A stretch of DNA of 64,000 bases from Candidatus Bathyarchaeota archaeon (lineage in GTDB: Archaea > Thermoproteota > Bathyarchaeia > Bathyarchaeales > Bathycorpusculaceae): contig CAWGYA010000008.1 of assembly GCA_963826715.1 (NCBI GenBank), positions 1,088,001-1,152,000 on the forward strand, in the 5' to 3' direction. A model generated the notes under the pieces. That model worked only from the letters and a program-made list of their open reading frames with translations, was not told the origin of the DNA and did no database searches. Of this stretch, positions 1-64,000 are shown one piece after another. The position numbers and the translations under genes were made by a program. Position 1 is the first letter of the stretch, and each line of letters opens with the position of its first letter.

Positions 1-252
1 TGGAGGTAGGGCGCTTCCTATTTATCTCCTTCACCTAAGTTTGTGTAGGCGATTCCTTTTTGGTTCCTGCGTTTGATTTGGTTTGTTGGGCGCGTGGCGT
101 TTTTGACGTAGCTCCACGGCGAGGACTTCTGTTTGGGCATGAAGGGTTTTTCTGAAGTTGGGAATAATGTCTGCCTTTTCTGGATGTTTTCTGAGTAGGT
201 GTGTGTGGAAAGCGCTTTAAGGGGTTCCACCATATTTGAGGGTGTGATTGCT

Positions 253-822
253 TTGCTGCGTGAATTCGTTCTTTTCTCGCGACTCGGAAAAACCGATTCC
301 AACTTTAGCAGCCTTCATGACGCCGGTAGACTCGACATAGTCCACGAATGCATTGTCAGCGGCCTTTTCCTCTCCCACGGATTGCGCAGAGACGTTGCTT
401 TTCACGCGGTCCTCAACGGAGCCCCAAATCCGCCAGTACACATTCAAATTGACGGCGAAACCCTCTATGATGTCCGCACCGACATGGAAACTTGGCAGCA
501 GATCCTCAAAAAAACGTTAGCGGGCAAACCTCATCCGGGCATAACCAAAGACAGAACCGCCTTTGAAACTTTGCTTAGAGCTAAGGCACAGACGCATCAG
601 GTCTATGTGCTTGAGGAAGACGGAAAAAACGTGGATGAGGTGTCTTTCCCAGAGAACAGTCTTTTTGTGCTGGGCGACCACGTGGGATTGCCCAAGAAAG
701 CAGAGGCTTTCGTTTTGCGGTTTGGAGAAAAAATCAGCCTTGGCAAAACACCCTATTTAGCGGCATCCTGCATAAACATAATAAATTACACTCTGGACAG
801 GCAGTCTAAACATCGCTTCTAA
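253..822 (+). CDS. trmY: tRNA (pseudouridine54-N1)-methyltransferase, SPOUT family
   Basis: Motifs REFVLFS, GRLDIVHECI, LSHGLRRDV, FVLGDHVG, ISLG..PYLA. TTG start at 253 chosen because a GAGGGTG SD precedes it (track ORF starts at 199). Confidence 0.85.
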   Translation: MLREFVLFSRLGKTDSNFSSLHDAGRLDIVHECIVSGLFLSHGLRRDVAFHAVLNGAPNPPVHIQIDGETLYDVRTDMETWQQILKKTLAGKPHPGITKDRTAFETLLRAKAQTHQVYVLEEDGKNVDEVSFPENSLFVLGDHVGLPKKAEAFVLRFGEKISLGKTPYLAASCINIINYTLDRQSKHRF

Positions 823-1822
823 AATGCTCCCATCCCCGCGCTTCAATTTCACGTGTTACGCCACCAACATTTAACAACAAATGCTTCTCTGCTGTTGCAT
901 ACCCAATTCTAACAAGGTTTCCACCAACAGCTTTCACTGCAGCCTCCGCCACAGCCCAACTATCAGGTTTAACTGTGACCACCAACTCGTATTCTTCGCC
1001 TCCATAAAGAGTCAACTCCACCGCATCCACTCCATTAAACATCGCAAACTGCATCGCTTCTTTGGCAACAGGTAGCCTATCTACCACAAACCCTACCTTA
1101 CTCAGTCGTGCCAATTCATGTAAACTCCACGCTAAGCCATCACTTGAATCAATAGACGAAGACACCATCCCACAACCTGAAAGTGCCAACCCCTCTGCAA
1201 GTTTGGCTTTTGGGATAAGAACAGCTTCAGTTAAGCAGCGTTGAAGCTCCTCTGAAGCCACACCGCCAACTAACATCAGCCGAAGCCCCGCCGAGGTTTT
1301 GCCAAACAAACCTGTCACAGCCAATATATCACCTGGTTTGGCTCCTGAACGCAGCATTAGCTTAGCTTTTTCTGAGGTTCCAAACAATGAGATAGAGATG
1401 ATGAGGTCACTAGATTCGTTGGTATCGCCACCAACCACATAGGCGCCATATTCCCTTGCTCCCGCATTCAATCCCTTAGTAATTGCTTCGATATCAGATA
1501 GCGTGAAATTGCTGGGTAAACCTAAAGCCACTAGAGCAGCAGTGGGTGCCACGCCTTTAGCTGCAAAGTCACTTACGTTCATTACTATGCTTTTACGAGC
1601 GGCTTGATATAGGCTCATTTCTTTTGGTACATCAGTTTTCGCCACCAGCATGTCGGTTTTCAGAACCGCCACTCGTTTCCCGCTAAGGTCTATTGCAGAA
1701 ACGTCGTCGCCGAATGGTACCGCAATGTTCGGCATTGCCGCAAGGTGTTGCTCTATAATCTTAATGATTCGATGTTCACCCAACTCGGAAGCTGATGTCT
1801 TTGCAGTTTCGGGTTCGCTCAT
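806..1822 (-). CDS. thiL: Thiamine-monophosphate kinase
   Basis: FGDD, KTDML, NVSDFAAKG, VGGDTN, DSSDGL, GGEEYEL and C-terminal GWEHF motifs. Confidence 0.93.
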   Translation of the reverse strand: MSEPETAKTSASELGEHRIIKIIEQHLAAMPNIAVPFGDDVSAIDLSGKRVAVLKTDMLVAKTDVPKEMSLYQAARKSIVMNVSDFAAKGVAPTAALVALGLPSNFTLSDIEAITKGLNAGAREYGAYVVGGDTNESSDLIISISLFGTSEKAKLMLRSGAKPGDILAVTGLFGKTSAGLRLMLVGGVASEELQRCLTEAVLIPKAKLAEGLALSGCGMVSSSIDSSDGLAWSLHELARLSKVGFVVDRLPVAKEAMQFAMFNGVDAVELTLYGGEEYELVVTVKPDSWAVAEAAVKAVGGNLVRIGYATAEKHLLLNVGGVTREIEARGWEHFRSDV

Positions 1823-1893
1823 TTTGTCACGCCTGTTTTAAATCTAGGCTTGTGAACATTTAAAAATTGGTGTTTCATTGTTTAGCCTTTGAC

Positions 1894-1970
1894 GCCCCGA
1901 TGGCTCAGCCTGGTAGAGCGGCTGCCTCGTAAGCAGCAGGCCGCGGGATCAAAGCCCGCTCGAGGCTCCA
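1894..1970 (+). tRNA. tRNA-Thr(CGT), CCA encoded
   Basis: Cloverleaf GCCCCGA-TG-GCTC AGCCTGGTA GAGC-G-GCTGC CTCGTAA GCAGC-AGGCC-GCGGG ATCAAAG CCCGC-TCGAGGC-T-CCA. Confidence 0.92.
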
Positions 1971-2638
1971 TTTCTAAAAATTATTTATCGGGTTTTTCGC
2001 TTTTAATTAATTCTTAAATTAAAAATTGAATGGTGGAGCTTACAGAAAAATGGGGGTAAATTTGTCGGGTCTTGATTTAAGTGGCTTTCTACTATGGCAT
2101 CAATCTCCATTTGTTTTTTGACATTTTTAATTTAGAGCTGCACTCTCTTTGAGGAATTTTTTATATTTTATTTGATAATACGTAAATCCAGCCATCAGCG
2201 AGCTTGCACCAAACACTATTAAGAGTATGTTTTCGGCTATCATCTTTTTCATCACACATGGGGGAAATAGAGGTTTTCTTTTGAGGTTGTTTTCCTGTTT
2301 TTCTCCATTTATTCCACCGCTTATGAGTATTGTTCGGGCTTCGGCGAATATAAACCTGTTTAAGATTTGTTCATAATTATTGTGCAGATGTGGATATGTG
2401 TACGATTTATTTTTACTTTACCAAATGAACGTTGGATATTGTACCTATTGACTTTACAAATGTAGAAAACAGCATCTGCTATCACAAATAGAAAAAAGCT
2501 GTTTTGCCTCAACCTAATGGGGCTGAATTGGGTTTTTGTATTTATGTTGTACATTCAGATCAGAAACCCTGTGATGAAGCAAAGTTTATTAAATCTTAAG
2601 ATGACTGAAGTGATTGTGTGTTTGGACGTGATGATAGA

Positions 2639-2971
2639 ATGCAGTTTTTCCATGGACATCAAAACGAAAAGCTTCGTTGTCCATACAAGGGCTGCGAAAA
2701 AAAATTCGACAAACCTACTGTCATAACCGATACCTCAATAATTCCGCGGCAGACCCACTACGCTTGCCCCTATTGTATGTCTCGTCTTAACATCCAAACT
2801 GAACATTACAAGATTATTAGTGTTAAAACCGCTGAGTACCCCACGGTTTTAGATTCACCTGCCAAATGCGCCCATTTTAGCGGACTACTTAACAATCCAC
2901 ATGAAAATACCTTAACTGAAGAGTGTTTACTTTGCCCCAAAGTACTTCAATGTAACGTCCGAAAAAAATAG
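2639..2971 (+). CDS. Small multi-Cys/His zinc-binding protein
   Basis: CPYKGC, CPYC, CAH and ECLLCPKVLQC. ATG at 2639 follows a GTGA-type SD. Confidence 0.7.
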   Translation: MQFFHGHQNEKLRCPYKGCEKKFDKPTVITDTSIIPRQTHYACPYCMSRLNIQTEHYKIISVKTAEYPTVLDSPAKCAHFSGLLNNPHENTLTEECLLCPKVLQCNVRKK

Positions 2972-3140
2972 AGGGGCTATTTTGGTATCTGCAACAAAAC
3001 TGTGTTAGCATCCCCAAAAAACTGAAAACCGATGATTTCCGCAAGACCGTCGTAACAACGTTTGTTATATATTTGTTGCCAAAAATAGCTGATGGAGAAC
3101 TTATTTTTTATATATTTTTGGGAGCACTACAGAAGGGGCT

Positions 3141-3539
3141 CTAAAGCAGGATTCTTTTGATTATCCAGGTGTGACTGGCTGTTTTCTCCATGAAAACACT
3201 GATTTTGTTTCCGCCGATGTTCATGCACAGTACCTTTACATTTTTGCCTTCAACTATCACGCTTTCAATGGTGGTTAAATTAAAATGCCTTCCAATCTCA
3301 TGGCTAGCAGTATGTATCTGAAGCGACATTAAGGCATAATCATCGATTTTGCCCTGCTCAATTAAATCTACAATTGCTGAAGCTTCACTGCGTAGTATAT
3401 AACCTATTACACCTTTTAATTTGCGAATCTCCGCCAAGCTTGCAGCAAGATTGGCGAAAACAGAGTTATCTACTGCCATAGAGACCGATGATGATAAATC
3501 TGCGAGTTGTGTGGTGGTCTGCTCTGGATTAAGCTGCAT
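3141..3539 (-). CDS. Roadblock/LC7 (MglB-like) domain protein
   Basis: Pattern L.EI.KL.GVIGYIL... followed by IESVIVEGKNVKVLCM.IG...ISVFMEK is typical of the Roadblock fold. Confidence 0.65.
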   Translation of the reverse strand: MQLNPEQTTTQLADLSSSVSMAVDNSVFANLAASLAEIRKLKGVIGYILRSEASAIVDLIEQGKIDDYALMSLQIHTASHEIGRHFNLTTIESVIVEGKNVKVLCMNIGGNKISVFMEKTASHTWIIKRILL

Positions 3540-4324
3540 TAGATCTCCTCGGTTATAAATGGTTTAATGATAACTAATTTGCCTTTATCACATTGTAGCG
3601 ACTGAAGGATTTTCTCAGGGACTTGGATGACGCCTTTGATGTTAGATTTGCCCTCTTTTTTAGGCTTAAATTTACAGGTGATAGTTTTGCCATCCAAAGT
3701 TTCAACTATGACATGGGTGAACTGTTTTTCACCATACAGGTTTTCCCATTTAATTATTACTTCAGGGTCTATCCGAACTGTGTCCTGTGTAACCAGCAAC
3801 CCAGAAATTTTCTCCACCATAAACTGCATAGTAGGTGCTTTAGGCAGAAACCGCGTTACGATCACAGACGGGTCAGTTTTGGTTTCTGTACCCGCTTTTT
3901 CTTTAGCAGGTAAAACAGCATTTTCGCTAAGTTTTGAAGTTAGCAGAGCATCCTCTTTATCTGTCAACTTGGGGGCTGCATTGAAGGCCAGGCGAATAAT
4001 TGTTGGAATAACTACTTGAGTAATCGAAGACACTATTTTCTGATTCCCCATACGGGAAGAAACCGTTGCCAGATAGTAGTCATCTACTTTGTTTATGCTA
4101 AGATGGCTGGCAGAATCGAGAATGGTGAAGGTTTCGATTCCGCCGATGCTATTAGCTTTTATTTTGTTGAGGCAAGCGGATAGTCCTTGAGTTTGATCAG
4201 CGGTCGCGTTTTCACTGTTTGCAATGATTGCTCCATCTTTTTTGAGGACAAACGCGTTTGTTATGTCTGGGGTTAAATTTTTTATTTCTCCCATAATAAT
4301 TTGTAAGCTACTGTTTTGGCTCAC
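3539..4324 (-). CDS. Two-domain protein: N-terminal Roadblock-like domain, linker, C-terminal beta-barrel-like domain
   Basis: N-term EIKNL.PDITNAFVLKKDGAIIA. C-term DTVRID...GVIQVPEKILQSL...GKLVIIKP resembles a double-psi/AbrB-type barrel. Stop overlaps the next start. Confidence 0.55.
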   Translation of the reverse strand: MSQNSSLQIIMGEIKNLTPDITNAFVLKKDGAIIANSENATADQTQGLSACLNKIKANSIGGIETFTILDSASHLSINKVDDYYLATVSSRMGNQKIVSSITQVVIPTIIRLAFNAAPKLTDKEDALLTSKLSENAVLPAKEKAGTETKTDPSVIVTRFLPKAPTMQFMVEKISGLLVTQDTVRIDPEVIIKWENLYGEKQFTHVIVETLDGKTITCKFKPKKEGKSNIKGVIQVPEKILQSLQCDKGKLVIIKPFITEEI

Positions 4325-4339
4325 TTCTCTTCTTTCCTG

Positions 4340-4765
4340 TTAAGCGATTTTGAAGAGTATACGTTCTGGTATGCCTTCGTCTTCTAGTACAAAGTACTTG
4401 AGACCCTCGGTGTCTCCGAGTTGATCCAACCACTTGAGTGCTTCACGAACTTTCTGCAAAACTAAAAGCCTCTCTTGGTGGCTACGCACCACAGACTCTA
4501 TAGCAGAGAGTTCATGGAAGGGGGTGGCGTCTAACACAATATTTAATGTACCGACGGTGATTTCACCGGGGCTATCGTTGGAAGTTTTTTTACCTGCTAA
4601 TTTGAGAACTACTTCGCGGATTTTTTTAGATTTTTCAGCTAAAGTGCGAATTTCGTCGAGTTTGCGAAGATATTCGCCCAAGACACTTTTAGTTTCAGAT
4701 AGCTGCTTATCGAGGGCTTCAGCTATAGCTTGAGCGGATGTGTACTCCTTGATTTGTATAACCAT
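4340..4765 (-). CDS. Conserved hypothetical coiled-coil protein
   Basis: 141-aa ORF with GGAG SD and heptad-like helices, operon-like spacing. Confidence 0.7.
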   Translation of the reverse strand: MVIQIKEYTSAQAIAEALDKQLSETKSVLGEYLRKLDEIRTLAEKSKKIREVVLKLAGKKTSNDSPGEITVGTLNIVLDATPFHELSAIESVVRSHQERLLVLQKVREALKWLDQLGDTEGLKYFVLEDEGIPERILFKIA

Positions 4766-4789
4766 AATTTTGTGCTCCTAACTTTTGTT

Positions 4790-4830
4790 ATAAAGAGAAA
4801 AGGAAAATTGAGGTGAAATCGCTCTCACCT
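4790..4830 (-). terminator. Putative intra-operon terminator after the pilin gene
   Basis: Hairpin AGGTGA(4811-16)/TCACCT(4825-30) followed on the minus strand by the U-rich run TTTTCCTTTTCTCTTT. Confidence 0.4.
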
Positions 4831-4861
4831 TACCCCTAAGTTCTAAATTTTCGTTAGATGT

Positions 4862-5308
4862 TTATGGGTTGTAAGTGATGGTATATGGGATAGTTGTGCC
4901 TTTGGCGGTGACTAGTTTTATTGAATATTGAGCACCTGGGCTAAAGTCAACGTCATTAGTCAAAGTGAAAGTAACTGTTTTACCTTTTGCAACATCGGTA
5001 TTTGTGATCGTCGCATTAATGTTTGCTATGTCAACAGCTGCTCCATCAATACTCGCTGAGTCAATGGTTATGGTGGCTGTTCCTGTATTTCGAACGTCAA
5101 GACAAACAATAGTTGCATCAGCTGCGTCAAATGAGTAGTTTGTTATTGATACTTGTTCTGCGTTTCCCATGAGTCCGATGGTCATTCCGCCCATCCATGC
5201 TGCGACGACGACGCTGACGGCTACTGTGACTGCGATGAGTATGATTGAGGCTACTACTGGGCTTAGGGCTTTTGTGTTTTTCCTTATTTTTCTGTATAGG
5301 TTGTTCAT
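4862..5308 (-). CDS. Archaeal type IV pilin / archaellin-like protein
   Basis: Class III signal peptide MNNLYRKIRKNTKA|LSPVVASIILIAVTVAVSV, then an Ig-like domain (VRNTGT). Start placed at ATG 5308. Confidence 0.85.
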   Translation of the reverse strand: MNNLYRKIRKNTKALSPVVASIILIAVTVAVSVVVAAWMGGMTIGLMGNAEQVSITNYSFDAADATIVCLDVRNTGTATITIDSASIDGAAVDIANINATITNTDVAKGKTVTFTLTNDVDFSPGAQYSIKLVTAKGTTIPYTITYNP

Positions 5309-5461
5309 TTTTTGTTTCCCTTTATGGTTTTCTAATATGGATTTCAAAGAAGAACCATTTAAGTATTGCGACTTAATACACAATACTAAGTATTCGTTGA
5401 ACGCCAATACAGTTGCCGATAAAATTAAAGAAAATAAGAAACAGAGAACAAAATTATGAGT

Positions 5462-5797
5462 TTAAACATCTAACTCATCAAAGAATCCGAGAAGAAGTTT
5501 GGCAACTTTTTCGCCCAACTCAGTTTTCAAATAGTATTTTTTGAGTGGGTCGATGCGTTCGCTCTTTGCTAAACCCAAAGATTCAATTTCTATCATTCTT
5601 GCCCTAAATGTGCCATCGCTAAGTGTTAGGCTGTTGTCGCGCATGAAATCTTTTGCGTCTTTCCATTTGCCGCGTCCGATATATAGCAAAAGTAGGCAGT
5701 CAATGGCGTGGTCTTTTTCGAGCATTGCCTTAATAGAAGCCATCTTGGGGTCAGTAAGCAGGTGCTTTATCTTCTCTTCGTTCACATTTTTCACCAT
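5462..5797 (-). CDS. Winged-helix DNA-binding protein
   Basis: LSDGTFRARMIEIESLGL...YYLKTELGEKVA is a HxlR/MarR-like wing. Strong AGGAG SD. Confidence 0.65.
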   Translation of the reverse strand: MVKNVNEEKIKHLLTDPKMASIKAMLEKDHAIDCLLLLYIGRGKWKDAKDFMRDNSLTLSDGTFRARMIEIESLGLAKSERIDPLKKYYLKTELGEKVAKLLLGFFDELDV

Positions 5798-6087
5798 TTG
5801 TGTTATCTCCTTTCATTTTGATTATTGGGTAGGCACCTAAGCTTTTAAACTATATTACGAATTACGAAACATATCTTCTGATGCCTGCTTTCCCGTTTTA
5901 ACAATACGCACCACCTCCCTTATAAGCTTGCAATAAAGAACCGTTTCGGAGCATCAACCACAACAATTGGGTATGCAACATAGCAAATCAGAAACAGATG
6001 TAAAGGTTTTGATTCTTTGAGTGGGCACCATTACGATTACAGAAACCCTTAACAACGCAGAAGCTTCCCAGTTTACAGGGTATATCA

Positions 6088-6672
6088 TTGGTAGACAGTG
6101 TCGAATACCAGGTTCCTTCATGCAACCAAATCTATCATATGCTCTTTCGCCAAGCCCAAAAAATCAAAAATCACCCCTTTCGCCCTGAAGTTGTGGTTGG
6201 TATTGCCCGAGGTGGCATTGTGCCCGCCAGATTTTTAGCGGATTTTCTTGAGACACTGCAGTTCGGCATATTGCAGATTGAATTATATTTGGATATTGGT
6301 ATAGCCAAAACTGAACCAACTCTGAAACATGAGCTAACATGCAAAGTCTCAGGCAAAACGGTTTTGCTTGTAGATGATATCGCTGATAGTGGCAAGACAT
6401 TACAGTTTGCGATAATCCACTTGACCCAACTAGGTGCAGCTTCGGTTAAAACTGCCACCCTATACCATAAACCCCATTCTGTATTCACACCAGACTTCTA
6501 CGAGAAACAAACCAGCAATTGGGTGGTTTTTCCATGGGATCTACAGGAAACCCTGAGAAAAATTATACAGAAGCAAAAGGGGAAGCGACAGGTAAATAGG
6601 GAAATCGCAAATCTTGTAAACGCGGGTTTACCTAAAACTTTAGCGGATAAACTCTTAAAAGACATGCTGTAA
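6088..6672 (+). CDS. Purine phosphoribosyltransferase (type I PRTase)
   Basis: GIARGG, VLLVDDIADSGKT PRPP loop, WVVFPW. Confidence 0.88.
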   Translation: MVDSVEYQVPSCNQIYHMLFRQAQKIKNHPFRPEVVVGIARGGIVPARFLADFLETLQFGILQIELYLDIGIAKTEPTLKHELTCKVSGKTVLLVDDIADSGKTLQFAIIHLTQLGAASVKTATLYHKPHSVFTPDFYEKQTSNWVVFPWDLQETLRKIIQKQKGKRQVNREIANLVNAGLPKTLADKLLKDML

Positions 6673-6684
6673 GAGCAAAAAGGT

Positions 6685-7248
6685 ATGCTACATTTAATCG
6701 AGGAATACGGTGAATATGTGGAAATCACAGGTTACTCTGAAGTGTCGTTCGATGTGGCAGAGGCGTTCTTGAAACTCAATCGCAACCAAGCTTCAATGGG
6801 CATTGAAATCCAATTCTTCGATGCGAGCTTAATCGCGTCTTGGCTGCACCTCTACTTTGCAGTTCAAAATGCAATTGTGGCTTTCAGGGGTAAAACCAAC
6901 GTTACTAAAAGTGTGGCAGTGGAGACGGTGTTGTATGCTGCTGCTGAGCGACAAATCCAGAAATCCATTGCAAAAATAGGCATAAAATCTCAAACCGAAA
7001 ATATTGCAGTTATTATAGTTGGAAAAAACTGTGAGTTAGTGAAGAGGATGTTGGCGGAAATTTCGGTATCTTTTGGTGGCAAGATTGATGAATCGGTTTT
7101 GGAGTTAACTAAACAGAAAATAGCGAAAATCCGTGAAGTATTCAATATATCCCAAAATGAGGTTGACTCTGCTACAAGAAGCTCCGCAGAAGAGGCGGTT
7201 GTGAACTTGGTTATTGAACGAGTAGCGTTATTGGCGACTCAGATTTAA
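6685..7248 (+). CDS. cgi121: KEOPS complex subunit Cgi121
   Basis: IQFFDA..IAS..HL.FA, E.VLYAAAERQI.K.I.KIG, C-terminal IERVALL. Confidence 0.85.
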   Translation: MLHLIEEYGEYVEITGYSEVSFDVAEAFLKLNRNQASMGIEIQFFDASLIASWLHLYFAVQNAIVAFRGKTNVTKSVAVETVLYAAAERQIQKSIAKIGIKSQTENIAVIIVGKNCELVKRMLAEISVSFGGKIDESVLELTKQKIAKIREVFNISQNEVDSATRSSAEEAVVNLVIERVALLATQI

Positions 7249-7772
7249 AGCAGTTTTTCTTTGACAACAGCCAAAACATCGCTGGGTTTTAGCAACGAAA
7301 TGCCTGTCAATGCACCCAAAACCTCGATCTGTAGAATCCAATCAGGATTTTTGAGGTCAACCTTATTTTTAATGTCGCCTGCTGCAGCTTCAATTATGTC
7401 TCTGGAATGGAGCTCAGTGAAACGCTTCTCAACTGTAACCCGAAAGGTTTGATTCTCGCCGATTTTCTCCGACATCTCTTTTGTTGCTTTCTGTATTTCC
7501 TCCAAATCCGTTTGTACAACCTTCTGCACCGGCACAATACGCAGAGCATAACGAAAAATGTAGGGTCGTTCAGCAAGGATACCGCGAAATTTCTCCATGG
7601 CGGCAAGAGGGTCTTGGGCGGTTTTGACCACGATTAACCCTCGGATTTTTGTTTTGCTTGCTTTAGCTTCAGCATCACCAAGTTCGTCTTTGAGGATGAA
7701 GAGGATTTCATTTATCATTGCACGTTCGTTGCCACGGGAAGTAGTAACTATGAGGTTAAGGTCATTTATCAT
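7245..7772 (-). CDS. THUMP-domain RNA-binding protein (Tan1-like)
   Basis: TFRVTVEKR and KVDLKNPDWILQIEVL THUMP motifs. Confidence 0.85.
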   Translation of the reverse strand: MINDLNLIVTTSRGNERAMINEILFILKDELGDAEAKASKTKIRGLIVVKTAQDPLAAMEKFRGILAERPYIFRYALRIVPVQKVVQTDLEEIQKATKEMSEKIGENQTFRVTVEKRFTELHSRDIIEAAAGDIKNKVDLKNPDWILQIEVLGALTGISLLKPSDVLAVVKEKLL

Positions 7773-7918
7773 GGGATATTCTCTAGTAGAAGGTGAGTTG
7801 CTGGTTATTTTTGTTTTGCTCCCACATTTTTATGGAATGTTTACTCTAAAAATGTTATATTCTGAAGATTACTTGACTAACTAGTCAGATTTTGTCACCC
7901 ATCTCCAAGATGGCGAAC

Positions 7919-8575
7919 CTAAGTTGCGTATTTTGTTAGGTCTGTGATTCCTGCCTCCCTAAAAGCCTTTTTGCGGTTCATGCAGGATTCGCATTTGCTA
8001 CAGTGCATTTCACCATCCAGATAGCATGACCAAGTCAACTCAAAAGGTACACCAAGCTTAGCGCCCTCGCTGAATAGTTCAGATTTATTGCTACCGCTAA
8101 ACGGTGCTTTGATAGTGATTTCTTTGCATGTGCCAAGTCGTGCGGCTTTTTCGAAGGCTTCGTAGAATTCGCGTCGGCAATCTGGGTAGAAGGGTTCATC
8201 GCTGCCTTGTGCTCCATAGAAGATTTTCTCTGCACCAATTGAAACAGCATAAGCCACTGCGGCAGAAAGGAATATGGCGTTGCGGAAGGGTACGATTATG
8301 GGGTCGCTGAACTCTGTGGTAAGAGGAATTTCACGGTTGACGAGGCTGGTGGAGCCACTAAAGATTTCTTTAAGCGCGGAGAGATCGATGATTTTGCTGA
8401 TTACACCAAGGGTTTCTGCGATTTTTTGGGCACAACCTGTTTCTTTGTGAGCTATTTGCCCGTAGTTGAATGTTATAGGGTAAATTTGGTAGCCCTGCTG
8501 CTTTGCCCAGTACGCTACTGTGGCAGAGTCTGGACCACCACTTAGTACAACAACACATTTCTTCGGTTCCATCAT
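7919..8575 (-). CDS. queC: 7-cyano-7-deazaguanine (preQ0) synthase
   Basis: SGGPDS, FNYGQ, VPFRN, YPDCR, TWSCY and HC..CESC..R. Confidence 0.95.
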   Translation of the reverse strand: MMEPKKCVVVLSGGPDSATVAYWAKQQGYQIYPITFNYGQIAHKETGCAQKIAETLGVISKIIDLSALKEIFSGSTSLVNREIPLTTEFSDPIIVPFRNAIFLSAAVAYAVSIGAEKIFYGAQGSDEPFYPDCRREFYEAFEKAARLGTCKEITIKAPFSGSNKSELFSEGAKLGVPFELTWSCYLDGEMHCSKCESCMNRKKAFREAGITDLTKYAT

Positions 8576-8591
8576 TTTCGTCTCCGTTTGA

Positions 8592-9092
8592 TTATCTTCC
8601 TATCCATTTTTGGATGCCTATCCTCTTGAGTATCTTAAACAGTGGCCAACCTATGAGTACGCTTGCTATGATGTTCCCGAGGGCTACATAAACCATTGTT
8701 GCAAGAAGTGGTAACCCTATTACATAAGAGAGCATCCACCCAACAGTTACACCTAACACTACTGAATAGGCGATGCAAGTTCCAATTACCGTGAAGTCAT
8801 TGTTGGTTTTTTTGTAAACAAAGTAGACTACAAACGCCATTACAAAGGATGGTATCGTGTTTAGTAGGTCGATTGGGCCAAGGGGCGAAAAAAGGTTGGC
8901 GACGATAACGCCCAGGGTGTGACCAAGAACTCCAGCTATACCCAACAGAGGGACTGCTGCAAGCAATGAATCTGCAATTCTGACTTGAAGGGGTCCATAA
9001 GATATTCCTGGAAGGAAAATTACTAGTGCTGCATAAAGCGCAGCATATATCGAGATTAAAGCTAAATCTTTAGTGCGTATTTTCAAATGCAT
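8592..9092 (-). CDS. queT: QueT-family transporter (ECF S component)
   Basis: IYAALY, ISYGPLQVRIAD, G..IVANLFSPLG..D motifs, multiple TM helices, directly upstream of queC. ATG at 9092 follows GGGAG. Confidence 0.85.
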   Translation of the reverse strand: MHLKIRTKDLALISIYAALYAALVIFLPGISYGPLQVRIADSLLAAVPLLGIAGVLGHTLGVIVANLFSPLGPIDLLNTIPSFVMAFVVYFVYKKTNNDFTVIGTCIAYSVVLGVTVGWMLSYVIGLPLLATMVYVALGNIIASVLIGWPLFKILKRIGIQKWIGR

Positions 9093-9160
9093 TTTCTCCC
9101 TATTCCCGGGTTTTATTTTTTGTTGGCGGAACGGGTAGGAGAACCACTCACCCGCCAATC
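9093..9160 (-). promoter_or_regulatory. Putative riboswitch-like 5' UTR (pseudoknot sequestering the RBS) of queT-queC
   Basis: Stem TTGGCGG/CCGCCAA. Loop contains GGTTCTCCTACCCG, complementary to CGGG(AA)TAGG(G)AGAA before the ATG, with an A-rich linker. TATA-like TTTTTAGG ~25 nt upstream. Confidence 0.5.
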
Positions 9161-9332
9161 TGCACCATAAAGTTCCATACATACCTAAAAACATTTGTCC
9201 AACGAAACCATGCCTACCTGGTGTCTCTGTGGTTTCGGCGAAATCTTTAATTAATTCCTTAGAAAGATTACATGTTGCATCTTCCTAGTGGATGGCATTC
9301 CGCACAAACGGAGTTTTAGGGAGCATAAAACT

Positions 9333-9977
9333 ATGTCGCAAAATAATGTAGCTAGCCAACTAGTCCTTAAAGGAACAACAACAATTGGCGTTGTCTGCAA
9401 AGATGGCGTAATATTAGCCTCAGATACCCGAGTAACCATGGGTTTCTATGTCGCTCACAAATTCGGCAAAAAAGTCTACAAGATCGATGACCACATAGGC
9501 ATGACTATAGCAGGCACAGTGGCCGATGCACAACGTGTGGTTGATATTCTTATTGCTAACGCGCAACTCTATAAAGTAAACCTCAACCGCCCAATCCCAA
9601 TTCCTGCAGCTGCACGGCTTGTTGCAAATCTGCTGTTCCAAAGTCGCTACATTCCATTGGCAACGCAGGTTCTTGTAGGCGGTATAGACGAAACTGGACC
9701 TCATGTTTTTAACCTCGACCCCTACGGCAGTTTAACCGAGGAGAAAATGGTTTCCACAGGTTCAGGCTCCCCAGTAGCTTATGGAGTCCTTGAAGACAAG
9801 TATCGTGAAGGAGTAAGTATAGCTGAAACCCTGCCGGTCATCGCTAGAGCCGTGAATGCCGCTATGAAGCGGGATGTGGCAAGCGGTAACAGCTACAACA
9901 TCATCGTGATTGATAGCAACGGCTACAAAGAGTTGAGTGAAGAAGAGAAAACTCAACTTCTCAAAGTAGGAAGTTAA
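9333..9977 (+). CDS. psmB: Proteasome subunit beta
   Basis: Propeptide ...LKG|TTTIG, ASDTR, GSGS, RDVASG. Confidence 0.96.
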   Translation: MSQNNVASQLVLKGTTTIGVVCKDGVILASDTRVTMGFYVAHKFGKKVYKIDDHIGMTIAGTVADAQRVVDILIANAQLYKVNLNRPIPIPAAARLVANLLFQSRYIPLATQVLVGGIDETGPHVFNLDPYGSLTEEKMVSTGSGSPVAYGVLEDKYREGVSIAETLPVIARAVNAAMKRDVASGNSYNIIVIDSNGYKELSEEEKTQLLKVGS

Positions 9978-9981
9978 GGTA

Positions 9982-11907
9982 GTGGCTCGAACACAAGAAA
10001 AAGACAAAGATAAGATTGAAATTAGCAAATATATTTTAGAAAAAGTTCCCCGCGAAGCAGAGGTTACCAGAATCGAATATGAAGGACCTATGCTTGCAGT
10101 CTATACTAAACGCCCCGAAATTTTAGTTGACCAATCTAGCGTTGTATCAGAAATAGTTGGCGTTATCCGCAAACGTATAGTCATACGTCCAGACCCCTCT
10201 GTTCGTATCCCTGAAGTAGAAGCTGAAAAAATCGCCCGAGAACTCATTACTGCTGAGGCTGAAATTACAGACATAAACTTTGACCCCAGCCTAGGCGAAA
10301 TCCTAATTGAAACAAAAAAACCTGGATTAGTCATTGGTAGAAATGGTGCAGTACTCCAGGAAATCATGCGCAAAACCAAATGGCGCCCACATGTTCTTCG
10401 CAGCCCCCCAATTAAATCTAAAATAATTACTCATATGCGGCACTACATGCACTCAGAAAGCAAAGAACGTGAACGAATTCTCCGAACGGTAGGTGAGCGA
10501 ATATTCAGACCTAAGACCTATGACGTCGGCGATATACGTATGACTGTTCTGGGTGGCGCTCAAGAAGTAGGGCGATCCGCATTTCTAGTAAAAACCCGCG
10601 AAAGCAGCGTACTGCTCGACTGTGGTATCCACCCGGGCTCAAACCGACCCTTTGAATCATTCCCACGTTTTGACTGCCCTGAATTCGAGATTGACTCACT
10701 TGATGCAGTAGTAATTAGCCACGCACATCTTGACCACTGCGGTCTAGTTCCATTTCTCTACAAATATGGATATGACGGACCAGTTTATTGCTCAGCTCCA
10801 ACCTCCAATCTCATGACTATGCTACAGCTTGACTACCTTGACGTAGCAAACAAACAGGGAGTTGCCCCGAACTACGACCAAAAGGACGTCCGTGAATGTG
10901 TATTACACACGATTCCTCTTCGTTACGGCGTAGTTACCGACATCGCTCCAGATATCCGCTTGACCCTTCATAATTCCGGTCACATTTTAGGTGGCGCCAT
11001 GGTGCACCTCCACATCGGTGAGGGCTTACATAACATAGTTTACACCAGCGACTACAAATTCGGCAGGACTATGCTTCTTGAAGCCGCGGCTACAGAGTTC
11101 CCTAGAATTGAAACCGTGATTACCGAAAGTACCTACAGTGGTCCCGACGACATCGTGCCCAGTCGTTTAGAAGCTGAAGAATCACTCACAAAAGCCATAA
11201 ACCAAACACTTGAGCGCAAAGGCAAAGTGCTCATCCCTGTGCCAGCCGTTGGGCGTGCACAAGAAATCATGCTTGTCATTGATGGTTACATGAAAAGAGG
11301 CATGATGAAAGAAGCCCCCGTTTTCATCGAAGGCATGATAAGCGAAGCCACAGCAATACATACTGCATACCCAGAATACCTTGGAAGAGAAGTGCGCCAT
11401 AGCATTCTACATGAGGAAGTTAATCCTTTCCAAAGCGATTACTTCACTATCGTTGACCACCCAAGCCACCGTAGTAGTATTATGGAGGGAGAACCCTGTA
11501 TAGTCTTAGCTACCAGCGGTATGCTTGAAGGAGGACCAGTCATTGAGTACTTCAAGAACTGGGCATCTGATGAACGTAACCAAATAATTTTTGTCAGTTA
11601 CCAAATCGAAGGAACTATGGGTAGACGTGTCCAAAAAGGCATAGGGGAAGTCACAATGATGGATAACGATGGCAAAATGGTTGCGCTCAGCGTTAAAATG
11701 GGTATAGAAACCATCGAGGGCTTTTCAGGACATAGCGACCGCCGTCAACTCGTAAACTACCTAACACATCTAAACCCAAAGCCCGAACGTATTTTCGTTG
11801 TCCACGGCGAAAAACAAAAAACACTCAACTTCGGTCACTTCTTAGACAACAAAGTCGGCATAAACACCGTAGTTCCAAGCACATTAGAAACCTTTAGGCT
11901 GTTGTAG
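9982..11907 (+). CDS. fttA: aCPSF1 / FttA KH-domain beta-CASP ribonuclease (transcription termination factor)
   Basis: N-terminal KH (EYEGP, KPGLVIG), SHAHLDH, GFSGHSD and VHGE. Conserved position after psmB. Confidence 0.95.
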   Translation: MARTQEKDKDKIEISKYILEKVPREAEVTRIEYEGPMLAVYTKRPEILVDQSSVVSEIVGVIRKRIVIRPDPSVRIPEVEAEKIARELITAEAEITDINFDPSLGEILIETKKPGLVIGRNGAVLQEIMRKTKWRPHVLRSPPIKSKIITHMRHYMHSESKERERILRTVGERIFRPKTYDVGDIRMTVLGGAQEVGRSAFLVKTRESSVLLDCGIHPGSNRPFESFPRFDCPEFEIDSLDAVVISHAHLDHCGLVPFLYKYGYDGPVYCSAPTSNLMTMLQLDYLDVANKQGVAPNYDQKDVRECVLHTIPLRYGVVTDIAPDIRLTLHNSGHILGGAMVHLHIGEGLHNIVYTSDYKFGRTMLLEAAATEFPRIETVITESTYSGPDDIVPSRLEAEESLTKAINQTLERKGKVLIPVPAVGRAQEIMLVIDGYMKRGMMKEAPVFIEGMISEATAIHTAYPEYLGREVRHSILHEEVNPFQSDYFTIVDHPSHRSSIMEGEPCIVLATSGMLEGGPVIEYFKNWASDERNQIIFVSYQIEGTMGRRVQKGIGEVTMMDNDGKMVALSVKMGIETIEGFSGHSDRRQLVNYLTHLNPKPERIFVVHGEKQKTLNFGHFLDNKVGINTVVPSTLETFRLL

Positions 11908-12496
11908 GAAGAGGCTGGCTACTTGCAACTGGCGCTGGAGTTTTCTCCCGCCAAATTCTCACTGTTTTTGGGCAAATTACTACACGCTCTTCACCGAGGC
12001 GCGCAATGTCTCCTCCAACAGATTCAACGAACTGGAATAGCTCATTCACTGCGGTTTTAACATCTTCAATACTTTTTCCTGCAAGTGGTGTGACGCGAAG
12101 AATTATGATGTTCCCGTTTCTAACTTCTGATTCAACACTTGCCACGTCAGATAGATCTTTAAGCGGCATGGCCTTGAGGTAAGTTTTGCTGGATCCTTCT
12201 GATTTAGGTTGATTTGAGTTCGGTTTTTCAGATTTTTCTGCTGAAGTTTCCCGTGTAGAATCTTGAGCAACTTCGGGTTGAGGTAACTGTTCTGGTTCAG
12301 AGGCAATTTCTGGTGTTTTTTGGGTAGTTTCCTGCGGGTGTCCCTGTGTAGTTGATGGCTCTATTTTAGAGGCAGATTCTGTTGAGACTTCTTCAATAGG
12401 CTCTTCTTGTACCTCTGGCTTGCCTTCTTCCGGAGGAGCCACAGATGATTTTTCATGTTGAAGTTCTTTCTTTTTGTGGAATATTTTGAACGGCAA
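11894..12496 (-). CDS. sepF: Cell division protein SepF with long disordered N-terminus
   Basis: C-terminal EVRNGNIIIL...V.EL..FVESVGGDIARLGEERVVICP core. Confidence 0.8.
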   Translation of the reverse strand: MPFKIFHKKKELQHEKSSVAPPEEGKPEVQEEPIEEVSTESASKIEPSTTQGHPQETTQKTPEIASEPEQLPQPEVAQDSTRETSAEKSEKPNSNQPKSEGSSKTYLKAMPLKDLSDVASVESEVRNGNIIILRVTPLAGKSIEDVKTAVNELFQFVESVGGDIARLGEERVVICPKTVRIWREKTPAPVASSQPLPTTA

Positions 12497-12652
12497 TTTT
12501 TTCTCCTCGCAACCATCTATTTAGCGAACTGTGCAGTTAAGCGTTTCTTTATTTTCTATCTTCCGCTTACGTCTTTAGATTATTGCCACCGCAATATTTG
12601 ATTTGCGCTTTATTACACAACACAAAATTGCTGCAAAGACCCTTTAAATGTT

Positions 12653-13000
12653 TCATGAAAGCAGAACCACAAGGTTGTTGACTACTACCACAACCAAAAA
12701 CACAACCAGACCAGAGTAAACAGCTTTTATTCCAAAATTAGAGTACCGAAAGCCACGGGTGCTTTTATCCTGTGCTTGGTTGAGGACTTTTCGCGAAAGC
12801 ACATAAGTGCCAGCAATGCAGGCTGTTGCAGCAAGCTTTAACACCATAAAAACTGGCACATTGCGCACTATTCCTGAGAGAAAGGGATTGAGTTCTGCTG
12901 CTCCAAAATACATGGTGCCTATGACTGTGGTTATGCAATCTACTGTGCCCATCAATACAAGCAAGAGACTCGGAAACACATTTGACTTAGGGGTAAACAT
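12653..13000 (-). CDS. DUF5658-like small membrane protein
   Basis: D.ITT..G......ELNPF....LKL pattern with three hydrophobic segments. ATG at 13000 after a GGAG-rich SD. Confidence 0.65.
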   Translation of the reverse strand: MFTPKSNVFPSLLLVLMGTVDCITTVIGTMYFGAAELNPFLSGIVRNVPVFMVLKLAATACIAGTYVLSRKVLNQAQDKSTRGFRYSNFGIKAVYSGLVVFLVVVVVNNLVVLLS

Positions 13001-13298
13001 TTGCCTTCTCCTTTCCTTTCTTAATTCCAATTGGCAATCTTTACTTAAGAACCAAATTGCGAAAATCGATATATTCCCAATAAAAACACAATAATATGAG
13101 TTCAAAAGGCATTTTAGCATCTCTTGGGTATTTCCAATTAGTTTATTTTTTTAGTTTCTGTTAAAAGGAATGTTAGAACGCAAAATTTCCATCCCTCTTT
13201 AATAATTGTAAATGGGCTTGTTATCGCAGAATGCATACATTTTATGCACATAAGCCTTATATTTTTAAAGTCAACCTTTCTGACTGAAGGCTTTACCT

Positions 13299-14369
13299 AT
13301 GCATAAAAGACTCTTGATTCCTGGTCCAACTGAAGTAAGTAAAGAAATTTTAAGTGAACAAACCCATTATCTTATAGGTCACAGAGAAAAAGCGTTCTCT
13401 GACCTCTATGGAGGAATTACAGATAAAATCGCTACTTTCTTCCAATTAACATCTGAATATAAGCCCACAGTCACCACTGGATCAGGCACATTATGGTTTG
13501 ATATTATCGGTCGAAGTATAGTTAAAGAAAAAGCTCTCGCCTGCGTTAATGGCGCCTTCTCCAAACGCTGCGCTCAAACTTTAACGTCATGCGGCAAAGA
13601 AACAGATATCTTAGAAGTGGAAATGGGTAAAGCCATCAAACCCGAAATGGTTGCTGAGAAACTCGCCTCCGGTAAATATGACACCCTAACGGTCTGCCAC
13701 AACGAAACCTCTACAGGTGTGCGTAGCCCAATTGCAGAAATTGGTAAAATGTTAAAAAAAGAGTACCCCGATATAATTTTCGCTGTAGATGCGGTTTCCT
13801 CAATGGCCGGTGACAAAACTTTGCCCTCGGAGATGAACTGTGACATCATTTTTGGTAGCACCCAGAAATGTTTTGCGCTTCCCCCAGGATTAGCTGTTGC
13901 ACTCGTTAGCGACCGCACAATTGAACGAGCAAAAACTGTTCCTAACCGCGGTGCCTATACCGATATAGTCGACATTTTTGAGTTCGAAAAAAAGCATCAA
14001 ACCCCATTTACCCCTAATATCTCACTACTTTATGCATTGAACAAACGTCTAGACCTGTTACTTGAGGAAACAATTGATGGCGTCTACCAAAGGCATCTCG
14101 ATATGGCAAACTACACACAGAATTGGGCAAAACAAAACTTCACTATGTTTCCCGAAGCAGGCTATGAATCCATCACTGTGAGTTGTATCAATAGTAATGG
14201 CAAAGATGTTAAAGCCCTCAATCAGGCACTCGCCGAACACGACTATTTGATTTCTGCAGGCTACGGAAATTTAAAAGACAAAACCTTCCGTATCGGTCAC
14301 ATGGGCGAATGGAATCTTGCAGGAATCAAAGAATTAATTTCCACAATAGACAACATTTGGGGATTGTAG
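13299..14369 (+). CDS. Class V PLP aminotransferase (serine-pyruvate / phosphoserine aminotransferase-like)
   Basis: IPGPT, HNETSTG, VDAVSS, STQKCFALPPG (PLP Lys), FRIGHMG. Confidence 0.9.
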   Translation: MHKRLLIPGPTEVSKEILSEQTHYLIGHREKAFSDLYGGITDKIATFFQLTSEYKPTVTTGSGTLWFDIIGRSIVKEKALACVNGAFSKRCAQTLTSCGKETDILEVEMGKAIKPEMVAEKLASGKYDTLTVCHNETSTGVRSPIAEIGKMLKKEYPDIIFAVDAVSSMAGDKTLPSEMNCDIIFGSTQKCFALPPGLAVALVSDRTIERAKTVPNRGAYTDIVDIFEFEKKHQTPFTPNISLLYALNKRLDLLLEETIDGVYQRHLDMANYTQNWAKQNFTMFPEAGYESITVSCINSNGKDVKALNQALAEHDYLISAGYGNLKDKTFRIGHMGEWNLAGIKELISTIDNIWGL

Positions 14370-15271
14370 TGACAATAAAAATCCTCGTAAGCGACAAAAT
14401 CGCTGACGAAGGCATTAAAATGCTCCAAGAAAAGGGCTACCAACTAACATGTGGCTGGGATATACCCAAACCTGACCTCTCCAAAGTCATCGGCGAATAC
14501 GAAGTTCTTATAGTACGCAGTGCCACCAAAGTCAAAGGAGAACTGCTAGAAAATGCCAAGAACTTACGAGTTATAGGTAGAGCAGGTGAAGGCTTAGATA
14601 ACATAGATTATGAACGTGCAAAAACCTTAGGCATCAGCTTAGTTAATACCCCTCATGTTTCCTATGAAAGTGTTGCCGAACTCACATTTGGTCACATGAT
14701 TGCACTTGCTCGCAATATAGTTGAAGGAACCTTAACACTCCGCAATGGTAAATGGGAAAAACAGAAATTGATGGGTAACGAAATTAATGGAAAAACTCTG
14801 GGGATAATCGGTTGTGGCTATATAGGCAAAGATGTGGAAAGAATAGCATTGTCTTTTGGGATGAAAGTCATCGTGGTCGAAGAATGTGTTCATGATCGTT
14901 TTGTGCCACTATCAGAAATGCTCCCACAAGCAGACTTTATCACACTGCATGTGCCCCTGACATCAAAGACACGCCATCTAATCGGCGAAAAAGAATTCGC
15001 TATGATGAAAAAAGGCGTGCGCATTGTAGATTGCAGTCGGGGCGGAGTAATTGATCAACAAGCACTCTTCGATGCCCTGCTTTCAGGAAAGGTTGCAGGT
15101 GCTGCCTTGGATGTTTTTGAAGAGGAACCTCCAAAGAATAGCAAGCTCCTATCACTCCCAAATGTTATAGCGACTCCTCATATGGGTGCACAGACCTTTG
15201 AGGCTCAGCAGAGAGCAAGCATACAAATAGCAAACAATGTTATAGATGCGCTGGAAAAACTGAATCTATGA
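14369..15271 (+). CDS. serA: D-3-phosphoglycerate dehydrogenase (short form, no ACT domain)
   Basis: IVRSATKV, GRAGEGLDNID, GCGYIG, LHVPL, SRGG, LDVFEEEP, TPHMGAQT. GTG start overlaps the upstream stop. Confidence 0.85.
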   Translation: MTIKILVSDKIADEGIKMLQEKGYQLTCGWDIPKPDLSKVIGEYEVLIVRSATKVKGELLENAKNLRVIGRAGEGLDNIDYERAKTLGISLVNTPHVSYESVAELTFGHMIALARNIVEGTLTLRNGKWEKQKLMGNEINGKTLGIIGCGYIGKDVERIALSFGMKVIVVEECVHDRFVPLSEMLPQADFITLHVPLTSKTRHLIGEKEFAMMKKGVRIVDCSRGGVIDQQALFDALLSGKVAGAALDVFEEEPPKNSKLLSLPNVIATPHMGAQTFEAQQRASIQIANNVIDALEKLNL

Positions 15272-15283
15272 GTTGACCCTTGA

Positions 15284-16558
15284 TTGGTAGAAATTCGACC
15301 CTTTAAAGCCATAACCTACACACCTAAGGCTGGCGACCCAGCTGAGCTCATAACGCAGCCTTATGACAAAATCGACACTGTAACGCAACACGAATACTAT
15401 GCGCTTTCACCATACAATTTCTGTCGCCTCATTTTGCCGCTTGAAGCAGAAAAATATGAAGTAGCAAACCAGCGGATTGCTCAGTGGCTCAAAGAGGGTG
15501 TTATGGTAAAGGAGGCGCAGCCCGCCATTTTTATTTCCCGCCAAGAATTTACCTTAAACCGCAAAGCATACTCTCGCACAGGTATTATTGCAGCCCTTCG
15601 ACTCTACCACTATAATGAAAACATTGTATTTCCGCATGAACGTACATACAAAGCTCCCAAAACTGATCGCTTAAACATGCTACGTAAGGTCCAGAAGGAT
15701 TTGGAGCCCGTGTTTTTGATGTATCAGGATTCCGAGGAAAAATCCATGTCTTGGATGAAAAATGCTATGAAAAGTGCTCCCGGGATGCAGGTTACAGATT
15801 CGCTGGGCGTTAAGCATACAGTTTGGTGCATTTCTAGCCCTCAAGAAATAAGTGAGCTACAGGCAGTTTTAAAGACTAAATTTATGGTAATAACCGATGG
15901 TCACCACCGCTATGAGAGCGCCCTTGCCTACAGGGATGAAATGAGAGCAAAAACTGGCTGCATAGAAGACTGCGCGTTTAATTTCCACATGTGTTATATG
16001 GTTCCCTTGCAGGAAGGCTTGATTGTATTGCCCACACATCGTCTGCTAAAAAAATACAAGTTAACACCTGAACTTCTCCATGCATTTCTATTCTTCTTTG
16101 AACTCCATGAAATCCCGCCTACAGTTGAGGCTATCGAATTTTATCTTAAAAACCACCAAAACGAGCATGTATTCTGCGTCTACGATGGCACAAAAGCTTA
16201 CGGTTTGCAGCTAAAACATGACAAAGCAGTTTATGATTTTGTTAACAAAAATGTTTCCAAAGAAACAAAAATCTTCGATGTAGTTATCCTTCGTGACATA
16301 GTCTTTAAGTTCATTCTTAAAACAGGCGAACTCAACATCGACGAAAACATCATTTATATTCGCTGGACTAAAGCTGCAATAGAGACAGTAAATAGAGGCG
16401 AAGCCAGTATAGCATTCATGGTTAACCCTGTTCCAGCAAAAACCATAGCTGAGATAGCTGTACAACATGAGGTTCTGCCCGAGAAATCCACGGATTTCTA
16501 CCCTAAACTGGTTTCGGGGCTGGTTTTGATGGATGTTTCCGTGAATGAAAAATTGTAG
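15284..16558 (+). CDS. DUF1015 family protein
   Basis: IRPFKA, PYD.I, PHERT, DGHHRYE, PTHR, PEKSTDFYPKL.SGL. Confidence 0.88.
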   Translation: MVEIRPFKAITYTPKAGDPAELITQPYDKIDTVTQHEYYALSPYNFCRLILPLEAEKYEVANQRIAQWLKEGVMVKEAQPAIFISRQEFTLNRKAYSRTGIIAALRLYHYNENIVFPHERTYKAPKTDRLNMLRKVQKDLEPVFLMYQDSEEKSMSWMKNAMKSAPGMQVTDSLGVKHTVWCISSPQEISELQAVLKTKFMVITDGHHRYESALAYRDEMRAKTGCIEDCAFNFHMCYMVPLQEGLIVLPTHRLLKKYKLTPELLHAFLFFFELHEIPPTVEAIEFYLKNHQNEHVFCVYDGTKAYGLQLKHDKAVYDFVNKNVSKETKIFDVVILRDIVFKFILKTGELNIDENIIYIRWTKAAIETVNRGEASIAFMVNPVPAKTIAEIAVQHEVLPEKSTDFYPKLVSGLVLMDVSVNEKL

Positions 16559-16611
16559 TTATGAGTTTTGACTAACTTGAGGGAAAATTTTGTGGCAGAG
16601 GTTAAATGTCG

Positions 16612-16758
16612 TTATTTTACGAATTTAGTAGGTTGCCTCTTGAACCGTTTCTTGCAGACTAAACTGCAGAAATGGTATGTTTCGCTATCGTAGGATATTT
16701 TGAATTTTGCAGTGTTCTCGTCGAGAACTGCTCCGCATACAGGATCTCTGAATGACAT
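16612..16758 (-). CDS. YHS-domain small metal-binding protein, 48 aa (not in ORF track)
   Basis: Manual translation MSFRDPVCGAVLDENTAKFKISYDSETYHFCSLVCKKRFKRQPTKFVK has the DPVCG...Y.FCS..C...F YHS signature. Confidence 0.85.
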   Translation of the reverse strand: MSFRDPVCGAVLDENTAKFKISYDSETYHFCSLVCKKRFKRQPTKFVK

Positions 16759-16989
16759 TAGTGGTCTTTAAGCCTCATTTCATCATTCTCGCTTCGCCTT
16801 ATTATGGTTAGTGGTATTTTCTGCTAGAATTTCTGGGAAATTTCGGTTGTTTCGTCAAAAAAAGGTTAATTTAAGTCTGTTTTGATAGGTTTAAACAGAC
16901 TTGGCTTCGAGACACCTGTTCCAATAATTTTTGATTTGCTAAATGGTGACATTGTTAAAGTCTGTCTAAATCTTTAGGGTTTTAAAGTT

Positions 16990-17262
16990 TCAGTCTTCTT
17001 CCGCATCTTCTTTGGCAAGTTCAACTGATATCGAGTCATTATGGTTTGTCGCGTTTTTACGGGTGGCTTTTTTATTTGGCGGTTCCTGTTCATGTCCCAT
17101 CATGAAGCCTTCTTCAGCAGCGGTTATCTCATCGTCTTCAAGCATCTCTTCTCTGGCGCCGGTGTTGTAGATATCGTCGGCTTCTTCTTCCTTCTCTTTT
17201 TCGTTTAGTGGTGGACCATTAAAGAAGTGTGGAGGGGCCTTTTTGGGTTTATTTTTACTCAT
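16990..17262 (-). CDS. Acidic hypothetical protein
   Basis: 90 aa, GAGGT SD, motif DIY....REEMLEDDEITAAEEGFM.G. Confidence 0.65.
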   Translation of the reverse strand: MSKNKPKKAPPHFFNGPPLNEKEKEEEADDIYNTGAREEMLEDDEITAAEEGFMMGHEQEPPNKKATRKNATNHNDSISVELAKEDAEED

Positions 17263-17818
17263 TATGTGTTGACCTCGACTTTAGCGTTTTAGCTCTTCTT
17301 TAACATAGTGTGACCGCGGCGGCTTTTAATACTTGTGATAGTGTCGTCACAGTCACAAAAGCAACAGCTGAGAGTTGGCTGAAAAGGAGAAAATTTTAAG
17401 ATTTGCAAGAAATCTGTCTAAAACCAACATTGCTTATTCAATCTACAGAGATTGTGGCCAAAACCGTGTGAAGAAACCGCTTAAACCTACACCCCAGGTC
17501 TGGATAACTAAATCAGAGGGTTTTCAACGGTGAAACTATCCGCTTACTGCTCTGATGGTGATTGCTTAATAGTGTTTTTGGTTTGTAAGCAAAATAATTG
17601 CGCTTAAGATAGCTTACGCTTTTCTTCCCAATTGGTTTACTTGGAAACTAAACAAGCTTTATTTTTACATTTTCGAAGCAAAACCCACCATTCCCCCTAA
17701 CTGTAACTCCCAAGCAATCCACGTTTTTTCCGGTGGAGTGCAGTTAACTTAAAGAACAAGCAACAAATATACTAACCACCTAAAAATCCAAAAACGGAGA
17801 AAGTGGTGAAAGCAGCAA

Positions 17819-19345
17819 GTGTCTCAAGCAACCTTCGAAGAAATGAGCGCGTCAGACTTTTTCTACCGTAACCGAGACATTGCCGGCTTAACAAATCCAT
17901 CACGTAGCATATTCGTCGCCATACGTGAATTAGTTGAGAACTCCCTTGACGCGGCAGAAAGCCAAATGATTCCACCTGATATTTACGTGCGCTTATCCTT
18001 TGAAAGTGAAGCAACCAAGGATACTCAAATATACAAGCTCCGTGTCGAAGACAACGGCTCGGGAATTCCACCTCGGTTTATACCCTCGGCATTTGGCCAA
18101 ATTCTCTACGGCAGCAAATACAAACTCAAGCAAGCAAGAGGAACCTTTGGACTTGGTGGAAAAATGGCTGTCCTGTACGGACAAATCACCACGCACCAAC
18201 CTGTTTCGGTAACATCAAGCACTGGACAAGAAAAAATCTACAGCTTCAAGTTAATGATTGATATCCAGCGCAATAAACCCATAATTATAGACCGCAAAGT
18301 CCTAATAAACAAAGCCAATTGGAAAGGAACAATTATCGAGTTCACCATCGAAGGTGACTATCTTCGGGCGATGCCGAAAATCATCGAGTACTTCAAGCAA
18401 ACAGCGATGGTTAATCCTTATGCTAACATCACCTTCGTGGATCCCAAGGGTAGACTCTACAAGTTCACTCGAGCAACAACTGCTATGCCCGAGCCACCCA
18501 AAGAAACCATGCCTCACCCATATGGCGTAGACGTGGAGTTATTACAGCGGCTTATTCAAATCACTGAATGTAACACCATGCACAGTTTTCTCCGGGTGCA
18601 CTTTCATAGAGTAGGCGAAATTACTGCCCAAAAATTTCTTGAATTCGCTGGTATACCCTCAAACAAAAGCCCCAAGAAGTTAAGTCACGAAGAAATCGTG
18701 CGGCTAATGCAGAATCTTAAAAAATTCAAGGATTTTTTACCACCTGATGCAAGCTGTCTCTCACCTCTGGGAGAAGAACTCCTCAAAGCAGGAGTCATGA
18801 AAGAACTAAACCCCGAATACCTTGTGGTGCACCAACGCAAACCCAGTACATATGCGGGTCACCCCTTCATTGTAGAGATGGCCATGGCTTACGGCGGTAA
18901 CGTACCCAAACGCGGCAACTTTGTGATTTACCGATTCGCAAACAAAATCCCGCTTCTTTATGATGAAGCCTCAGATGTTTCTTATCGAGTGATTTCAGCA
19001 ATGAATTGGCGACGCTACAAAGTCTCACCCGACATGCCTATCGCCATAGTCGTGCATATCTGTAGCACCAAAGTTCCATATAAAACAGTGGGAAAAGAAT
19101 TCCTTTCCGATCGTCCCGAAGTGCGCCGAGAAGTAGCCAATGCTTTGCGTGAGGTGGCACGACAAATCCAGCATTTCTTAGCACGGCAAGAACACGTGCA
19201 TATGGAGAAGAAACGACTAAGCATCTTCAGTAAGTATCTGCCTAAAATAGCCGAGTTTGCAACCATCCTGGCAGTGAAAGAAAAGAAACCTGACATAGAA
19301 AAATTACTCAAGAGTGTACAGAAATATGGCACAGAAGAAAACTAA
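17819..19345 (+). CDS. top6B: DNA topoisomerase VI subunit B
   Basis: ELVENSLDA, EDNGSG, RGTFGLG GHKL motifs, RFANKIPL, KVPYK. Confidence 0.97.
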   Translation: MSQATFEEMSASDFFYRNRDIAGLTNPSRSIFVAIRELVENSLDAAESQMIPPDIYVRLSFESEATKDTQIYKLRVEDNGSGIPPRFIPSAFGQILYGSKYKLKQARGTFGLGGKMAVLYGQITTHQPVSVTSSTGQEKIYSFKLMIDIQRNKPIIIDRKVLINKANWKGTIIEFTIEGDYLRAMPKIIEYFKQTAMVNPYANITFVDPKGRLYKFTRATTAMPEPPKETMPHPYGVDVELLQRLIQITECNTMHSFLRVHFHRVGEITAQKFLEFAGIPSNKSPKKLSHEEIVRLMQNLKKFKDFLPPDASCLSPLGEELLKAGVMKELNPEYLVVHQRKPSTYAGHPFIVEMAMAYGGNVPKRGNFVIYRFANKIPLLYDEASDVSYRVISAMNWRRYKVSPDMPIAIVVHICSTKVPYKTVGKEFLSDRPEVRREVANALREVARQIQHFLARQEHVHMEKKRLSIFSKYLPKIAEFATILAVKEKKPDIEKLLKSVQKYGTEEN

Positions 19346-20447
19346 GATTGCCGAAAAGAAACAAGAAGTCTTGTCTGGGCTCAAGACGCTTGGAACACAA
19401 ATCTACAATCAACTCGACGAAGGAGTATACCCAACTATCAACATGCCAAGCCGCAGCACAGAAAATATTACATACGATCCTGATTTACGTCAATATATCC
19501 TCGGCGAGAAAGTTGTTGGCAGAAGTGCTCGGAATATCCGACATATCAAACCCTTCACCCAACTAACTTGGGTTGCAATGTTTAGCAACGAACTTACTAG
19601 TCAACGCAAAACCTCAACTCTCAGAGATGTCTATTACTCCGCGCAAGCTTATGAGATGACCTTCTCTGATCAGCAGGAATCAAATAATATCATAACCGAC
19701 TTAGAAACTCTTACAGGTTTTGCGCGTGAAGATTTTAACATTTTTCCAGAGGAACGTAGTGCCATATTCGGTGATCTCGAAATCGGTTACACAGTTCCTG
19801 GATATGAAGGTAAAACAGTGAATTTAACAAGTCATCCCGATGGTGTGCTTATAGGGCCTGCGGTGACTTCTTCAGAGTTCATAAAAACCAGCGCCGACAA
19901 AGTCATAGCTATCGAGAAAGGCGCCCTTTTTACAAGATTCATTGAAGAAAGTGTTCACAGCAAACATAAATCGTTATTGATCTCCTGTGGAGGTCAAGCG
20001 CCAAGACAAACCCGGAGTTTCATTCGTAGACTTCATGACGAACTCAATCTACCCGTTTACATTCTTACCGACGGGGATCCATGGGGGATGCATATTGCTC
20101 AAGTCATTATCTCCGGTTCAGCTAACGCCGCTCATTTGAGGCAATTAAACACACCTGATGCAGTTTGGAGCGGTGTTTGGGCAAGCGACATTATCGAATA
20201 CAAATTGCCAACTGACCCTCTAGATGAAGTTGACATCAAACGTCTCTATGAATTGCAGAAAGACCCAAGATACCAAAACGACCCCGTTTGGCAACGCGAA
20301 ATTAAGACTTTCCTCAAGATTAGACGGAAAACGGAACTTGAAGCCTTCAGCAGATATGGTCTAACCTATATCGTTGACGAATATTTGCCTACAAAGCTGG
20401 ATCAGAAGCCCAAAGAGAACCCACACAAAACGGGCAAGAAAAACTAA
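19326..20447 (+). CDS. top6A: DNA topoisomerase VI subunit A
   Basis: TLRDVYY (catalytic Tyr), AIEK, TDGDPWG TOPRIM, ELEAF. Start at ATG 19326. Confidence 0.97.
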   Translation: MAQKKTKIAEKKQEVLSGLKTLGTQIYNQLDEGVYPTINMPSRSTENITYDPDLRQYILGEKVVGRSARNIRHIKPFTQLTWVAMFSNELTSQRKTSTLRDVYYSAQAYEMTFSDQQESNNIITDLETLTGFAREDFNIFPEERSAIFGDLEIGYTVPGYEGKTVNLTSHPDGVLIGPAVTSSEFIKTSADKVIAIEKGALFTRFIEESVHSKHKSLLISCGGQAPRQTRSFIRRLHDELNLPVYILTDGDPWGMHIAQVIISGSANAAHLRQLNTPDAVWSGVWASDIIEYKLPTDPLDEVDIKRLYELQKDPRYQNDPVWQREIKTFLKIRRKTELEAFSRYGLTYIVDEYLPTKLDQKPKENPHKTGKKN

Positions 20448-20847
20448 GATGTAAAAAGATTTTGTAAGATAGCATAGTTCGCCCTTTCCTGCCAAAAATA
20501 TTCTTGCTTTTTAAAGTTGAGCTGACTTACTTATTTTTGTTAAAATACCAAAGTTTTTTTTGTCCATTTTTCATTATTACTCACAATTATCCTACAAGTT
20601 TATAGCGAAAAAGAAACTCGCCATTCTTGTGAACTCAACCTAATTATCGTGGGTAGAAAAGAAAACCACCTCTTCCCCGGATTCTTCTTGAAAAGACAAA
20701 ATTAATTGATATTACTTTTTTTAACCCCAAAAATAGATGAGATAGTGGGTTGAAGTAAATTATCGCCAAGAAATTTTTATTTATCGTTATTTTTATGGAT
20801 AAATCTTATAAAGAGAAACAATACATACGTTTTAATCAGGTAAAACT

Positions 20848-21147
20848 ATGCTTAAATCAAAGCATAAACGACGAGACCAAATCACAATTATCGCAACCAT
20901 ACTCTGGATCGCAAAAGAAGGGATACTTAAAACACAAATCATGTATGGTGCAAACCTTAGTTTTACACAACTTAACTATTACATCCCTTTATTGCTAAAC
21001 CACAGCTTACTCACGCAAGCAGATGTTGAAGGTAAAGAAGGCTACATCACAACCGTTAAAGGCATAGGTTTTGTTCAGAGACACCAAGCTCTCTTGCAGA
21101 TGATATCTCCTAATTTGGGTATTCGAAAAACTAAAACGCTACCTTGA
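20848..21147 (+). CDS. Winged helix-turn-helix regulator (HTH_45-like)
   Basis: RRDQITII..IL....KTQIMYGANLS...L..Y...T.KG. Confidence 0.8.
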   Translation: MLKSKHKRRDQITIIATILWIAKEGILKTQIMYGANLSFTQLNYYIPLLLNHSLLTQADVEGKEGYITTVKGIGFVQRHQALLQMISPNLGIRKTKTLP

Positions 21148-21605
21148 ATTAGCACTTTCAAGTCGAACTGCAACCCAGAAAAGCTTTTGATCGTGTAGTC
21201 AGGAAGTAACTTCTCTAACGAGTTCTCGTTGCGTCGCCATTGAATCACACGTAGTACCCAAAGCTTTTGGCTTTCAATGTCAGCTTTTATGGTGTCACCG
21301 ACAAAAAGGGTTCTGCCGCTGAAACTTTTAGAATTACGAATGGGCGTTGGAGATTCTGGACTGGGGGCGCGTCCCTTTTCAGACATAAAAACGCATTCAG
21401 TTATGGCGAAATTAGAGATGCCGCTCGGTTTGTTTTTGTATGCGCCTTCAAGGGGTTATCACCTTTTCTATTAAAGGAGATGATAAAATTCTTGATCTTC
21501 TCAAAAGCATTATTTATCGAATATTTCAATCAAAACGGCTTTAATAATAAGTAAATAGCAAAAGTAAACTTGACTCAGGCGATAAATACTACTTTTCTTA
21601 GAAAT

Positions 21606-24500
21606 TTATTTATCCCAGTATTCTCTGGTGCGTAGAAACTGAATCTTCGCGTTGAGCAAATCCATGTAGAACTTGTCTTCTTCGGGGTGCATCTTGCCTA
21701 AGATGCGCGATGCCGTCTCTGCCCCGACGCCCTTCACTTGCAACGCACGCACCGCCTGCTTGCCGTAGCTCAGGGTGAGGTCGGCTTTGCGGCGGGCTAC
21801 ACTGAGCTCCTTGAGTTCTTCAGGCAAAAGTTCTTTGCCCCCACGTCTCCGAGCCAGGGCATCCCGCAGCTGATTTGTGTCCTGTGAGCGGTACAGAGGC
21901 GCTAGTAGCCCCGACCCGCAGTTGCCGCATACGGGTTCCTCGGGGAGGGCTTTGATTTTTTGGCGGATTATCCATTCGCCGCATTTCATGCATATTAACG
22001 TAACTTCCCGAGCGTCTATAGCCATTTTAAGTTGGTCAATGTTGCCGACAAGGACCAGTTCAGGCGCCATAAGCTCGGTTACGTCGCCGAATTTGGCTAA
22101 GATGTGGTAGGCGAGCGGTGTGGGTTTCTCGTAGCTAACGTATGTTGTGACTTTGATTTTGCCTGTCTTTACATCGCCCATTATATGCTTCGCCTTTTCC
22201 AAATCGACTTTCTCCATCATGGCTTCGCGGATTGTTTCTTGATATATGGGGGTGTTGTTGAAGCGCGATTTAAGTTCCGCTTGCCGCTGGTAACTCATGG
22301 TTTTGCCCCTTGGCAACACGCCGAAGCGCTCCGCCACAAACTTCATTTTGTAGCCGAAGGGAAACTTGGCATCTAAATACCGCCCAAACGCATCATCCAC
22401 GGCTTCGTCGCTTAAGCCAAAGAGGGTCTGGGGCAACTCGGCGAGTTCCAGCTTGTTGAGTTTGCGGGGTGCCTCGATGAGGATGCGGTAGCCGTCGGTC
22501 CACCAGCCGTTGATGACTTCGCGTTCCGAGAGGACGCTGTCAAAGATGCCGCCGAGCGTTTTGTTGACGAGTTCACCGAAGCATGCGTGAACGATGATGT
22601 AGCGGTCGTAGGCTTCCAGCACGATATGGTTCTGGGTTGGCAGCGGCGCGCCCTGTTTGATCTGATCCTCCACCTCCGAAATCGCCGCCGACATACTGGC
22701 TTTGTCTGAGCCCAACTCCTTAGCTAAAACCTCCGCGGCAACCGTGGCGTCCCCTGTTTCCTTTAGGGCTTCGGCGATTCGCTGGCGGTTCTGCCCCATC
22801 TGCTGTGCGAGGGCGTAGGGCACAGGCAAAATCTCGCCGTCCCAACCTGGAACCGACGCCATCGGATTCTCGGAGGGCACAACATGCACAGTTCCAGCTT
22901 CCTCCTCAATCTGCACGATGCGCCACACCTTTCCCCGCATGATAAAGTTCAAGCCAACCCGTGCGTGCAGCGCCATGAATTCGTCGCCTAACGTGCCGAT
23001 TTTGCGGTCGGATATCACGTTGATAACTGGATAGCGGCGCTCGTCGGGTATCATGGATAGGTTTTCGTAGTAGTAGGGGCGTGTTTTTCGGGTTTTATTC
23101 AAAGCTGTTTCGTCTTCGCTGAGTCTTATTTGGTTGAGGCTGTCTAAAAAGCGTAGCAGGTCCAAAAGCTGCGTTTTCTGGATTTTGCGATAGAGGTAGC
23201 TGCGGTGGATTAGTCGCGTCAAATCCTTCACCAAAAGCGTTTGCTGACTGTCCATGAGTAAGCCCGCAATCTGATGCGCCAAAACATCCAGCGCCCCCAC
23301 ATGCATGGCGACGGGTTCGATGCATCCCGCCTGGGCATTTTTAATTGCCGCTAAAGCCTCCAAGGTATCGTCGGGGTAAACAGTGATTACTGTGCCTTCA
23401 GATTGCCGTCCCTGTCTGTGTCCGCTTCTGCCCACTCGCTGAATCAGGCTGCTGACCTGCCGCGGCGACATATACTGCAGCACTAAATCTACTTGCCCCA
23501 CATCAATGCCTAACTCAAGGGTGCTGGTGCAGATGATGGCTTTCAGCTGCCCCTCTTTGAAGGCGTCTTCGATGGCGATCCGTTCCTCCTTGGAGATGGA
23601 ACCATGATGCACCGCGATGTCATCTCGTCCAAGCTGCGCCAGCTTATACCCCAATACTTCGGCGACGGTGCGGCTGTTAACAAAAATCAGCGTGGAGCGG
23701 TGGTTATCGACGAGCTCGATTATTCGACGAATTCTTGAAGCGGCGTCAGGCGAAATTTCTAGTTTGCCAGCTAATTCATAATCTGCTTCGAGGACTTGGG
23801 GCTGCTCGACGCTGTAGCGGTAACTCTTCTCTGCGGAGGCATGCAAAATGGTGACTTCTCGGTGGCTTCCAGAGAGATACTTGGCGATTTCTTCGGGGTT
23901 GCCGACGGTGGCGGATAAGCCGATTCTCTGAAAATCTTTCGCGGTAATCAGCCGGAGCCGCTCCAGCCCGAGGGATAGCTGAACGCCTCGTTTGCTGCCA
24001 GCCAAACCATGCACCTCATCAACAACAACGAACTCGACGTTTCGGAGGTGGCGACGCATCTGCGAGCCGGGCAAGATAGCTTGGAGGGTTTCAGGGGTGG
24101 TTACGAGGAGTTGAGGTGGTGTTTTTGCTTGTTTGCGGCGGATTTTCATTTCAGTATCGCCATGACGCACGTCTACAGTTAAGTCGAGTTTTTCGCTCCA
24201 ATACTTAAGGCGTTTTAGCATATCGCGATTTAGTGCACGAAGCGGCGTGATATAGATGACTTCGATACCACCTTGTGGTGGGTTGGGGTTTTCTAATAAT
24301 CTCGAGAAAATTGGAAACATCACCGCCTCAGTTTTGCCTGTACCAGTTGGTGCAATCAGCAATACGTTTTTGCCTCCCAGGATCGGTGCAAAAGCCAATG
24401 TTTGGGGTAGCGTGGGCACTGTGAAACCGAATTCGGCTAGAGCTGATTGGACGGGTTTGGCGAGAAGTAAAAAGGCGGAAGAGGCATTTAGGATCGACAT
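21606..24500 (-). CDS. lhr: Lhr-family DEAD/H-box helicase
   Basis: APTGTGKT, PLRALNRD, DEVH, LSAT, HHGS, TLELGID, QRVGRSGH, C-terminal CxxC...CxxC. Confidence 0.92.
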   Translation of the reverse strand: MSILNASSAFLLLAKPVQSALAEFGFTVPTLPQTLAFAPILGGKNVLLIAPTGTGKTEAVMFPIFSRLLENPNPPQGGIEVIYITPLRALNRDMLKRLKYWSEKLDLTVDVRHGDTEMKIRRKQAKTPPQLLVTTPETLQAILPGSQMRRHLRNVEFVVVDEVHGLAGSKRGVQLSLGLERLRLITAKDFQRIGLSATVGNPEEIAKYLSGSHREVTILHASAEKSYRYSVEQPQVLEADYELAGKLEISPDAASRIRRIIELVDNHRSTLIFVNSRTVAEVLGYKLAQLGRDDIAVHHGSISKEERIAIEDAFKEGQLKAIICTSTLELGIDVGQVDLVLQYMSPRQVSSLIQRVGRSGHRQGRQSEGTVITVYPDDTLEALAAIKNAQAGCIEPVAMHVGALDVLAHQIAGLLMDSQQTLLVKDLTRLIHRSYLYRKIQKTQLLDLLRFLDSLNQIRLSEDETALNKTRKTRPYYYENLSMIPDERRYPVINVISDRKIGTLGDEFMALHARVGLNFIMRGKVWRIVQIEEEAGTVHVVPSENPMASVPGWDGEILPVPYALAQQMGQNRQRIAEALKETGDATVAAEVLAKELGSDKASMSAAISEVEDQIKQGAPLPTQNHIVLEAYDRYIIVHACFGELVNKTLGGIFDSVLSEREVINGWWTDGYRILIEAPRKLNKLELAELPQTLFGLSDEAVDDAFGRYLDAKFPFGYKMKFVAERFGVLPRGKTMSYQRQAELKSRFNNTPIYQETIREAMMEKVDLEKAKHIMGDVKTGKIKVTTYVSYEKPTPLAYHILAKFGDVTELMAPELVLVGNIDQLKMAIDAREVTLICMKCGEWIIRQKIKALPEEPVCGNCGSGLLAPLYRSQDTNQLRDALARRRGGKELLPEELKELSVARRKADLTLSYGKQAVRALQVKGVGAETASRILGKMHPEEDKFYMDLLNAKIQFLRTREYWDK

Positions 24501-24811
24501 TTCTACTTAACTATGTTTAGAAAGCGTGTTTTAACTCTTTGGCAGAAAATAGTCTAAATGCACTAACGAAGGAAAAGACAATTTGTTAGCTCAATAGAAT
24601 AAACTTTCCAGGAGAATTCTGTCAATATAGACCTTGTAGGAAAGTCGTTAAACTAGAACCTCAAAAATACTTGGAAATAGCAGAAAATCCTGATTCATTT
24701 TTCAATAGGAAAACTGTTCAAAAGGTGCCCTTACATCTCTTTTTTCTGGATAAAGTTTTTATGCGCGTTTGAAACTCTACACTTCCCCGTACAGTTAAAG
24801 GATGATTCAAG

Positions 24812-25588
24812 ATGGCCCTACAAAAAGGAGATTTCATACTAATCGATTATTTAGCGAAAGTTAAAGAAACAAACGAAGTTTTCGACACAACAAAAGATGA
24901 AGTCGCCAAAAAAGAACACCTTCACAAAGAAGGAGAAATCTATGAGCCAAAACTCGTCGTAGTAGGCGAAGGCTGGGTTTTGAAAGCACTTGATGAATCA
25001 ATACTTACTGCGGAAGTTGGTAAAGCTGAAAACGTTGAAATCCCCGCAGACAAAGCATTCGGTCCACGCGACCCAGAAAAAATCCGCCGTGTATCGATAA
25101 AACAGCTTCTTTCCAAACAAATTAATCCAGTCGTCGGTGCACGCATCGAATTCCAAGGAAAGATGGCAACAATCCGCTCTATCGGTGCGGGCAGAGTTCT
25201 CTTGGACTTTAACCCTGCATTGGCGGGAAGAACTCTCATATATGACGTAACTGTCACCAAAAAAATTGAAGCGCAAACCGAAAAAATTGGCGCTTTAATT
25301 CACCGCAGAGTTCCAGTTGTTGAAGAAGATAAATTCAAGATTAGCTTGAACGCTAAAAACTTAACAATTGACATGCCTGAAGAAACTTTCTATGTGGAAG
25401 GCATCCAAATAGCTAAACGCGGCATAGCCATGGATATCCAAAAATTCCTCCCTGACCTCGTTGAGACCAAGTTCGTAGAAACCTTCAAAGCTGAACCTAA
25501 ACCAGAAATTGCAACAGCGCCAGTTGAGGAAAAAAAGGAAGAACAGAAACCAGCTGAAGTTGAACCTGCTGAAGAAGTAAAAGAGTAA
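24812..25588 (+). CDS. slyD: Long archaeal FKBP-type peptidyl-prolyl isomerase (SlyD-like)
   Basis: VFDTT, AFG.RD, DFNPALAG..L and acidic tail. Confidence 0.88.
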   Translation: MALQKGDFILIDYLAKVKETNEVFDTTKDEVAKKEHLHKEGEIYEPKLVVVGEGWVLKALDESILTAEVGKAENVEIPADKAFGPRDPEKIRRVSIKQLLSKQINPVVGARIEFQGKMATIRSIGAGRVLLDFNPALAGRTLIYDVTVTKKIEAQTEKIGALIHRRVPVVEEDKFKISLNAKNLTIDMPEETFYVEGIQIAKRGIAMDIQKFLPDLVETKFVETFKAEPKPEIATAPVEEKKEEQKPAEVEPAEEVKE

Positions 25589-25711
25589 TAGCGTTATTCA
25601 TTTTCTTATAATTTTCTTTTTCAAAAAAGTTAAATCTTCAATATTCATATTATTTTAGTATCTCTTAGGTTAATCGCAAGGTTAAGGTAAATCTAGAGGT
25701 GAAACCGAAAG

Positions 25712-26095
25712 TTGGACCACACAATTATCCATTTTGAAATTCCAGCAAACGACGTAGAGAAACTCAAAAGCTTCTACGAGCAGCTTTTCGGTTGGAAGAT
25801 CCTTCAGGCAGATGGACCCATAGAATACTGGATCATCCAAACCGTGCCAACAGACGAAAAAGGTATGCTTCAGAGTCCAGGAGTAAACGGCGGAATGTAC
25901 AAGAGGATAGTCCCTGAAAGTAAATCTATAAACTATATTTCAGTTGAGTCTATAGGTGACTTTCTCGAGAAAATAGTTAAACTAGGTGGCAAAATTATAC
26001 AGGCAAAACAAGAGGTTCCGGAAGTTGGCTGGATTGCTGCAGCGGAAGATCCCGAAGGCAACCAATTCGCACTGCTTCAACCTATGCGCACTTAA
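25712..26095 (+). CDS. VOC / glyoxalase family protein
   Basis: HFEIPA.D.....FY..LFGW and EDPEGN.F. Confidence 0.88.
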   Translation: MDHTIIHFEIPANDVEKLKSFYEQLFGWKILQADGPIEYWIIQTVPTDEKGMLQSPGVNGGMYKRIVPESKSINYISVESIGDFLEKIVKLGGKIIQAKQEVPEVGWIAAAEDPEGNQFALLQPMRT

Positions 26096-27150
26096 CTAAT
26101 TATTCCGGTTGCTCTTGCAACAGTTTCACACGCATCAAAATTCAAGTTCAGCTTATGCAGAATCGTATATCTCTCCGGTCTGATTGCTGTAGCCATTTGC
26201 AATGCCTTAACAACATCTTCGTCTTTTACACCTAACTCTTGGGCGGTGGTTGGTGCGCCTATCTGCTTAAGAGTGCTTTTGATTTTCTGCCAGTTTGAAC
26301 CATGCAGAAAAGAAGTCAAAATTGAGCCTACGCCACACTGCTCACCATGCAGGGCATGGCGAGAATTCACCAAATCCAATGCGTGGCTAAACAGGTGCTC
26401 AGAACCACTGCAGGGACGACTGCTGCCTGCAATGCTCATGGCGACACCGCAGCTAATCAACGCCTCTAAAAGCACACGTAACCCCTCATCTTGTTTTTTC
26501 ACAATTAAATTTGCGCTCTCAGTTACAAGCTTTGCACTCATCAATGCAAGACTCGCTGCATAGCCCCCATAATATTCTCCTTTTTCTGAGCGCGCAAGCT
26601 TCCAATCCTTAACAGCTGTGAATTTGCTGATTACATCGCTACACCCACTGACAACAAAGCGCCAAGGTGACTGCGCGATAATTTGTGTATCTGCAATTAT
26701 CGCCATAGGCGCCTGTGCCATAATCGAATAGGGTTTATCAGAGCCCTTGATTGAAGCGAGAGGGCTAGCTATGCCGTCATGGCTCACGGTGGTTGGGATA
26801 CTAATGAAGGGAATATTGACGCTAGCGGAGCTGAGTTTGGCGGCATCAATTATTGTTCCGCCACCGACGCCGAAGAGCACCCTTGGTTTTTGCTCTTTAA
26901 GTTGGCGTTCAACGATTATCAAGTCATCAACTGTCATAGATTTAACTAAAATAAAATCTGCAGTTAATCCCGACTCCTCAAGAAAGTCTGAAACGGTTTT
27001 TCCCGCAATTTTGTAGCACTGATCATCTGAAAGCACTAATGCTTTGCCCTTTAGTCCAAGACGTCCAACGACTTCGGGGATGCGCTGTAGGGTATCTTTT
27101 CCAACTATGACTTCCCTAGGTAACTGCATATAATGGTAATTTACTGTCAA
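26092..27150 (-). CDS. egsA: sn-glycerol-1-phosphate dehydrogenase
   Basis: GVGGG.IID.AK, PTT.SHDGIASP, SRPCSGSEH, HGEQCG, RPERYTIL. Confidence 0.95.
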   Translation of the reverse strand: MTVNYHYMQLPREVIVGKDTLQRIPEVVGRLGLKGKALVLSDDQCYKIAGKTVSDFLEESGLTADFILVKSMTVDDLIIVERQLKEQKPRVLFGVGGGTIIDAAKLSSASVNIPFISIPTTVSHDGIASPLASIKGSDKPYSIMAQAPMAIIADTQIIAQSPWRFVVSGCSDVISKFTAVKDWKLARSEKGEYYGGYAASLALMSAKLVTESANLIVKKQDEGLRVLLEALISCGVAMSIAGSSRPCSGSEHLFSHALDLVNSRHALHGEQCGVGSILTSFLHGSNWQKIKSTLKQIGAPTTAQELGVKDEDVVKALQMATAIRPERYTILHKLNLNFDACETVARATGIIS

Positions 27151-27506
27151 ATCGTACCACTGTTGTGTTAGAACACCTATTTGGTAAGCTACGTTTTAAA
27201 ATGTTTGGGCATTTGTATTTCAATAAACTCGTGTGGAAAAGATATAATGATAAAAAGTAGTATCAAAGCAGCACAAATGAATCCTCAGACCCAAAGCTGA
27301 ATTAGAAATTGACCTTTTCAAATAGAGACGAGAGCCTAAAGGTTCTTCCCTAATAAGGGCTTGCTAAAATTCTTTAGACATATTGGGTTTGCGATTTTTA
27401 TCATTAATCAAAGAAATTTAGATTATAATCCTCAATTTTTGGTCTCTGAGTAATGTTATGCTTATATTGACCGATTGCAGTACTCCTTTTTAAGGAGACA
27501 GAAAAT

Positions 27507-27782
27507 ATGCCCGCTATTGAAGTCGGCAGAATATGCATCAAACAAGCAGGACGAGAATGTTGCGGTAAATGCGTTATCGTAGACGTAACCGATAAAAGCT
27601 TCGTGCTAGTGACTGGTCCCGAAAAGATCACCGGCGTCAAACGCAGGCGCGTCAATATCAACCACTTAATGCCTCTAAATGACAAAATCGAAGTGAAAAG
27701 AGGAGCGTCCGACGACGAAGTTGCCCAAGCTCTTGAAGCTGAAGGCAAACTCGAAGAGATGACTACTGACAGCTGTTGCTAA
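27507..27782 (+). CDS. rpl14e: 50S ribosomal protein L14e
   Basis: MPAIEVGRIC.K.AGRE, FVLVTGP...TGVKRRRVNI.HL. Confidence 0.95.
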   Translation: MPAIEVGRICIKQAGRECCGKCVIVDVTDKSFVLVTGPEKITGVKRRRVNINHLMPLNDKIEVKRGASDDEVAQALEAEGKLEEMTTDSCC

Positions 27783-27843
27783 ATTTTTAACCTTTAATAC
27801 CATGTATTTCTTTTTCTTCATCTGTTAGGAGATAACATAAAGT

Positions 27844-28872
27844 ATGCCCCGAACTATTCCGCCATGGGAAACCAAACGAGAACTACAAACCAAAGCCGAA
27901 GATTCCACTGACCCAAAATACGGTTGCGCCCCCTCAGAACGATCTCCCAACCAATACATTAGATTCGGTACAATAAATCTTGACAAACCAGCAGGGCCGA
28001 CAAGCCACGAGGTAGCAGCGTGGACCAAGAAAATCCTCAAAATTGATGCTATTGGACACGGCGGCACACTTGACCCAAAAGTCACTGGAGTTTTACCCAT
28101 AACGTTAGAAGAAGCTACCAAAATGGTTCAGGCGCTGCTTTATAGCGGTAAAGAATACATATGTGTCCTAAAACTTCATGGCGACGTAGACGAGCCAAGT
28201 ATAAAACACGTGCTAAATCTATTTGAGGACGAAATTTATCAGCGACCACCGCTGAGGTCATCAGTGAAACGTCAACTTCGTACTCGACGCATTTACTACA
28301 TAGACTATATTGAACGTGATGGACGTAATGTTCTTTTCAAAGTTGGCTGCGAGGGCGGTACCTATATTCGCAAACTCTGTTTTGATATTGGAGAAATCCT
28401 TGGTGTTGGTGGTCATATGCAAGAGCTTCGCCGTACCCGCGCGGGACCTTTTCTTGAAACCAGCGTTAAATGCGTAACGCTCCACGACGTGGCTTACTGG
28501 TTTGGCGAGTTTGAACGCACTAAAGACCAAGGTTACCTCTGCAAATTCATCGAGCCAATGGAAACTGCCCTTATGGGGCTACCAAAAATTGTTGTACGTG
28601 ATTCAGCTGTGGACGCTCTCTGCCACGGCGCAAACTTAACAGTGCCTGGAGTTTTGCAAGTGGATAGCGGTATCGTAAAAAGCAATATCGTAGCCATTTT
28701 CACCTTGAAAGGCGAAGCGGTGGCGCTTGGTCGTGCCCAGCTTTCTACACAAGAGATACTAGATTTGCGGCACGGCACTGTGGCCACTTTGGCAAGAGTT
28801 CTAATGCCCCGTAATATTTACCCAAAAGCATGGAAAAGCGGTAGCGGCGGCGCCGATGAAAGAGAAAAATAA
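27844..28872 (+). CDS. cbf5: H/ACA RNA-guided pseudouridine synthase Cbf5
   Basis: DKPAGPTSHEV, GHGGTLDPKVTG, YQRPP, GTYIR and PUA domain. Confidence 0.95.
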   Translation: MPRTIPPWETKRELQTKAEDSTDPKYGCAPSERSPNQYIRFGTINLDKPAGPTSHEVAAWTKKILKIDAIGHGGTLDPKVTGVLPITLEEATKMVQALLYSGKEYICVLKLHGDVDEPSIKHVLNLFEDEIYQRPPLRSSVKRQLRTRRIYYIDYIERDGRNVLFKVGCEGGTYIRKLCFDIGEILGVGGHMQELRRTRAGPFLETSVKCVTLHDVAYWFGEFERTKDQGYLCKFIEPMETALMGLPKIVVRDSAVDALCHGANLTVPGVLQVDSGIVKSNIVAIFTLKGEAVALGRAQLSTQEILDLRHGTVATLARVLMPRNIYPKAWKSGSGGADEREK

Positions 28873-29479
28873 GTCCGTTGATCACTATTTTTCTAATTTG
28901 CCTAAATGCGATGACCGCTTCGGCATTATCCGCACAAAATTACGGGGCCGTAGCTTTGAGTTTTTATCTTCCTCGAGTGTATTTTCCAAAAAAAAGGTGG
29001 ATTTGGGTACGCGGGTCCTCATTGAATCCATGGCCCTGCCAAATGAGGGATGTGTTCTGGATCTTGGTTGTGGCTACGGTGCAGTTGGTATTGCGGCAGC
29101 AACCTCAAATTCCAAGTTGCAAATAGTTATGACTGATGTGAATATGCGTGCAATCCGATTGGCGCGGCAGAATGTGAAAGCTAATAAAATCCAAAATGCT
29201 CAGGTCCGCTACGGTTACCTCTATGATTCCGTGAAAAATATGTGCTTCAACTGTATCCTATCCAACCCTCCAGTGAGTGCTGGCATGGACATCGTCAAAG
29301 CAATCATCGCAGGTGCTCCCGCTGTTCTTGCGGCAGAAGGCACATTCCAAATGGTTATTCGCAGTAAAATTGGTGCCAAAACCTTGCCTGAAGCTTTTTT
29401 TGAAGCTTTCGGTAACTGTGCGGTTTTAGCTCGGGAAAGCGGCTATCGTGTTCTTTTGGGCAAATTAAACGTTAAGTAG
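28856..29479 (+). CDS. Class I SAM-dependent methyltransferase (RsmC/MTS-like)
   Basis: VFS...VD.GT, LDLGCGYG, SNPP. Confidence 0.85.
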   Translation: MKEKNKSVDHYFSNLPKCDDRFGIIRTKLRGRSFEFLSSSSVFSKKKVDLGTRVLIESMALPNEGCVLDLGCGYGAVGIAAATSNSKLQIVMTDVNMRAIRLARQNVKANKIQNAQVRYGYLYDSVKNMCFNCILSNPPVSAGMDIVKAIIAGAPAVLAAEGTFQMVIRSKIGAKTLPEAFFEAFGNCAVLARESGYRVLLGKLNVK

Positions 29480-30284
29480 CAGATATCGTTGATTGCCGAA
29501 AATTTTTCAATTATGTCGTTAGCCAGTGTTTATTTCTCAAAGCGATTATATCGCGTTTTATATGCAATCGCACACCAGACGGGACTCAATGGTGCTAGTT
29601 TTGAACAAAATTAAGCATAACAATCGGCATAACCAAACGCTGCCTAAATTTGTTAAAACTTTAGTTTAAGCAGTTTGCAATAATCCTAACGAACTCATCC
29701 CTCAGCGTTATATGGGTATAGTACACGACCTGAAGTTTTGCCTCGGAATGAAATCGCCTTAAAACTGAGTATTACTTCAAACAATATCATAGATATTCCA
29801 ATTTCTATACATTCTTGCCTTCGAAAATCAGCTTATATTGCTAAACCAGATAGTGGCATTGTTGAGGTTCAGATAATGGAACAAGAAGAATCGGATGAGT
29901 GCTGTGAAATCGGTGTTAAGAGTTCCTGTGTAAATTGTGATTACAACAGTTTTTGTAATGGCAAATGGATTCACCACGAACTTTTTTAGATATTTTTAGT
30001 CTTAGGATATTGAACACAGAAAAGTAAAGCGTTGCAAAGCAGAAACGGCGCTATCAACTGTGCAGGGCAAAACTTGTTTGCTAAGCTGAATCCATACAAA
30101 ACAAGCCTGATCGGAGCTTCAAATTTATCGAATGTAGTACCTTCAAAATTCTTTTGAGACCCACCCATTTCGCGCTCATAAAAGGTAACCCTGAAGCATC
30201 TCATACCTATGCTTCCTCATAGGTGACCACAAAATACTTTAGAAGACCACGCTATACTGAAAAAGTATCTATGGCAGTGATATC

Positions 30285-30536
30285 ATGGTGAAACTAAACA
30301 AAATCGATGAAAAAGTTGTCGCGGTCCTCCAAGCTGAAGGCGGAAAAGAGCTAATGCTTCAAGAAATAGTCGACCAAACTGGGGAATCCTCAAAGAAAAT
30401 TTTCCGTTCACTGAGAAAACTTTTCGAGAATGAGCTTGTTTCAACTCAAGCACGCAAATACAAGCTAACTATACTGGATTCAAAACAAATTAAAGCAAAA
30501 CTTGCGGCGAAACCTGACCACGAAGAATCCGATTAG
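30285..30536 (+). CDS. Small winged-helix protein
   Basis: L.EIVDQTGE....IFRSLRKL.E..LV helix-turn-helix pattern. Confidence 0.6.
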   Translation: MVKLNKIDEKVVAVLQAEGGKELMLQEIVDQTGESSKKIFRSLRKLFENELVSTQARKYKLTILDSKQIKAKLAAKPDHEESD

Positions 30537-30561
30537 GTAGGTCACAAAAATTTTTAAGAGA

Positions 30562-30635
30562 AGCCTCGAGCGGGCCTTGCTCCCGCGGCCTGCTGCTTAC
30601 AAGGCAGCCGCTCTACTGGGCTGAGCTATCGAGGC
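30562..30635 (-). tRNA. tRNA-Thr(TGT), CCA not encoded
   Basis: Reverse complement GCCTCGA-TA-GCTC AGCCCAGTA GAGC-G-GCTGC CTTGTAA GCAGC-AGGCC-GCGGG AGCAAGG CCCGC-TCGAGGC-T. Confidence 0.88.
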
Positions 30636-31273
30636 ACCCAAATTTACCCAGATATACAGACACATTAAACTTTACCCAAATAAAAGTTACTGCCCCGAGG
30701 CATTAGTTGCACTGAAGGATTGATGTTGTGAGTGATTTTGTTTTAAGACAATTATATCTTTATTTTCTTTAAGACGGAATGAAATATTTCCTAACCTATA
30801 CCAAACATTTTGTTAGCGCCACCTAATCTCTACCTGTATTTTTGTAGGGGTGAGGAATGGATTTTTTTCTTATTTTATTTTTTAGAGAATCCCCTTTTGT
30901 GACCAGACACCAACTCTTTATAAACTCTTTATAGGCTTTAATTGATTTCTATTTTCCAAAGGATTAAAAATAAAATTGCAGGTATGTACCAGATGGTACG
31001 ACATGTTTTTATGATGGTTTGAAGCTATAATTGCTTCCCTATATGGGGCTCGCACCCGAAAATATCGGAGTGCACATGCAGAAGCGTAAGCATAACCTGC
31101 CAAAACACCGACGACCAACACAAACAATCGGCAACGATAGACTTATATTAACCGTTGACGCTTCTAATGCAATCCCAGTAACATGGGTTACACAAACAGA
31201 AAAGATGCAACTCCCCACCATAACACGATGGGGAGTGAAGCGGTGAATGGGCGCACTGGCGCTTAAAATGACA

Positions 31274-34483
<3,210 letters not shown>

Positions 34484-34738
34484 CTAACTGTTTGTTTTGT
34501 TTTTGCGTAAAATCTTTACAATAAGTTTCCAGTTATTGTGTTATCAATTAAGTACAACGAAACGTTTCTCAACGGGGATTAGACTACCAACTGCATTCTA
34601 CTTCGGATATGAGTTACTTTATACAAATTTTACCCAATCCTATTGCGGGCAATATAATTACTCATGTTTTGCAGACAATTTTGAAGTAACTTCTTTTTTA
34701 AACTTCATCTTTTTAGATTAGAGTTTAATGAATTTTAC

Positions 34739-35689
34739 TTATTCCTTTTTAATGTGGACCTGCGGGAACTCAGTTATGTTTATGGTAGAGGACGCAATCT
34801 TTATGTTTTCAGATTTTTCGATTTCCTCAAGGACCAGTCGGCTTAAGTGATCATGCATAGCCCGTCGTGTCCTAACTTCAGTTACATACCTGATTGGAAA
34901 TGTAATCCAGTTATCAGTTAATGCGATATATATGGCAGGTTCAAGTGATCGTTGAGTGAAATAGTATTTTCCCTCAATGCGCTCCATGGTTTTCTTTGAG
35001 TTTTCAGCCACAGGCGCGGTTTCTTTTCTAACAATGCTGAGGATTTTGTCTGCTGCATTTTTCCAATCGCTGCCGTAGGTTATGGGCAAGGTGAGTTCAT
35101 CCCACATGAAATCAAAGTCTTTAGTGTAGTTTTTAACAGTTCCAGTTAGGATGCCTCCATTAGGCACTGTGGTTAATCTGCCTGTGGCTTGATCGCCGCC
35201 AACCCAACCACGTGTCTCCATCAAGGTTGTATAGAAAATACTAATATCAATTACATCACCGAACAACTGATCGATTTGTACTCGGTCACCAACACGATAG
35301 ATGCCATTTACAAATATTATAACACCACCCATGAAATTCTTAAAAATATCTTGGAGGGCAAAGGCTATTGCGGCCCCAAGCAAACCTATGGTGATTAGGA
35401 TGTTTTGGGTTTCCACAATCCAAATGCTTATTGTAATAATAATGAAAATAGCTATGCTTAGGCCTGAAATGACTTTTCGAAGTGAATATCGTGTTTTAGC
35501 GTCTCTGATTCTGTTACTGATAAGGTCTTCAAACAGAACTTCGAAAATGAAATACACAACCGTTAAAGCGACAGCGGTGTATCCTGATTTTTCCATGTAC
35601 GTACTCGGATATTTGAAGCTGACTGCCCAAACTATTACGCTTACAAAAATTAGGCAAACTAAAACAGCAAGTCTGGATCGTCTAATCAA
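34739..35689 (-). CDS. mscS: Small-conductance mechanosensitive channel
   Basis: AIAFALQD...N..GG, YRVGDRVQI, GDV.DI, VPN. Confidence 0.9.
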   Translation of the reverse strand: MIRRSRLAVLVCLIFVSVIVWAVSFKYPSTYMEKSGYTAVALTVVYFIFEVLFEDLISNRIRDAKTRYSLRKVISGLSIAIFIIITISIWIVETQNILITIGLLGAAIAFALQDIFKNFMGGVIIFVNGIYRVGDRVQIDQLFGDVIDISIFYTTLMETRGWVGGDQATGRLTTVPNGGILTGTVKNYTKDFDFMWDELTLPITYGSDWKNAADKILSIVRKETAPVAENSKKTMERIEGKYYFTQRSLEPAIYIALTDNWITFPIRYVTEVRTRRAMHDHLSRLVLEEIEKSENIKIASSTINITEFPQVHIKKE

Positions 35690-36047
35690 CTTAATTCACT
35701 ACTACATAAACGGTGATAGAAGTATTTGATTTTTTTCGGTTTTTTAACTTTAAAGCGCCCATAAATATAATCCGCAAGGAGTTCACAATTACGCCTACTT
35801 GTTATAGAGATAAACAAGAATTAAGTAGTTAAAAAAGGTCGATGTTGAGTGATTTTATAGAGGGTGACTATGTTTAATTCACCTGAATCATTGGAAAAAA
35901 TTGTAGTGCGGAGGACTAATGTCAGGTGTGCTGGGTTATTGATGGTTATTTTAGGATTATTTTACATTGATTCTTTTGGAAACAATAGTTTGTGTTTAAT
36001 CTCAATATAGTCGTCTTAGCATCAAATTCATTGTCTCTTGTAGCTTA

Positions 36048-36590
36048 CTATAGGGGAATTTCCCAGTAACTGATAATGTCACCTTTTACCCATCTGCCGC
36101 CTATGCCTCGAACAACCTCATTAATGTCATCCCACTCGGTCTTAAGGAAAACTACAGGTTTTACAATCACGCAATCGTCTGTTACTGTGAAACTCAGTAG
36201 TTTACGCTGGTCTGGGCTGAATTCGTTTTCCATTTTAGCAGCATAACGGCTTGCTGGCGGCTGCGCTGCCTTTGCGACGGCGGGGCTGCTTTCAGGCTTT
36301 AGATCTACTATTTTTGGCTCCAAGGTTTTGACTGTCACGGTAGTTAGTGGAGGCTTCTCTTTTGTTTCTAAAACGAAGGGAACTGAGTTTATTTCTGGAG
36401 TCGGTGTTGTATCGGAGGTATTCTCGAATTTGCTGCTTTGAAGCAACAGAATGACCTGTTTTGAAAGTAAATCTACTTTGGCTTCTAAAAGTTCGGTGTC
36501 GTTTGGTAGGTTTGCTGTAACTTGATCTGCTTTGCCTTGTAGGATCTCGACGAGTTGTTGTGGGGTAATTTTTAGAATTTTAGTTTTCAT
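36048..36590 (-). CDS. Hypothetical protein
   Basis: 180-aa ORF with low-complexity linker and C-terminal WDDINEVVRGIGGRWV...YWEIP domain. Confidence 0.7.
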   Translation of the reverse strand: MKTKILKITPQQLVEILQGKADQVTANLPNDTELLEAKVDLLSKQVILLLQSSKFENTSDTTPTPEINSVPFVLETKEKPPLTTVTVKTLEPKIVDLKPESSPAVAKAAQPPASRYAAKMENEFSPDQRKLLSFTVTDDCVIVKPVVFLKTEWDDINEVVRGIGGRWVKGDIISYWEIPL

Positions 36591-36681
36591 GTGTCTTGCG
36601 CCAAGTTGGTTTTAGGAGTGGTTTAACTTAAAAGTATTGGACATGATTAAGGCAAAAAAGAGAATGAAAGGTGGTGGAGGC

Positions 36682-37266
36682 TTAATTTTTGTTTTTGCTG
36701 CGCCACTCCGAAAAGTTGCCGGTGTACATGCCCCATGTCCGCAGCTTCGGAGAAATTGCACGTATAAGTGCTGGGCATGTTATCAGAACTATGGGTAAGT
36801 TGATGAAGAACGTTGGAATTAGTACTGTGAAGGCTTCAGCTGTGGTAAATAGCTGTGGCAGAACTGTATACTGCAGTAGTATGTAGCTTGTGCCCGCTAG
36901 CAGGCTTACTGCAAGTGTAGCCAGCATGAGTGCTATTTTTCGTTTGTTTCCGTCTTCTGCAGCTCTTCTTGGAATAAGAACCCAGTTGATGAGGTAAATC
37001 AGTAGAGCTACGACTGACTCAAAGATTCCTAGTAACCCTAGTCCCTCAACGAAGGCTCCTCCTATGAAACCTCCGATCATTGCGCCAACTAATCCGCTCC
37101 AGCCAAACCAGACTGGAAATACTCCTAGGAGGATTATTGGCAGGTAGAGAAGGGTAAAGTTTGGTAGGGTTATGGAGTAGGAGAGGAAGAAGAATATTGT
37201 ATAGAGTGCAGCTGTTATAGCAATTATTGAGGCGCGTTTGGCGCTGCTCTGTTTTTGAGTTTTCAT
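36682..37266 (-). CDS. Multi-pass membrane protein, ECF S-component/QueT-like
   Basis: ITAALY...P.WFG..G.VGAMIG and 5-6 TM segments. Start placed at ATG 37266. Confidence 0.55.
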   Translation of the reverse strand: MKTQKQSSAKRASIIAITAALYTIFFFLSYSITLPNFTLLYLPIILLGVFPVWFGWSGLVGAMIGGFIGGAFVEGLGLLGIFESVVALLIYLINWVLIPRRAAEDGNKRKIALMLATLAVSLLAGTSYILLQYTVLPQLFTTAEAFTVLIPTFFINLPIVLITCPALIRAISPKLRTWGMYTGNFSEWRSKNKN

Positions 37267-37655
37267 ATAGTTACAATCCTTGCTTTTAGGGGGTTTGATT
37301 GGTTGTTTGCATAAAAGTATTTCCACTTGTATTACAATGGTAATACAATGTTATTGAATTTCAGCACATGAAATCAAATATTATAGCTGCGAACGAATTC
37401 ACGGTTAATTGGCTTGGGTTAACTGAAAAAAGATCAAATCCAAATCCAAAGCTTTCCGATTCCCTGGTGGATCATGTAGAATTATATCTATTAGATTAGA
37501 TGATTTCGATTTCTAAATTAACGTTTAAAGTTTTGAAGTGGTTGAGTAAGGTTACCACTCGCTTTAAAGCCATTCTGAATGTGCCAGTAACAAAGAAGTA
37601 TAAAAGATTCAATTCACCCTCTACTGTCGACTTATCTACCTCAAATCTGGTGACA

Positions 37656-38591
37656 ATGACAAAAAAGCAATGTGAAACCAAAATTCTGCTAATTTTCTTT
37701 GTCATTATCCTACTATCAATGAATGCATACACTGCCATTGTAGCATACCCCGAAACTCACACTCTGACGTCCGGCATCAACACTCAAGGTAGTATCTTAG
37801 CCAAAGATTTTTCAGCCTACTATGTGGCTTCATGGAGACTCTGGAACAACCCCGCTCACATCTATACTTTCGGTGCTCTGGGTGGTGCAGAACCGCTAAC
37901 TCCTCCTCATCCAGAAGCCTACAAGTACCTTCCTAACTTCCTTTTAATAACCACCCCATTTCTTGCCTTGGACTATCAGCAGGCGTTGTGGGTATTTGAC
38001 ATAGTGCAGTTCATGCTTCTTCCACTTATGGGGTATTTAATCTATAGGCTTCTCGAAGGGAAACATTGGGCGGCAACTCTTTCAGTTTTAGCCATCGCGT
38101 TGTTATTGCCGTTTCCAAATGCAGAAGGTAGCTTTTCGCTGAGTTACTATTGGCAATGGGGTGAGGGGCAAGCCAAAGTATTCTTAACTTTTCTGTTTCT
38201 TCTCAGCTTCTACTTAGGCAGCAAAAACAAGCCCCTTCTGTCTGGAATTGTGTTTGCGTTTGGTTTTTTTGACCCCCGATTTGGTATACTGGCGATTCCA
38301 CTGTTCGTTATGTATAATCGAAGAAATCTAAAAACTGCTGCTGTGTCTGTAGTAACTGCTTTGTGTCTGTCAAACTTTATGCTGCTATACCCTGGTATGG
38401 GTTTGGGATTCTTAGGAATGGTTTTTGGGTCGGGGATAACGACTCCGTTGTATTATTATTCATTGATACCGTTGTTTACACTGTTATCGCTTATGGTTGT
38501 GAATTTTAAAGAATTAGTTGCCGTATTCGATTATAAAGGAATTTTTGTCGGTTATTCAGGAACTAAAAAGAAAGAAAGAAAATTGGTTTAG
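37656..38591 (+). CDS. GT-C fold glycosyltransferase (GT87/DUF2029-like)
   Basis: KDFSAYY, YKYLP, GQ motif, many TM helices. ATG at 37656 after GGTGA. Confidence 0.7.
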   Translation: MTKKQCETKILLIFFVIILLSMNAYTAIVAYPETHTLTSGINTQGSILAKDFSAYYVASWRLWNNPAHIYTFGALGGAEPLTPPHPEAYKYLPNFLLITTPFLALDYQQALWVFDIVQFMLLPLMGYLIYRLLEGKHWAATLSVLAIALLLPFPNAEGSFSLSYYWQWGEGQAKVFLTFLFLLSFYLGSKNKPLLSGIVFAFGFFDPRFGILAIPLFVMYNRRNLKTAAVSVVTALCLSNFMLLYPGMGLGFLGMVFGSGITTPLYYYSLIPLFTLLSLMVVNFKELVAVFDYKGIFVGYSGTKKKERKLV

Positions 38592-38599
38592 ACATCTGA

Positions 38600-41500
38600 T
38601 TACGTCGGTGTTTTTCTTCGTTTTAGTAGAAAAGTCACAATCGCCAAGGCTATGCAAACAATTACTACTGCTATTGCCGAAATTGTGAGGGTAGAGGAAT
38701 CTATTGTTGTTGACTTTTCGCCACTTGAGAAAACCACTGACAGGCTGTGGATGCTAAAATGTATCGTAAACCAAACGTAGTAGTTGTTTCCATCTTGGGT
38801 GAAACCTTGATTTTCTGCGATTTCATTGTCTATAAAGACGGTGGGTTTTGTTCCAAAGTGTATCTCGTTTTTAGTTACGGTTATGTTTCCAAAACCAAAT
38901 GTTCCGTTTTCCCCTGTTACTGTGAAAGAGAGTGTTGTTATTTTCGCAGTTTGGTCTACTTGGATTTTAGCGTTGGAGATTTGTTTTGTGGTTATGTTTC
39001 CGCTGACAGTAAAAAGTTCGGTTGAGCCATCAAAAACTGTTATTGGTCCTTTGGTTGCGGAGGGTGTTGGAGTGGATGTGGGCTTTGGTGTTGGGGTTGA
39101 TGTCTGTGAAGTCGTGGGGTTTGTTGTTGAGCTAGTTGAAGGTGAAATAGATTCTGATGGCTGGGCTAGGACAATTATTGATGTCGTTGTTGAGGCTGTG
39201 TTTCCGGCTACGTCTTTTACAGTTAATAATGTTATGTATGTTCCAATGCTGGAGTATGTGTGGTTTGTTGTCACTCCTGTGGCAGTTGTGCCGTCGTCAA
39301 AGTCCCAGTGATAACTTGCTATGCCTGAGTTGTCGGTGCTATTACTTCCGTTTAAAACGACACTGTTTCCCAGGGTGATGGTTTGGCTGGAACCCGCATC
39401 CGGGGTTGGAGTTGTCATGTCAAGCACTATAGAAGCATCGTAAATTGAAGTTAATCCCGCATTGTCTCTGAATTGGACATAGACAACTTTTATAGCATCA
39501 TTATTTGGGAGTTGCCAAGTTTTAGAAATTGAAAAATTTTGCCAATCAGACCAAGTAACATTGTCATTGGAAAAACGCATTGTTGCTGCATTGGAGTTAT
39601 TGTCAGAGAGTGACAATGTCAGGTTAACTGTAGTATTATTGATGTATTGGGCACTGTTTTCGATTGTGATTGAGCCTGATGGGGGCGTAGTGTCAAGGAT
39701 TATGTTGGAAGTTGCAGTGAAAATAAGTCCAGCATTGTCCTTGATTTGGTAGTAAACTGTTTTTGATCCATCGCCTGTACTTAATGTCCATGTTCTGCTA
39801 TCTTTCGGCGTCTCCCATTGGGTGTTATCCCAGACGCCATTATTGCTGAATCTTACTTGATTTATTCCCGACGTCGCATCTGTGGCTGTTAATGATAAAG
39901 TGACCAAAGCAGAGCTAGTATATGTTGCTTCATTATTAATTTGGACAGATCCTGATGGCGGTGAGGTATCAAGAGTTATTGTGCTTGAGTATGTAATTGA
40001 TTGTAAACCTGCAGCATCTTTTACTTGATAATAAACTGTTTTCAATCCATCTCCAATAGTTAGAGACCAAGCTTTTGTGTCGAACGGGTTTTCCCATGGT
40101 TCTGTATCCCATACGCCATCATTGCTAAAGCGGACCTTATCAATGCCTGATGTTTGGTCGGTGAAGGTTAAAAATAATGTTACAAAAACTGATGTAGTGT
40201 AAGCACTTGTTTGGCTTATTGAAATTGAACCGAAGGGTTGGATTGTGTCTATTTGGAAGGTGAAACTTCCGTATGTGCTGTTGTTTGCTGCGTTGTCTTT
40301 GGATTTTACATAGAAGATGTGGGTTCCATCGGTTTGGGGTGTTAATATGACAGATTTCGTTGTGGTCCAGGTTTCTGGTCCATTATCTACTCGCCAGTAG
40401 TATCCTGCTACGCCACTTTTAGAGTCATTTGCTGACCAATTGAATGTGGGCGTATTATTTGTTAACCACCCAGTGAATCCATCGTCCGGATTAGGAATTG
40501 TAGGCGGGGTTAGGTCAAGGATGAAGGTCCAAGTTGGTGACCAATCGCTCCAGCCATTGATATTGTATGCTCTTACGTGCCATGTATAAGTGCCCTCAGT
40601 AAGGAACGTTAGCTGAAAAGAGGTGCTTGTTGTATTGTAAATCCCTGGTGAGGGTCCAGAAATTTCGATTTGATAGCTTGTGGCATCTGTAGAGTTGCTC
40701 CATCTGAACAAGGCGTTATTGCTTGCATTTACATAGTTGTTGGTCGGGGTTATTTGCGTTGGGGCAGAAGGAGCAGGTATATAGTTGTAATACAGGGTAT
40801 AATTACCCGTGCTTATGTTCAAAAGATTTTTTACTCTTAAATAGTAATATCCGCTTTCTAGTATCTGAAAATTAATACGGAATTGAAAGTTGCCTCCTAA
40901 ATCGTCATCATAGGTTAACAATTTTTGGTCAGAATCATATAGATAACCGTACGTATCCATTGAGCTATTTGTGTAGAATGTATAAGTGCCTGGGCTTGCG
41001 TAGAAACGGATATAGTCGTTGTCACCTGCAGGTTCTATGCTTCTCAACTGATGCTGCAAAGAAGTGGTCACTGTCATTGAACTGAATTGAGAGAAACTAT
41101 CATCAGGTTCGTAATTATCACCAATATTTAGTGTTATTGTGGAGTAGTGGTTTTTTCCTTCGCCTGTACCGTTAATGATAAATGTATAGTTTCCATGAGG
41201 CGCGATTGGGCTTGATTGAACGGTGAATGTAGAAGTGAACGTGGGGTTACCAGACTGCTGATTGAAAATAAATGAGAAATCAGAGGTTACATTTGTGCAT
41301 GATAACGAGACAAGTGTGGATGTTCCGCTAGTCAATGTCGATGTAATATTGTAAGTTGCTGAACCCTCTGGTGCTATTGTTTGAGAGTTGGGTGACGCAG
41401 AGAGCTGAAAGTCGAATTCAGTGCTTGATGACAAAATTTGGAGCTGATCTGTCCGCCATCCACTTGAAGCCAGTAGAGTACCATAACCAGGTGGTCCCAT

Positions 41501-43408
41501 CCAAACATTCCATGATACATCATAAGATCCTGGAGCTATAGTTGGGCTTGTAGCAAATTGTCTGTTTAGTGTATTGTCTCCGCCAAGAACTTTAACATAG
41601 ATGTCATTTGAGGTATCATTTATTTCATTGATTGTTCCGTGGAGGCGGATGGATGTACCTAGACCTATCTGAATTAGGGAATAACTGCTTGGATTGTTGA
41701 TGCTATAGTTTGTTGTTAATGTGGAACCACGTACAACACTTGAAGAATCTAAAAGAGGGTTCGTCAGCGAGATATCGCTATTTACACCAAAAAAGCTGGC
41801 AAAGTTGTGAAAATTAATTGACCCTAGACCAGTTACGGCATCCCAACCGGTTTGGACAGAGTAGTATCCATTGTTTCCATATCTATAGACGTCATGGAAG
41901 GAGACATTGTACCTGTTTGTTCCGTAAATGCTGTAGAATGCGTTGTTATCTAAATTCCAATTTCCATCCAAAGCAACTGCTGCAATACCTGCCATCAAAG
42001 GCGCGGATAGACTTGTGCCACCCCAACCGGTCTGTCTATCGCCATCAATGTAAATCGTAACCCCTGAGGCGGGATCGGCGTCAAGACAAATGTCGGGGAT
42101 GGCCCGCATGCCTGAAGTATTGGGAATACCTGCATTTGCTTGAAATGCTGGTTCCAAAAATATGTTAGAGTAACCTCCACCGCTTCCGCTCCAACCATTT
42201 TCAAAGTATTGGTTAGTCCCTTGGACTGTGTTGCTATAAAGTGTGGTTCCTCCGACCGCGATTACGTTTGGGTCTGATGCAGGATACTGGACGCTAATGT
42301 TACTTCCACCATTATAGGCACCGCTATCGCCTGTTGAAACAAAAACTTTGATTCCTTTTGCTGCAGCAGCTGCTAGAATGTGGGAATAACTGTTTGTTTC
42401 TTCACCACCGAAGCTTAGGGAGATGATATCTGGTGGATTAGTTTGTTGGACAAGGGTATTGATAGCTTGAAAAAGGCTGCTATAGTAGTTGTCAGGTGCA
42501 AGTTGTAGTATTATTGCAGCCTCGGGAGCCATTGCATGAGCCCATTCAACATCCAATGCTGTTTCAGTAGCCCAGCCGCTGTCTGATCCCCCTGTTCCAT
42601 TAATTGTTAAAGATAAGGCTGGAAGTCCAAAAAGAGAATTAAAGGCGTTTACGTCCGACACTATTGTTGGGTCGCCGTATGCATCTACGATGCCAATTGT
42701 TTGCCCTGCTCCAGTCCATCCATTTCCTATGGCAGTAGATATACCGTAGGCGCTCCTGAATTCGCTTGGTGCCTTATTGTATGCAAGCCCGGCGGGTTCT
42801 GCGAAATCTGATACTTTTGTAAGGAAGGGTTGGGCTGGAAAACTATTAATGTCGATTCCTGCGATATTGCATGAATTTAATTTACTTGGTACTGCGATGG
42901 TTTGTGAACTTGAATAAAACGTAATGTTTTGGTAAGAGTATAAACCGATTTGGGTTTCAAATGCTGTTGCGACATCGTCAACGGTGCCAACTGCGTTTAT
43001 TAGCAATCGATTTTGGCTTGTCGCAGTGACATTTATGTTGTGGGCTGAAAGGTAAGACAAAACTTGGTCGTAGTCTGCTTGATGGGGTGAATATTCTGTT
43101 TCAAATTCTTCCTCTGTTAATACGTTTTGTACTCCATACGTTATCATGCGAGAGCTATCTATGAAGTTCTGCAGTTTGTCATCGTTGCGTGTGCTAAAAC
43201 CAATTGCGAATTTAATTGTGCCCTCCGTCATTTCTCCTAAACTGGTCGTTTTCGCTGAGTCAAATTCTGGGGTTCTGGTGATTGATGCCGCAGGTTGATT
43301 GCTTTTGCTTTCGGAGAGACCGCTACTATTCGGCATTAAAATTTGCGCAAACAAGATGCAAAGAAGTATAATAACAAGTATCTTGTTTGAAGCTATTACT
43401 TTACTCAA
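38600..43408 (-). CDS. Cell-surface S53 (sedolisin-like) serine protease with accessory domains
   Basis: Signal peptide, pro-domain, ETALDVEW, STGDSG, GGTSLSAP, WDAVTGLGS. Then PPC-like, FN3/Ig-like repeats, PKD, S/T/P linker and C-terminal TM anchor. Confidence 0.9.
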   Translation of the reverse strand: MSKVIASNKILVIILLCILFAQILMPNSSGLSESKSNQPAASITRTPEFDSAKTTSLGEMTEGTIKFAIGFSTRNDDKLQNFIDSSRMITYGVQNVLTEEEFETEYSPHQADYDQVLSYLSAHNINVTATSQNRLLINAVGTVDDVATAFETQIGLYSYQNITFYSSSQTIAVPSKLNSCNIAGIDINSFPAQPFLTKVSDFAEPAGLAYNKAPSEFRSAYGISTAIGNGWTGAGQTIGIVDAYGDPTIVSDVNAFNSLFGLPALSLTINGTGGSDSGWATETALDVEWAHAMAPEAAIILQLAPDNYYSSLFQAINTLVQQTNPPDIISLSFGGEETNSYSHILAAAAAKGIKVFVSTGDSGAYNGGSNISVQYPASDPNVIAVGGTTLYSNTVQGTNQYFENGWSGSGGGYSNIFLEPAFQANAGIPNTSGMRAIPDICLDADPASGVTIYIDGDRQTGWGGTSLSAPLMAGIAAVALDGNWNLDNNAFYSIYGTNRYNVSFHDVYRYGNNGYYSVQTGWDAVTGLGSINFHNFASFFGVNSDISLTNPLLDSSSVVRGSTLTTNYSINNPSSYSLIQIGLGTSIRLHGTINEINDTSNDIYVKVLGGDNTLNRQFATSPTIAPGSYDVSWNVWMGPPGYGTLLASSGWRTDQLQILSSSTEFDFQLSASPNSQTIAPEGSATYNITSTLTSGTSTLVSLSCTNVTSDFSFIFNQQSGNPTFTSTFTVQSSPIAPHGNYTFIINGTGEGKNHYSTITLNIGDNYEPDDSFSQFSSMTVTTSLQHQLRSIEPAGDNDYIRFYASPGTYTFYTNSSMDTYGYLYDSDQKLLTYDDDLGGNFQFRINFQILESGYYYLRVKNLLNISTGNYTLYYNYIPAPSAPTQITPTNNYVNASNNALFRWSNSTDATSYQIEISGPSPGIYNTTSTSFQLTFLTEGTYTWHVRAYNINGWSDWSPTWTFILDLTPPTIPNPDDGFTGWLTNNTPTFNWSANDSKSGVAGYYWRVDNGPETWTTTKSVILTPQTDGTHIFYVKSKDNAANNSTYGSFTFQIDTIQPFGSISISQTSAYTTSVFVTLFLTFTDQTSGIDKVRFSNDGVWDTEPWENPFDTKAWSLTIGDGLKTVYYQVKDAAGLQSITYSSTITLDTSPPSGSVQINNEATYTSSALVTLSLTATDATSGINQVRFSNNGVWDNTQWETPKDSRTWTLSTGDGSKTVYYQIKDNAGLIFTATSNIILDTTPPSGSITIENSAQYINNTTVNLTLSLSDNNSNAATMRFSNDNVTWSDWQNFSISKTWQLPNNDAIKVVYVQFRDNAGLTSIYDASIVLDMTTPTPDAGSSQTITLGNSVVLNGSNSTDNSGIASYHWDFDDGTTATGVTTNHTYSSIGTYITLLTVKDVAGNTASTTTSIIVLAQPSESISPSTSSTTNPTTSQTSTPTPKPTSTPTPSATKGPITVFDGSTELFTVSGNITTKQISNAKIQVDQTAKITTLSFTVTGENGTFGFGNITVTKNEIHFGTKPTVFIDNEIAENQGFTQDGNNYYVWFTIHFSIHSLSVVFSSGEKSTTIDSSTLTISAIAVVIVCIALAIVTFLLKRRKTPT

Positions 43409-43665
43409 TTTACTCTGTTCCTTTGCAAGCTAGCTTAAAGTTTACGCACTTAAGCTTTTTTGAAAATTATTGAAAAGCTAAAGAAATAGACTAAGAGGGA
43501 AATTATGAGTCTTTATACTCCTTTCCCCAAATTCTAATTAGAAGGAATAAGTGGCCCTGAGATGTCCCAGTCCTTTTTGCCGACTAATTATCAGCTTAAG
43601 AATTAAATATTAACGAATGGGGATACAGAAGCAGATACTCAAACATTCACCAGTGCCTTTTCTGG

Positions 43666-44163
43666 TTAAATGTGCTGGCTGATTAGTTTAGTGAGATCTA
43701 TGGCTGAGAGGTCGTAATTGCAGTGGGGACAGGTTTTTTGGATTTCCTGATTGGCTCCAACCTTAAGTGCGGAACCGCAGTGGCAGCAGAAATATGTTAG
43801 TGTTTGTCCTCTTTTTTGTAATTCTTCAATGAGTTCATTAATTGTCAATGGACATGAAGGTGTTTCCTTAATTTTTTTCCGCACATCTGCTTTCTCTTTT
43901 ACCTGTGCAACAACTGTTGGGTCAGTGCTGGTTGTGAAAAATTCGCATTTAGCGTTCTGTACATACGGTTCTTCTAGGTCGGTTCCAAAGAGTGTGCAGG
44001 AGCCCATATGGAAGAAGACACAGGCTAAACAACTGTTTTTTCGGTATTCGGCGTCGAGGGTTTTGTAGCATGAGGGACAAACTTCCACTGTTTTGCCATC
44101 TTTAACGCTGCTTAGGGGGATGCCTCGGTATGGTTGACTGCATACTTGACAGATAGACTTCAT
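43666..44163 (-). CDS. Cys-rich multi-zinc-ribbon hypothetical protein
   Basis: CQVC, CPSC, CLAC..C..C, CCHC, CPHC. Confidence 0.7.
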   Translation of the reverse strand: MKSICQVCSQPYRGIPLSSVKDGKTVEVCPSCYKTLDAEYRKNSCLACVFFHMGSCTLFGTDLEEPYVQNAKCEFFTTSTDPTVVAQVKEKADVRKKIKETPSCPLTINELIEELQKRGQTLTYFCCHCGSALKVGANQEIQKTCPHCNYDLSAIDLTKLISQHI

Positions 44164-44357
44164 GATGTTCAGAATTGAAACGTTGCTGATTGCTTATTTG
44201 TGTTTTCCAAATAAAAACTCCATTTGCTGAATAAAGGAACGAACTAAAGTAACTTTAGTGGGTTCACTACTACTTTCATAATAGTTTCAGTGACTTGTAC
44301 TTAAGGCGCCTTAGTTTGACTAGGAAGTTAAACTTTGAATGAAGAACTTCCTTATGG

Positions 44358-45593
44358 CTATCTGTATCTCAAAAGTGCCGCGAACCCACCCAATGCAGAA
44401 AGTCGCGCTTTCTCTTCTGTGCCTGTAAAAATAACCTCAACTTTTGCATCTGTTTGTGCTGCTGCATCCTCCAAAACATCCACCATATCCTTTTCCACAA
44501 TCTCCCATTCTATTCCCTTGCATTTCATGCAGGGCGTCGCCAACAGCGTTTGAAGTGTAGTTGTATCTTTCTTTTTGAGTATTTCTGATTTGCCAAGACC
44601 GCATTTTTTGCATAGGGCTTCAACTTCATAGAGATCAGAATCGTCAGTTATGAGTGCAATTTCAACTGCTCCTCTCTTAAGATCCTCCAGAACAGAATCT
44701 AAACCGGTGGTCGCCAAACCTTGTTCTTTATTGAGTTCTGCTTCGAGTCGCATCATTGTCTTTTTCTCTTCTGGTCCACACATGCTTTTTAGTGTCTCGG
44801 AGGATTTGGCGAGCATTTCGCGTATGCCGTCTTCACATGCAGTTTGAGTGTCAACCACATTTAGTAGGGCATTTTTAAGTTCATAATGCAAAAAATTGCC
44901 TTTAATGAATTCGTTTTTCGTTAACCCTGGTCCACCTACAATTAGTACAGTAGCTTTTTGTTTTTCCAGAAACGCCTTAGCTGAGTGCTCGGCTATTCTG
45001 TTGAAGAAATAGGTGATTTCCATGTCGCGTTCGCGTTCGTAGCGACGTTGACTCTGTCCACCTTTGCTTGTTTTGCCGGGTACACCCGAGGTGAGGTTTT
45101 CTAAAAATTCAATGTGTTCTCCATTGCGTATGGCAATGGTTGCTTGTTTTGCGTCGATTGCGATTAAGCCAACTATTCGTTGGTCTCTTAGCATTTGTCT
45201 AAGCTGTTCCAACTCGAAATGGTTCGTTATCTCTCTATAGAATTTGTTCACGGGTTTAGGGGGAACGAGTTCTTCGATGTTTAAAGTCTCTTTATCCTGA
45301 TTGATTCCAGCAAATATTCCTGCGAAGAGTACAAGTCCATTCTCTGGCGCTTGTTTCTGCTGTTTTACCCTCAGGATTATGCCTCGGAGGGCTTCTTGGA
45401 TTCGTTGGTTGGTGTTTCTGGATTTTAAACTCGCAGTTTCAATGTCTTCTTTGAGGTTCGCCACAATGGTGTCAATTGATGCGTGAGCTGGTATGTAAAG
45501 AGAGACAAATTCGTTGTTTGTTGCTTGTTTTTCAGAGAGGTGTGCGATGAGTTTGCGTAGCTTATGTTGTTTTGCGGAATAGCTGGTTGTCAT
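44358..45593 (-). CDS. Peptide chain release factor aRF1 paralog (divergent domain 1)
   Basis: VSLYIP, ENGLVLF, VPGKTSKGGQSQRRYER, GGPG.TK, Zn ribbon, LGGFAALLRY. Start at ATG 45593 preferred. Confidence 0.85.
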   Translation of the reverse strand: MTTSYSAKQHKLRKLIAHLSEKQATNNEFVSLYIPAHASIDTIVANLKEDIETASLKSRNTNQRIQEALRGIILRVKQQKQAPENGLVLFAGIFAGINQDKETLNIEELVPPKPVNKFYREITNHFELEQLRQMLRDQRIVGLIAIDAKQATIAIRNGEHIEFLENLTSGVPGKTSKGGQSQRRYERERDMEITYFFNRIAEHSAKAFLEKQKATVLIVGGPGLTKNEFIKGNFLHYELKNALLNVVDTQTACEDGIREMLAKSSETLKSMCGPEEKKTMMRLEAELNKEQGLATTGLDSVLEDLKRGAVEIALITDDSDLYEVEALCKKCGLGKSEILKKKDTTTLQTLLATPCMKCKGIEWEIVEKDMVDVLEDAAAQTDAKVEVIFTGTEEKARLSALGGFAALLRYR

Positions 45594-45706
45594 TTGGCAG
45601 CCGTAGAAATGAGTGACTTTTTCTGTAATCATTGAGGGTACCTACTTAAAGTATCGGCGTTGCCTAATTTATCAGTTGCTCGGCTGCGATGTACTCTGAT
45701 TATGAT

Positions 45707-45991
45707 TTATGGAAAGGTGGCAAATTCGCTCCAATGCTGTGCTAAGTATGCAATTGCCCAGATAATTAAGCCTATGTAGACTACCCAAAGCCATTTAGTT
45801 ACGGGTCCTTTGGAGTCGCGGATTGTTCCTGCGAAATCTTCAGAGTTTTTTTCTGTTTCTTCAACAGTGTATTCGTCAGAGCTTCGGACAATTAAGAAGA
45901 TGGCAATTGATACTAATCCAACAATAAGTAATGTGACATATGCATAGATTGGATCAACAAATACTATGTGCGATAGAAAAGACTGATTCAA
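45707..45991 (-). CDS. Two-TM protein resembling the N-terminal membrane anchor of CcoP/FixP
   Basis: EDFAGTIRDSKGPVTKWLWVVYIGLIIWAIAY aligns by eye with the FixP_N pattern (E.DGI.E...P.P.W....F...I.....Y). GAGGAGG SD, last gene of the cco operon. Confidence 0.5.
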   Translation of the reverse strand: MNQSFLSHIVFVDPIYAYVTLLIVGLVSIAIFLIVRSSDEYTVEETEKNSEDFAGTIRDSKGPVTKWLWVVYIGLIIWAIAYLAQHWSEFATFP

Positions 45992-45993
45992 TT

Positions 45994-46140
45994 TTATTCT
46001 TCATCCTCCTCAAGGGGCAGAGAGCATAGGAAATCATTGGATTCGAACTGTTTTGTTTTAAACGCCCAAACCACAAATCCTGCAGTTATCAAAGTTATCA
46101 ACAGCGCTCCTATCGTGTAAATGAGCATGTCTATGTTCAC
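45994..46140 (-). CDS. ccoS: CcoS/FixS-like cbb3 oxidase maturation protein, 48 aa (not in ORF track)
   Basis: Manual translation MNIDMLIYTIGALLITLITAGFVVWAFKTKQFESNDFLCSLPLEEDEE (F.WA....QF motif, acidic tail). GTGA overlap with the upstream stop and an AGGAGG SD. Confidence 0.7.
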   Translation of the reverse strand: MNIDMLIYTIGALLITLITAGFVVWAFKTKQFESNDFLCSLPLEEDEE

Positions 46141-47741
46141 AACCTAAACCTCCTTGAACTGCAATTTCGTTGACTTTGCAGTTTTGTTTTTTCATAAATG
46201 ATTTTTTGTTGCTTAAACTTTAGTTCCCAAAGTGCAATCGCAGACAATATAATCATAGCAGTAGTAGTCGATGCGCCTAAACTGGTTAAGTATCCAGCGG
46301 ATTCGGGTCCGCCTTTTAGATTTCTTGCGTAAGCATCAGTGTATTGGGGTGCCCACTTGGCATTATAATCTTGAACGGTAGAAAAACTCTGAACATAAAA
46401 TATAGCCTCATAGATTTCGTTATCTGATAATGCAAATTTCCAAGGAGGCATGTTTGTTGTTTCTACCCCTTCTCGTGCTTTCCAAACATAACGTCCATAA
46501 TTTTCAAAATCGCTCCCTGATTCCGTAAAGTTGGCTGGCACTGGAATAATATAGCCGCCATTGACTTTCCCTGAAGCTGGTCCGTCTCCTTGACCATTTT
46601 CACCGTGGCATTGGGCGCAATATAGAGTGAAGAGATCTTGTCCTGCTTTGAATTGTTGTTGAGTGCCTGCTATTGGTGGCGAATTAAGGGTTGTTTGTGC
46701 GAAGTTGTCGCCTTCAGCATCGGAGATGTCACCTGATATTGTTCTTGCTGAGCCAAATACAAAACTCATCTCGTAAATTGCGATCATTTGGATTTGGGTG
46801 TTGCTTAGTGACAAACCCCATGGAGGCATAGCTGTTCCGGGTACTCCTTCGGTGACGCGCCAGATATGGTAATTATTGCCTGGGAATGTTGCGATTCTCT
46901 CGTTTAGGTTGGCTGGTTGTGTAACTACATGGCGTGCGTAAGGGCCCTGAGCGTTTCCTGAGCCACCGTGGCATGGCAAACAGCGTTGGGTATAGTTTGC
47001 TTTTGCGGTGTTATAAATTGCTGCCCATTGATCGCCTAATGATGCGTTGCCGTTGAATACGTCATTTTCTATATCGTATTGGGATAGAACTGTCATGTAT
47101 ATTGATCCAAATTGGTTTGTTGTATTCAGGTAATCTTGGGGTACTGCAGGATGGTACGCGGCGTTGTTGGTTATGGATGTCTCAACTTGGAGATTTTTTT
47201 GTCCTAAGTTTTGAATGTAGGCGATTAGGGCATCGATTTGGGTGTCGGTTAAGAAGCCGAAGTTTGGCATTATCGAACCTGGGCTTACGCTTCTTGGGTC
47301 TTTGTCGTGGGTTTGATGCCAAATAGTTGGTCGCATGCCTCCTATCTGAGCAAGGTCTGGACCCGTTCTCTCTGTCCCCAACGCGTTGGGACTGTCATAA
47401 ACGTAGTCACCTTCTTGTGAAACGTTGCCTATTCCCCAATCTGCAGCTCTAACTTGTTGAGAGTGGCAGTAGAAGCACCCTAAAGTCATGAATAAGTTTC
47501 TTCCTTCCGCTTCCTGAGTGGTGTATGTGTGAGCTGTATCGCTTGGGGGAATATCTAAAAGAAACATGTAGGGGGCAACCACCACCATGCTGACCATAAG
47601 CAGAAATACGGCTATTCCACCTGCTGCTATGGGGAATAGATTTTTGATTTGGATCTTTTTTCCTAATGTTTTAGTTTGTTTAGTTACTGACCTTTCGATT
47701 CGATCTAATCCATTTTCAAGTTTTTTTTCGGTATTATTCAT
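46137..47741 (-). CDS. ccoO: cbb3-type oxidase subunit II (CcoO) fused to two further cytochrome c domains (3 CxxCH)
   Basis: GCFYCHSQQVR, LGTERTGPDL, DPRSVSPGSIMP, plus CLPCHG...AMPPW and CAQCHG...NMPPW. Confidence 0.9.
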   Translation of the reverse strand: MNNTEKKLENGLDRIERSVTKQTKTLGKKIQIKNLFPIAAGGIAVFLLMVSMVVVAPYMFLLDIPPSDTAHTYTTQEAEGRNLFMTLGCFYCHSQQVRAADWGIGNVSQEGDYVYDSPNALGTERTGPDLAQIGGMRPTIWHQTHDKDPRSVSPGSIMPNFGFLTDTQIDALIAYIQNLGQKNLQVETSITNNAAYHPAVPQDYLNTTNQFGSIYMTVLSQYDIENDVFNGNASLGDQWAAIYNTAKANYTQRCLPCHGGSGNAQGPYARHVVTQPANLNERIATFPGNNYHIWRVTEGVPGTAMPPWGLSLSNTQIQMIAIYEMSFVFGSARTISGDISDAEGDNFAQTTLNSPPIAGTQQQFKAGQDLFTLYCAQCHGENGQGDGPASGKVNGGYIIPVPANFTESGSDFENYGRYVWKAREGVETTNMPPWKFALSDNEIYEAIFYVQSFSTVQDYNAKWAPQYTDAYARNLKGGPESAGYLTSLGASTTTAMIILSAIALWELKFKQQKIIYEKTKLQSQRNCSSRRFRL

Positions 47742-49164
47742 CGCTTAAAACCCCCTTTTGTTTAGAAATCAAGTTCAGGGTCGGTTTTGATATAATTGTC
47801 ATTATGATGTTTATGGCAAAGAGAAAAGCGGATACGACAACGATTCCGCCGCCGATAGCTCTAATGATAAAGTAAGGTGCCAAAGTTGGTAGGACTTGGG
47901 CAATTGTTTGGTGGGTAAACCAACCAGCGTTAGCTACTAACCCTGCGAGCATCATACCTAACATGAAAATAATAAAACCTAGTAGAGAAACCCACCAGGT
48001 TACATCCATGAGTTTTTTGTTGTATAGTGGTTTTCCGCTTATTCGGGGGACTAGATAGAACATCATGCCTACGATGGTGAGTCCGAAGGATGCGTAGAGT
48101 GCTAAATGTGAATGCATAACGGTCCATTGTGAATAGTGTAGATAGAGGTTCATGTCTCGGAGCGCTTGGAATGTTCCTTGAATGGAGACGAAAATATAGC
48201 ATACGAAGCCGAAAATAATGAACCTTAAAGGTACATTGCTTAAGAAAGTATGCCAGGCGCCGCGAAGTGTCATGCCGATGTTTGTTGCAAATGTTAACAC
48301 CGAAATCATCATGAGCCCACTTGTGGTGACGGCGATGGTTTTTAGCCATTCGGGAATTGAAGATTGTAATAGATGATGGCCTCCAACGCCTGTATAGAAG
48401 AATGCTAATGCGAAGAAGCTGATTAGTGAGAGGGTTACGCTGTAGAGGGCACGTTTTGAAAGTTTAGGGATAAAATAGTACCATAACGCCAATCCAAAAG
48501 GTGTGAACCAAAGACCCAGTACGTTATGTCCGTAGAACCAGTTAACTATGGCGTCAGTTAAGCCAAAAAGGGCTCCACTTGGCGGTTGCCACATGACGTT
48601 TCCTATGAAATATACAATTGGGAACCACAAAAATATCCCGGCAAAAAACCAGAGGCTTACATAGAGTTTGCGTTCTCTCCTTTTTAGGATCGTGCCAAGT
48701 ATGGTGATGCCAATTATAACTAAGGTAATCATTATCAAAACATCAATTATCCACGGCATCTCTGCGTATTCTCTGGCTTGTGTGTTTCCAACCATTATCA
48801 AAAGAATACCTGATAACACCGCAACGTTCCATAATATAGCTGCGAGCTTGCCTATTTGGGGTTTATATAATGATACTTTGCTGAGTCTCGGGGCAACGTA
48901 ATACATGGCACCTATAAGACCAGAAGATAAGAAACCAAAGAGTAAACCGTTTACATGGGCGGGTCTGATTCTTCCAAAGGTATCGAACGCTGAATCAACC
49001 AGAAATGTGGGAACAAAAAACTTAATTGCCATTATCATGCCAAAGATAACAAAAATTGGGAACCAGACTGTTGCAGCATACAACCAATATTTTGCAACGG
49101 AATCGCTGCTTTTTAAATCAACAGAATTTTTCTCTGCTTTGGCTGCTTCCAAGGTTTCTCCCAT
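47734..49164 (-). CDS. ccoN: cbb3-type (C-family) heme-copper oxidase subunit I
   Basis: FGRIRPAHVN, REYAE, WFYGHN, YY..PK, FY....GHH, W...HSH: all six His ligands present. ATG at 49164 after GGTGG. Confidence 0.93.
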   Translation of the reverse strand: MGETLEAAKAEKNSVDLKSSDSVAKYWLYAATVWFPIFVIFGMIMAIKFFVPTFLVDSAFDTFGRIRPAHVNGLLFGFLSSGLIGAMYYVAPRLSKVSLYKPQIGKLAAILWNVAVLSGILLIMVGNTQAREYAEMPWIIDVLIMITLVIIGITILGTILKRRERKLYVSLWFFAGIFLWFPIVYFIGNVMWQPPSGALFGLTDAIVNWFYGHNVLGLWFTPFGLALWYYFIPKLSKRALYSVTLSLISFFALAFFYTGVGGHHLLQSSIPEWLKTIAVTTSGLMMISVLTFATNIGMTLRGAWHTFLSNVPLRFIIFGFVCYIFVSIQGTFQALRDMNLYLHYSQWTVMHSHLALYASFGLTIVGMMFYLVPRISGKPLYNKKLMDVTWWVSLLGFIIFMLGMMLAGLVANAGWFTHQTIAQVLPTLAPYFIIRAIGGGIVVVSAFLFAINIIMTIISKPTLNLISKQKGVLSDE

Positions 49165-49307
49165 AAAAACCACCAAAATTGACAATTAAATGTCGGATGA
49201 TTATCTTTATATAACTTTTGATTACCCTGTGCTACCTATAAATTTTTATTTCCCAAAATATTTGAATAAGTTAAGAAATAAAATTATATTTTACTGGGTA
49301 GGCTGCT

Positions 49308-49751
49308 GTGGTAGTTACTTTTGAAGTAGTTCATGAGTTGATGGCGCAGGCAAATGTAGTTATCTTAATCGGCGCTGCCTTTTTGATAGTTGTTAGTCTT
49401 TTTCTTGAACGAAAAAAGAAGTGGGTTTGGCATGGCAACTCGATGATGGTAGTGATGATAATTACCGTTCTGCTGGTCCTTGCGCACATGGGGCCTTCTT
49501 TTGTTTCAGCTGTTCTTGAGGCCGTCAATAGTTTAGATATCGTTGCGGTTGTGGGTGTTATCCATGGTGTAATAGGGGTGTTTGCCCTCGTTTTAGGCGC
49601 AGGGTTAGTTTGGGTGTGGTCGATTAACGAATCAAGCAGTACAGGGTACTGTTTTTCAAGAAAAAACCTTATGTTAAAAATCTTGGCGCTATGGCTTGTT
49701 TCTTTGGGGCTTGGCGGTTTATACTACTTGTTGCACATTACTCTTGGATAA
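49308..49751 (+). CDS. Four-TM His-containing membrane protein (DUF420-like)
   Basis: K...HG..M and H...G motifs in TM helices, adjacent to the oxidase. Confidence 0.55.
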   Translation: MVVTFEVVHELMAQANVVILIGAAFLIVVSLFLERKKKWVWHGNSMMVVMIITVLLVLAHMGPSFVSAVLEAVNSLDIVAVVGVIHGVIGVFALVLGAGLVWVWSINESSSTGYCFSRKNLMLKILALWLVSLGLGGLYYLLHITLG

Positions 49752-51654
49752 CGCTTTGGTCGATTGTCGTCTTTGTTAAAGCTACATCCTTTATTAGTTG
49801 AGCGAAAATAGCCAAAGCTAATAAAATTATGCCTAGCCAAAGAAGATAAATTAATGGGTTATTTTGCACTTTCAGAGACAGGGTGTCTGAAAGTGAACTG
49901 GTGCCACTAAAGGTGTCAGTAAGGCTGTTATAGAGTTCATCTGTAAATTCTAAATGGAGGTAGATATCTCCGCTGGTTGTGCTGATTATGAGAGGTTTAA
50001 GCATTAGACCATAGTTGGGGTAGAAGCTAGCGGATATATTTCCTCTGTAACTTGTTTTGTCATCATGGACGGTTACGTCTGCGGTGATAATCGAATATTC
50101 TGAGATTACTGCTTTAGCTTGGGCATTGTAAACTTTTGATGTGCTATTATCTAAATGTATACTGTTAATTTGAATGGTTAGATTCAAAGCTTTATTGGTA
50201 GAGTTAACCTTCACATCTTCTAGTGTTGCTGAGGTTTTTGCTCCGGCGCTTACGAAAATACCTAGAAGTAAAACAATCACAGCTAAACCAAACAATCCTT
50301 GCCAAAACAACTTTTTAGTCTGAGCGGTTCTTACCTGTTTGTACACTAACCCCATTAATGTCACAATTAAAAGAGGGAGAGTTAAAGTTAGAAGAGTATT
50401 TACTGGCGCTATGCCTATCAATGAAAGGATAGCTCCTGTAACCAATGCTACTAGAACTATCAGAAATTGCCGGGCGTAGTGAGTTTTTTCGTTAAGGCTA
50501 AACCCAACTAGCGCTATAACAAATAGAACTACAAAAGGATAAGTCCACAGGCTGTATGCGAAATTGGTAAAGGCTAAACCGGCAAGGCATACGGCAGCTA
50601 TAAGGATTAATGCCCAGAATCCTACAAATGAGGAACGTGCAGTCAATGATTTTTTATCAACTTCCAGTTTGATGAGGGGTTTGCGTTTATTTTTTGATAG
50701 GTAAAAGAAGTAACCCATCATAGCAACAGCGTATGAGAGCATTACCGGGCCAATGGCGGATGAAGCATATGAATGGACTGATTGGGTTAATCCGCCGCGG
50801 GTTAAGGCGCTTAGAAATACTAGACTTGCGAATGTGAGCATAATCATTGTTTCTTGGGTTAGGCTGGTTTTTCCTTTTGAAATTTCTTTTACGATAAAGT
50901 AGGCTGTTAAAATGAGCCATGGTAGAAGTGAAGCTGTTTCCACGGGATCCCATGCCCAATATCCTCCCCACCCTAAGACGGCATATGCCCAAACGCCGCC
51001 TAAAGCTATGCCTATTGTAAGCAGCAACCAAGCCAAATGTGTTGATGCTTTAAAGAGCCTCATAGCGTCTAGGTCTTTGTTAGTTTTCAAACTTGCTAGC
51101 GAGAGTGCGAAAGCCAAAACCACAAAGGCATAAGCTGAAAAAACAATCGGCGGGTGAATTGCCATCCATAGACTCTGGAGTTGTGGGTTGAGTCCTATGC
51201 CCTGAACTGGGGTTATTGCTAAGTGTTCAAAAGGGTTTCTTAAGAGGCAAACAATTAAGAAAACAATAACCGCGATTCCCAAGACCTGATAGGTTACTGT
51301 TCGGGTTTTCTCTATTTTTTTGAGTCCCGTGATTCGCAGCAAAAAATATACTGCCATTAATATTATTGTTAATAGCAGCATTGAACCTCCTGCCCCTGCC
51401 CAGCTTGCATATATCTTGGAGAGAAGCGAGGTTCCCGTTGAGCTAAATGAGTAAACTGCTGAGTAAGAGAAGTTGTTGTTTATGAATGCTAAAAGAAGCG
51501 ACACATACAAACCTAAAATGATTAGGAAAGCAGTGGCGGAAGCGAAAATACCGCCTCCGTTTTTCCATTTTTGACTTATACCGGTTAGCGGAAAAAGTAT
51601 ATCTAATAAAATAAGCAAAACGGCTACAATTAGAAGAAATATTTCCCAGTTCAT
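49738..51654 (-). CDS. ccmF: Cytochrome c maturation heme lyase CcmF/NrfE
   Basis: W.G..GS.L, GLNP.LQ..WMAIHPP, WAY..LGWGGYWAWDPVE..SLLPW, TR.G...SVHS. Confidence 0.92.
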   Translation of the reverse strand: MNWEIFLLIVAVLLILLDILFPLTGISQKWKNGGGIFASATAFLIILGLYVSLLLAFINNNFSYSAVYSFSSTGTSLLSKIYASWAGAGGSMLLLTIILMAVYFLLRITGLKKIEKTRTVTYQVLGIAVIVFLIVCLLRNPFEHLAITPVQGIGLNPQLQSLWMAIHPPIVFSAYAFVVLAFALSLASLKTNKDLDAMRLFKASTHLAWLLLTIGIALGGVWAYAVLGWGGYWAWDPVETASLLPWLILTAYFIVKEISKGKTSLTQETMIMLTFASLVFLSALTRGGLTQSVHSYASSAIGPVMLSYAVAMMGYFFYLSKNKRKPLIKLEVDKKSLTARSSFVGFWALILIAAVCLAGLAFTNFAYSLWTYPFVVLFVIALVGFSLNEKTHYARQFLIVLVALVTGAILSLIGIAPVNTLLTLTLPLLIVTLMGLVYKQVRTAQTKKLFWQGLFGLAVIVLLLGIFVSAGAKTSATLEDVKVNSTNKALNLTIQINSIHLDNSTSKVYNAQAKAVISEYSIITADVTVHDDKTSYRGNISASFYPNYGLMLKPLIISTTSGDIYLHLEFTDELYNSLTDTFSGTSSLSDTLSLKVQNNPLIYLLWLGIILLALAIFAQLIKDVALTKTTIDQSVIQE

Positions 51655-51878
51655 CTTGATATCAGGATACTCTACATTTCCGAGGGTGAATATTTAAAAT
51701 TTTGGTAAGTGGTTTTCTCTGAAATATCGGATATCATTCACTGAAAACCGAAAGGAGGCTTCTTCTAAGCAGGATTAGCTTATCTATTTTTGTTTGGACA
51801 CCCACACACTCAACATCGTCCTGAAAAATCATGAAATCAAGCAATAACTAAATACCACCGACTCCTAAATCTCTGTTT

Positions 51879-52730
51879 ATGGGGTACCAGCCGCGGGCAA
51901 AGGCGCCACGAAGCACAGGTTATGGCAGCAGGAGAACGCTACGTGAGAGAAGTAGGGAAAAAAAACGCCTTCTAAAACGACCCCCTCAACAATTTCAACC
52001 CCAAAAAAACGTCCCAACTGAACAGGAAATCTCCGAAGCAACCCTTAAGCGCTTACATACATTGGGGCGCCAAAAATTCGGTTCATCCCCCTTCAACGAG
52101 CACTTTGATCGATGGCTAACTAATTTATATGCAGTTTTAGACGAATTTAAAGCGTTTCCTGGCATAGGTGTCGATGAGCAATTTCTTAATGAGTGCAATC
52201 AGGCACTTGATGTGATAAAGCTTCAATTAGACGATTGGCGCAGAAAAGAATTCTCAGTTGAGCAGGACATTAAAAATGTAGCGTATTTTCGTAGCTGTCT
52301 AAATCAAATTAACATGGAATATTCAAAAGCTCTTATGGCGATTAGAAGCAAAAGAAATCGTGCAGTTGAACTCATAACTAGTAAAATAGATGGTCTCAAA
52401 GGCGAACAGGACAAAATAATCCAGACGAAGGCGGGTCTTTTTCGTACTGTCTCAAAAAAAGCCAGAGAGCAAAAAGAAATAGTGGTGGTTGAGCAGTTGA
52501 GCGAAAAGCAGCGAGAGTTAGAGATGGTGTTCCTGGATTTTAGCACCGAAAAAAAGCAGCTTCAAGAGGAATTCGATGCTAAACGGGAGCCTATTTTGGA
52601 GCAAATGAAGAGGGTTCAGAAGAAAATCAGTGATTTGGATACCGATGCTTCACTTGAAGCTCGCTGGTTTGCTTGTGAAAGTTTGATTGATGCAGTGAAT
52701 AGTTTTATGCAAAGAAAATCTGCAATTTAG
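51879..52730 (+). CDS. Hypothetical coiled-coil protein with basic N-terminus
   Basis: 283-aa ORF, Arg/Lys-rich N-terminus, long heptad helices. Confidence 0.7.
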   Translation: MGYQPRAKAPRSTGYGSRRTLRERSREKKRLLKRPPQQFQPQKNVPTEQEISEATLKRLHTLGRQKFGSSPFNEHFDRWLTNLYAVLDEFKAFPGIGVDEQFLNECNQALDVIKLQLDDWRRKEFSVEQDIKNVAYFRSCLNQINMEYSKALMAIRSKRNRAVELITSKIDGLKGEQDKIIQTKAGLFRTVSKKAREQKEIVVVEQLSEKQRELEMVFLDFSTEKKQLQEEFDAKREPILEQMKRVQKKISDLDTDASLEARWFACESLIDAVNSFMQRKSAI

Positions 52731-52769
52731 TAGGAAGCTTATCCTCAAGATAAAATAGATTAATATCGT

Positions 52770-53006
52770 TTATTTTTTATCAGTCAGCATCAAGGTCAAG
52801 GTTGAGGTGACATTTGCTATTTTCCTAAGCTTAAAAGTGACTAATTCCTTGAGTTCATCAGGTGAGTCTGCTGTTGCTTTGACAATTAAGTCGTAGACTC
52901 CATAAGAAATATAGGCTTCCTCGATCCCACCTGTTTTTCTAGCTTCTTCTAAAACCTGCTCCTCGGAACCGGGAGAGATGTTAAAAAGTACATATGCGCT
53001 GGTCAT
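52770..53006 (-). CDS. Stand-alone Lrp/AsnC ligand-binding (RAM) domain protein
   Basis: AYVL.N..PG.E, YG.YDLIVK, LRKI.NV.ST.T. No HTH. Confidence 0.88.
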   Translation of the reverse strand: MTSAYVLFNISPGSEEQVLEEARKTGGIEEAYISYGVYDLIVKATADSPDELKELVTFKLRKIANVTSTLTLMLTDKK

Positions 53007-53177
53007 CTCAATCTCTTATACTATTTAATGCCTAATAGATAAAACGTTTACGCAAATTTCACTATTAACCGTTAAGTTGATTGCGTAGCATTTAAGGGAT
53101 TGCAGATTTTGCCAGTTTATATAACTGGAAAATATTACATGAAAGCTAGGTTCCAATTACTTTGAATAGGGATAATT

Positions 53178-54173
53178 ATGGTAAATGAACACATAGAAAG
53201 TAGGGAAGTGTCCTGGAAAGTTTATGGTATAGATGTATACGGGACTCTTACTTCGCCAAAAAATGATGCTATGCACCCCGCAGTTGTTTTTGTAGCTGGC
53301 AGTGGTCCAACTGATCGGGATTGGTGCTCGCCGTTGTTGCCTGGAGATAATGGCAGCGCTAAACTATTGGCTGAAGCACTTGCGGGGCAAGGTTTTGTTA
53401 CTCTTCGCTACGACAAGATAGCTTCTGGACCACACGTAAGAGAAAACATACCTAAACTAATTGGTAAAATAAGCATGCAAAGCCACCTCGAGGAACTAAG
53501 TGGGGCAGTTGAAACGATTTGTGCAGAGAAAAACGTTGATAAAAATCGTATTTTTGTATTAACTAACAGTGAGGGTGCAATCCATGGGGTTAACTATCAG
53601 TTGCAGACGAAGAATAATCATTTTAAAGGGCTTGTGTTAACGGGTGCGCCTGGAAGAGCTATTGGAGCTGTGAGTCGTAGCCAAGTTCTTGCTCAAGTTC
53701 AGCCGTTGTCAAACTCAGAAGTTATGATGAAAAATTATGATAATGCTATCGCTGCGTTCAATGAGGGTAAACCGATACCAACCGAGGCAGGGTTCCCTGA
53801 AGGCATTAAGATGCTATTGCTGAGTTTAGATAGTCCAGTTAACTTGCCCTTTTCTAAAGAATTATGGAGTTACAGTCTCCCTGATTACCTATCTAAAGTT
53901 GATGCACCTGTGCTTGTGGTTATTGGGAAAAAAGATATTCAAGTCAATTGGAAAGATGATGGTTGCCAATTGGAGAAGGCAACTAATCAGAAAACGACTG
54001 TGTCTTTTGTGTATCCAGAAAATGCAAATCATGTGTTGAAATATGAAGGAAAACCGTTTGAACAACTCACTGCTCAAGAAGCCATGTTAAATTACAATGC
54101 CTCCGGAACTGAGCTTGATGTCGATGCGGCAAGTACGATTTATAAATGGCTAAAAGGACAAGCAGAGAGCTAA
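53178..54173 (+). CDS. Alpha/beta hydrolase
   Basis: AGSGPTDRD, LRYDK, nucleophile elbow TNSEGA, G.KD.QV, ANHVLK. Confidence 0.85.
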   Translation: MVNEHIESREVSWKVYGIDVYGTLTSPKNDAMHPAVVFVAGSGPTDRDWCSPLLPGDNGSAKLLAEALAGQGFVTLRYDKIASGPHVRENIPKLIGKISMQSHLEELSGAVETICAEKNVDKNRIFVLTNSEGAIHGVNYQLQTKNNHFKGLVLTGAPGRAIGAVSRSQVLAQVQPLSNSEVMMKNYDNAIAAFNEGKPIPTEAGFPEGIKMLLLSLDSPVNLPFSKELWSYSLPDYLSKVDAPVLVVIGKKDIQVNWKDDGCQLEKATNQKTTVSFVYPENANHVLKYEGKPFEQLTAQEAMLNYNASGTELDVDAASTIYKWLKGQAES

Positions 54174-54316
54174 ATATTTGTCGATCTCAACAGACTTCTA
54201 AACTTGTGTCGGTTAGAACTTGAACCCTGACTAATTAGGAGTATCTCCAGAGGACTTAACTAATAATTTTGTTTTTTCTGTAAAATTTTTATTTGAAAAG
54301 TCCAACATTTACTCCT

Positions 54317-54868
54317 TTAGGTTAATCCATTAATGTTTGTTTCTTTAAGGCTGAATTCTAAAACGTAAATTTGATTTTCGAAAGAAGTAAAATAGACAAT
54401 TCTAATGGGCCACAGAAAAACTTTATCGATGTAATAGGTAGCGTTTATTGCTTCATTGACGTATTCATAAGCTATGCAGTCTCGAATTCCAATTCCTTTG
54501 ACTGTTATTTGTGTGCTGTACATTCCTTCAAGTCTTTCACCTTTGGGTTGAAAACTAACATTTGTTTTATTGACCCATAAAATAGTTTGGTCTGAAAGTG
54601 TTGGCGAGATAGAGGTTTTAATTGATGAATCAGTTTGGATTTGAACGTGAGTGGCGTTTAAGTCGGTAACTTGAATTTTTTCGTCTAGGGTATACGGAAT
54701 GGATAGCGAATCAATTTTTCCTTCATATGTCGCGTAAACAACTTTAAACATCCAAGACTTAGACATGTTTTGCTGGGGACTATCAGCAGGTTGATATCCG
54801 CTGCTAAAAAATATTATTGACAATGTTAAAAATGAAATCAACCCGATTATAATCCAATTTTTCTCCAT
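54317..54868 (-). CDS. Membrane-anchored/secreted hypothetical protein
   Basis: N-terminal hydrophobic helix from MEKNWIIIG, C-terminal L.ETNI. Confidence 0.65.
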   Translation of the reverse strand: MEKNWIIIGLISFLTLSIIFFSSGYQPADSPQQNMSKSWMFKVVYATYEGKIDSLSIPYTLDEKIQVTDLNATHVQIQTDSSIKTSISPTLSDQTILWVNKTNVSFQPKGERLEGMYSTQITVKGIGIRDCIAYEYVNEAINATYYIDKVFLWPIRIVYFTSFENQIYVLEFSLKETNINGLT

Positions 54869-55077
54869 ACATAGCCATGGAATGAATTGTTTAAAAAGCG
54901 TTTTGCGTTTTCGATTAGTTTTGACAAAAGGGTTAACGAAGCAAAAACATGAACAATTAGGCAATCTTTTCAAAGAAACTTTTTGTTTAGCTCTTTTTAA
55001 TAAATCTACTACTGCTTGATTCATCTTTTAATGGGTTACCTAATGATAGCGGGTTGGGCTTGAACCATTTGCTCAGT

Positions 55078-57993
55078 TTAGCGGTTTTTCGATGCCCTAC
55101 TAAAAAGCAGAATTAGTAGCACTATAACTATAGCCACTATAACGTTAATGGGAAATAAATAATCTATCAACTCTAGTTGGTTTGTATTTGCTGACGGTGT
55201 AGGTAAAGTTGGGCTTGGCAATGGTGATGCTGTTTGTGTTGGAGAAGGTGTCGCTGTTGCTGTTGGCTGTGAAGTAGTAAGTGTTATTGCGCTTGCAAGG
55301 TTTGTTACCAAGCCCGCGTTGTCTTTTATCTGGCAATAAACGGTTTTTAACCCTTCACCACTAGTGACTTGCCACTTTTGACTGGGTGTATAATTTTGCC
55401 ATGGAATCTGGTCCCACACGTTGTTATTGCTGAATCGCATTTGGGTAACCTCCGATAAGGAAGTGGCGGTCAGGCTCAGGGTTACGCTATTCGAGGTTGT
55501 TGTTGCTTGACCATTGTTTATTTGCATTGAACCTTGAGGGGGTGTCTTTTCCAGTTTAAGATCCATCAACATTAGGTGATTTAACTCCATGTTGCCTGTT
55601 CCGTAGGCGTCCCATGTAACCCAGTATTCTAAAGTGTTGTTTGTGCTTTCTGTTGTTATGATGGGTTGACCGTTAGTGGTGACGTTGCAGATTGAACCAT
55701 TATTAACTGAATAATATATTTGTGTGCCAGCTAAATCAGATGTTAAATTTATTTCTACATTCGAGGTATGCCATGAATTAACATAGTTATAGTCGTTAGT
55801 TACTGTTGGAAGGCGAGTTATATTCACGCAAAAGTTAGAGGCGCCGTCGTTTACAACGATGCTATGTTGCCCCGCGGTTGTGGTTGGAACAGTTATAGTT
55901 GCATTGAAATTGCCGTTTGCCTCAACGGTAGTCGTGCCCAAACTGACGTTGCCGTTCCAAAGCAAAGATGCTATTCCAGGGCTGAACCATTTGCCTGCGA
56001 TAACTATAGACTGTCCGTTTTCGACAAAAACATCCGTAGTTAAATTTGTGCAGTTACCATACAGTCCTGTGGCGGTTTGATTGCCTATTTGGGTTAAGCC
56101 TCTTCGCCATTCCATGTAGGGATCTGTTGAATTGTATGAGTTGCCGTTGTGGTTGTCAGTGATTTTGAAAAAGATGTTGTTAATGCTCGGTTGATTGTCT
56201 CCAACTTGATTGTTTTGTATTAGGTCTGGAGCCGTTAATGTGTAGGTGAAGTTTTCGGTGGCTATTGCTAAGTTGTTTATTACTTGTGTCCAATCTAAGT
56301 TTATTGGGTTTAAGTAGGAAATGTTTACGGAATGACCTGTAAAGCCGTTGCCAGTTAGCGTGATTATGCCAGCGGGTGGACCAGAGGTTGGCGAAACGTT
56401 AACTGTTGGTTGTGCCATTGAATATTTTACGGTTAACGTTACATGGTCGTCTTTTATGGTGTGAACTGGCGTTTGTGTTGAGATGTTGTTTCCTACGGCG
56501 AAGTAGTTTATTATTCCAGTGTCGTTAGTTCCCCATTTATCGGGTCCTGCATCGTACACTTTCATGAAGAAGAGTTGATTGTAAAGGGAATTAGTGTAAT
56601 CCTTGAACTCGGTTAAATCAAACACAATATTATTTGAGCTAAAAGGCAGGCTGCCTCCGAGGAAAATATCACCATCCTGATTAAACTCGTCAAATGTTTT
56701 CGTAACTAAAGGTGCATTTGGGCTTCCTAACCCAAAAGTAATGTTGCAGTCTTGCCTCGATGTGTGACTAATGTTGAAGGTTGCAAGTATCTGCGGTTGG
56801 TAACCAATTAAATCTTGAGATAAAACCACGGGGTCATTTTTGGCTGAAAGCTCTGCCATAACTTGGTAAGACACCCAATAGCATCCGTCAGGCACATTTT
56901 CCCATGAGTTTGGTCCTTCTCCTATTCCCCAAGAATTAACAACCTTAAATGCGCCACTGTGCAATGTGCCATTTTCAATGTAAGAGATGCTGTCGTTGTA
57001 CCCCACAATTGTTTGGGCGTGATCCAGCCCACCGAACTGCCAATTGTCAAGGGTAAACAAATCTTGGCTGTTATCATCGGGGATGGGGACAATATTATCG
57101 TAGGCGTCAATAGCGAAAGTTGCAACGTTCCCTGCAGCCAACCAGTTTTTTAGGTTTGTTATGCCGTTTGTTTCGTTGACGTAAATGTATTGGTAACTGT
57201 AGGTGCTGTTTGAACGATAATACGGTGCTTGAGCCCACGCAGCCTCTGAAGGCCACGCATTGCATTCGCTCTGATTATAGGGCATGTTTAGCCAAGAACT
57301 GACGCCAATAGAGCACATAACCATGATAGGTCCCTCCAAGGAACCGCCAATATCTGAGCCATTATTAACTAAGTTGTAAACGAAGGCTGGACTCATAATT
57401 TCGCTTTGATAGGGAGCAGAGACATGACCGTTGTCATAGTGGCCAGGAGAATATTCATAATTGTTTGACCCATCGTACACCCATGTTGCTTGGCTTAAAT
57501 TCCATTGGTGCTCCTTCGCTTCCTGATAAGATTTGGCGTAATAAACATTAGCAAAAAAAGAACATGAACCCTGTGTGCCTTGGTCGCCAATAGGTGGGAA
57601 CCATGCAGTTTGGGATAGGTCCACTGCATTTGGTATTGATTCTGTATATAAAACTTCATCAACCACGTAACCGTTTTTTGCTATATCGTTCCACTCGCTG
57701 GGGGTTGGAGGAGTTAAACCTGTTCCGTGTCCATCAACAATCTGGTTATAGTTTTTCCCTCCTTGGTAAACACCAACGCTACTTTCGTAGGCTTTAAGCT
57801 CGTTTGAAGTCATCTTATGTTCTTTCAAGCCTAAGTTGCCATAATTCACCTGTGTAGATGAGTAAATTTGGTTTGAGGCTGAATTCTTAGACGTTTGGGC
57901 AGTAGCGTAACTATTGTGTAAACATGAAATAGCAAGGGGTAAAAGTAAAACAGCGATGACGACTAAAACTTCTAACTTTAAGTTTCTGTGCAC
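55078..57993 (-). CDS. Cell-surface C1A (papain-like) cysteine protease
   Basis: Signal peptide, DQGTQGSC, SPAFVYN, HAQTIVGYND, VVNSWG, Ig-like domains, T/P linker and C-terminal TM. Confidence 0.88.
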   Translation of the reverse strand: MHRNLKLEVLVVIAVLLLPLAISCLHNSYATAQTSKNSASNQIYSSTQVNYGNLGLKEHKMTSNELKAYESSVGVYQGGKNYNQIVDGHGTGLTPPTPSEWNDIAKNGYVVDEVLYTESIPNAVDLSQTAWFPPIGDQGTQGSCSFFANVYYAKSYQEAKEHQWNLSQATWVYDGSNNYEYSPGHYDNGHVSAPYQSEIMSPAFVYNLVNNGSDIGGSLEGPIMVMCSIGVSSWLNMPYNQSECNAWPSEAAWAQAPYYRSNSTYSYQYIYVNETNGITNLKNWLAAGNVATFAIDAYDNIVPIPDDNSQDLFTLDNWQFGGLDHAQTIVGYNDSISYIENGTLHSGAFKVVNSWGIGEGPNSWENVPDGCYWVSYQVMAELSAKNDPVVLSQDLIGYQPQILATFNISHTSRQDCNITFGLGSPNAPLVTKTFDEFNQDGDIFLGGSLPFSSNNIVFDLTEFKDYTNSLYNQLFFMKVYDAGPDKWGTNDTGIINYFAVGNNISTQTPVHTIKDDHVTLTVKYSMAQPTVNVSPTSGPPAGIITLTGNGFTGHSVNISYLNPINLDWTQVINNLAIATENFTYTLTAPDLIQNNQVGDNQPSINNIFFKITDNHNGNSYNSTDPYMEWRRGLTQIGNQTATGLYGNCTNLTTDVFVENGQSIVIAGKWFSPGIASLLWNGNVSLGTTTVEANGNFNATITVPTTTAGQHSIVVNDGASNFCVNITRLPTVTNDYNYVNSWHTSNVEINLTSDLAGTQIYYSVNNGSICNVTTNGQPIITTESTNNTLEYWVTWDAYGTGNMELNHLMLMDLKLEKTPPQGSMQINNGQATTTSNSVTLSLTATSLSEVTQMRFSNNNVWDQIPWQNYTPSQKWQVTSGEGLKTVYCQIKDNAGLVTNLASAITLTTSQPTATATPSPTQTASPLPSPTLPTPSANTNQLELIDYLFPINVIVAIVIVLLILLFSRASKNR

Positions 57994-58224
57994 TGTGCTG
58001 TTTCCCTGTTTTCCTTAGTTTCGCTCGGTTATAAAAATAATGAACTGCAAATTCAGATTGGTTTGTTTTATCGATAAAACTTGGTTATGCTTTTCGGGTT
58101 GTGAATCATTAAATTATTTCAGATAACGCATTTTGTGTTCTAAAAAGTGCTATATTTCCTACTTATTCAGTAGCTAAACGCCAAAAATCATGGTTTGATT
58201 TATTAACGGGGGTGCAGAGAAGCG

Positions 58225-58271
58225 GGCGGGGTGGGGTTTGAGCCTATGAAGGCCTGCGCCAGAGGATCTTA
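58225..58271 (-). repeat. Degenerate direct repeat of the tRNA-Leu 3' half (att-like scar)
   Basis: GAAGGCCTGCGCCAGAGGATCTTA (24 bp) identical at 58248-58271 and 59114-59137. The T-arm/acceptor part is mutated. Confidence 0.85.
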
Positions 58272-58307
58272 TGTTTTGCTCTCAAGCAAATGATAGTACT
58301 TTTATTT

Positions 58308-58742
58308 TTATTCCCTGGCTAAATGCTCATTGTTTAGCACATTTAGCATCTCGTCGACTGTCAGAATTCTTATTCCTTTGAAATCTTTCAACGCAAGCAA
58401 ATGTTTGTCACCTGAAACGATGTAGTCAGTTTTACTGTCATATGCTGTTCTTATAATAATGTCATCATCAGGGTCTTCAGTGATAACTTTAAAATGGGAT
58501 ATCACTTGTACGATTTCAGACCTTTTTAAGGCATTCAGAAATAGGGTTACATCCTGTTCACTTACGTACCTTACTGCCTTTGGGTCCTCTGTTATTTCGA
58601 GGAACTCTTCTATTATTGCTTTGGACAAAATTAGTTGTTTGTCTTTTACTAATCTATATAGGAGAACGCGTGGCTTGCCGGTTTTTATTAGGGATGAAAT
58701 TAAGACATTTGTGTCTAGAACTACTTTCATTTCAGTTGTCAC
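58308..58742 (-). CDS. PIN-domain toxin (VapC-like)
   Basis: VVLDTNVLIS, DPDDD, IVSGDKHLL. Confidence 0.9.
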   Translation of the reverse strand: MTTEMKVVLDTNVLISSLIKTGKPRVLLYRLVKDKQLILSKAIIEEFLEITEDPKAVRYVSEQDVTLFLNALKRSEIVQVISHFKVITEDPDDDIIIRTAYDSKTDYIVSGDKHLLALKDFKGIRILTVDEMLNVLNNEHLARE

Positions 58743-59032
58743 ATTGGGCTTCTTTTCTTCCGCCTGTGCTCATGGATTATTTGATTTATCCCGTTGTTTG
58801 AGATTTCACCATGTTTTGCGATTCTTTCGTCGATTCTTTTGTACATAGCTTCAAGCTCTTTTGATAAGTCTGGCTCTTCAAATTTTCTTAGTATCACCGA
58901 ATCGTTGCATTGATAAACAAGAAATTTAGTTTTCGCTTTCAAGCCCATTTTTGATCGAATTTTTGCTGGTATGACAACTTGGCCTTTCTCGCTAAGAATC
59001 GTGAGTTCTGCGTTTTCATTCTGAGCCATCAA
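58739..59032 (-). CDS. AbrB/MazE/SpoVT-family antitoxin
   Basis: SEKGQVVIPAKIRSKMGL, 4-bp overlap with the PIN gene. Confidence 0.88.
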   Translation of the reverse strand: MMAQNENAELTILSEKGQVVIPAKIRSKMGLKAKTKFLVYQCNDSVILRKFEEPDLSKELEAMYKRIDERIAKHGEISNNGINQIIHEHRRKKRSPM

Positions 59033-59085
59033 TATTACCCATATGTTATCTTACTTTCTTACCTAAAAAGATTTTTATTTATAAG

Positions 59086-59213
59086 TGGTGGCGGGGGTGG
59101 GACTTGAACCCACGAAGGCCTGCGCCAGAGGATCTTAAGTCCTCCTCCATATCTTAGGGGCAAATAGGTTTTCTTGATCTGGCCCTATTTAGACCTGGCT
59201 CGGATACCCCGCC
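59086..59213 (-). tRNA. tRNA-Leu(TAA) with 40-nt intron at position 22/23, CCA encoded
   Basis: Acceptor GGCGGGG/CCCCGCC-A-CCA, anticodon arm GAGGA CTTAAGA TCCTC, long variable arm. Removing 59149-59188 restores the D-arm TCC GAGCCAGGTCTAA GGA (88-nt tRNA). Confidence 0.9.
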
Positions 59214-59505
59214 ACCAGCACCGTTACAGTTCGTCATGGTTCTGTTTAAGTTTTCCGATTTTTAGTTGTATTCTTTAGGTGCCAACATATCCTATTTGTG
59301 ATCTTTGGAAGTATTTTTTCCAGTTTAGGGAACACTCCTTATCGTTCAAACATGTATCTGTTTTTAAAGGACCGTTAAAGGTCGCCTCTAAGGGGGCATT
59401 AAGGAAATCGGTTTGCCTCTACGATGGGGCCGTTTTTAATCACAGAGGTTTTGAGGTCTTAAATTTTTACAGAAAAAAGATCAATAAAATAGTGAGAACG
59501 CATAA

Positions 59506-60333
59506 CTAACGCGTTTTTAGCATGCTTCCGCTTCGATATCCCTCTAAATCAAACGTTACGTATACAAAACCCAGTTTTTTAAGCTCAATCGCAACCATAT
59601 CGAGTATATCGATGTCAAAGAATTGTTTCCGTTCTGCCTCGTTTACCTCAATTCTGGCCAAGTCTCCATGGTCTCGCACTCGTAACTGTTTTACATTTGT
59701 GATTCGTCTGATTGCAGCTTCTGCTTTCTCGATGCGTTCAAGTTTCTTGAGGGTTATGCGTTCGTTGAAGGGAATCCTTGATGCTAAACAGGGTGAGGCA
59801 GCTTTATCGTGGACGTTGAGCTTCATTTGTTTTGCGACGGCTCGGATTTCCTCTTTACTAAACTTACAGAACACCCAAGGTGTGTAGACGTTCTCTACTT
59901 CTTGTATCGCCTTAAAGCCTGGTCGATGCTCACCGAGGTCGCTGAAGTTTGTGCCGTCGAAAACCGCTCCGAACCCGTGCTCAAGGGCAAACTTTGTAAG
60001 TTTTAGGAGGAGCTCTTTTTTGCAGAAGTAGCAACGGTTTTCAGGGTTTTTAGCGAAGTCTTCGTTCTGCAACTCGTTGGTTAGTGTGACATAGAGTTTG
60101 ATACCGATGCTTAGCGCGGTGATTTTTGCGTTACGCATTTCTTCTTCAGTGTAGGTTGGTGAATGTGCAATGACGGCGACTGCTTTCTTGTTCAGAATTT
60201 GGTGGGATATGGCTGCCAATGTGGTGCTGTCTACGCCACCTGAAAACGCAATTACTACGCCGTTTTTGCCTTTATCTGCAATGTATTCTTTGAGTTCTTC
60301 TAGTTTATGGTTTAGTGGATCTTCCACTTTCAC
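59506..60333 (-). CDS. larE: ATP-dependent sulfur transferase LarE
   Basis: AFSGGVDS, RCYFCK, DGTN.SD...RPG, PCLASRIP, RVRDH, GYRSGSM. Confidence 0.92.
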   Translation of the reverse strand: MKVEDPLNHKLEELKEYIADKGKNGVVIAFSGGVDSTTLAAISHQILNKKAVAVIAHSPTYTEEEMRNAKITALSIGIKLYVTLTNELQNEDFAKNPENRCYFCKKELLLKLTKFALEHGFGAVFDGTNFSDLGEHRPGFKAIQEVENVYTPWVFCKFSKEEIRAVAKQMKLNVHDKAASPCLASRIPFNERITLKKLERIEKAEAAIRRITNVKQLRVRDHGDLARIEVNEAERKQFFDIDILDMVAIELKKLGFVYVTFDLEGYRSGSMLKTR

Positions 60334-61580
60334 TCCTCCGTTTCAGGGTATATTTCTTGTGTTTTAGAAGTCGCCAGTTCTAAGAGTTCTCTCAGTGGTT
60401 TATTAGTTTTCATTGCTAGTCGTTTTAGGTCTTCAAATTCTGGTTTTATGCGAATAATTTTGCCTTCTGCGCTCTTAGAGATTTTAATTTTTACGTTTTC
60501 GTGGTTGCCCAGCACATTTAAATCTACTATAACTTCTTCTCGCTTGATTATGTGCCGTTGGCAATGGTAAACCCTAACGCCTAACGTGCCTGTTTCAGCA
60601 ATCAACATACGGGTGAGGTGTGCTACGTCTTTTTGGTCTGCTATGACTTTTATGATATTTGCTGGGCGGTTCTTCTTGGTGACCGCTGGGATGATGCTGA
60701 CGTCTTTTGCGCCTTCTGCGAGGAGTTTGTCGATGGTGTATCCTAAAACTTCGCCTGTGGTATCGTCTACGTTGGTTTCCAAAACGGCAATCGTGTCGCT
60801 TACCGTGCTAACGTCGACGGGATTACCCATTGTAAGTCGTAGAACTGCAGGTAATTCTGTAAATTCCTTTTTTCCCGCGCCATATCCCACCTTCAAGGGA
60901 ATCATAGGTGGGTAGAGGCTGTTTACTTCATTTACTAAGTTAACTAGAAGCGCTGTGCCTGTGGGTGTGGCGAGTTCATGTTCGATGGGTCCACCGTGGA
61001 AGGGGAAGTTTTTGGATTTTAAAATCGCCAAAGTCGCCGGTGCTGGAGAGGAGACAATGCCGTGAGAAAACTTTATGACCCCGCCGCCTACTGCTAGCGG
61101 CATCGAGTAAATTTTGGCTTCGAAGAGATGTAGGTCATCTAAGGCGACGGTGCAACCGATGATTTCTGCGGCTGTATCAACCAATGCAACTTCGTGGAGA
61201 TGTGTGTCCTTAGAGAGTGTTTGGTGCAAATCTGTCTCTACCTCTATGATTGAGCGTATAACTTTAGAGGCAAACTCTCGCGCCTTGTTGGACATATAGA
61301 TGCCCGCTGCGGCTTTATCTATGATTTCGATGAGGTCACTACCCCGTCGTTTTTCGGCGGTTGTTGAGGTAACATCGATTTGGGTTGCGCGGAATCCCCC
61401 GCGAGATACTTCATCAATAGCTATGTCAATATGTAGATAACCAAACTCTGGACTCTCAAGGGTTTTAATCGCAGAAATAACACGTTCCACGTTAGCGCCC
61501 AAATCCAAAAGAGCGCCTAAAAACATATCCCCCGCGACTCCTGAGGCATTACAGTCAACAACAAGAATCTTTCCAGTCAT
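60330..61580 (-). CDS. larC: Nickel insertase LarC (single ORF)
   Basis: SGVAGDMFLGALLD, HLHEV, HG...PAPAT, TPTG, ETNVDD, KKNRP, ETGTLGVR, KPEFED. Confidence 0.92.
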   Translation of the reverse strand: MTGKILVVDCNASGVAGDMFLGALLDLGANVERVISAIKTLESPEFGYLHIDIAIDEVSRGGFRATQIDVTSTTAEKRRGSDLIEIIDKAAAGIYMSNKAREFASKVIRSIIEVETDLHQTLSKDTHLHEVALVDTAAEIIGCTVALDDLHLFEAKIYSMPLAVGGGVIKFSHGIVSSPAPATLAILKSKNFPFHGGPIEHELATPTGTALLVNLVNEVNSLYPPMIPLKVGYGAGKKEFTELPAVLRLTMGNPVDVSTVSDTIAVLETNVDDTTGEVLGYTIDKLLAEGAKDVSIIPAVTKKNRPANIIKVIADQKDVAHLTRMLIAETGTLGVRVYHCQRHIIKREEVIVDLNVLGNHENVKIKISKSAEGKIIRIKPEFEDLKRLAMKTNKPLRELLELATSKTQEIYPETEE

Positions 61581-61658
61581 AAATCATCACAAAAAGATGT
61601 TCAATCAAGTAAACATAATAGATATATTGTTAAATGGTTTTTTTAAGTATGTCTATTT

Positions 61659-62444
61659 ATGCAGTCGCTAAGAGAAATTTTAGAGAAGGTTTCTTCTAGA
61701 GAAATTTCGCCAGAGCAAGCAGAGAAAATGCTTAAATTGCTTAGCATTGACGAGCTGGGTTGCATTGCGAAACTGGATGGCGCCCGTGAACTCCGCAAAG
61801 GAGTTCCTGAAGTGATTTTGGCAGAAGGAAAAACTCCCAATGATGTTGTTGAAATTTCCAAAAAAATGCTCTCGGGTAGCGGGCGGGTGATTATCAGTAG
61901 ATGCAGCAAAGAGCATTTAGACTCAATTAGATTATCTCTCGGAAACATAGGTGCTGACCTTGAGATTAATGAAAAAGCGCGTATGATTGTTGTGAAAAGC
62001 AAGACATTCAAAATAAAGCCGAGTGGGGGTAAAATTGCGATTTTGACTGCAGGGACTTCCGATGTGCCTGTCGCGGAAGAAGCCAAAGTCATGGCAGAAG
62101 AAATGGGTTGTAAGGTCTATAGTGCATATGATGTGGGCGTGGCAGGTATTCACCGATTACTGGAGCCTATAAAGCAGGTTATCTCCCAAGACTGCGACGT
62201 GGTTTTGGTGGTGGCTGGGCGTGAGGGCGCTTTGGCGTCTGTAGTGTGTGGTCTTGTGGATGTGCCCGTGATTGCTGTGCCGACTTCAAACAGCTACGGA
62301 TTCGGTGCAAAAGGTGTTAGCGCTTTGATGGCTATGTTGCAATCGTGTTCGTTGGGTTTGGTTGTTGTAAATATCGATGGTGGCGTGGCAGCTGGGGCAG
62401 TGGCTACTTTGATTGCTAATCGTGCCGCAAAATTCCGCAAATAA
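61659..62444 (+). CDS. larB: NPN cofactor carboxylase/hydrolase LarB
   Basis: PEVI.AEGKT, AGTSD.PVAEEA, DVGVAGIHRL, AGREGAL, VPTS, VVNID.G. Confidence 0.93.
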   Translation: MQSLREILEKVSSREISPEQAEKMLKLLSIDELGCIAKLDGARELRKGVPEVILAEGKTPNDVVEISKKMLSGSGRVIISRCSKEHLDSIRLSLGNIGADLEINEKARMIVVKSKTFKIKPSGGKIAILTAGTSDVPVAEEAKVMAEEMGCKVYSAYDVGVAGIHRLLEPIKQVISQDCDVVLVVAGREGALASVVCGLVDVPVIAVPTSNSYGFGAKGVSALMAMLQSCSLGLVVVNIDGGVAAGAVATLIANRAAKFRK

Positions 62445-62530
62445 GACTCGGACTTTTTTGTGGTCGGTTTTGGGCTTTGTGGGGGCGTTTTTGTAGTTAG
62501 TGGCGAAGCTTGCGTTGCCTTGGTTAAATC

Positions 62531-62589
62531 GTAGCACTAAATGGTAATATTTTAATACTGGGTATTACTTTTGTAGATAATCGTGTTAC
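62531..62589 (+). promoter_or_regulatory. Two tandem NikR-type operators
   Basis: GTAGCA-N16-TAATAC (62531-62558) and GTATTA-N16-TGTTAC (62562-62589), overlapping a TATA-like TTTAATA upstream of the Ni/Co transporter. Confidence 0.65.
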
Positions 62590-62610
62590 TGTGGGAGGTG
62601 GAGCGAAAAA

Positions 62611-63297
62611 ATGCACATACCTGACGGATTCATCTCACTCTATATTTCAATACCGGCTTTCATTATAACCCTCATCTTCTGGGCAATCTCATTTAAAAAA
62701 ATCAAACTCACTGAACAACAAGTTCCCATGATGGGATTACTAACAGCTCTTTTTTTCGCTGCCATGTTTGTTAACTATCCTGTAATCGGCGGAACAACTG
62801 CGCATCTCCTTGGTGGAGCAGCAATTGGGCTTATCCTTGGTCCATTTGCTGGTCTCATTTCTATAACCATAATCTTGGTTTTGCAGGCGCTATTATTCGC
62901 AGATGGTGGGCTCATCACTCTAGGAGCTAATGTACTTAACATGGGTGTGATCGGTGTGTTTGTTCCCTGCGCAATATTCTTGTTTGCAAACAAAATTTTC
63001 AAACTCAAAACCACCTCAAGCATATTTGCCACAGTATTCGTATCAGCTTTCGCTGGAGACCTACTTGCCGCGTTGTCAGCTGGCACAGAATTGGGGCTTT
63101 CAACGTCCACTTTCCATTATGGTTTAAGTTTAGTGCTGCCCGCCATGGCAATTAACCACTCTATCATCGGTATCGCGGAAGGTATAATCACGGTCATCTT
63201 AATCGGTACTCTTCTGAAACTTCGGCCAGACGTGTTAGACAAAAGCCCCATCTTAGGCAAATTGAGTATGTTTAAAAATAAAGCAATTGAGGCATGA
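62611..63297 (+). CDS. cbiM: Ni/Co ECF transporter substrate component CbiM/NikM
   Basis: N-terminal MHIPDG, GTTAHLLG, QALLFADGG...LGAN, IG..EG.IT. Confidence 0.93.
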   Translation: MHIPDGFISLYISIPAFIITLIFWAISFKKIKLTEQQVPMMGLLTALFFAAMFVNYPVIGGTTAHLLGGAAIGLILGPFAGLISITIILVLQALLFADGGLITLGANVLNMGVIGVFVPCAIFLFANKIFKLKTTSSIFATVFVSAFAGDLLAALSAGTELGLSTSTFHYGLSLVLPAMAINHSIIGIAEGIITVILIGTLLKLRPDVLDKSPILGKLSMFKNKAIEA

Positions 63298-63605
63298 AAA
63301 AATTGGCAAACCAGAAAAAATTAAATCAAAAAACGGTTACCGTGGGTTTAGCTGTTGCCTTAATCTTTGTTTTGCTGGGGGTTTTTATCTTTTCTAATGC
63401 TATGGAAACGCTTGATGTGAAGGCTGAAGAACTTGGAATGCAAGAACATCCGATTTTTGAAGCTCCCTTTGCTGACTATAACATCGCTGGAAACAACAGC
63501 ATTTGGGTTACTCTATTTGTCGCTATCGTTTCAACGCTTTTACTGTTTGTTACAGGTTTGGTGGTAGCTAAAATAATACACAAGAGGAAGGTTGCAATAA
63601 AATGA
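63294..63605 (+). CDS. PDGLE-domain / NikN-like accessory membrane subunit
   Basis: Two TM helices around ETLD..AEELG and APFADY.I.G, coupled to cbiM. Confidence 0.75.
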   Translation: MKKLANQKKLNQKTVTVGLAVALIFVLLGVFIFSNAMETLDVKAEELGMQEHPIFEAPFADYNIAGNNSIWVTLFVAIVSTLLLFVTGLVVAKIIHKRKVAIK

Positions 63606-64000
63606 AGGTTCCTCAATCAATAAGAGATATTGCGGAAGGTGCAGAATCACTTGTTTACGTTGAAGATTTAAGCAGCAGACGAGGCATCATGCAAGCTATA
63701 AACCCCGTTGCTAAACTCTTCACCATCGTTGGTATGATAGTTGCTGCGCTCTTCATCACCAATTTGACTGTTCTACTTGCGGTCTGCTTGATCCCTTTGG
63801 TTTTAGCATTGACCTCTCGGATTCCGCTAAAGACCTTTTTTTCAAGAACCGCCATGATCACCATGTTTTCCGCCTTCATTTCTCTGCCCTGGCTTTTCTG
63901 GACTTCTGGCTTAGCTTTGTGGTCAACCAATATAGGGGGAATTCACCTTATCATAACCGTTGAGGGTCTAACAAGTGCTGCCGTTTTCACGACTCGTGTA
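63602..64000 (+). CDS. cbiQ: ECF transporter T component CbiQ/NikQ (partial, runs off window)
   Basis: Manual translation MKVPQSIRDIAEGAESLVYVEDLSSRRGIMQAINPVAKLF... followed by TM helices. ATGA overlap with the upstream gene. Confidence 0.8.
   Translation, partial: MKVPQSIRDIAEGAESLVYVEDLSSRRGIMQAINPVAKLFTIVGMIVAALFITNLTVLLAVCLIPLVLALTSRIPLKTFFSRTAMITMFSAFISLPWLFWTSGLALWSTNIGGIHLIITVEGLTSAAVFTTRV

What the first reader, a model, noticed from the sequence alone, without database searches (positions are those of the whole stretch)
9093..9192. Candidate archaeal preQ0/preQ1 riboswitch: pseudoknot that hides the RBS of queT-queC
Seen (minus strand): ATTGGCGG GTGAGTGGTTCTCCTACCCGTT CCGCCAA CAAAAAATAAAAC CCGGGAATAGGGAGAA A ATG. 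A perfect 7-bp stem encloses a loop whose TTCTCCTACCCG can pair with CGGG(AA)TAGG(G)AGAA, the SD region, across an A-rich linker: an H-type pseudoknot. An alternative inner hairpin (GGGTGAG/CTC..ACCC) would free the RBS. A TATA-like box at ~9184-9191 would put the TSS just before the stem. Established: bacterial preQ1-I (GGUUC loop, A-rich tail) and preQ1-II riboswitches control queC and queT this way, and archaea use preQ0 for archaeosine. Inference: a translational riboswitch for a 7-deazaguanine; very few riboswitch classes are known in archaea.
Basis: partly seen in the sequence, partly recalled or inferred. Interest (0 to 1): 0.8.

Follow-up and report, generated by a model that had tools for sequence, protein, structure and literature searches.

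The report
New archaeal queT leader riboswitch candidate
A short, strongly conserved folded RNA in front of the genes that import and make the tRNA-modification precursor preQ0 looks like a new, archaea-wide riboswitch that hides the ribosome-binding site, which matters because very few riboswitch classes are known in archaea.

Summary
On the minus strand a 7-bp stem (9158-9152 with 9129-9123) encloses a C-rich strand (9143-9132). That strand can pair with the Shine-Dalgarno region (9108-9094) of queT-queC across an A-rich linker.

A covariance model built from 25 same-genus leaders finds the element:
- once in the window's own genome;
- in 123 of 151 genomes of the order, 89 of 151 of the class and 32 of 151 of the phylum.

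Both the stem and the pseudoknot keep pairing through compensatory changes. A TATA box sits at a fixed distance upstream.

The gene downstream is almost always queT, and otherwise queC, a queE-like gene or one unknown membrane protein.

No Rfam 15 family matches, including the three preQ1 classes. Seven literature searches found no description.

Best reading: a new structural class of translational OFF riboswitch for a 7-deazaguanine, most likely preQ0. No ligand binding, transcript start or expression data could be obtained, so the ligand and the direction of switching are inferred.

The parts
9184..9191 (-). TATA box (TTTTTAGG) of the queT-queC promoter
   Evidence: Sequence read. In 94 of 123 unique motif copies, the best TATA-like 8-mer starts 32-39 nt upstream of the GCGGGU core.
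9159..9164 (-). Predicted transcription start region, just 5' of P1 (inferred, not mapped)
   Evidence: Inferred from the TATA spacing and the usual archaeal TATA-to-start distance, which is established knowledge. No RNA run was listed.
9152..9158 (-). P1 5' strand (UUGGCGG)
   Evidence: P1 is 95.9% paired across 90 distinct sequences, and 5 of its 7 pairs show changes on both sides.
9144..9151 (-). Conserved G-rich joining strand (GUGAGUGG). It is the candidate competitor for the anti-SD strand, or part of the ligand pocket.
   Evidence: The G after P1 is invariant in 123 of 123 copies, followed by UGAG in 99 and UAGG in 15. It can pair with the anti-SD strand in 90-98% of cells, but almost only through one-sided G-U changes.
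9132..9143 (-). Anti-SD strand, the 5' strand of the pseudoknot (UUCUCCUACCCG)
   Evidence: CCG is kept in 122 of 123 copies; the one exception (CAG) has a compensating CUGG downstream.
9130..9131 (-). UU junction between the pseudoknot and the P1 3' strand. The second U can close P1 as a G-U pair.
   Evidence: UU in 122 of 123 copies. RNAalifold predicts an invariant G-U pair here.
9123..9129 (-). P1 3' strand (CCGCCAA)
9109..9122 (-). A-rich linker that ends in AAAAC plus an unpaired C
   Evidence: The variable part of the linker is 54% A and 29% U. AAA-N-C directly before CCGG occurs in 123 of 123 copies.
9094..9108 (-). 3' strand of the pseudoknot, including the Shine-Dalgarno GGGAG (9100-9096)
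   Evidence: Cognate duplexes average -17.5 kcal/mol against -15.3 for non-cognate ones, and 0 of 2000 permutations reach the observed mean.
8592..9092 (-). queT (ECF-type S component, predicted 7-deazaguanine importer). ATG at 9092-9090; the conserved alternative start TTG is at 9086-9084.
   Evidence: Pfam QueT, E 1.1e-24. Relatives begin at the TTGAAA position.
7919..8575 (-). queC (7-cyano-7-deazaguanine synthase), 16 nt after queT on the same strand
   Evidence: Pfam QueC, E 1.5e-63. NCBIfam TIGR00364 scores 199 bits, above its cut-off of 150.3.

Best explanation
The roughly 70-nt 5' leader of the queT-queC mRNA is a cis-acting riboswitch of a class not yet described.

It folds as an H-type pseudoknot:
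- a G+C-rich stem P1;
- a loop whose 3' half, the anti-SD strand, pairs with the Shine-Dalgarno region downstream;
- an A-rich linker that would lie along P1.

A 7-deazaguanine base is proposed to bind at the P1/pseudoknot junction. This would most likely be preQ0, the product of QueC and the substrate of archaeosine tRNA-guanine transglycosylase. Binding would lock the pseudoknot, so the SD is hidden and translation of the importer QueT (and of QueC behind it) stops.

Without ligand, the conserved G-rich strand next to P1 would pair with the anti-SD strand and free the SD.

Shown here: the conserved structure, the covariation, the promoter position and the exclusive link to 7-deazaguanine genes. 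Inferred: the ligand, its pocket, and that binding turns expression off.
For: Gene context. queT and queC follow the leader.

Specificity. There is one strong site in the own genome, 86.8 bits against 13.7 for the next.

Distribution.
- 123 of 151 genomes of the order (55 of 63 genera).
- 89 of 151 of the class.
- 32 of 151 of the phylum, including families of other classes: f44 9 of 15, f56 3 of 3, f60 2 of 2.
- 41 of 80 pattern-matched public records are confirmed by the model. All 41 have archaeal titles.

Structure.
- P1 is 95.9% paired, with double changes at 5 of 7 pairs.
- The 12 pseudoknot pairs are 87-98% paired, with double changes at 6 pairs.
- Over all 19 pairs (P1 plus pseudoknot) every measure exceeds all 500 shuffles and all slid controls.
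- Single telling cases are CCAG/CUGG in L110 and UGCCCG/CGGGAGCA in L007 and L041.
- Cognate pseudoknot strands pair better than non-cognate ones (-17.5 against -15.3 kcal/mol, 0 of 2000 permutations).

Unpaired positions are nearly invariant: the G after P1 in 123 of 123, UU in 122 of 123, and AAA-N-C before CCGG in 123 of 123. That is typical of a binding pocket and not of a plain hairpin.

Promoter. The TATA box lies at a fixed distance (94 of 123).

Gene association.
- 107 of 108 first ORFs are QueT and 1 is QueC.
- 9 of 10 in more distant lineages are QueT.
- 33 of 33 scanned in named records are QueT.
- 2 named records have a QueE-like gene.
- queC follows on the same strand in 55 of 126 copies.

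Pathway. The genome has a TGT, but no QueD was found. QueD was found in only 4 of 101 genomes of the order. The regulated genes therefore look like a salvage module.
Against: - No ligand-binding, transcript-start or expression data exist. No RNA run was listed.
- Related sequences are not independent, so the shuffle and permutation counts overstate significance.
- The alignment used for the counts was fitted to a model built on P1.
- The outermost pseudoknot pair is unpaired in 26 of 81 cells.
- A few divergent members (L027, L119, L120) lack the CCGG part of the pseudoknot.
- The alternative hairpin is supported only by one-sided G-U changes, not by compensatory ones. RNAalifold predicts only P1.
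- If the ATG at 9092 is the start, the SD lies only 3 nt from it. The conserved TTG at 9086 gives a normal spacing.
- No known preQ1 model matches, so the ligand rests on gene association alone.
Confidence: 0.68

Rival explanations
1. The same RNA is the operator for a trans-acting protein, for instance an enzyme of the archaeosine pathway or a dedicated repressor. The protein, not a small molecule, would stabilise the SD-hiding fold.
For: Conserved structure and gene association fit a protein-bound leader as well as a riboswitch. Nothing here tests binding.
Against: No candidate regulator gene travels with the element. The flanks in the window are a proteasome subunit and a THUMP protein. Neighbours were not examined in the other loci.

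The architecture is that of known small-molecule aptamers: a short G+C stem, an A-rich linker and invariant junction bases. It stays constant across a phylum.
Confidence: 0.12
2. It is a riboswitch, but with other logic or another ligand. It could be an ON switch induced by the imported substrate, for example 7-carboxy-7-deazaguanine, which QueC would convert to preQ0. Or it could sense the archaeosine base or preQ1.
For: QueC is kept while QueD was not found, and QueE models gave only weak radical-SAM matches below their cut-offs. This suggests import of a QueC substrate. The two competing folds are compatible with either direction of switching.
Against: The parts that are most conserved and that covary (P1, the A-rich linker with its fixed 3' end, and the pseudoknot) together form the SD-hiding fold. 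In known classes the conserved fold is the ligand-bound one (passages of PMC11625349).

The element also precedes queE-like genes and queC directly. That fits end-product feedback better than substrate induction.
Confidence: 0.12
3. It is a constitutive SD-masking structure, an RNA thermometer or an mRNA-stability element, with no ligand.
For: SD sequestration by an upstream complementary strand can tune translation on its own. The rough energies of the two states are similar once a pseudoknot penalty is allowed for.
Against: The unpaired bases are nearly invariant. The link to one pathway is exclusive over hundreds of genomes. Thermometers and simple masks drift freely in sequence.
Confidence: 0.05
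4. The stretch codes for an N-terminal extension of QueT, translated from the in-frame ATG at 9194.
For: In the window the frame is open from 9194, giving a 200-aa ORF.
Against: - The open frame upstream of queT varies from 165 to 253 aa among same-genus relatives.
- The leader has length changes of 2-10 nt and 3-14 nt that are not multiples of three.
- The ATG overlaps the TATA box, and the printed same-genus leaders (e.g. L002, L004, L006) carry no ATG at that position.
- Conservation shows no codon periodicity.
Confidence: 0.01

Closest known systems
preQ1-II riboswitch (the COG4708/queT motif of Streptococcaceae and Lactobacillales; Rfam accession recalled as RF01054)
   Same: It lies in the 5' leader of queT. 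It controls translation by burying the SD in a pseudoknot helix, and it is larger than preQ1-I (passages of the review PMC11625349).
   Different: No match to any Rfam model at E up to 10 on 86-nt, 401-nt and 47.5-kb scans. The known class is described as limited to Bacillota, whereas this element was found only in archaea. The conserved bases differ. Whether the pocket is alike cannot be told from sequence.
preQ1-I riboswitch (types I-III; Rfam accession recalled as RF00522)
   Same: It has the H-type pseudoknot topology: a short G+C stem, a loop strand that pairs downstream, and an A-rich 3' linker. It controls que genes. In type III the SD is occluded in the pseudoknot.
   Different: - The loop here is much longer (about 20-30 nt).
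- The base pair of positions before the P1 3' strand is an invariant UU, not the AC or UC that carries the specificity cytosine.
- There is no model match.

A second, smaller motif found in some relatives is much closer to preQ1-I in layout.
preQ1-III riboswitch (RF02680, named in the review passage)
   Same: It is associated with queT and has an SD/anti-SD pairing as its expression platform.
   Different: No model match. In class III the SD helix lies far from the pocket, whereas here the SD strand is itself the pseudoknot strand next to P1.
Riboswitch classes reported in archaea: mostly TPP and fluoride, with single examples of a few others
   Same: A cis-acting metabolite sensor in an archaeal leader.
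   Different: Those are bacterial classes that also occur in archaea (passages of PMC5473149). This element was found only in archaea and matches none of them.

Membership tests
preQ1-I (Rfam PreQ1) | Scores at or above the family's gathering threshold with the Rfam covariance model | tested here: not met
   No match on the window at gathering score. No match at E up to 10 on 401 nt or 86 nt. None in 20 diverse loci.
preQ1-I (Rfam PreQ1) | H-type pseudoknot with an A-rich 3' tail after P1 | tested here: met
   P1 and the pseudoknot are kept with covariation. The linker is 54% A and ends in AAA-N-C in 123 of 123 copies.
preQ1-I (Rfam PreQ1) | Specificity cytosine in an AC or UC dinucleotide directly before the P1 3' strand (review passages) | tested here: not met
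   That position is UU in 122 of 123 copies and AU in 1.
preQ1-II | Scores with the Rfam covariance model | tested here: not met
   no match at E up to 10.
preQ1-II | Lies in the 5' leader of queT, with the SD inside a pseudoknot helix | tested here: met
preQ1-II | HLout pseudoknot with four pairing regions P1-P4 and the ten pocket nucleotides shared with class III | tested here: inconclusive
   An inner hairpin is possible but not supported by compensatory changes. The pocket nucleotides could not be compared without a trusted consensus in hand.
preQ1-III | Scores with the Rfam covariance model RF02680 | tested here: not met
Riboswitch (general) | Conserved structured 5' leader with covariation, at the start of the transcript | tested here: met
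   The TATA spacing is; the transcript start itself is inferred.
Riboswitch (general) | Consistent association with genes of one metabolite's synthesis or transport | tested here: met
   queT, queC or queE-like genes follow in all assessable cases except two homologous unknown membrane proteins.
Riboswitch (general) | Direct, selective binding of the metabolite by the RNA, with a change in expression | not testable with these tools
   Needs in-line probing, ITC and reporter assays.

The most novel reading that the evidence does not exclude
This is the first riboswitch class that is specific to archaea. It would be a preQ0 sensor, conserved from Bathyarchaeia-type lineages to Nitrososphaeria- and Methanomethylicota-labelled genomes. 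It would govern a 7-deazaguanine salvage module (queT-queC) in archaea that mostly lack QueD.

It would then mark archaeosine-precursor auxotrophy and exchange as a widespread trait. Through its regulon it would also point to a new family of 7-deazaguanine membrane transporters. A second, preQ1-I-like mini class replaces it in some genomes.
Probability: 0.5. Interest if true: 0.9.

Novelty: new variant of a known kind. Interest (0 to 1): 0.8.

Why it matters
Riboswitches are abundant in bacteria, but archaea are reported to use very few classes sparingly, mostly TPP and fluoride (passages of PMC5473149). A 2024 review of the preQ1 family lists three classes and does not mention archaea at all (0 occurrences of the word).

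A widespread archaeal class tied to the archaeosine precursor would do several things:
- add a fourth RNA fold for 7-deazaguanine sensing;
- give a direct handle on RNA-based gene control and SD-dependent initiation in largely uncultured archaea;
- give a sequence marker for 7-deazaguanine salvage, since QueD was found in only 4 of 101 genomes of the order;
- flag unannotated genes of the pathway, namely the unknown membrane protein of L124 and L220.

Tried and rejected
Rfam. One gathering scan of the window and four permissive scans gave no preQ1 or other plausible family. Only chance-level hits appeared (RsaOG, mir-204 and the like, E 1-8).

Single-sequence folding of the 96-nt leader is not better than shuffles. 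I did not use it as evidence. RNAalifold on the 91-row alignment predicts only P1.

The bacterial-type promoter and terminator scan found nothing. It is not relevant to an archaeon.

RNA data. No RNA holder was listed, so no transcript start or expression could be read, and read laying was not used.

Supplementary files of papers are closed, so lists of motifs in supplements of riboswitch surveys could not be checked and may bear on novelty.

Literature.
- Passages were read in PMC5473149, PMC11625349, PMC5069720, PMC8281238, bioRxiv 10.1101/2025.04.10.648167, PMC5372724 and PMC5699537.
- None describes a queT or queC leader RNA in archaea.
- The archaeal 'Motif_9307' of the bioRxiv preprint is a nosD leader and is unrelated.
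- All other papers were seen only as search listings.

Pattern scan of all species genomes. 39 of the 80 were bacterial G+C-rich chance matches that the model rejects. The Mycolicibacterium record L177 gave only a partial 17.5-bit match.

The Promethearchaeota-titled hit (L157, 33.5 bits) lies at the end of a 5-kb contig. Its downstream gene cannot be read and mis-binning cannot be excluded.

My first guess that the genome was an ammonia oxidiser was dropped once the named records with the best-scoring copies proved to be titled Bathyarchaeota or Bathyarchaeia.

Rows dropped.
- L073 and L092 (P1 variant GACGG/CCGUC) failed my regular expressions. They are missing (123 of 125 unique copies used), but they are in the pair counts.
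- In one search, three ORFs (L077, L081, L090) were wrong start picks. They were re-picked and are QueT.
- In one search, five of 41 loci gave no usable ORF: L229, L186, and the contig ends L174, L157 and L211.
- The gene sets may overlap in genomes.

The energy comparison of the two states ignores the pseudoknot penalty and is only indicative.

Full report
**What is there.** The features below are read on the minus strand.

| Feature | Window coordinates |
|---|---|
| TATA-like box TTTTTAGG | 9191-9184 |
| P1 stem UUGGCGG / CCGCCAA, 7 bp | 9158-9152 with 9129-9123 |
| Loop strand UUCUCCUACCCG | 9143-9132 |
| Complement CGGG(AA)UA(G)GGAGAA, including the GGGAG Shine-Dalgarno | 9108-9094 |
| A-rich linker | 9122-9109 |
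| ATG | 9092-9090 |

Downstream genes:
- The ORF that follows (8592-9092) is a QueT transporter (Pfam E 1.1e-24).
- Sixteen bases later comes QueC (7919-8575, Pfam E 1.5e-63; NCBIfam TIGR00364 above its cut-off).

Single-sequence folding:
- The hairpin domain folds better than shuffles (z -2.44).
- The whole leader without a pseudoknot does not (z -0.69).

The single sequence alone therefore proves little.

The window is archaeal, since it holds an archaeal LSU rRNA. The named public records with the best-scoring copies of the element are titled Candidatus Bathyarchaeota (L184 88.3 bits, L179 80.2, L229 79.5).

**Conservation.**
- QueT orthologues of 24 same-genus genomes (63-79% protein identity) all carry the same leader.
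- A covariance model of 25 leaders with only P1 as structure (R1) finds one strong site in the window's own genome (86.8 bits; the next best is 13.7 bits, E 0.63).

| Group searched | Genomes with a match | Threshold | Detail |
|---|---|---|---|
| Order | 123 of 151 | E ≤ 0.1 | 88 of 105 high-quality genomes, 55 of 63 genera |
| Class | 89 of 151 | E ≤ 0.01 | |
| Phylum | 32 of 151 | E ≤ 0.01 | includes other-class families f44 (9 of 15), f56 (3 of 3), f60 (2 of 2) |

These draws overlap, and related genomes are not independent.

- The model confirms 41 of them, and all 41 have archaeal titles. These are 35 Bathyarchaeia or Bathyarchaeota types, 3 Nitrososphaerota or Nitrososphaeria, 1 Methanomethylicota, 1 Promethearchaeota (at a contig end) and 1 'archaeon'.
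- The 39 bacterial records are chance matches.

**Structure.** Counts were made on the 91-row model alignment (90 distinct rows).
- P1 is 95.9% paired, and 5 of its 7 pairs change on both sides (G-C to C-G, A-U and others).
- The 12 pseudoknot pairs are 87-98% paired.
- Six of them show double changes (columns 26-91, 27-90, 35-86, 38-84, 39-80 and 40-75).
- All five measures exceed all 500 shuffles and all slid controls.

Clear single cases:
- UUCUCC/GGAGAA against GUCUCC/GGAGGC against GCUUCC/GGAGGC.
- UACCCG...UA against UGCCCG...CA in L007 and L041.
- The only copy with CAG instead of CCG (L110) has CUGG instead of CCGG.

Cognate pseudoknot strands pair more strongly than strands swapped between sequences. 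The mean is -17.5 against -15.3 kcal/mol, and 0 of 2000 permutations reach it. This used 123 of 125 unique copies.

Two possible inner hairpins between the G-rich strand next to P1 and the anti-SD strand are 90-98% paired. They vary almost only by one-sided G-U changes. RNAalifold predicts only P1, with an invariant G-U closing pair. The competing fold is therefore plausible but not demonstrated.

Unpaired positions are strikingly fixed:
- the G after P1 in 123 of 123 copies;
- UU before the P1 3' strand in 122 of 123;
- AAA-N-C before CCGG in 123 of 123.

By contrast, the middle of the loop varies from 2 to 10 nt and the front of the linker from 3 to 14 nt.

**Non-coding, at the transcript's 5' end.**
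- The best TATA-like 8-mer starts 32-39 nt upstream of the GCGGGU core in 94 of 123 copies.
- Several of the outliers visibly carry such a box at that distance too.
- With the usual archaeal TATA-to-start distance (established knowledge), the transcript would begin at the foot of P1. This is inferred, because no RNA run was listed.
- The in-frame ATG at 9194 overlaps the TATA box, and the printed same-genus leaders (e.g. L002, L004, L006) carry no ATG there.
- Open frames upstream of queT range from 165 to 253 aa among same-genus relatives, and the indels are not multiples of three.

**Gene association.**

| Set examined | Result |
|---|---|
| 108 first ORFs after the element | 104 QueT at once; 3 wrong start picks that are QueT when re-picked; 1 QueC |
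| 10 copies from more distant lineages | 9 QueT; 1 an unknown 234-aa membrane protein |
| 41 named records | 33 of 33 scanned QueT; 2 radical-SAM proteins; 1 a 277-aa homologue of the unknown membrane protein (32% identity, E 4e-29); 5 not readable |

For the two radical-SAM proteins, the five best NCBIfam hits are all QueE models. They align over the full length but fall below the curated cut-offs.

queC follows on the same strand in 55 of 126 copies. Every assignable gene thus belongs to 7-deazaguanine transport or synthesis.

**Pathway context.**
- The genome (96% complete) has a TGT.
- No QueD or QueF was found.
- QueE models gave only weak radical-SAM matches below their cut-offs.
- QueD was found in 4 of 101 genomes of the order.
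- QueC makes preQ0 from 7-carboxy-7-deazaguanine, and archaea insert preQ0 into tRNA position 15 (passages of PMC5699537).

The regulated queT-queC pair therefore looks like a salvage module for a 7-deazaguanine precursor.

**Mechanism proposed.** The conserved, covarying parts (P1, the A-rich linker with its fixed end, and the pseudoknot) together form an H-type pseudoknot that buries the SD. By analogy with the bacterial preQ1 classes (passages of PMC11625349), this should be the ligand-bound OFF state. The ligand would sit at the P1/pseudoknot junction, where the invariant G, UU and unpaired C lie.

Without ligand, the G-rich strand would take the anti-SD strand and free the SD. Rough energies are -16.4 kcal/mol for the hairpin domain against -7.5 plus -17.5 for P1 plus pseudoknot, before any pseudoknot penalty. 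These are compatible with two states of similar stability, but they prove nothing.

preQ0 is the most likely ligand, because it is the product of QueC and the free base used by these organisms. CDG, ADG, the archaeosine base and preQ1 cannot be excluded.

**Comparison with what is known.** The element works like preQ1-II and preQ1-I type III, with the SD inside a pseudoknot in front of queT. It is not a member of any of the three classes.
- No Rfam 15 model matches, even at E 10 on an 86-nt query.
- The AC or UC specificity dinucleotide of preQ1-I is replaced by an invariant UU.

Six answered literature searches and the passages read found no report of it. Supplements could not be seen.

**Verdict.** This is a real, ancient and widespread archaeal leader RNA. 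It is very probably a new riboswitch class for a 7-deazaguanine. The ligand and the direction of switching remain to be shown at the bench.

Noticed in passing
L029:1440-1500, L030, L143, L144, L145, L147 (relatives; not in the window): A second, smaller leader motif precedes a paralogous QueT (about 32-38% identical to the window's). It has a 5-bp stem GGUAG/CUACC, a 14-nt loop that begins UUU and ends AAC, an A-rich tail, and then CCGG.

Its layout (UU after the P1 5' strand, AC before the P1 3' strand, A-rich tail) resembles preQ1-I, yet no Rfam model matches.

It was found in 9 of 301 genomes of the order (7 of 55 in the window's genus), with 0 control hits. These include G150, G104 and G136, which lack the main motif. 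G030 has both types.
   Followed up: partly
L124:1573-2274 (+) and L220:5727-6557 (-): In two genomes the main motif precedes a membrane protein with 4-6 predicted hydrophobic segments and a shared IGGPGFITL motif, not queT.

It has no Pfam or NCBIfam family. The two copies are homologous (32% identity, E 4e-29). It is not detectably QueT (hhalign probability 0.9%).

It is a candidate new 7-deazaguanine transporter.
   Followed up: partly
whole genome G000 and 100 genomes of the order: QueD (PF01242) was not found in the window's genome, which is 96% complete. It was found in only 4 of 101 genomes of the order. TGT, QueC and QueT are present, and QueF was not found.

This suggests dependence on an imported 7-deazaguanine precursor. 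Keeping QueC hints that a QueC substrate (CDG or ADG) may be what is imported.
   Followed up: partly
L182:1802-2503 (-) and L193:1504-2223 (-): In two named archaeal records the motif sits directly before a QueE-like radical-SAM gene. The best five NCBIfam hits are all QueE models, E 1e-16 to 1e-31, below the curated cut-offs. This widens the regulon to de novo synthesis.
   Followed up: yes
G096, G135, G168, G111, G278 (relatives): Some genomes carry two to four copies of the motif. In G096 and G135, two copies each were examined, and each stands before its own queT paralogue (loci L058/L067 and L057/L063).
   Followed up: partly
window 9084-9092: The annotated-style ATG (9092-9090) lies only 3 nt after the SD core. 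The in-frame TTG at 9086-9084 aligns with the start used by relatives (TTGAAA) and gives a normal spacing. The true start may be the TTG.
   Followed up: partly
window 31367-34400, 1894-1967, 30562-30635: An archaeal LSU rRNA and two tRNA genes lie in the window. No SSU rRNA was reported next to the LSU gene.
   Followed up: no

Follow-up and report, generated by a model that had tools for sequence, protein, structure and literature searches.

A cbb3-type oxidase cassette in a Bathyarchaeon

In the window, the stretch of 64,000 nucleotides analysed here, an intact set of six genes was found at positions 45707-51654, probably constituting a self-contained cassette for a variant cbb3-type (C-family) O2 reductase in an otherwise anaerobe-type Bathyarchaeon, whose trihaem subunit would be matured by a CcmF-like protein alone. 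The initial annotation had proposed an operon of ccoN, ccoO with three haems, ccoS and a FixP_N-like gene, with a divergent DUF420-like gene and ccmF; all six genes were located at the expected coordinates, and the claim that the cassette has its own maturation genes was borne out.

The ccoN gene (47734-49185, minus strand), encoding catalytic subunit I of a C-family haem-copper oxidase with 483 aa from the first TTG, overlaps by 8 nt at its stop codon the start of a ccoO fusion gene (46137-47741, minus strand; 534 aa), followed by an ORF of 48 aa (45994-46140, minus strand) and an ORF of 94 aa (45707-45991, minus strand). On the other side of ccoN, across an AT-rich spacer of 122 bp (49186-49307), the divergent DUF420-like gene (49308-49751, plus strand) encodes a predicted four-helix membrane protein of 147 aa and overlaps by 14 nt the 3' end of the ccmF-like gene (49738-51654, minus strand), which encodes a putative CcmF-like haem lyase of 638 aa. 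TATA-like runs, TTTATATA and TATAAAT, were read from the spacer sequence, and the spacer is presumed to contain divergent promoters.

The cassette is flanked by a divergent second copy of aRF1 with eRF1 domains 1-3 (44358-45632, minus strand), which is outside the oxidase genes, 75 nt downstream of them and on the same strand, and by a gene for a hypothetical protein of 283 aa, hyp283 (51879-52730, plus strand), on the opposite side. The aRF1 paralogue shares 34% identity with the other aRF1 encoded elsewhere on the same contig. In the oxidase-less genome G060, homologues of the aRF1 paralogue and hyp283 (the latter 61% identical) lie side by side, about 850 bp apart, with no cassette between them. 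The comparison of these loci indicates that the aRF1 paralogue marks the insertion site of the cassette.

CcoN reads as a C-family O2 reductase

CcoN matched PF00115 (E 1.2e-78) and the ccoN profile TIGR00780 (E 3.5e-83, versus 9.2e-12 for CtaD); the library entry matching the window's protein, P0001, is 476 aa. Its bit scores are under the NCBIfam equivalog cut-offs, suggesting that CcoN is a divergent member of the C-family. The best solved relative is CcoN of P. stutzeri (3mk7_A, E 3.6e-65), compared to E values of 5e-9 for NorB (3o0r_B), 8e-7 for another NorB-type match and about 1e-10 for ba3, in agreement with the C-family assignment made initially.

Alignment to the P. stutzeri protein located all six His ligands: H77 and H360 (H60 and H347 in P. 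stutzeri) for haem b, H358 (H345) for haem b3, and H220, H270 and H271 (H207, H257 and H258) for CuB. The cross-link Tyr, Y264 in the motif FYTGVGGHH, corresponds to Y251 of P. stutzeri and is located on helix VII, with the His pair starting six residues further on. This agrees with the earlier reading of six His ligands and a Tyr just before the GHH motif, and all seven residues are invariant in the 10 relatives compared. Since all six ligands and the cross-link Tyr are kept, CcoN reads as a C-family subunit I with the active site of an O2 reductase, not of a nitric oxide reductase (NOR).

CcoN also keeps the Ca-site residues E139 and E142 and the channel residues T228, Y236, S253 and Y330; among the P. 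stutzeri channel residues, the equivalents of T215, Y223, S240, Y317, N333 and H337 are conserved, while H243 and E323 are replaced by Ser and Gln, respectively, in the Bathyarchaeal clade. We take the P. stutzeri channel residues, as assigned in the structure papers, to form the single proton-input channel; given these two replacements and the roles so assumed, proton pumping or kinetics of the Bathyarchaeal oxidase may differ from those of P. stutzeri.

A trihaem subunit and two small membrane proteins

In the ccoO fusion, CcoO is predicted to be followed by a dihaem cytochrome c domain and, at the C-terminus, by a membrane helix. A monohaem CcoO subunit is present, as shown by matches to FixO (E 4.1e-34, residues 43-170) and to CcoO chains of solved cbb3 oxidases (E 4e-24 to 2e-20). 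The protein contains two Cytochrome_CBB3 stretches and three CxxCH motifs (CFYCH, CLPCH and CAQCH), residues about 246-453 matched the dihaem chain 6h5l_B (E 4.6e-13), and the match to NF011054, "subunit II/cytochrome c", had an E value of 2.9e-40, under its cut-off. A separate membrane-anchored dihaem CcoP was ruled out: the dihaem domain belongs to the same chain as CcoO, and the anchor alone is separate. This fused-dihaem, split-anchor architecture is common to the whole anaerobe clade of cbb3-type oxidases.

The 94-aa protein has two helices and a FixP_N-like segment (E 7.4e-5; 22.8 bits, where the cut-off is 24.9), and a FixP_N-like homologue follows the oxidase gene in 45 compared loci, Bathyarchaeal and other; its sequence indicates that it is the CcoP membrane anchor kept as a separate gene. 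The 48-aa protein, a single predicted helix, matched FixQ (PF05545, E 5.1e-4) and FixS (PF03597, E 6.6e-3), both below cut-off (20.4 and 16.6 bits). Among 10 orthologues, eight matched FixS (best 2.6e-8) and seven matched FixQ (best 4.7e-7), so that for this protein CcoS and CcoQ identities are indistinguishable.

The Bathyarchaeal enzyme thus resembles CcoNOQP of P. stutzeri (3mk7/5djq) in the CcoN fold, the metal and haem ligands, the helix-VII Tyr, the Ca-site Glu residues, most channel residues and the CcoO-type monohaem partner. It differs in the dihaem CcoP domain fused to CcoO with the anchor as a separate gene, in the Ser and Gln at H243 and E323, in that CcoH and SenC were not found, and in having an archaeal host in which no bc complex was found. 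From proteobacterial CcoN it is separated by a long branch in the tree, with about 36% identity.

Its nearest relatives, with 51-58% identity, are the fused "subunit I/II" oxidases of anaerobes (NF011053-like), represented in our comparison by Methanolobus, ANME-2, Methanoperedens, Dehalococcoidales, Syntrophales and Clostridia. These oxidases likewise have three haems and a split-off FixP_N-like gene downstream, and the Clostridiales genes also adjoin cytochrome c maturation genes (ResB and ResC). However, in these anaerobes CcoN and the CcoO-c part form one ORF of 880-985 aa, whereas Bathyarchaeia have two overlapping ORFs, and the genes for the CcmF-like, DUF420-like and 48-aa proteins had tblastn matches in Bathyarchaeal loci only, not in fused-oxidase loci.

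A CcmF-like protein and cytochrome c maturation

The CcmF-like protein matched PF01578 (E 1.4e-29), TIGR00353 (E 2e-45, under its cut-off) and, by sequence, CcmF 6zmq_A (E 1.4e-36), and its predicted fold matched 6zmq with E 6.4e-17 and TM 0.69/0.74 over 642 columns. The WWD motif (WGGYWAWDPVE), P-His1 (H167) and P-His2 (H294) are invariant in 11 orthologues, and the two P-His columns are His in all 96 full-length CcmF representatives as well as in the window protein. In contrast, TM-His1 and TM-His2, His in 89 and 90 of the 96 representatives, respectively, are I254 and G456 in the window protein, and no invariant His was found between residues 295 and 566 among the 11 orthologues. TM-His1 and TM-His2 are the haem b ligands of the E. 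coli protein. By this alignment, neither of the transmembrane His residues that hold haem b in ordinary CcmF remains in the CcmF-like protein.

This protein is the only PF01578 match in the host genome. Across the 16 CcoN-positive genomes of the genus, nine have no other PF01578 gene over the cut-off and seven have a second, short one. CcmC was not found in the host genome, nor was CcmE in any of 120 genus genomes, M. acetivorans being positive as a control. These searches used Pfam profiles on six-frame translations, so that a haem chaperone without homology to the known families, or far diverged from them, would go undetected, and CcmAB are indistinguishable from other ABC transporters in profile searches. 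The name ccmF given in the initial annotation is accordingly right as to the family, the WWD motif and both P-His, but not as to an ordinary CcmF with its haem-b His and CcmC/CcmE partners; the observation that ccm partner genes are missing from the window holds for the whole genome.

The CxxCH motif occurs in 42 of 9845 host-genome ORFs of at least 50 aa, and three motifs occur in the ccoO fusion alone. None of the other 15 CxxCH ORFs with two motifs or at least 150 aa is a cytochrome; they encode UvrA, HNH, ParB, integrases, DnaJ, aaRS, a CCG protein, radical SAM, PIN or unassigned proteins. By these searches, the host genome has no c-type cytochrome that could be found other than the ccoO fusion. 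With a single c-type cytochrome, no CcmC or CcmE found and the haem-b His lost, the CcmF-like protein most likely acts alone, as the lone cytochrome c synthase for the ccoO fusion, its one substrate, and would take haem at the WWD/P-His site in the manner of CcmC or CcsA.

In M. acetivorans, each of CcmABC, CcmE and CcmF is reported to be needed (Gupta et al. 2022, PMC9084895), so that a CcmF-only route would be without precedent in archaea. The two systems are alike in having a CcmF-family lyase without CcmH, CcmI and CcmD in an archaeon, but the Bathyarchaeon differs from the streamlined System I (CcmABCEF) of M. acetivorans in having no detected CcmC or CcmE and a CcmF-like protein lacking both haem-b His. 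A more far-reaching proposal, which we put forward tentatively and consider rather doubtful, is a one-protein System I, in which a CcmF descendant without a b haem would receive haem directly at WWD and attach it to the trihaem subunit alone, without CcmABCDE or CcmH, while electrons would come from extracellular reductants. If so, cytochrome-free organisms could gain an O2-reducing enzyme in one transfer. A CcmF relative that apparently matures a single cytochrome in the absence of CcmC, CcmE and a b haem of its own bears on the question of the minimal cytochrome c synthase and on the purpose of the CcmF b haem.

For haem supply, the precursor genes hemA, L, B, C, D and SUMT are clustered with a sirohaem-type dehydrogenase gene on the cassette contig; HemB was not found in two other cassette-bearing genomes, G001 and G022. 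The best candidate for the final steps of archaeal haem b synthesis in the host genome, an AhbD-like match, scored 347 bits, below the cut-off of 500, which tells against the proposed reading.

The DUF420-like protein

The window's DUF420-like ORF had no Pfam match of its own. With E values up to 10 admitted, DUF420 (PF04238) matched eight of 12 orthologues, the strongest at 4.4e-6, but the copy in the window was not listed. In an Atlas search with the 147-aa protein, 29 of 30 matches were in DUF420-bearing sets (score 0.95). Its AF2 model (pLDDT 86) has four helices, and a Foldseek search with the model returned nothing at E <= 0.001. The residues H42, G43, N44, M46, M61, H86, C115 and M122 are invariant, and the gene is beside the cassette in 17 Bathyarchaeal loci.

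CtaM/DUF420 is an assembly factor of aa3-type oxidases in Firmicutes. The Bathyarchaeal protein shares with it a small size, four predicted membrane helices and a gene position next to a haem-copper oxidase, although it is very divergent and paired with a C-family enzyme, and it is probably an oxidase assembly factor. FixH (CcoH) and SCO1/SenC were found in none of the 16 cassette-bearing genomes, the CcoS/Q-like peptide alone being present of the assembly set searched. We propose that the DUF420-like and CcoS/Q-like proteins help to insert haem b, haem b3 and CuB, replacing the undetected CcoH and SenC.

Host and distribution of the cassette

The host is a soil archaeon, and its assignment to the Bathyarchaeia agrees with the closest loci (65-85% identity), all from Bathyarchaeota or Bathyarchaeia. 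The cassette sits in a 1.29-Mb contig amid archaeal housekeeping genes, and contig chimerism or another assembly artefact, a concern raised at the outset, was judged unlikely. The host genome encodes CODH/ACS, and CdhC was found in all 20 genus genomes tested, the host included, as expected of the anaerobic lifestyle ascribed to this lineage.

Searches for the CcoN clade of the cassette were positive for 16 of 120 species genomes within the genus and for 11 of 401 Bathyarchaeia sampled. In the 15 other species of the genus, CcoN identity is 74-87%. Every Bathyarchaeal locus compared has the genes in the cassette order, which is common to at least five genera of the class. The ccmF-like gene of about 640 aa is present in all 16 CcoN-positive and none of the 104 CcoN-negative genus genomes and always adjoins ccoN. 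About one species in eight of the genus is thus predicted to carry a conserved high-affinity-type oxidase, which alters the way in which models should treat the survival of the genus at oxic-anoxic boundaries.

Bathyarchaeal CcoN proteins form one clade (SH-aLRT 100) whose neighbours are the fused CcoN-O-c oxidases of Methanolobus, ANME-2, Methanoperedens, Chloroflexota, Syntrophales and Clostridia. The archaeal distribution of C-family oxidases has been called sparse (Murali et al. 2024, PMC11214002), and the notion that they are rare in archaea holds only in part: the CcoN clade of the cassette is carried at the frequencies above, and Methanoperedens, Methanolobus and ANME-2 have sister forms. 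That the cassette was acquired is plausible, but the CcoN tree, being unrooted, shows neither donor nor direction of transfer. Our literature search found no published description of a cbb3-type cassette in Bathyarchaeia.

Possible function of the oxidase

In the proposed enzyme, electrons would pass from three c haems on the outer face to haem b and then to haem b3-CuB, where O2 would be reduced to water with protons drawn from the cytoplasm; in this way, turnover would clear trace amounts of O2 and contribute to the membrane potential. The locus was found in no RNA run. The absence of a quinol:cytochrome c reductase noted for the window extends to the whole host genome, in which no bc complex, second cytochrome c or bd oxidase was found. 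Cytochrome b, the plastocyanin-type cupredoxin PF00127 and the futalosine genes MqnA/D were each found in none of five genomes. As a guess, the donor could be a non-cytochrome one: a membrane quinol or phenazine-like carrier, or external reductants such as Fe(II) or reduced humics. The cassette also offers a compact test bed for the enzymology of a cbb3-type oxidase without a bc complex behind it.

The enzyme might instead be mainly a reductase or detoxifier of NO or another N-oxide. C-family oxidases reduce NO in vitro at high concentration (PMC11214002), have cNOR and qNOR as their closest sister families and, in the Bathyarchaeal clade, carry Gln in place of P. stutzeri E323, and the related fused oxidase of a Methanolobus vulcani isolate adjoins genes for a CbbQ/NorQ-type AAA+ protein and a VWA protein. 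However, cNOR and qNOR are marked by loss of the active-site Tyr and by a Glu that serves FeB as a fourth ligand (Murali et al. 2024, PMC11214002), whereas Y264 and the three-His CuB site are invariant here. With this Tyr present and with NorB matches so weak (5e-9 and 8e-7, against 3.6e-65 for solved cbb3), membership of CcoN in cNOR/qNOR was rejected. No NO source and no Cu-oxidase_3 match were found in the host genome, and cd1 NirS is precluded by the lack of another c-type cytochrome. A main role in NO reduction is thus quite unlikely.

A variant of the O2-reductase reading, which we regard as improbable though less so than NO reduction, is that the cassette supports true microaerobic growth, with energy-conserving respiration fed by an internal chain and not mere O2 scavenging. 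Two NuoH-type membrane complexes in the host genome, the intact cassette in 16 species, and its mutual exclusion with bd oxidase (16 and five of 120 genus genomes, none having both), as if the two filled one niche, are consistent with it; any turnover would conserve energy, as the water-forming protons come from inside. Against it, no quinol:cytochrome c reductase was found (the Rieske proteins are small and of soluble type only), nor were futalosine genes or a soluble carrier, the O2-sensitive CODH/ACS is kept, and 104 of 120 congeners are without the cassette. The patchy distribution would suit a drifting, non-functional passenger, or a cytochrome that cannot be matured in this host, as would the missing canonical assembly genes, the breaks in the ccoN frame of certain long-read genomes (in G107, of both copies), and the FixP_N-like remnants that adjoin the aRF1 paralogue in two genomes without the oxidase. 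But in the window each of the six ORFs is open, the catalytic residues and the WWD, P-His1 and P-His2 of the CcmF-like protein (11 orthologues) are invariant, CcoN is more conserved across the genus (74-87% identity) than adjacent genes, for example the aRF1 paralogue (48-64%), and gene order is kept in at least five genera, making either possibility very unlikely. A functional O2-reducing cassette served by its own CcmF-like protein is the reading that we prefer.

Other terminal oxidases of the Bathyarchaeia

Hou et al. (2023, PMC10321748) describe Sulfolobus-like oxidases in Houtuousia (Bathyarchaeia) as exclusive to that genus, whose MAGs are reported to be without the Wood-Ljungdahl pathway and PFOR. 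The two cases are alike in that a terminal oxidase in soil Bathyarchaeia is read as a (micro)aerobic adaptation, but the oxidase of the present cassette is of the C-family and its host keeps CODH/ACS (compare PMC10321748). A distant haem-copper oxidase (25-31% identity), which may be of the Sulfolobus-like type, was also observed in seven genomes of another genus, g122.

Gene content of the cassette

The cassette consists of six open reading frames at window positions 45707-51654, five of which lie on the minus strand, given here in the order in which they are transcribed: a CcmF-family gene (49738-51654, 638 aa), ccoN (47734-49185, 483 aa), a ccoO fusion (46137-47741, 534 aa) that overlaps the end of ccoN by 8 nt, a 48-aa FixQ/FixS-like gene (45994-46140) and a 94-aa FixP_N-like gene (45707-45991). 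The sixth, a 147-aa DUF420-like gene on the plus strand (49308-49751), is located between the ccmF-like gene and ccoN and is separated from ccoN by an AT-rich spacer of 122 bp, in which TATA-like runs are visible by eye only. On sequence, the large genes are named without ambiguity by Pfam and NCBIfam. The ccoN product matched COX1 (Pfam, E 1.2e-78) and ccoN TIGR00780 (NCBIfam, E 3.5e-83); the ccoO fusion contains FixO (Pfam, E 4.1e-34), two Cytochrome_CBB3 stretches and three CxxCH motifs; and the CcmF-like protein matched Cytochrom_C_asm (Pfam, E 1.4e-29) and CcmF/NrfE TIGR00353 (NCBIfam, E 2e-45). All NCBIfam scores fall under the curated equivalog cut-offs, and the proteins are therefore divergent members of their families.

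Family calls for the small genes were weaker. The 94-aa protein matched FixP_N slightly under the cut-off (E 7.4e-5), and the FixQ/FixS scores of the 48-aa peptide were also under cut-off for the window copy, while its orthologues matched FixS in 8 of 10 cases and FixQ in 7 of 10. Profile search gave no DUF420 match for the window copy of the 147-aa protein; DUF420 was detected in 8 of its 12 orthologues (best 4.4e-6), and 29 of 30 language-model look-up matches fell in DUF420-bearing sets. A Foldseek search of the PDB with its predicted model gave no match at E <= 0.001; the best weak matches (E > 2) were to subunit III chains from other oxidases. The protein has His, Met and Cys positions that are invariant among its orthologues. 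Taken over Pfam, NCBIfam and orthologue matches, the gene list of the initial annotation was right in every item. A second DUF420-like paralogue is encoded elsewhere in the genome under study, G000 (G000:C2:163281-163607), sharing 33% identity with the cassette copy over 116 aa.

CcoN is predicted to be an O2 reductase

CcoN was aligned to Pseudomonas stutzeri CcoN (3mk7_A, E 3.6e-65). In P. stutzeri numbering, H60 and H347 (haem b), H345 (haem b3) and H207, H257 and H258 (CuB) are all matched, as are the cross-link Y251, the Ca-site residues E122 and E125, and T215, Y223, S240, Y317, N333 and H337. The alignment thus bears out the earlier reading of a C-family oxidase with all six His ligands and the Tyr. 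The matched residues are invariant in ten relatives of 44-81% identity, and two positions differ clade-wide from P. stutzeri CcoN, H243 being replaced by Ser and E323 by Gln. NorB chains matched the window CcoN at 5e-9 and 8e-7 only. Excerpts of Murali et al. 2024 (PMC11214002) recognise NORs by their lost active-site Tyr; because the Tyr is present, CcoN is by this criterion predicted to be an O2 reductase.

The cassette is part of an archaeal contig

The window corresponds to G000:C8:1088001-1152000. The contig is 1.29 Mb long, in an assembly of 2.64 Mb and 8 contigs (96% complete, 3% contaminated). An archaeal 23S rRNA gene (31367-34400, plus strand) is located 12 kb from the cassette and stands alone, with no 16S or 5S at the Rfam gathering score within the 64-kb window. 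Elsewhere in the window are genes for Topo VI A/B, a proteasome subunit, FttA, CGI-121, Cbf5, SepF and LarC, and GC content is flat across the locus. The 23S gene, this gene content and the flat GC show that the contig is archaeal on either side of the cassette. Two very large secreted or anchored proteins are also encoded on the minus strand of the window, one of 1602 aa (38600-43408) with a pro-kumamolisin activation domain and PKD domains, and one of 971 aa (55078-57993) with no Pfam match; by eye, they have in common a repeated C-terminal module, '...RFSNN.VWD...W...YYQ.KDNAGL'.

Chimerism of the contig was weighed against linkage and recurrence. The linkage check proposed in the initial annotation showed full coverage of 42.5-54.5 kb in the Logan contigs of short-read run X1, with each of the 30 bins covered and no joints; one X1 piece spans aRF1, FixP_N, the 48-aa gene and ccoO, and another spans ccoN, the spacer and DUF420. 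At the junction of ccmF with hyp283, a gene for a 283-aa hypothetical protein, depth is present, but no bridging piece is among those listed. None of the runs listed for the locus is an RNA run. All of the closest loci (65-85% identity) bear Bathyarchaeota or Bathyarchaeia in their titles, and a further 15 species genomes in the genus carry the cassette, of which two consist of a single contig. Several lines thus argue against chimerism. The acetyl-CoA synthase subunit CdhC was found in all 20 genus genomes tested, 13 with the cassette and 7 without, the host included, and the earlier description of the host as a presumed anaerobe is therefore fair.

Distribution and phylogeny of the oxidase

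CcoN is encoded by the only haem-copper oxidase gene in G000, and ccoN is present in 16 of the 120 species genomes of the genus (14 of the 73 of high quality). At an identity of at least 65%, CcoN was found in 11 of 401 sampled Bathyarchaeia, from five genera and three families. Its nearest counterparts outside the class (51-58% identity) are from Chloroflexota and Dehalococcoidales, Methanolobus (including the isolate M. vulcani PL 12/M), ANME-2, many Methanoperedens, Syntrophales, Clostridia and Desulfosporosinus, and proteobacterial cbb3 shares about 36% identity with it. A quick maximum-likelihood tree (IQ-TREE, 71 rows, unrooted), from which loci with a frame-broken CcoN or HSPs < 420 aa were left out, recovered the 14 Bathyarchaeal rows as a single clade (SH-aLRT 100). 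This clade belongs to a larger, well-supported group that also takes in Methanolobus/ANME-2, Chloroflexota, Syntrophales and Bacillota rows. Methanoperedens is beside this group and the proteobacteria are far off. As the tree is unrooted and from a quick search, no donor is claimed.

In the fused oxidases of anaerobes, CcoN, CcoO and the dihaem part form one ORF of 880-985 aa, whereas in Bathyarchaeia they are divided over two ORFs; a FixP_N-like gene after the oxidase is common to both. In the full-text literature, supplements excluded, no paper describing the fused form was found. Likewise, no full-text paper linking cbb3 or ccoN to Bathyarchaeia was found, although the supplements of Murali et al. 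2024 and Hou et al. 2023 may list the cassette. Excerpts of the former call C-family oxidases sparse in Archaea (PMC11214002), and those of the latter report Bathyarchaeal oxidases only for Houtuousia, of a different, Sulfolobus-like type termed exclusive to it (PMC10321748). A distant haem-copper oxidase subunit I, with 25-31% identity over the C-terminal half of CcoN, was seen in seven genomes of another Bathyarchaeal genus, g122 (G274, G334, G357, G396, G408, G423 and G436), and may be the oxidase that Hou et al. 2023 (PMC10321748) report in those passages. Subunit I of bd oxidase was found in five of the 120 genus genomes (G087, G016, G004, G123 and G130), none of which has the cassette.

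Loss and relocation of the cassette

In G000, the cassette is located between hyp283 and a divergent second aRF1 paralogue, and G126 has the same arrangement. In the oxidase-less genome G060, homologues of hyp283 and aRF1 (61% and 64% identity) are separated by an empty stretch of about 850 bp. FixP_N-like fragments adjoin the aRF1 paralogue in two further oxidase-less genomes, G048 (locus L121, 231-416, 59% identity over 64 aa) and G115 (locus L127, 1289-1456, 50% identity over 56 aa), and resemble relics of a cassette that was lost. Other genomes carry the cassette at other sites. Given the empty site, the apparent relics and the differing sites, the patchy distribution is therefore due both to loss of a 6-kb unit and to its relocation.

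The aRF1 paralogue itself (44358-45632, minus strand) is fast-evolving, with 34% identity to the other aRF1 of G000 and orthologues of only 48-64% identity in 76 of the 120 genus genomes; the GGQ motif is present and a shortened NIKS region, TASLKSR, is seen by eye. The paralogue adjoins the cassette in G000 and in G126, and does so on the opposite side in locus L011 and in G119. One long-read genome, G107, has two full cassette copies about 0.8 Mb apart (L018 and L057, two places on G107:C14), in both of which ccoN is in two frames, by assembly indels or real decay.

Cofactors, assembly and electron donor

A hemA-hemL-hemB-hemC-hemD-SUMT cluster is encoded on the contig of the cassette, with a sirohaem-type dehydrogenase and cobalamin genes. 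Search for AhbD (TIGR04545) in G000 gave many radical-SAM matches, none over the cut-off, and G001 and G022 gave no HemB match. Neither CcoH nor SenC was found in any of the 16 cassette genomes, leaving the CcoS/Q-like peptide and the DUF420-like protein as the sole candidates for an assembly role.

Cytochrome b, plastocyanin-type cupredoxin (PF00127) and MqnA/D were each found in none of five genomes; Rieske matches were only proteins of about 110 aa. G000 has no Cu-oxidase_3 and two NuoH-type complexes. Near related oxidases, Pfam was run on 70 of 120 greedy-called flank ORFs from ten non-Bathyarchaeal loci, short or overlapping ORFs and FixP_N genes being dropped; the flanks contained no recurring redox partner, only unrelated neighbours. 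One Clostridiales flank encodes ResB and ResC, so that maturation genes adjoin the oxidase genes there too. The donor might, at a guess, be a non-cytochrome carrier or external reductants. In the cultured methanogen Methanolobus vulcani PL 12/M (L033), a CbbQ/NorQ-type AAA+ gene and a gene for a 1140-aa VWA protein (1090-5427) are beside the fused oxidase, with a P-type ATPase (9310-11757) on its other flank.

A CcmF-like protein may serve a single cytochrome c

CxxCH occurs in 42 of the 9845 ORFs of G000 (>=50 aa), with three motifs in the ccoO fusion alone. A scan covered 15 of the other ORFs, those with two motifs or at least 150 aa (the remaining 26 being short single-motif ORFs), and found no cytochrome: the 15 are UvrA, HNH, ParB, three integrases, DnaJ, an aaRS, a CCG protein, a DUF255 thioredoxin-like, a radical-SAM and a PIN protein, and three without assignment. 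Thus, the ccoO fusion is the only c-type cytochrome found in G000.

The findings on maturation go beyond the initial annotation, which had noted no ccmABCE in the window and called for a genome-wide search. For CcmC and CcmE, this absence was found beyond the window too: the CcmF-like gene is the sole PF01578 member in G000, and CcmE was detected in the control, M. acetivorans, and in none of the 120 genus genomes. Excerpts of a study of M. acetivorans state that this archaeon needs each of CcmABC, CcmE and CcmF (PMC9084895). The CcmF-like form of about 640 aa is present in all 16 cassette genomes, where it always adjoins ccoN, and in none of the 104 others; nine of the 16 have no further PF01578 gene over the cut-off.

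The AF2 model of the CcmF-like protein (pLDDT 72) has the CcmF fold end to end (6zmq, E 6.4e-17, TM 0.69/0.74), with CcsBA 7s9y matching only at E 0.086. The WWD motif and both periplasmic His are kept. Among 96 full-length proteins (560-720 aa) from the 150 best cluster representatives of a whole-library search, two transmembrane columns are His in 89 and 90, respectively. From work on E. coli and T. thermophilus, we take these His to be the b-haem ligands of CcmF. At these positions, I254 and G456 are found in the window protein, and both His are also missing in six other clusters. One of the six, P0258, derives from a contig of 3,310,896 bases; the contig with a CcoN of 65% identity, P0099, has this length too, and by length alone the two may be one contig. 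Judged from these columns, the CcmF-like protein has lost its haem-b ligands. The simplest reading of a CcmF that lacks b haem, in genomes lacking CcmE, is a stand-alone synthase with one client. That its C-terminal beta domain might be a fused CcmE was rejected, as the whole chain superposes on 6zmq and aligns end to end with NrfE.

A second, short type of PF01578 gene is found in seven of the 16 cassette genomes and also in cassette-less ones. This CcsA/CcmC-like type is present in some 20 genus genomes, whether or not they encode the oxidase, in open frames of 134-393 aa, as in G014:C1:115118-115483 and G070:C116:5225-5629.
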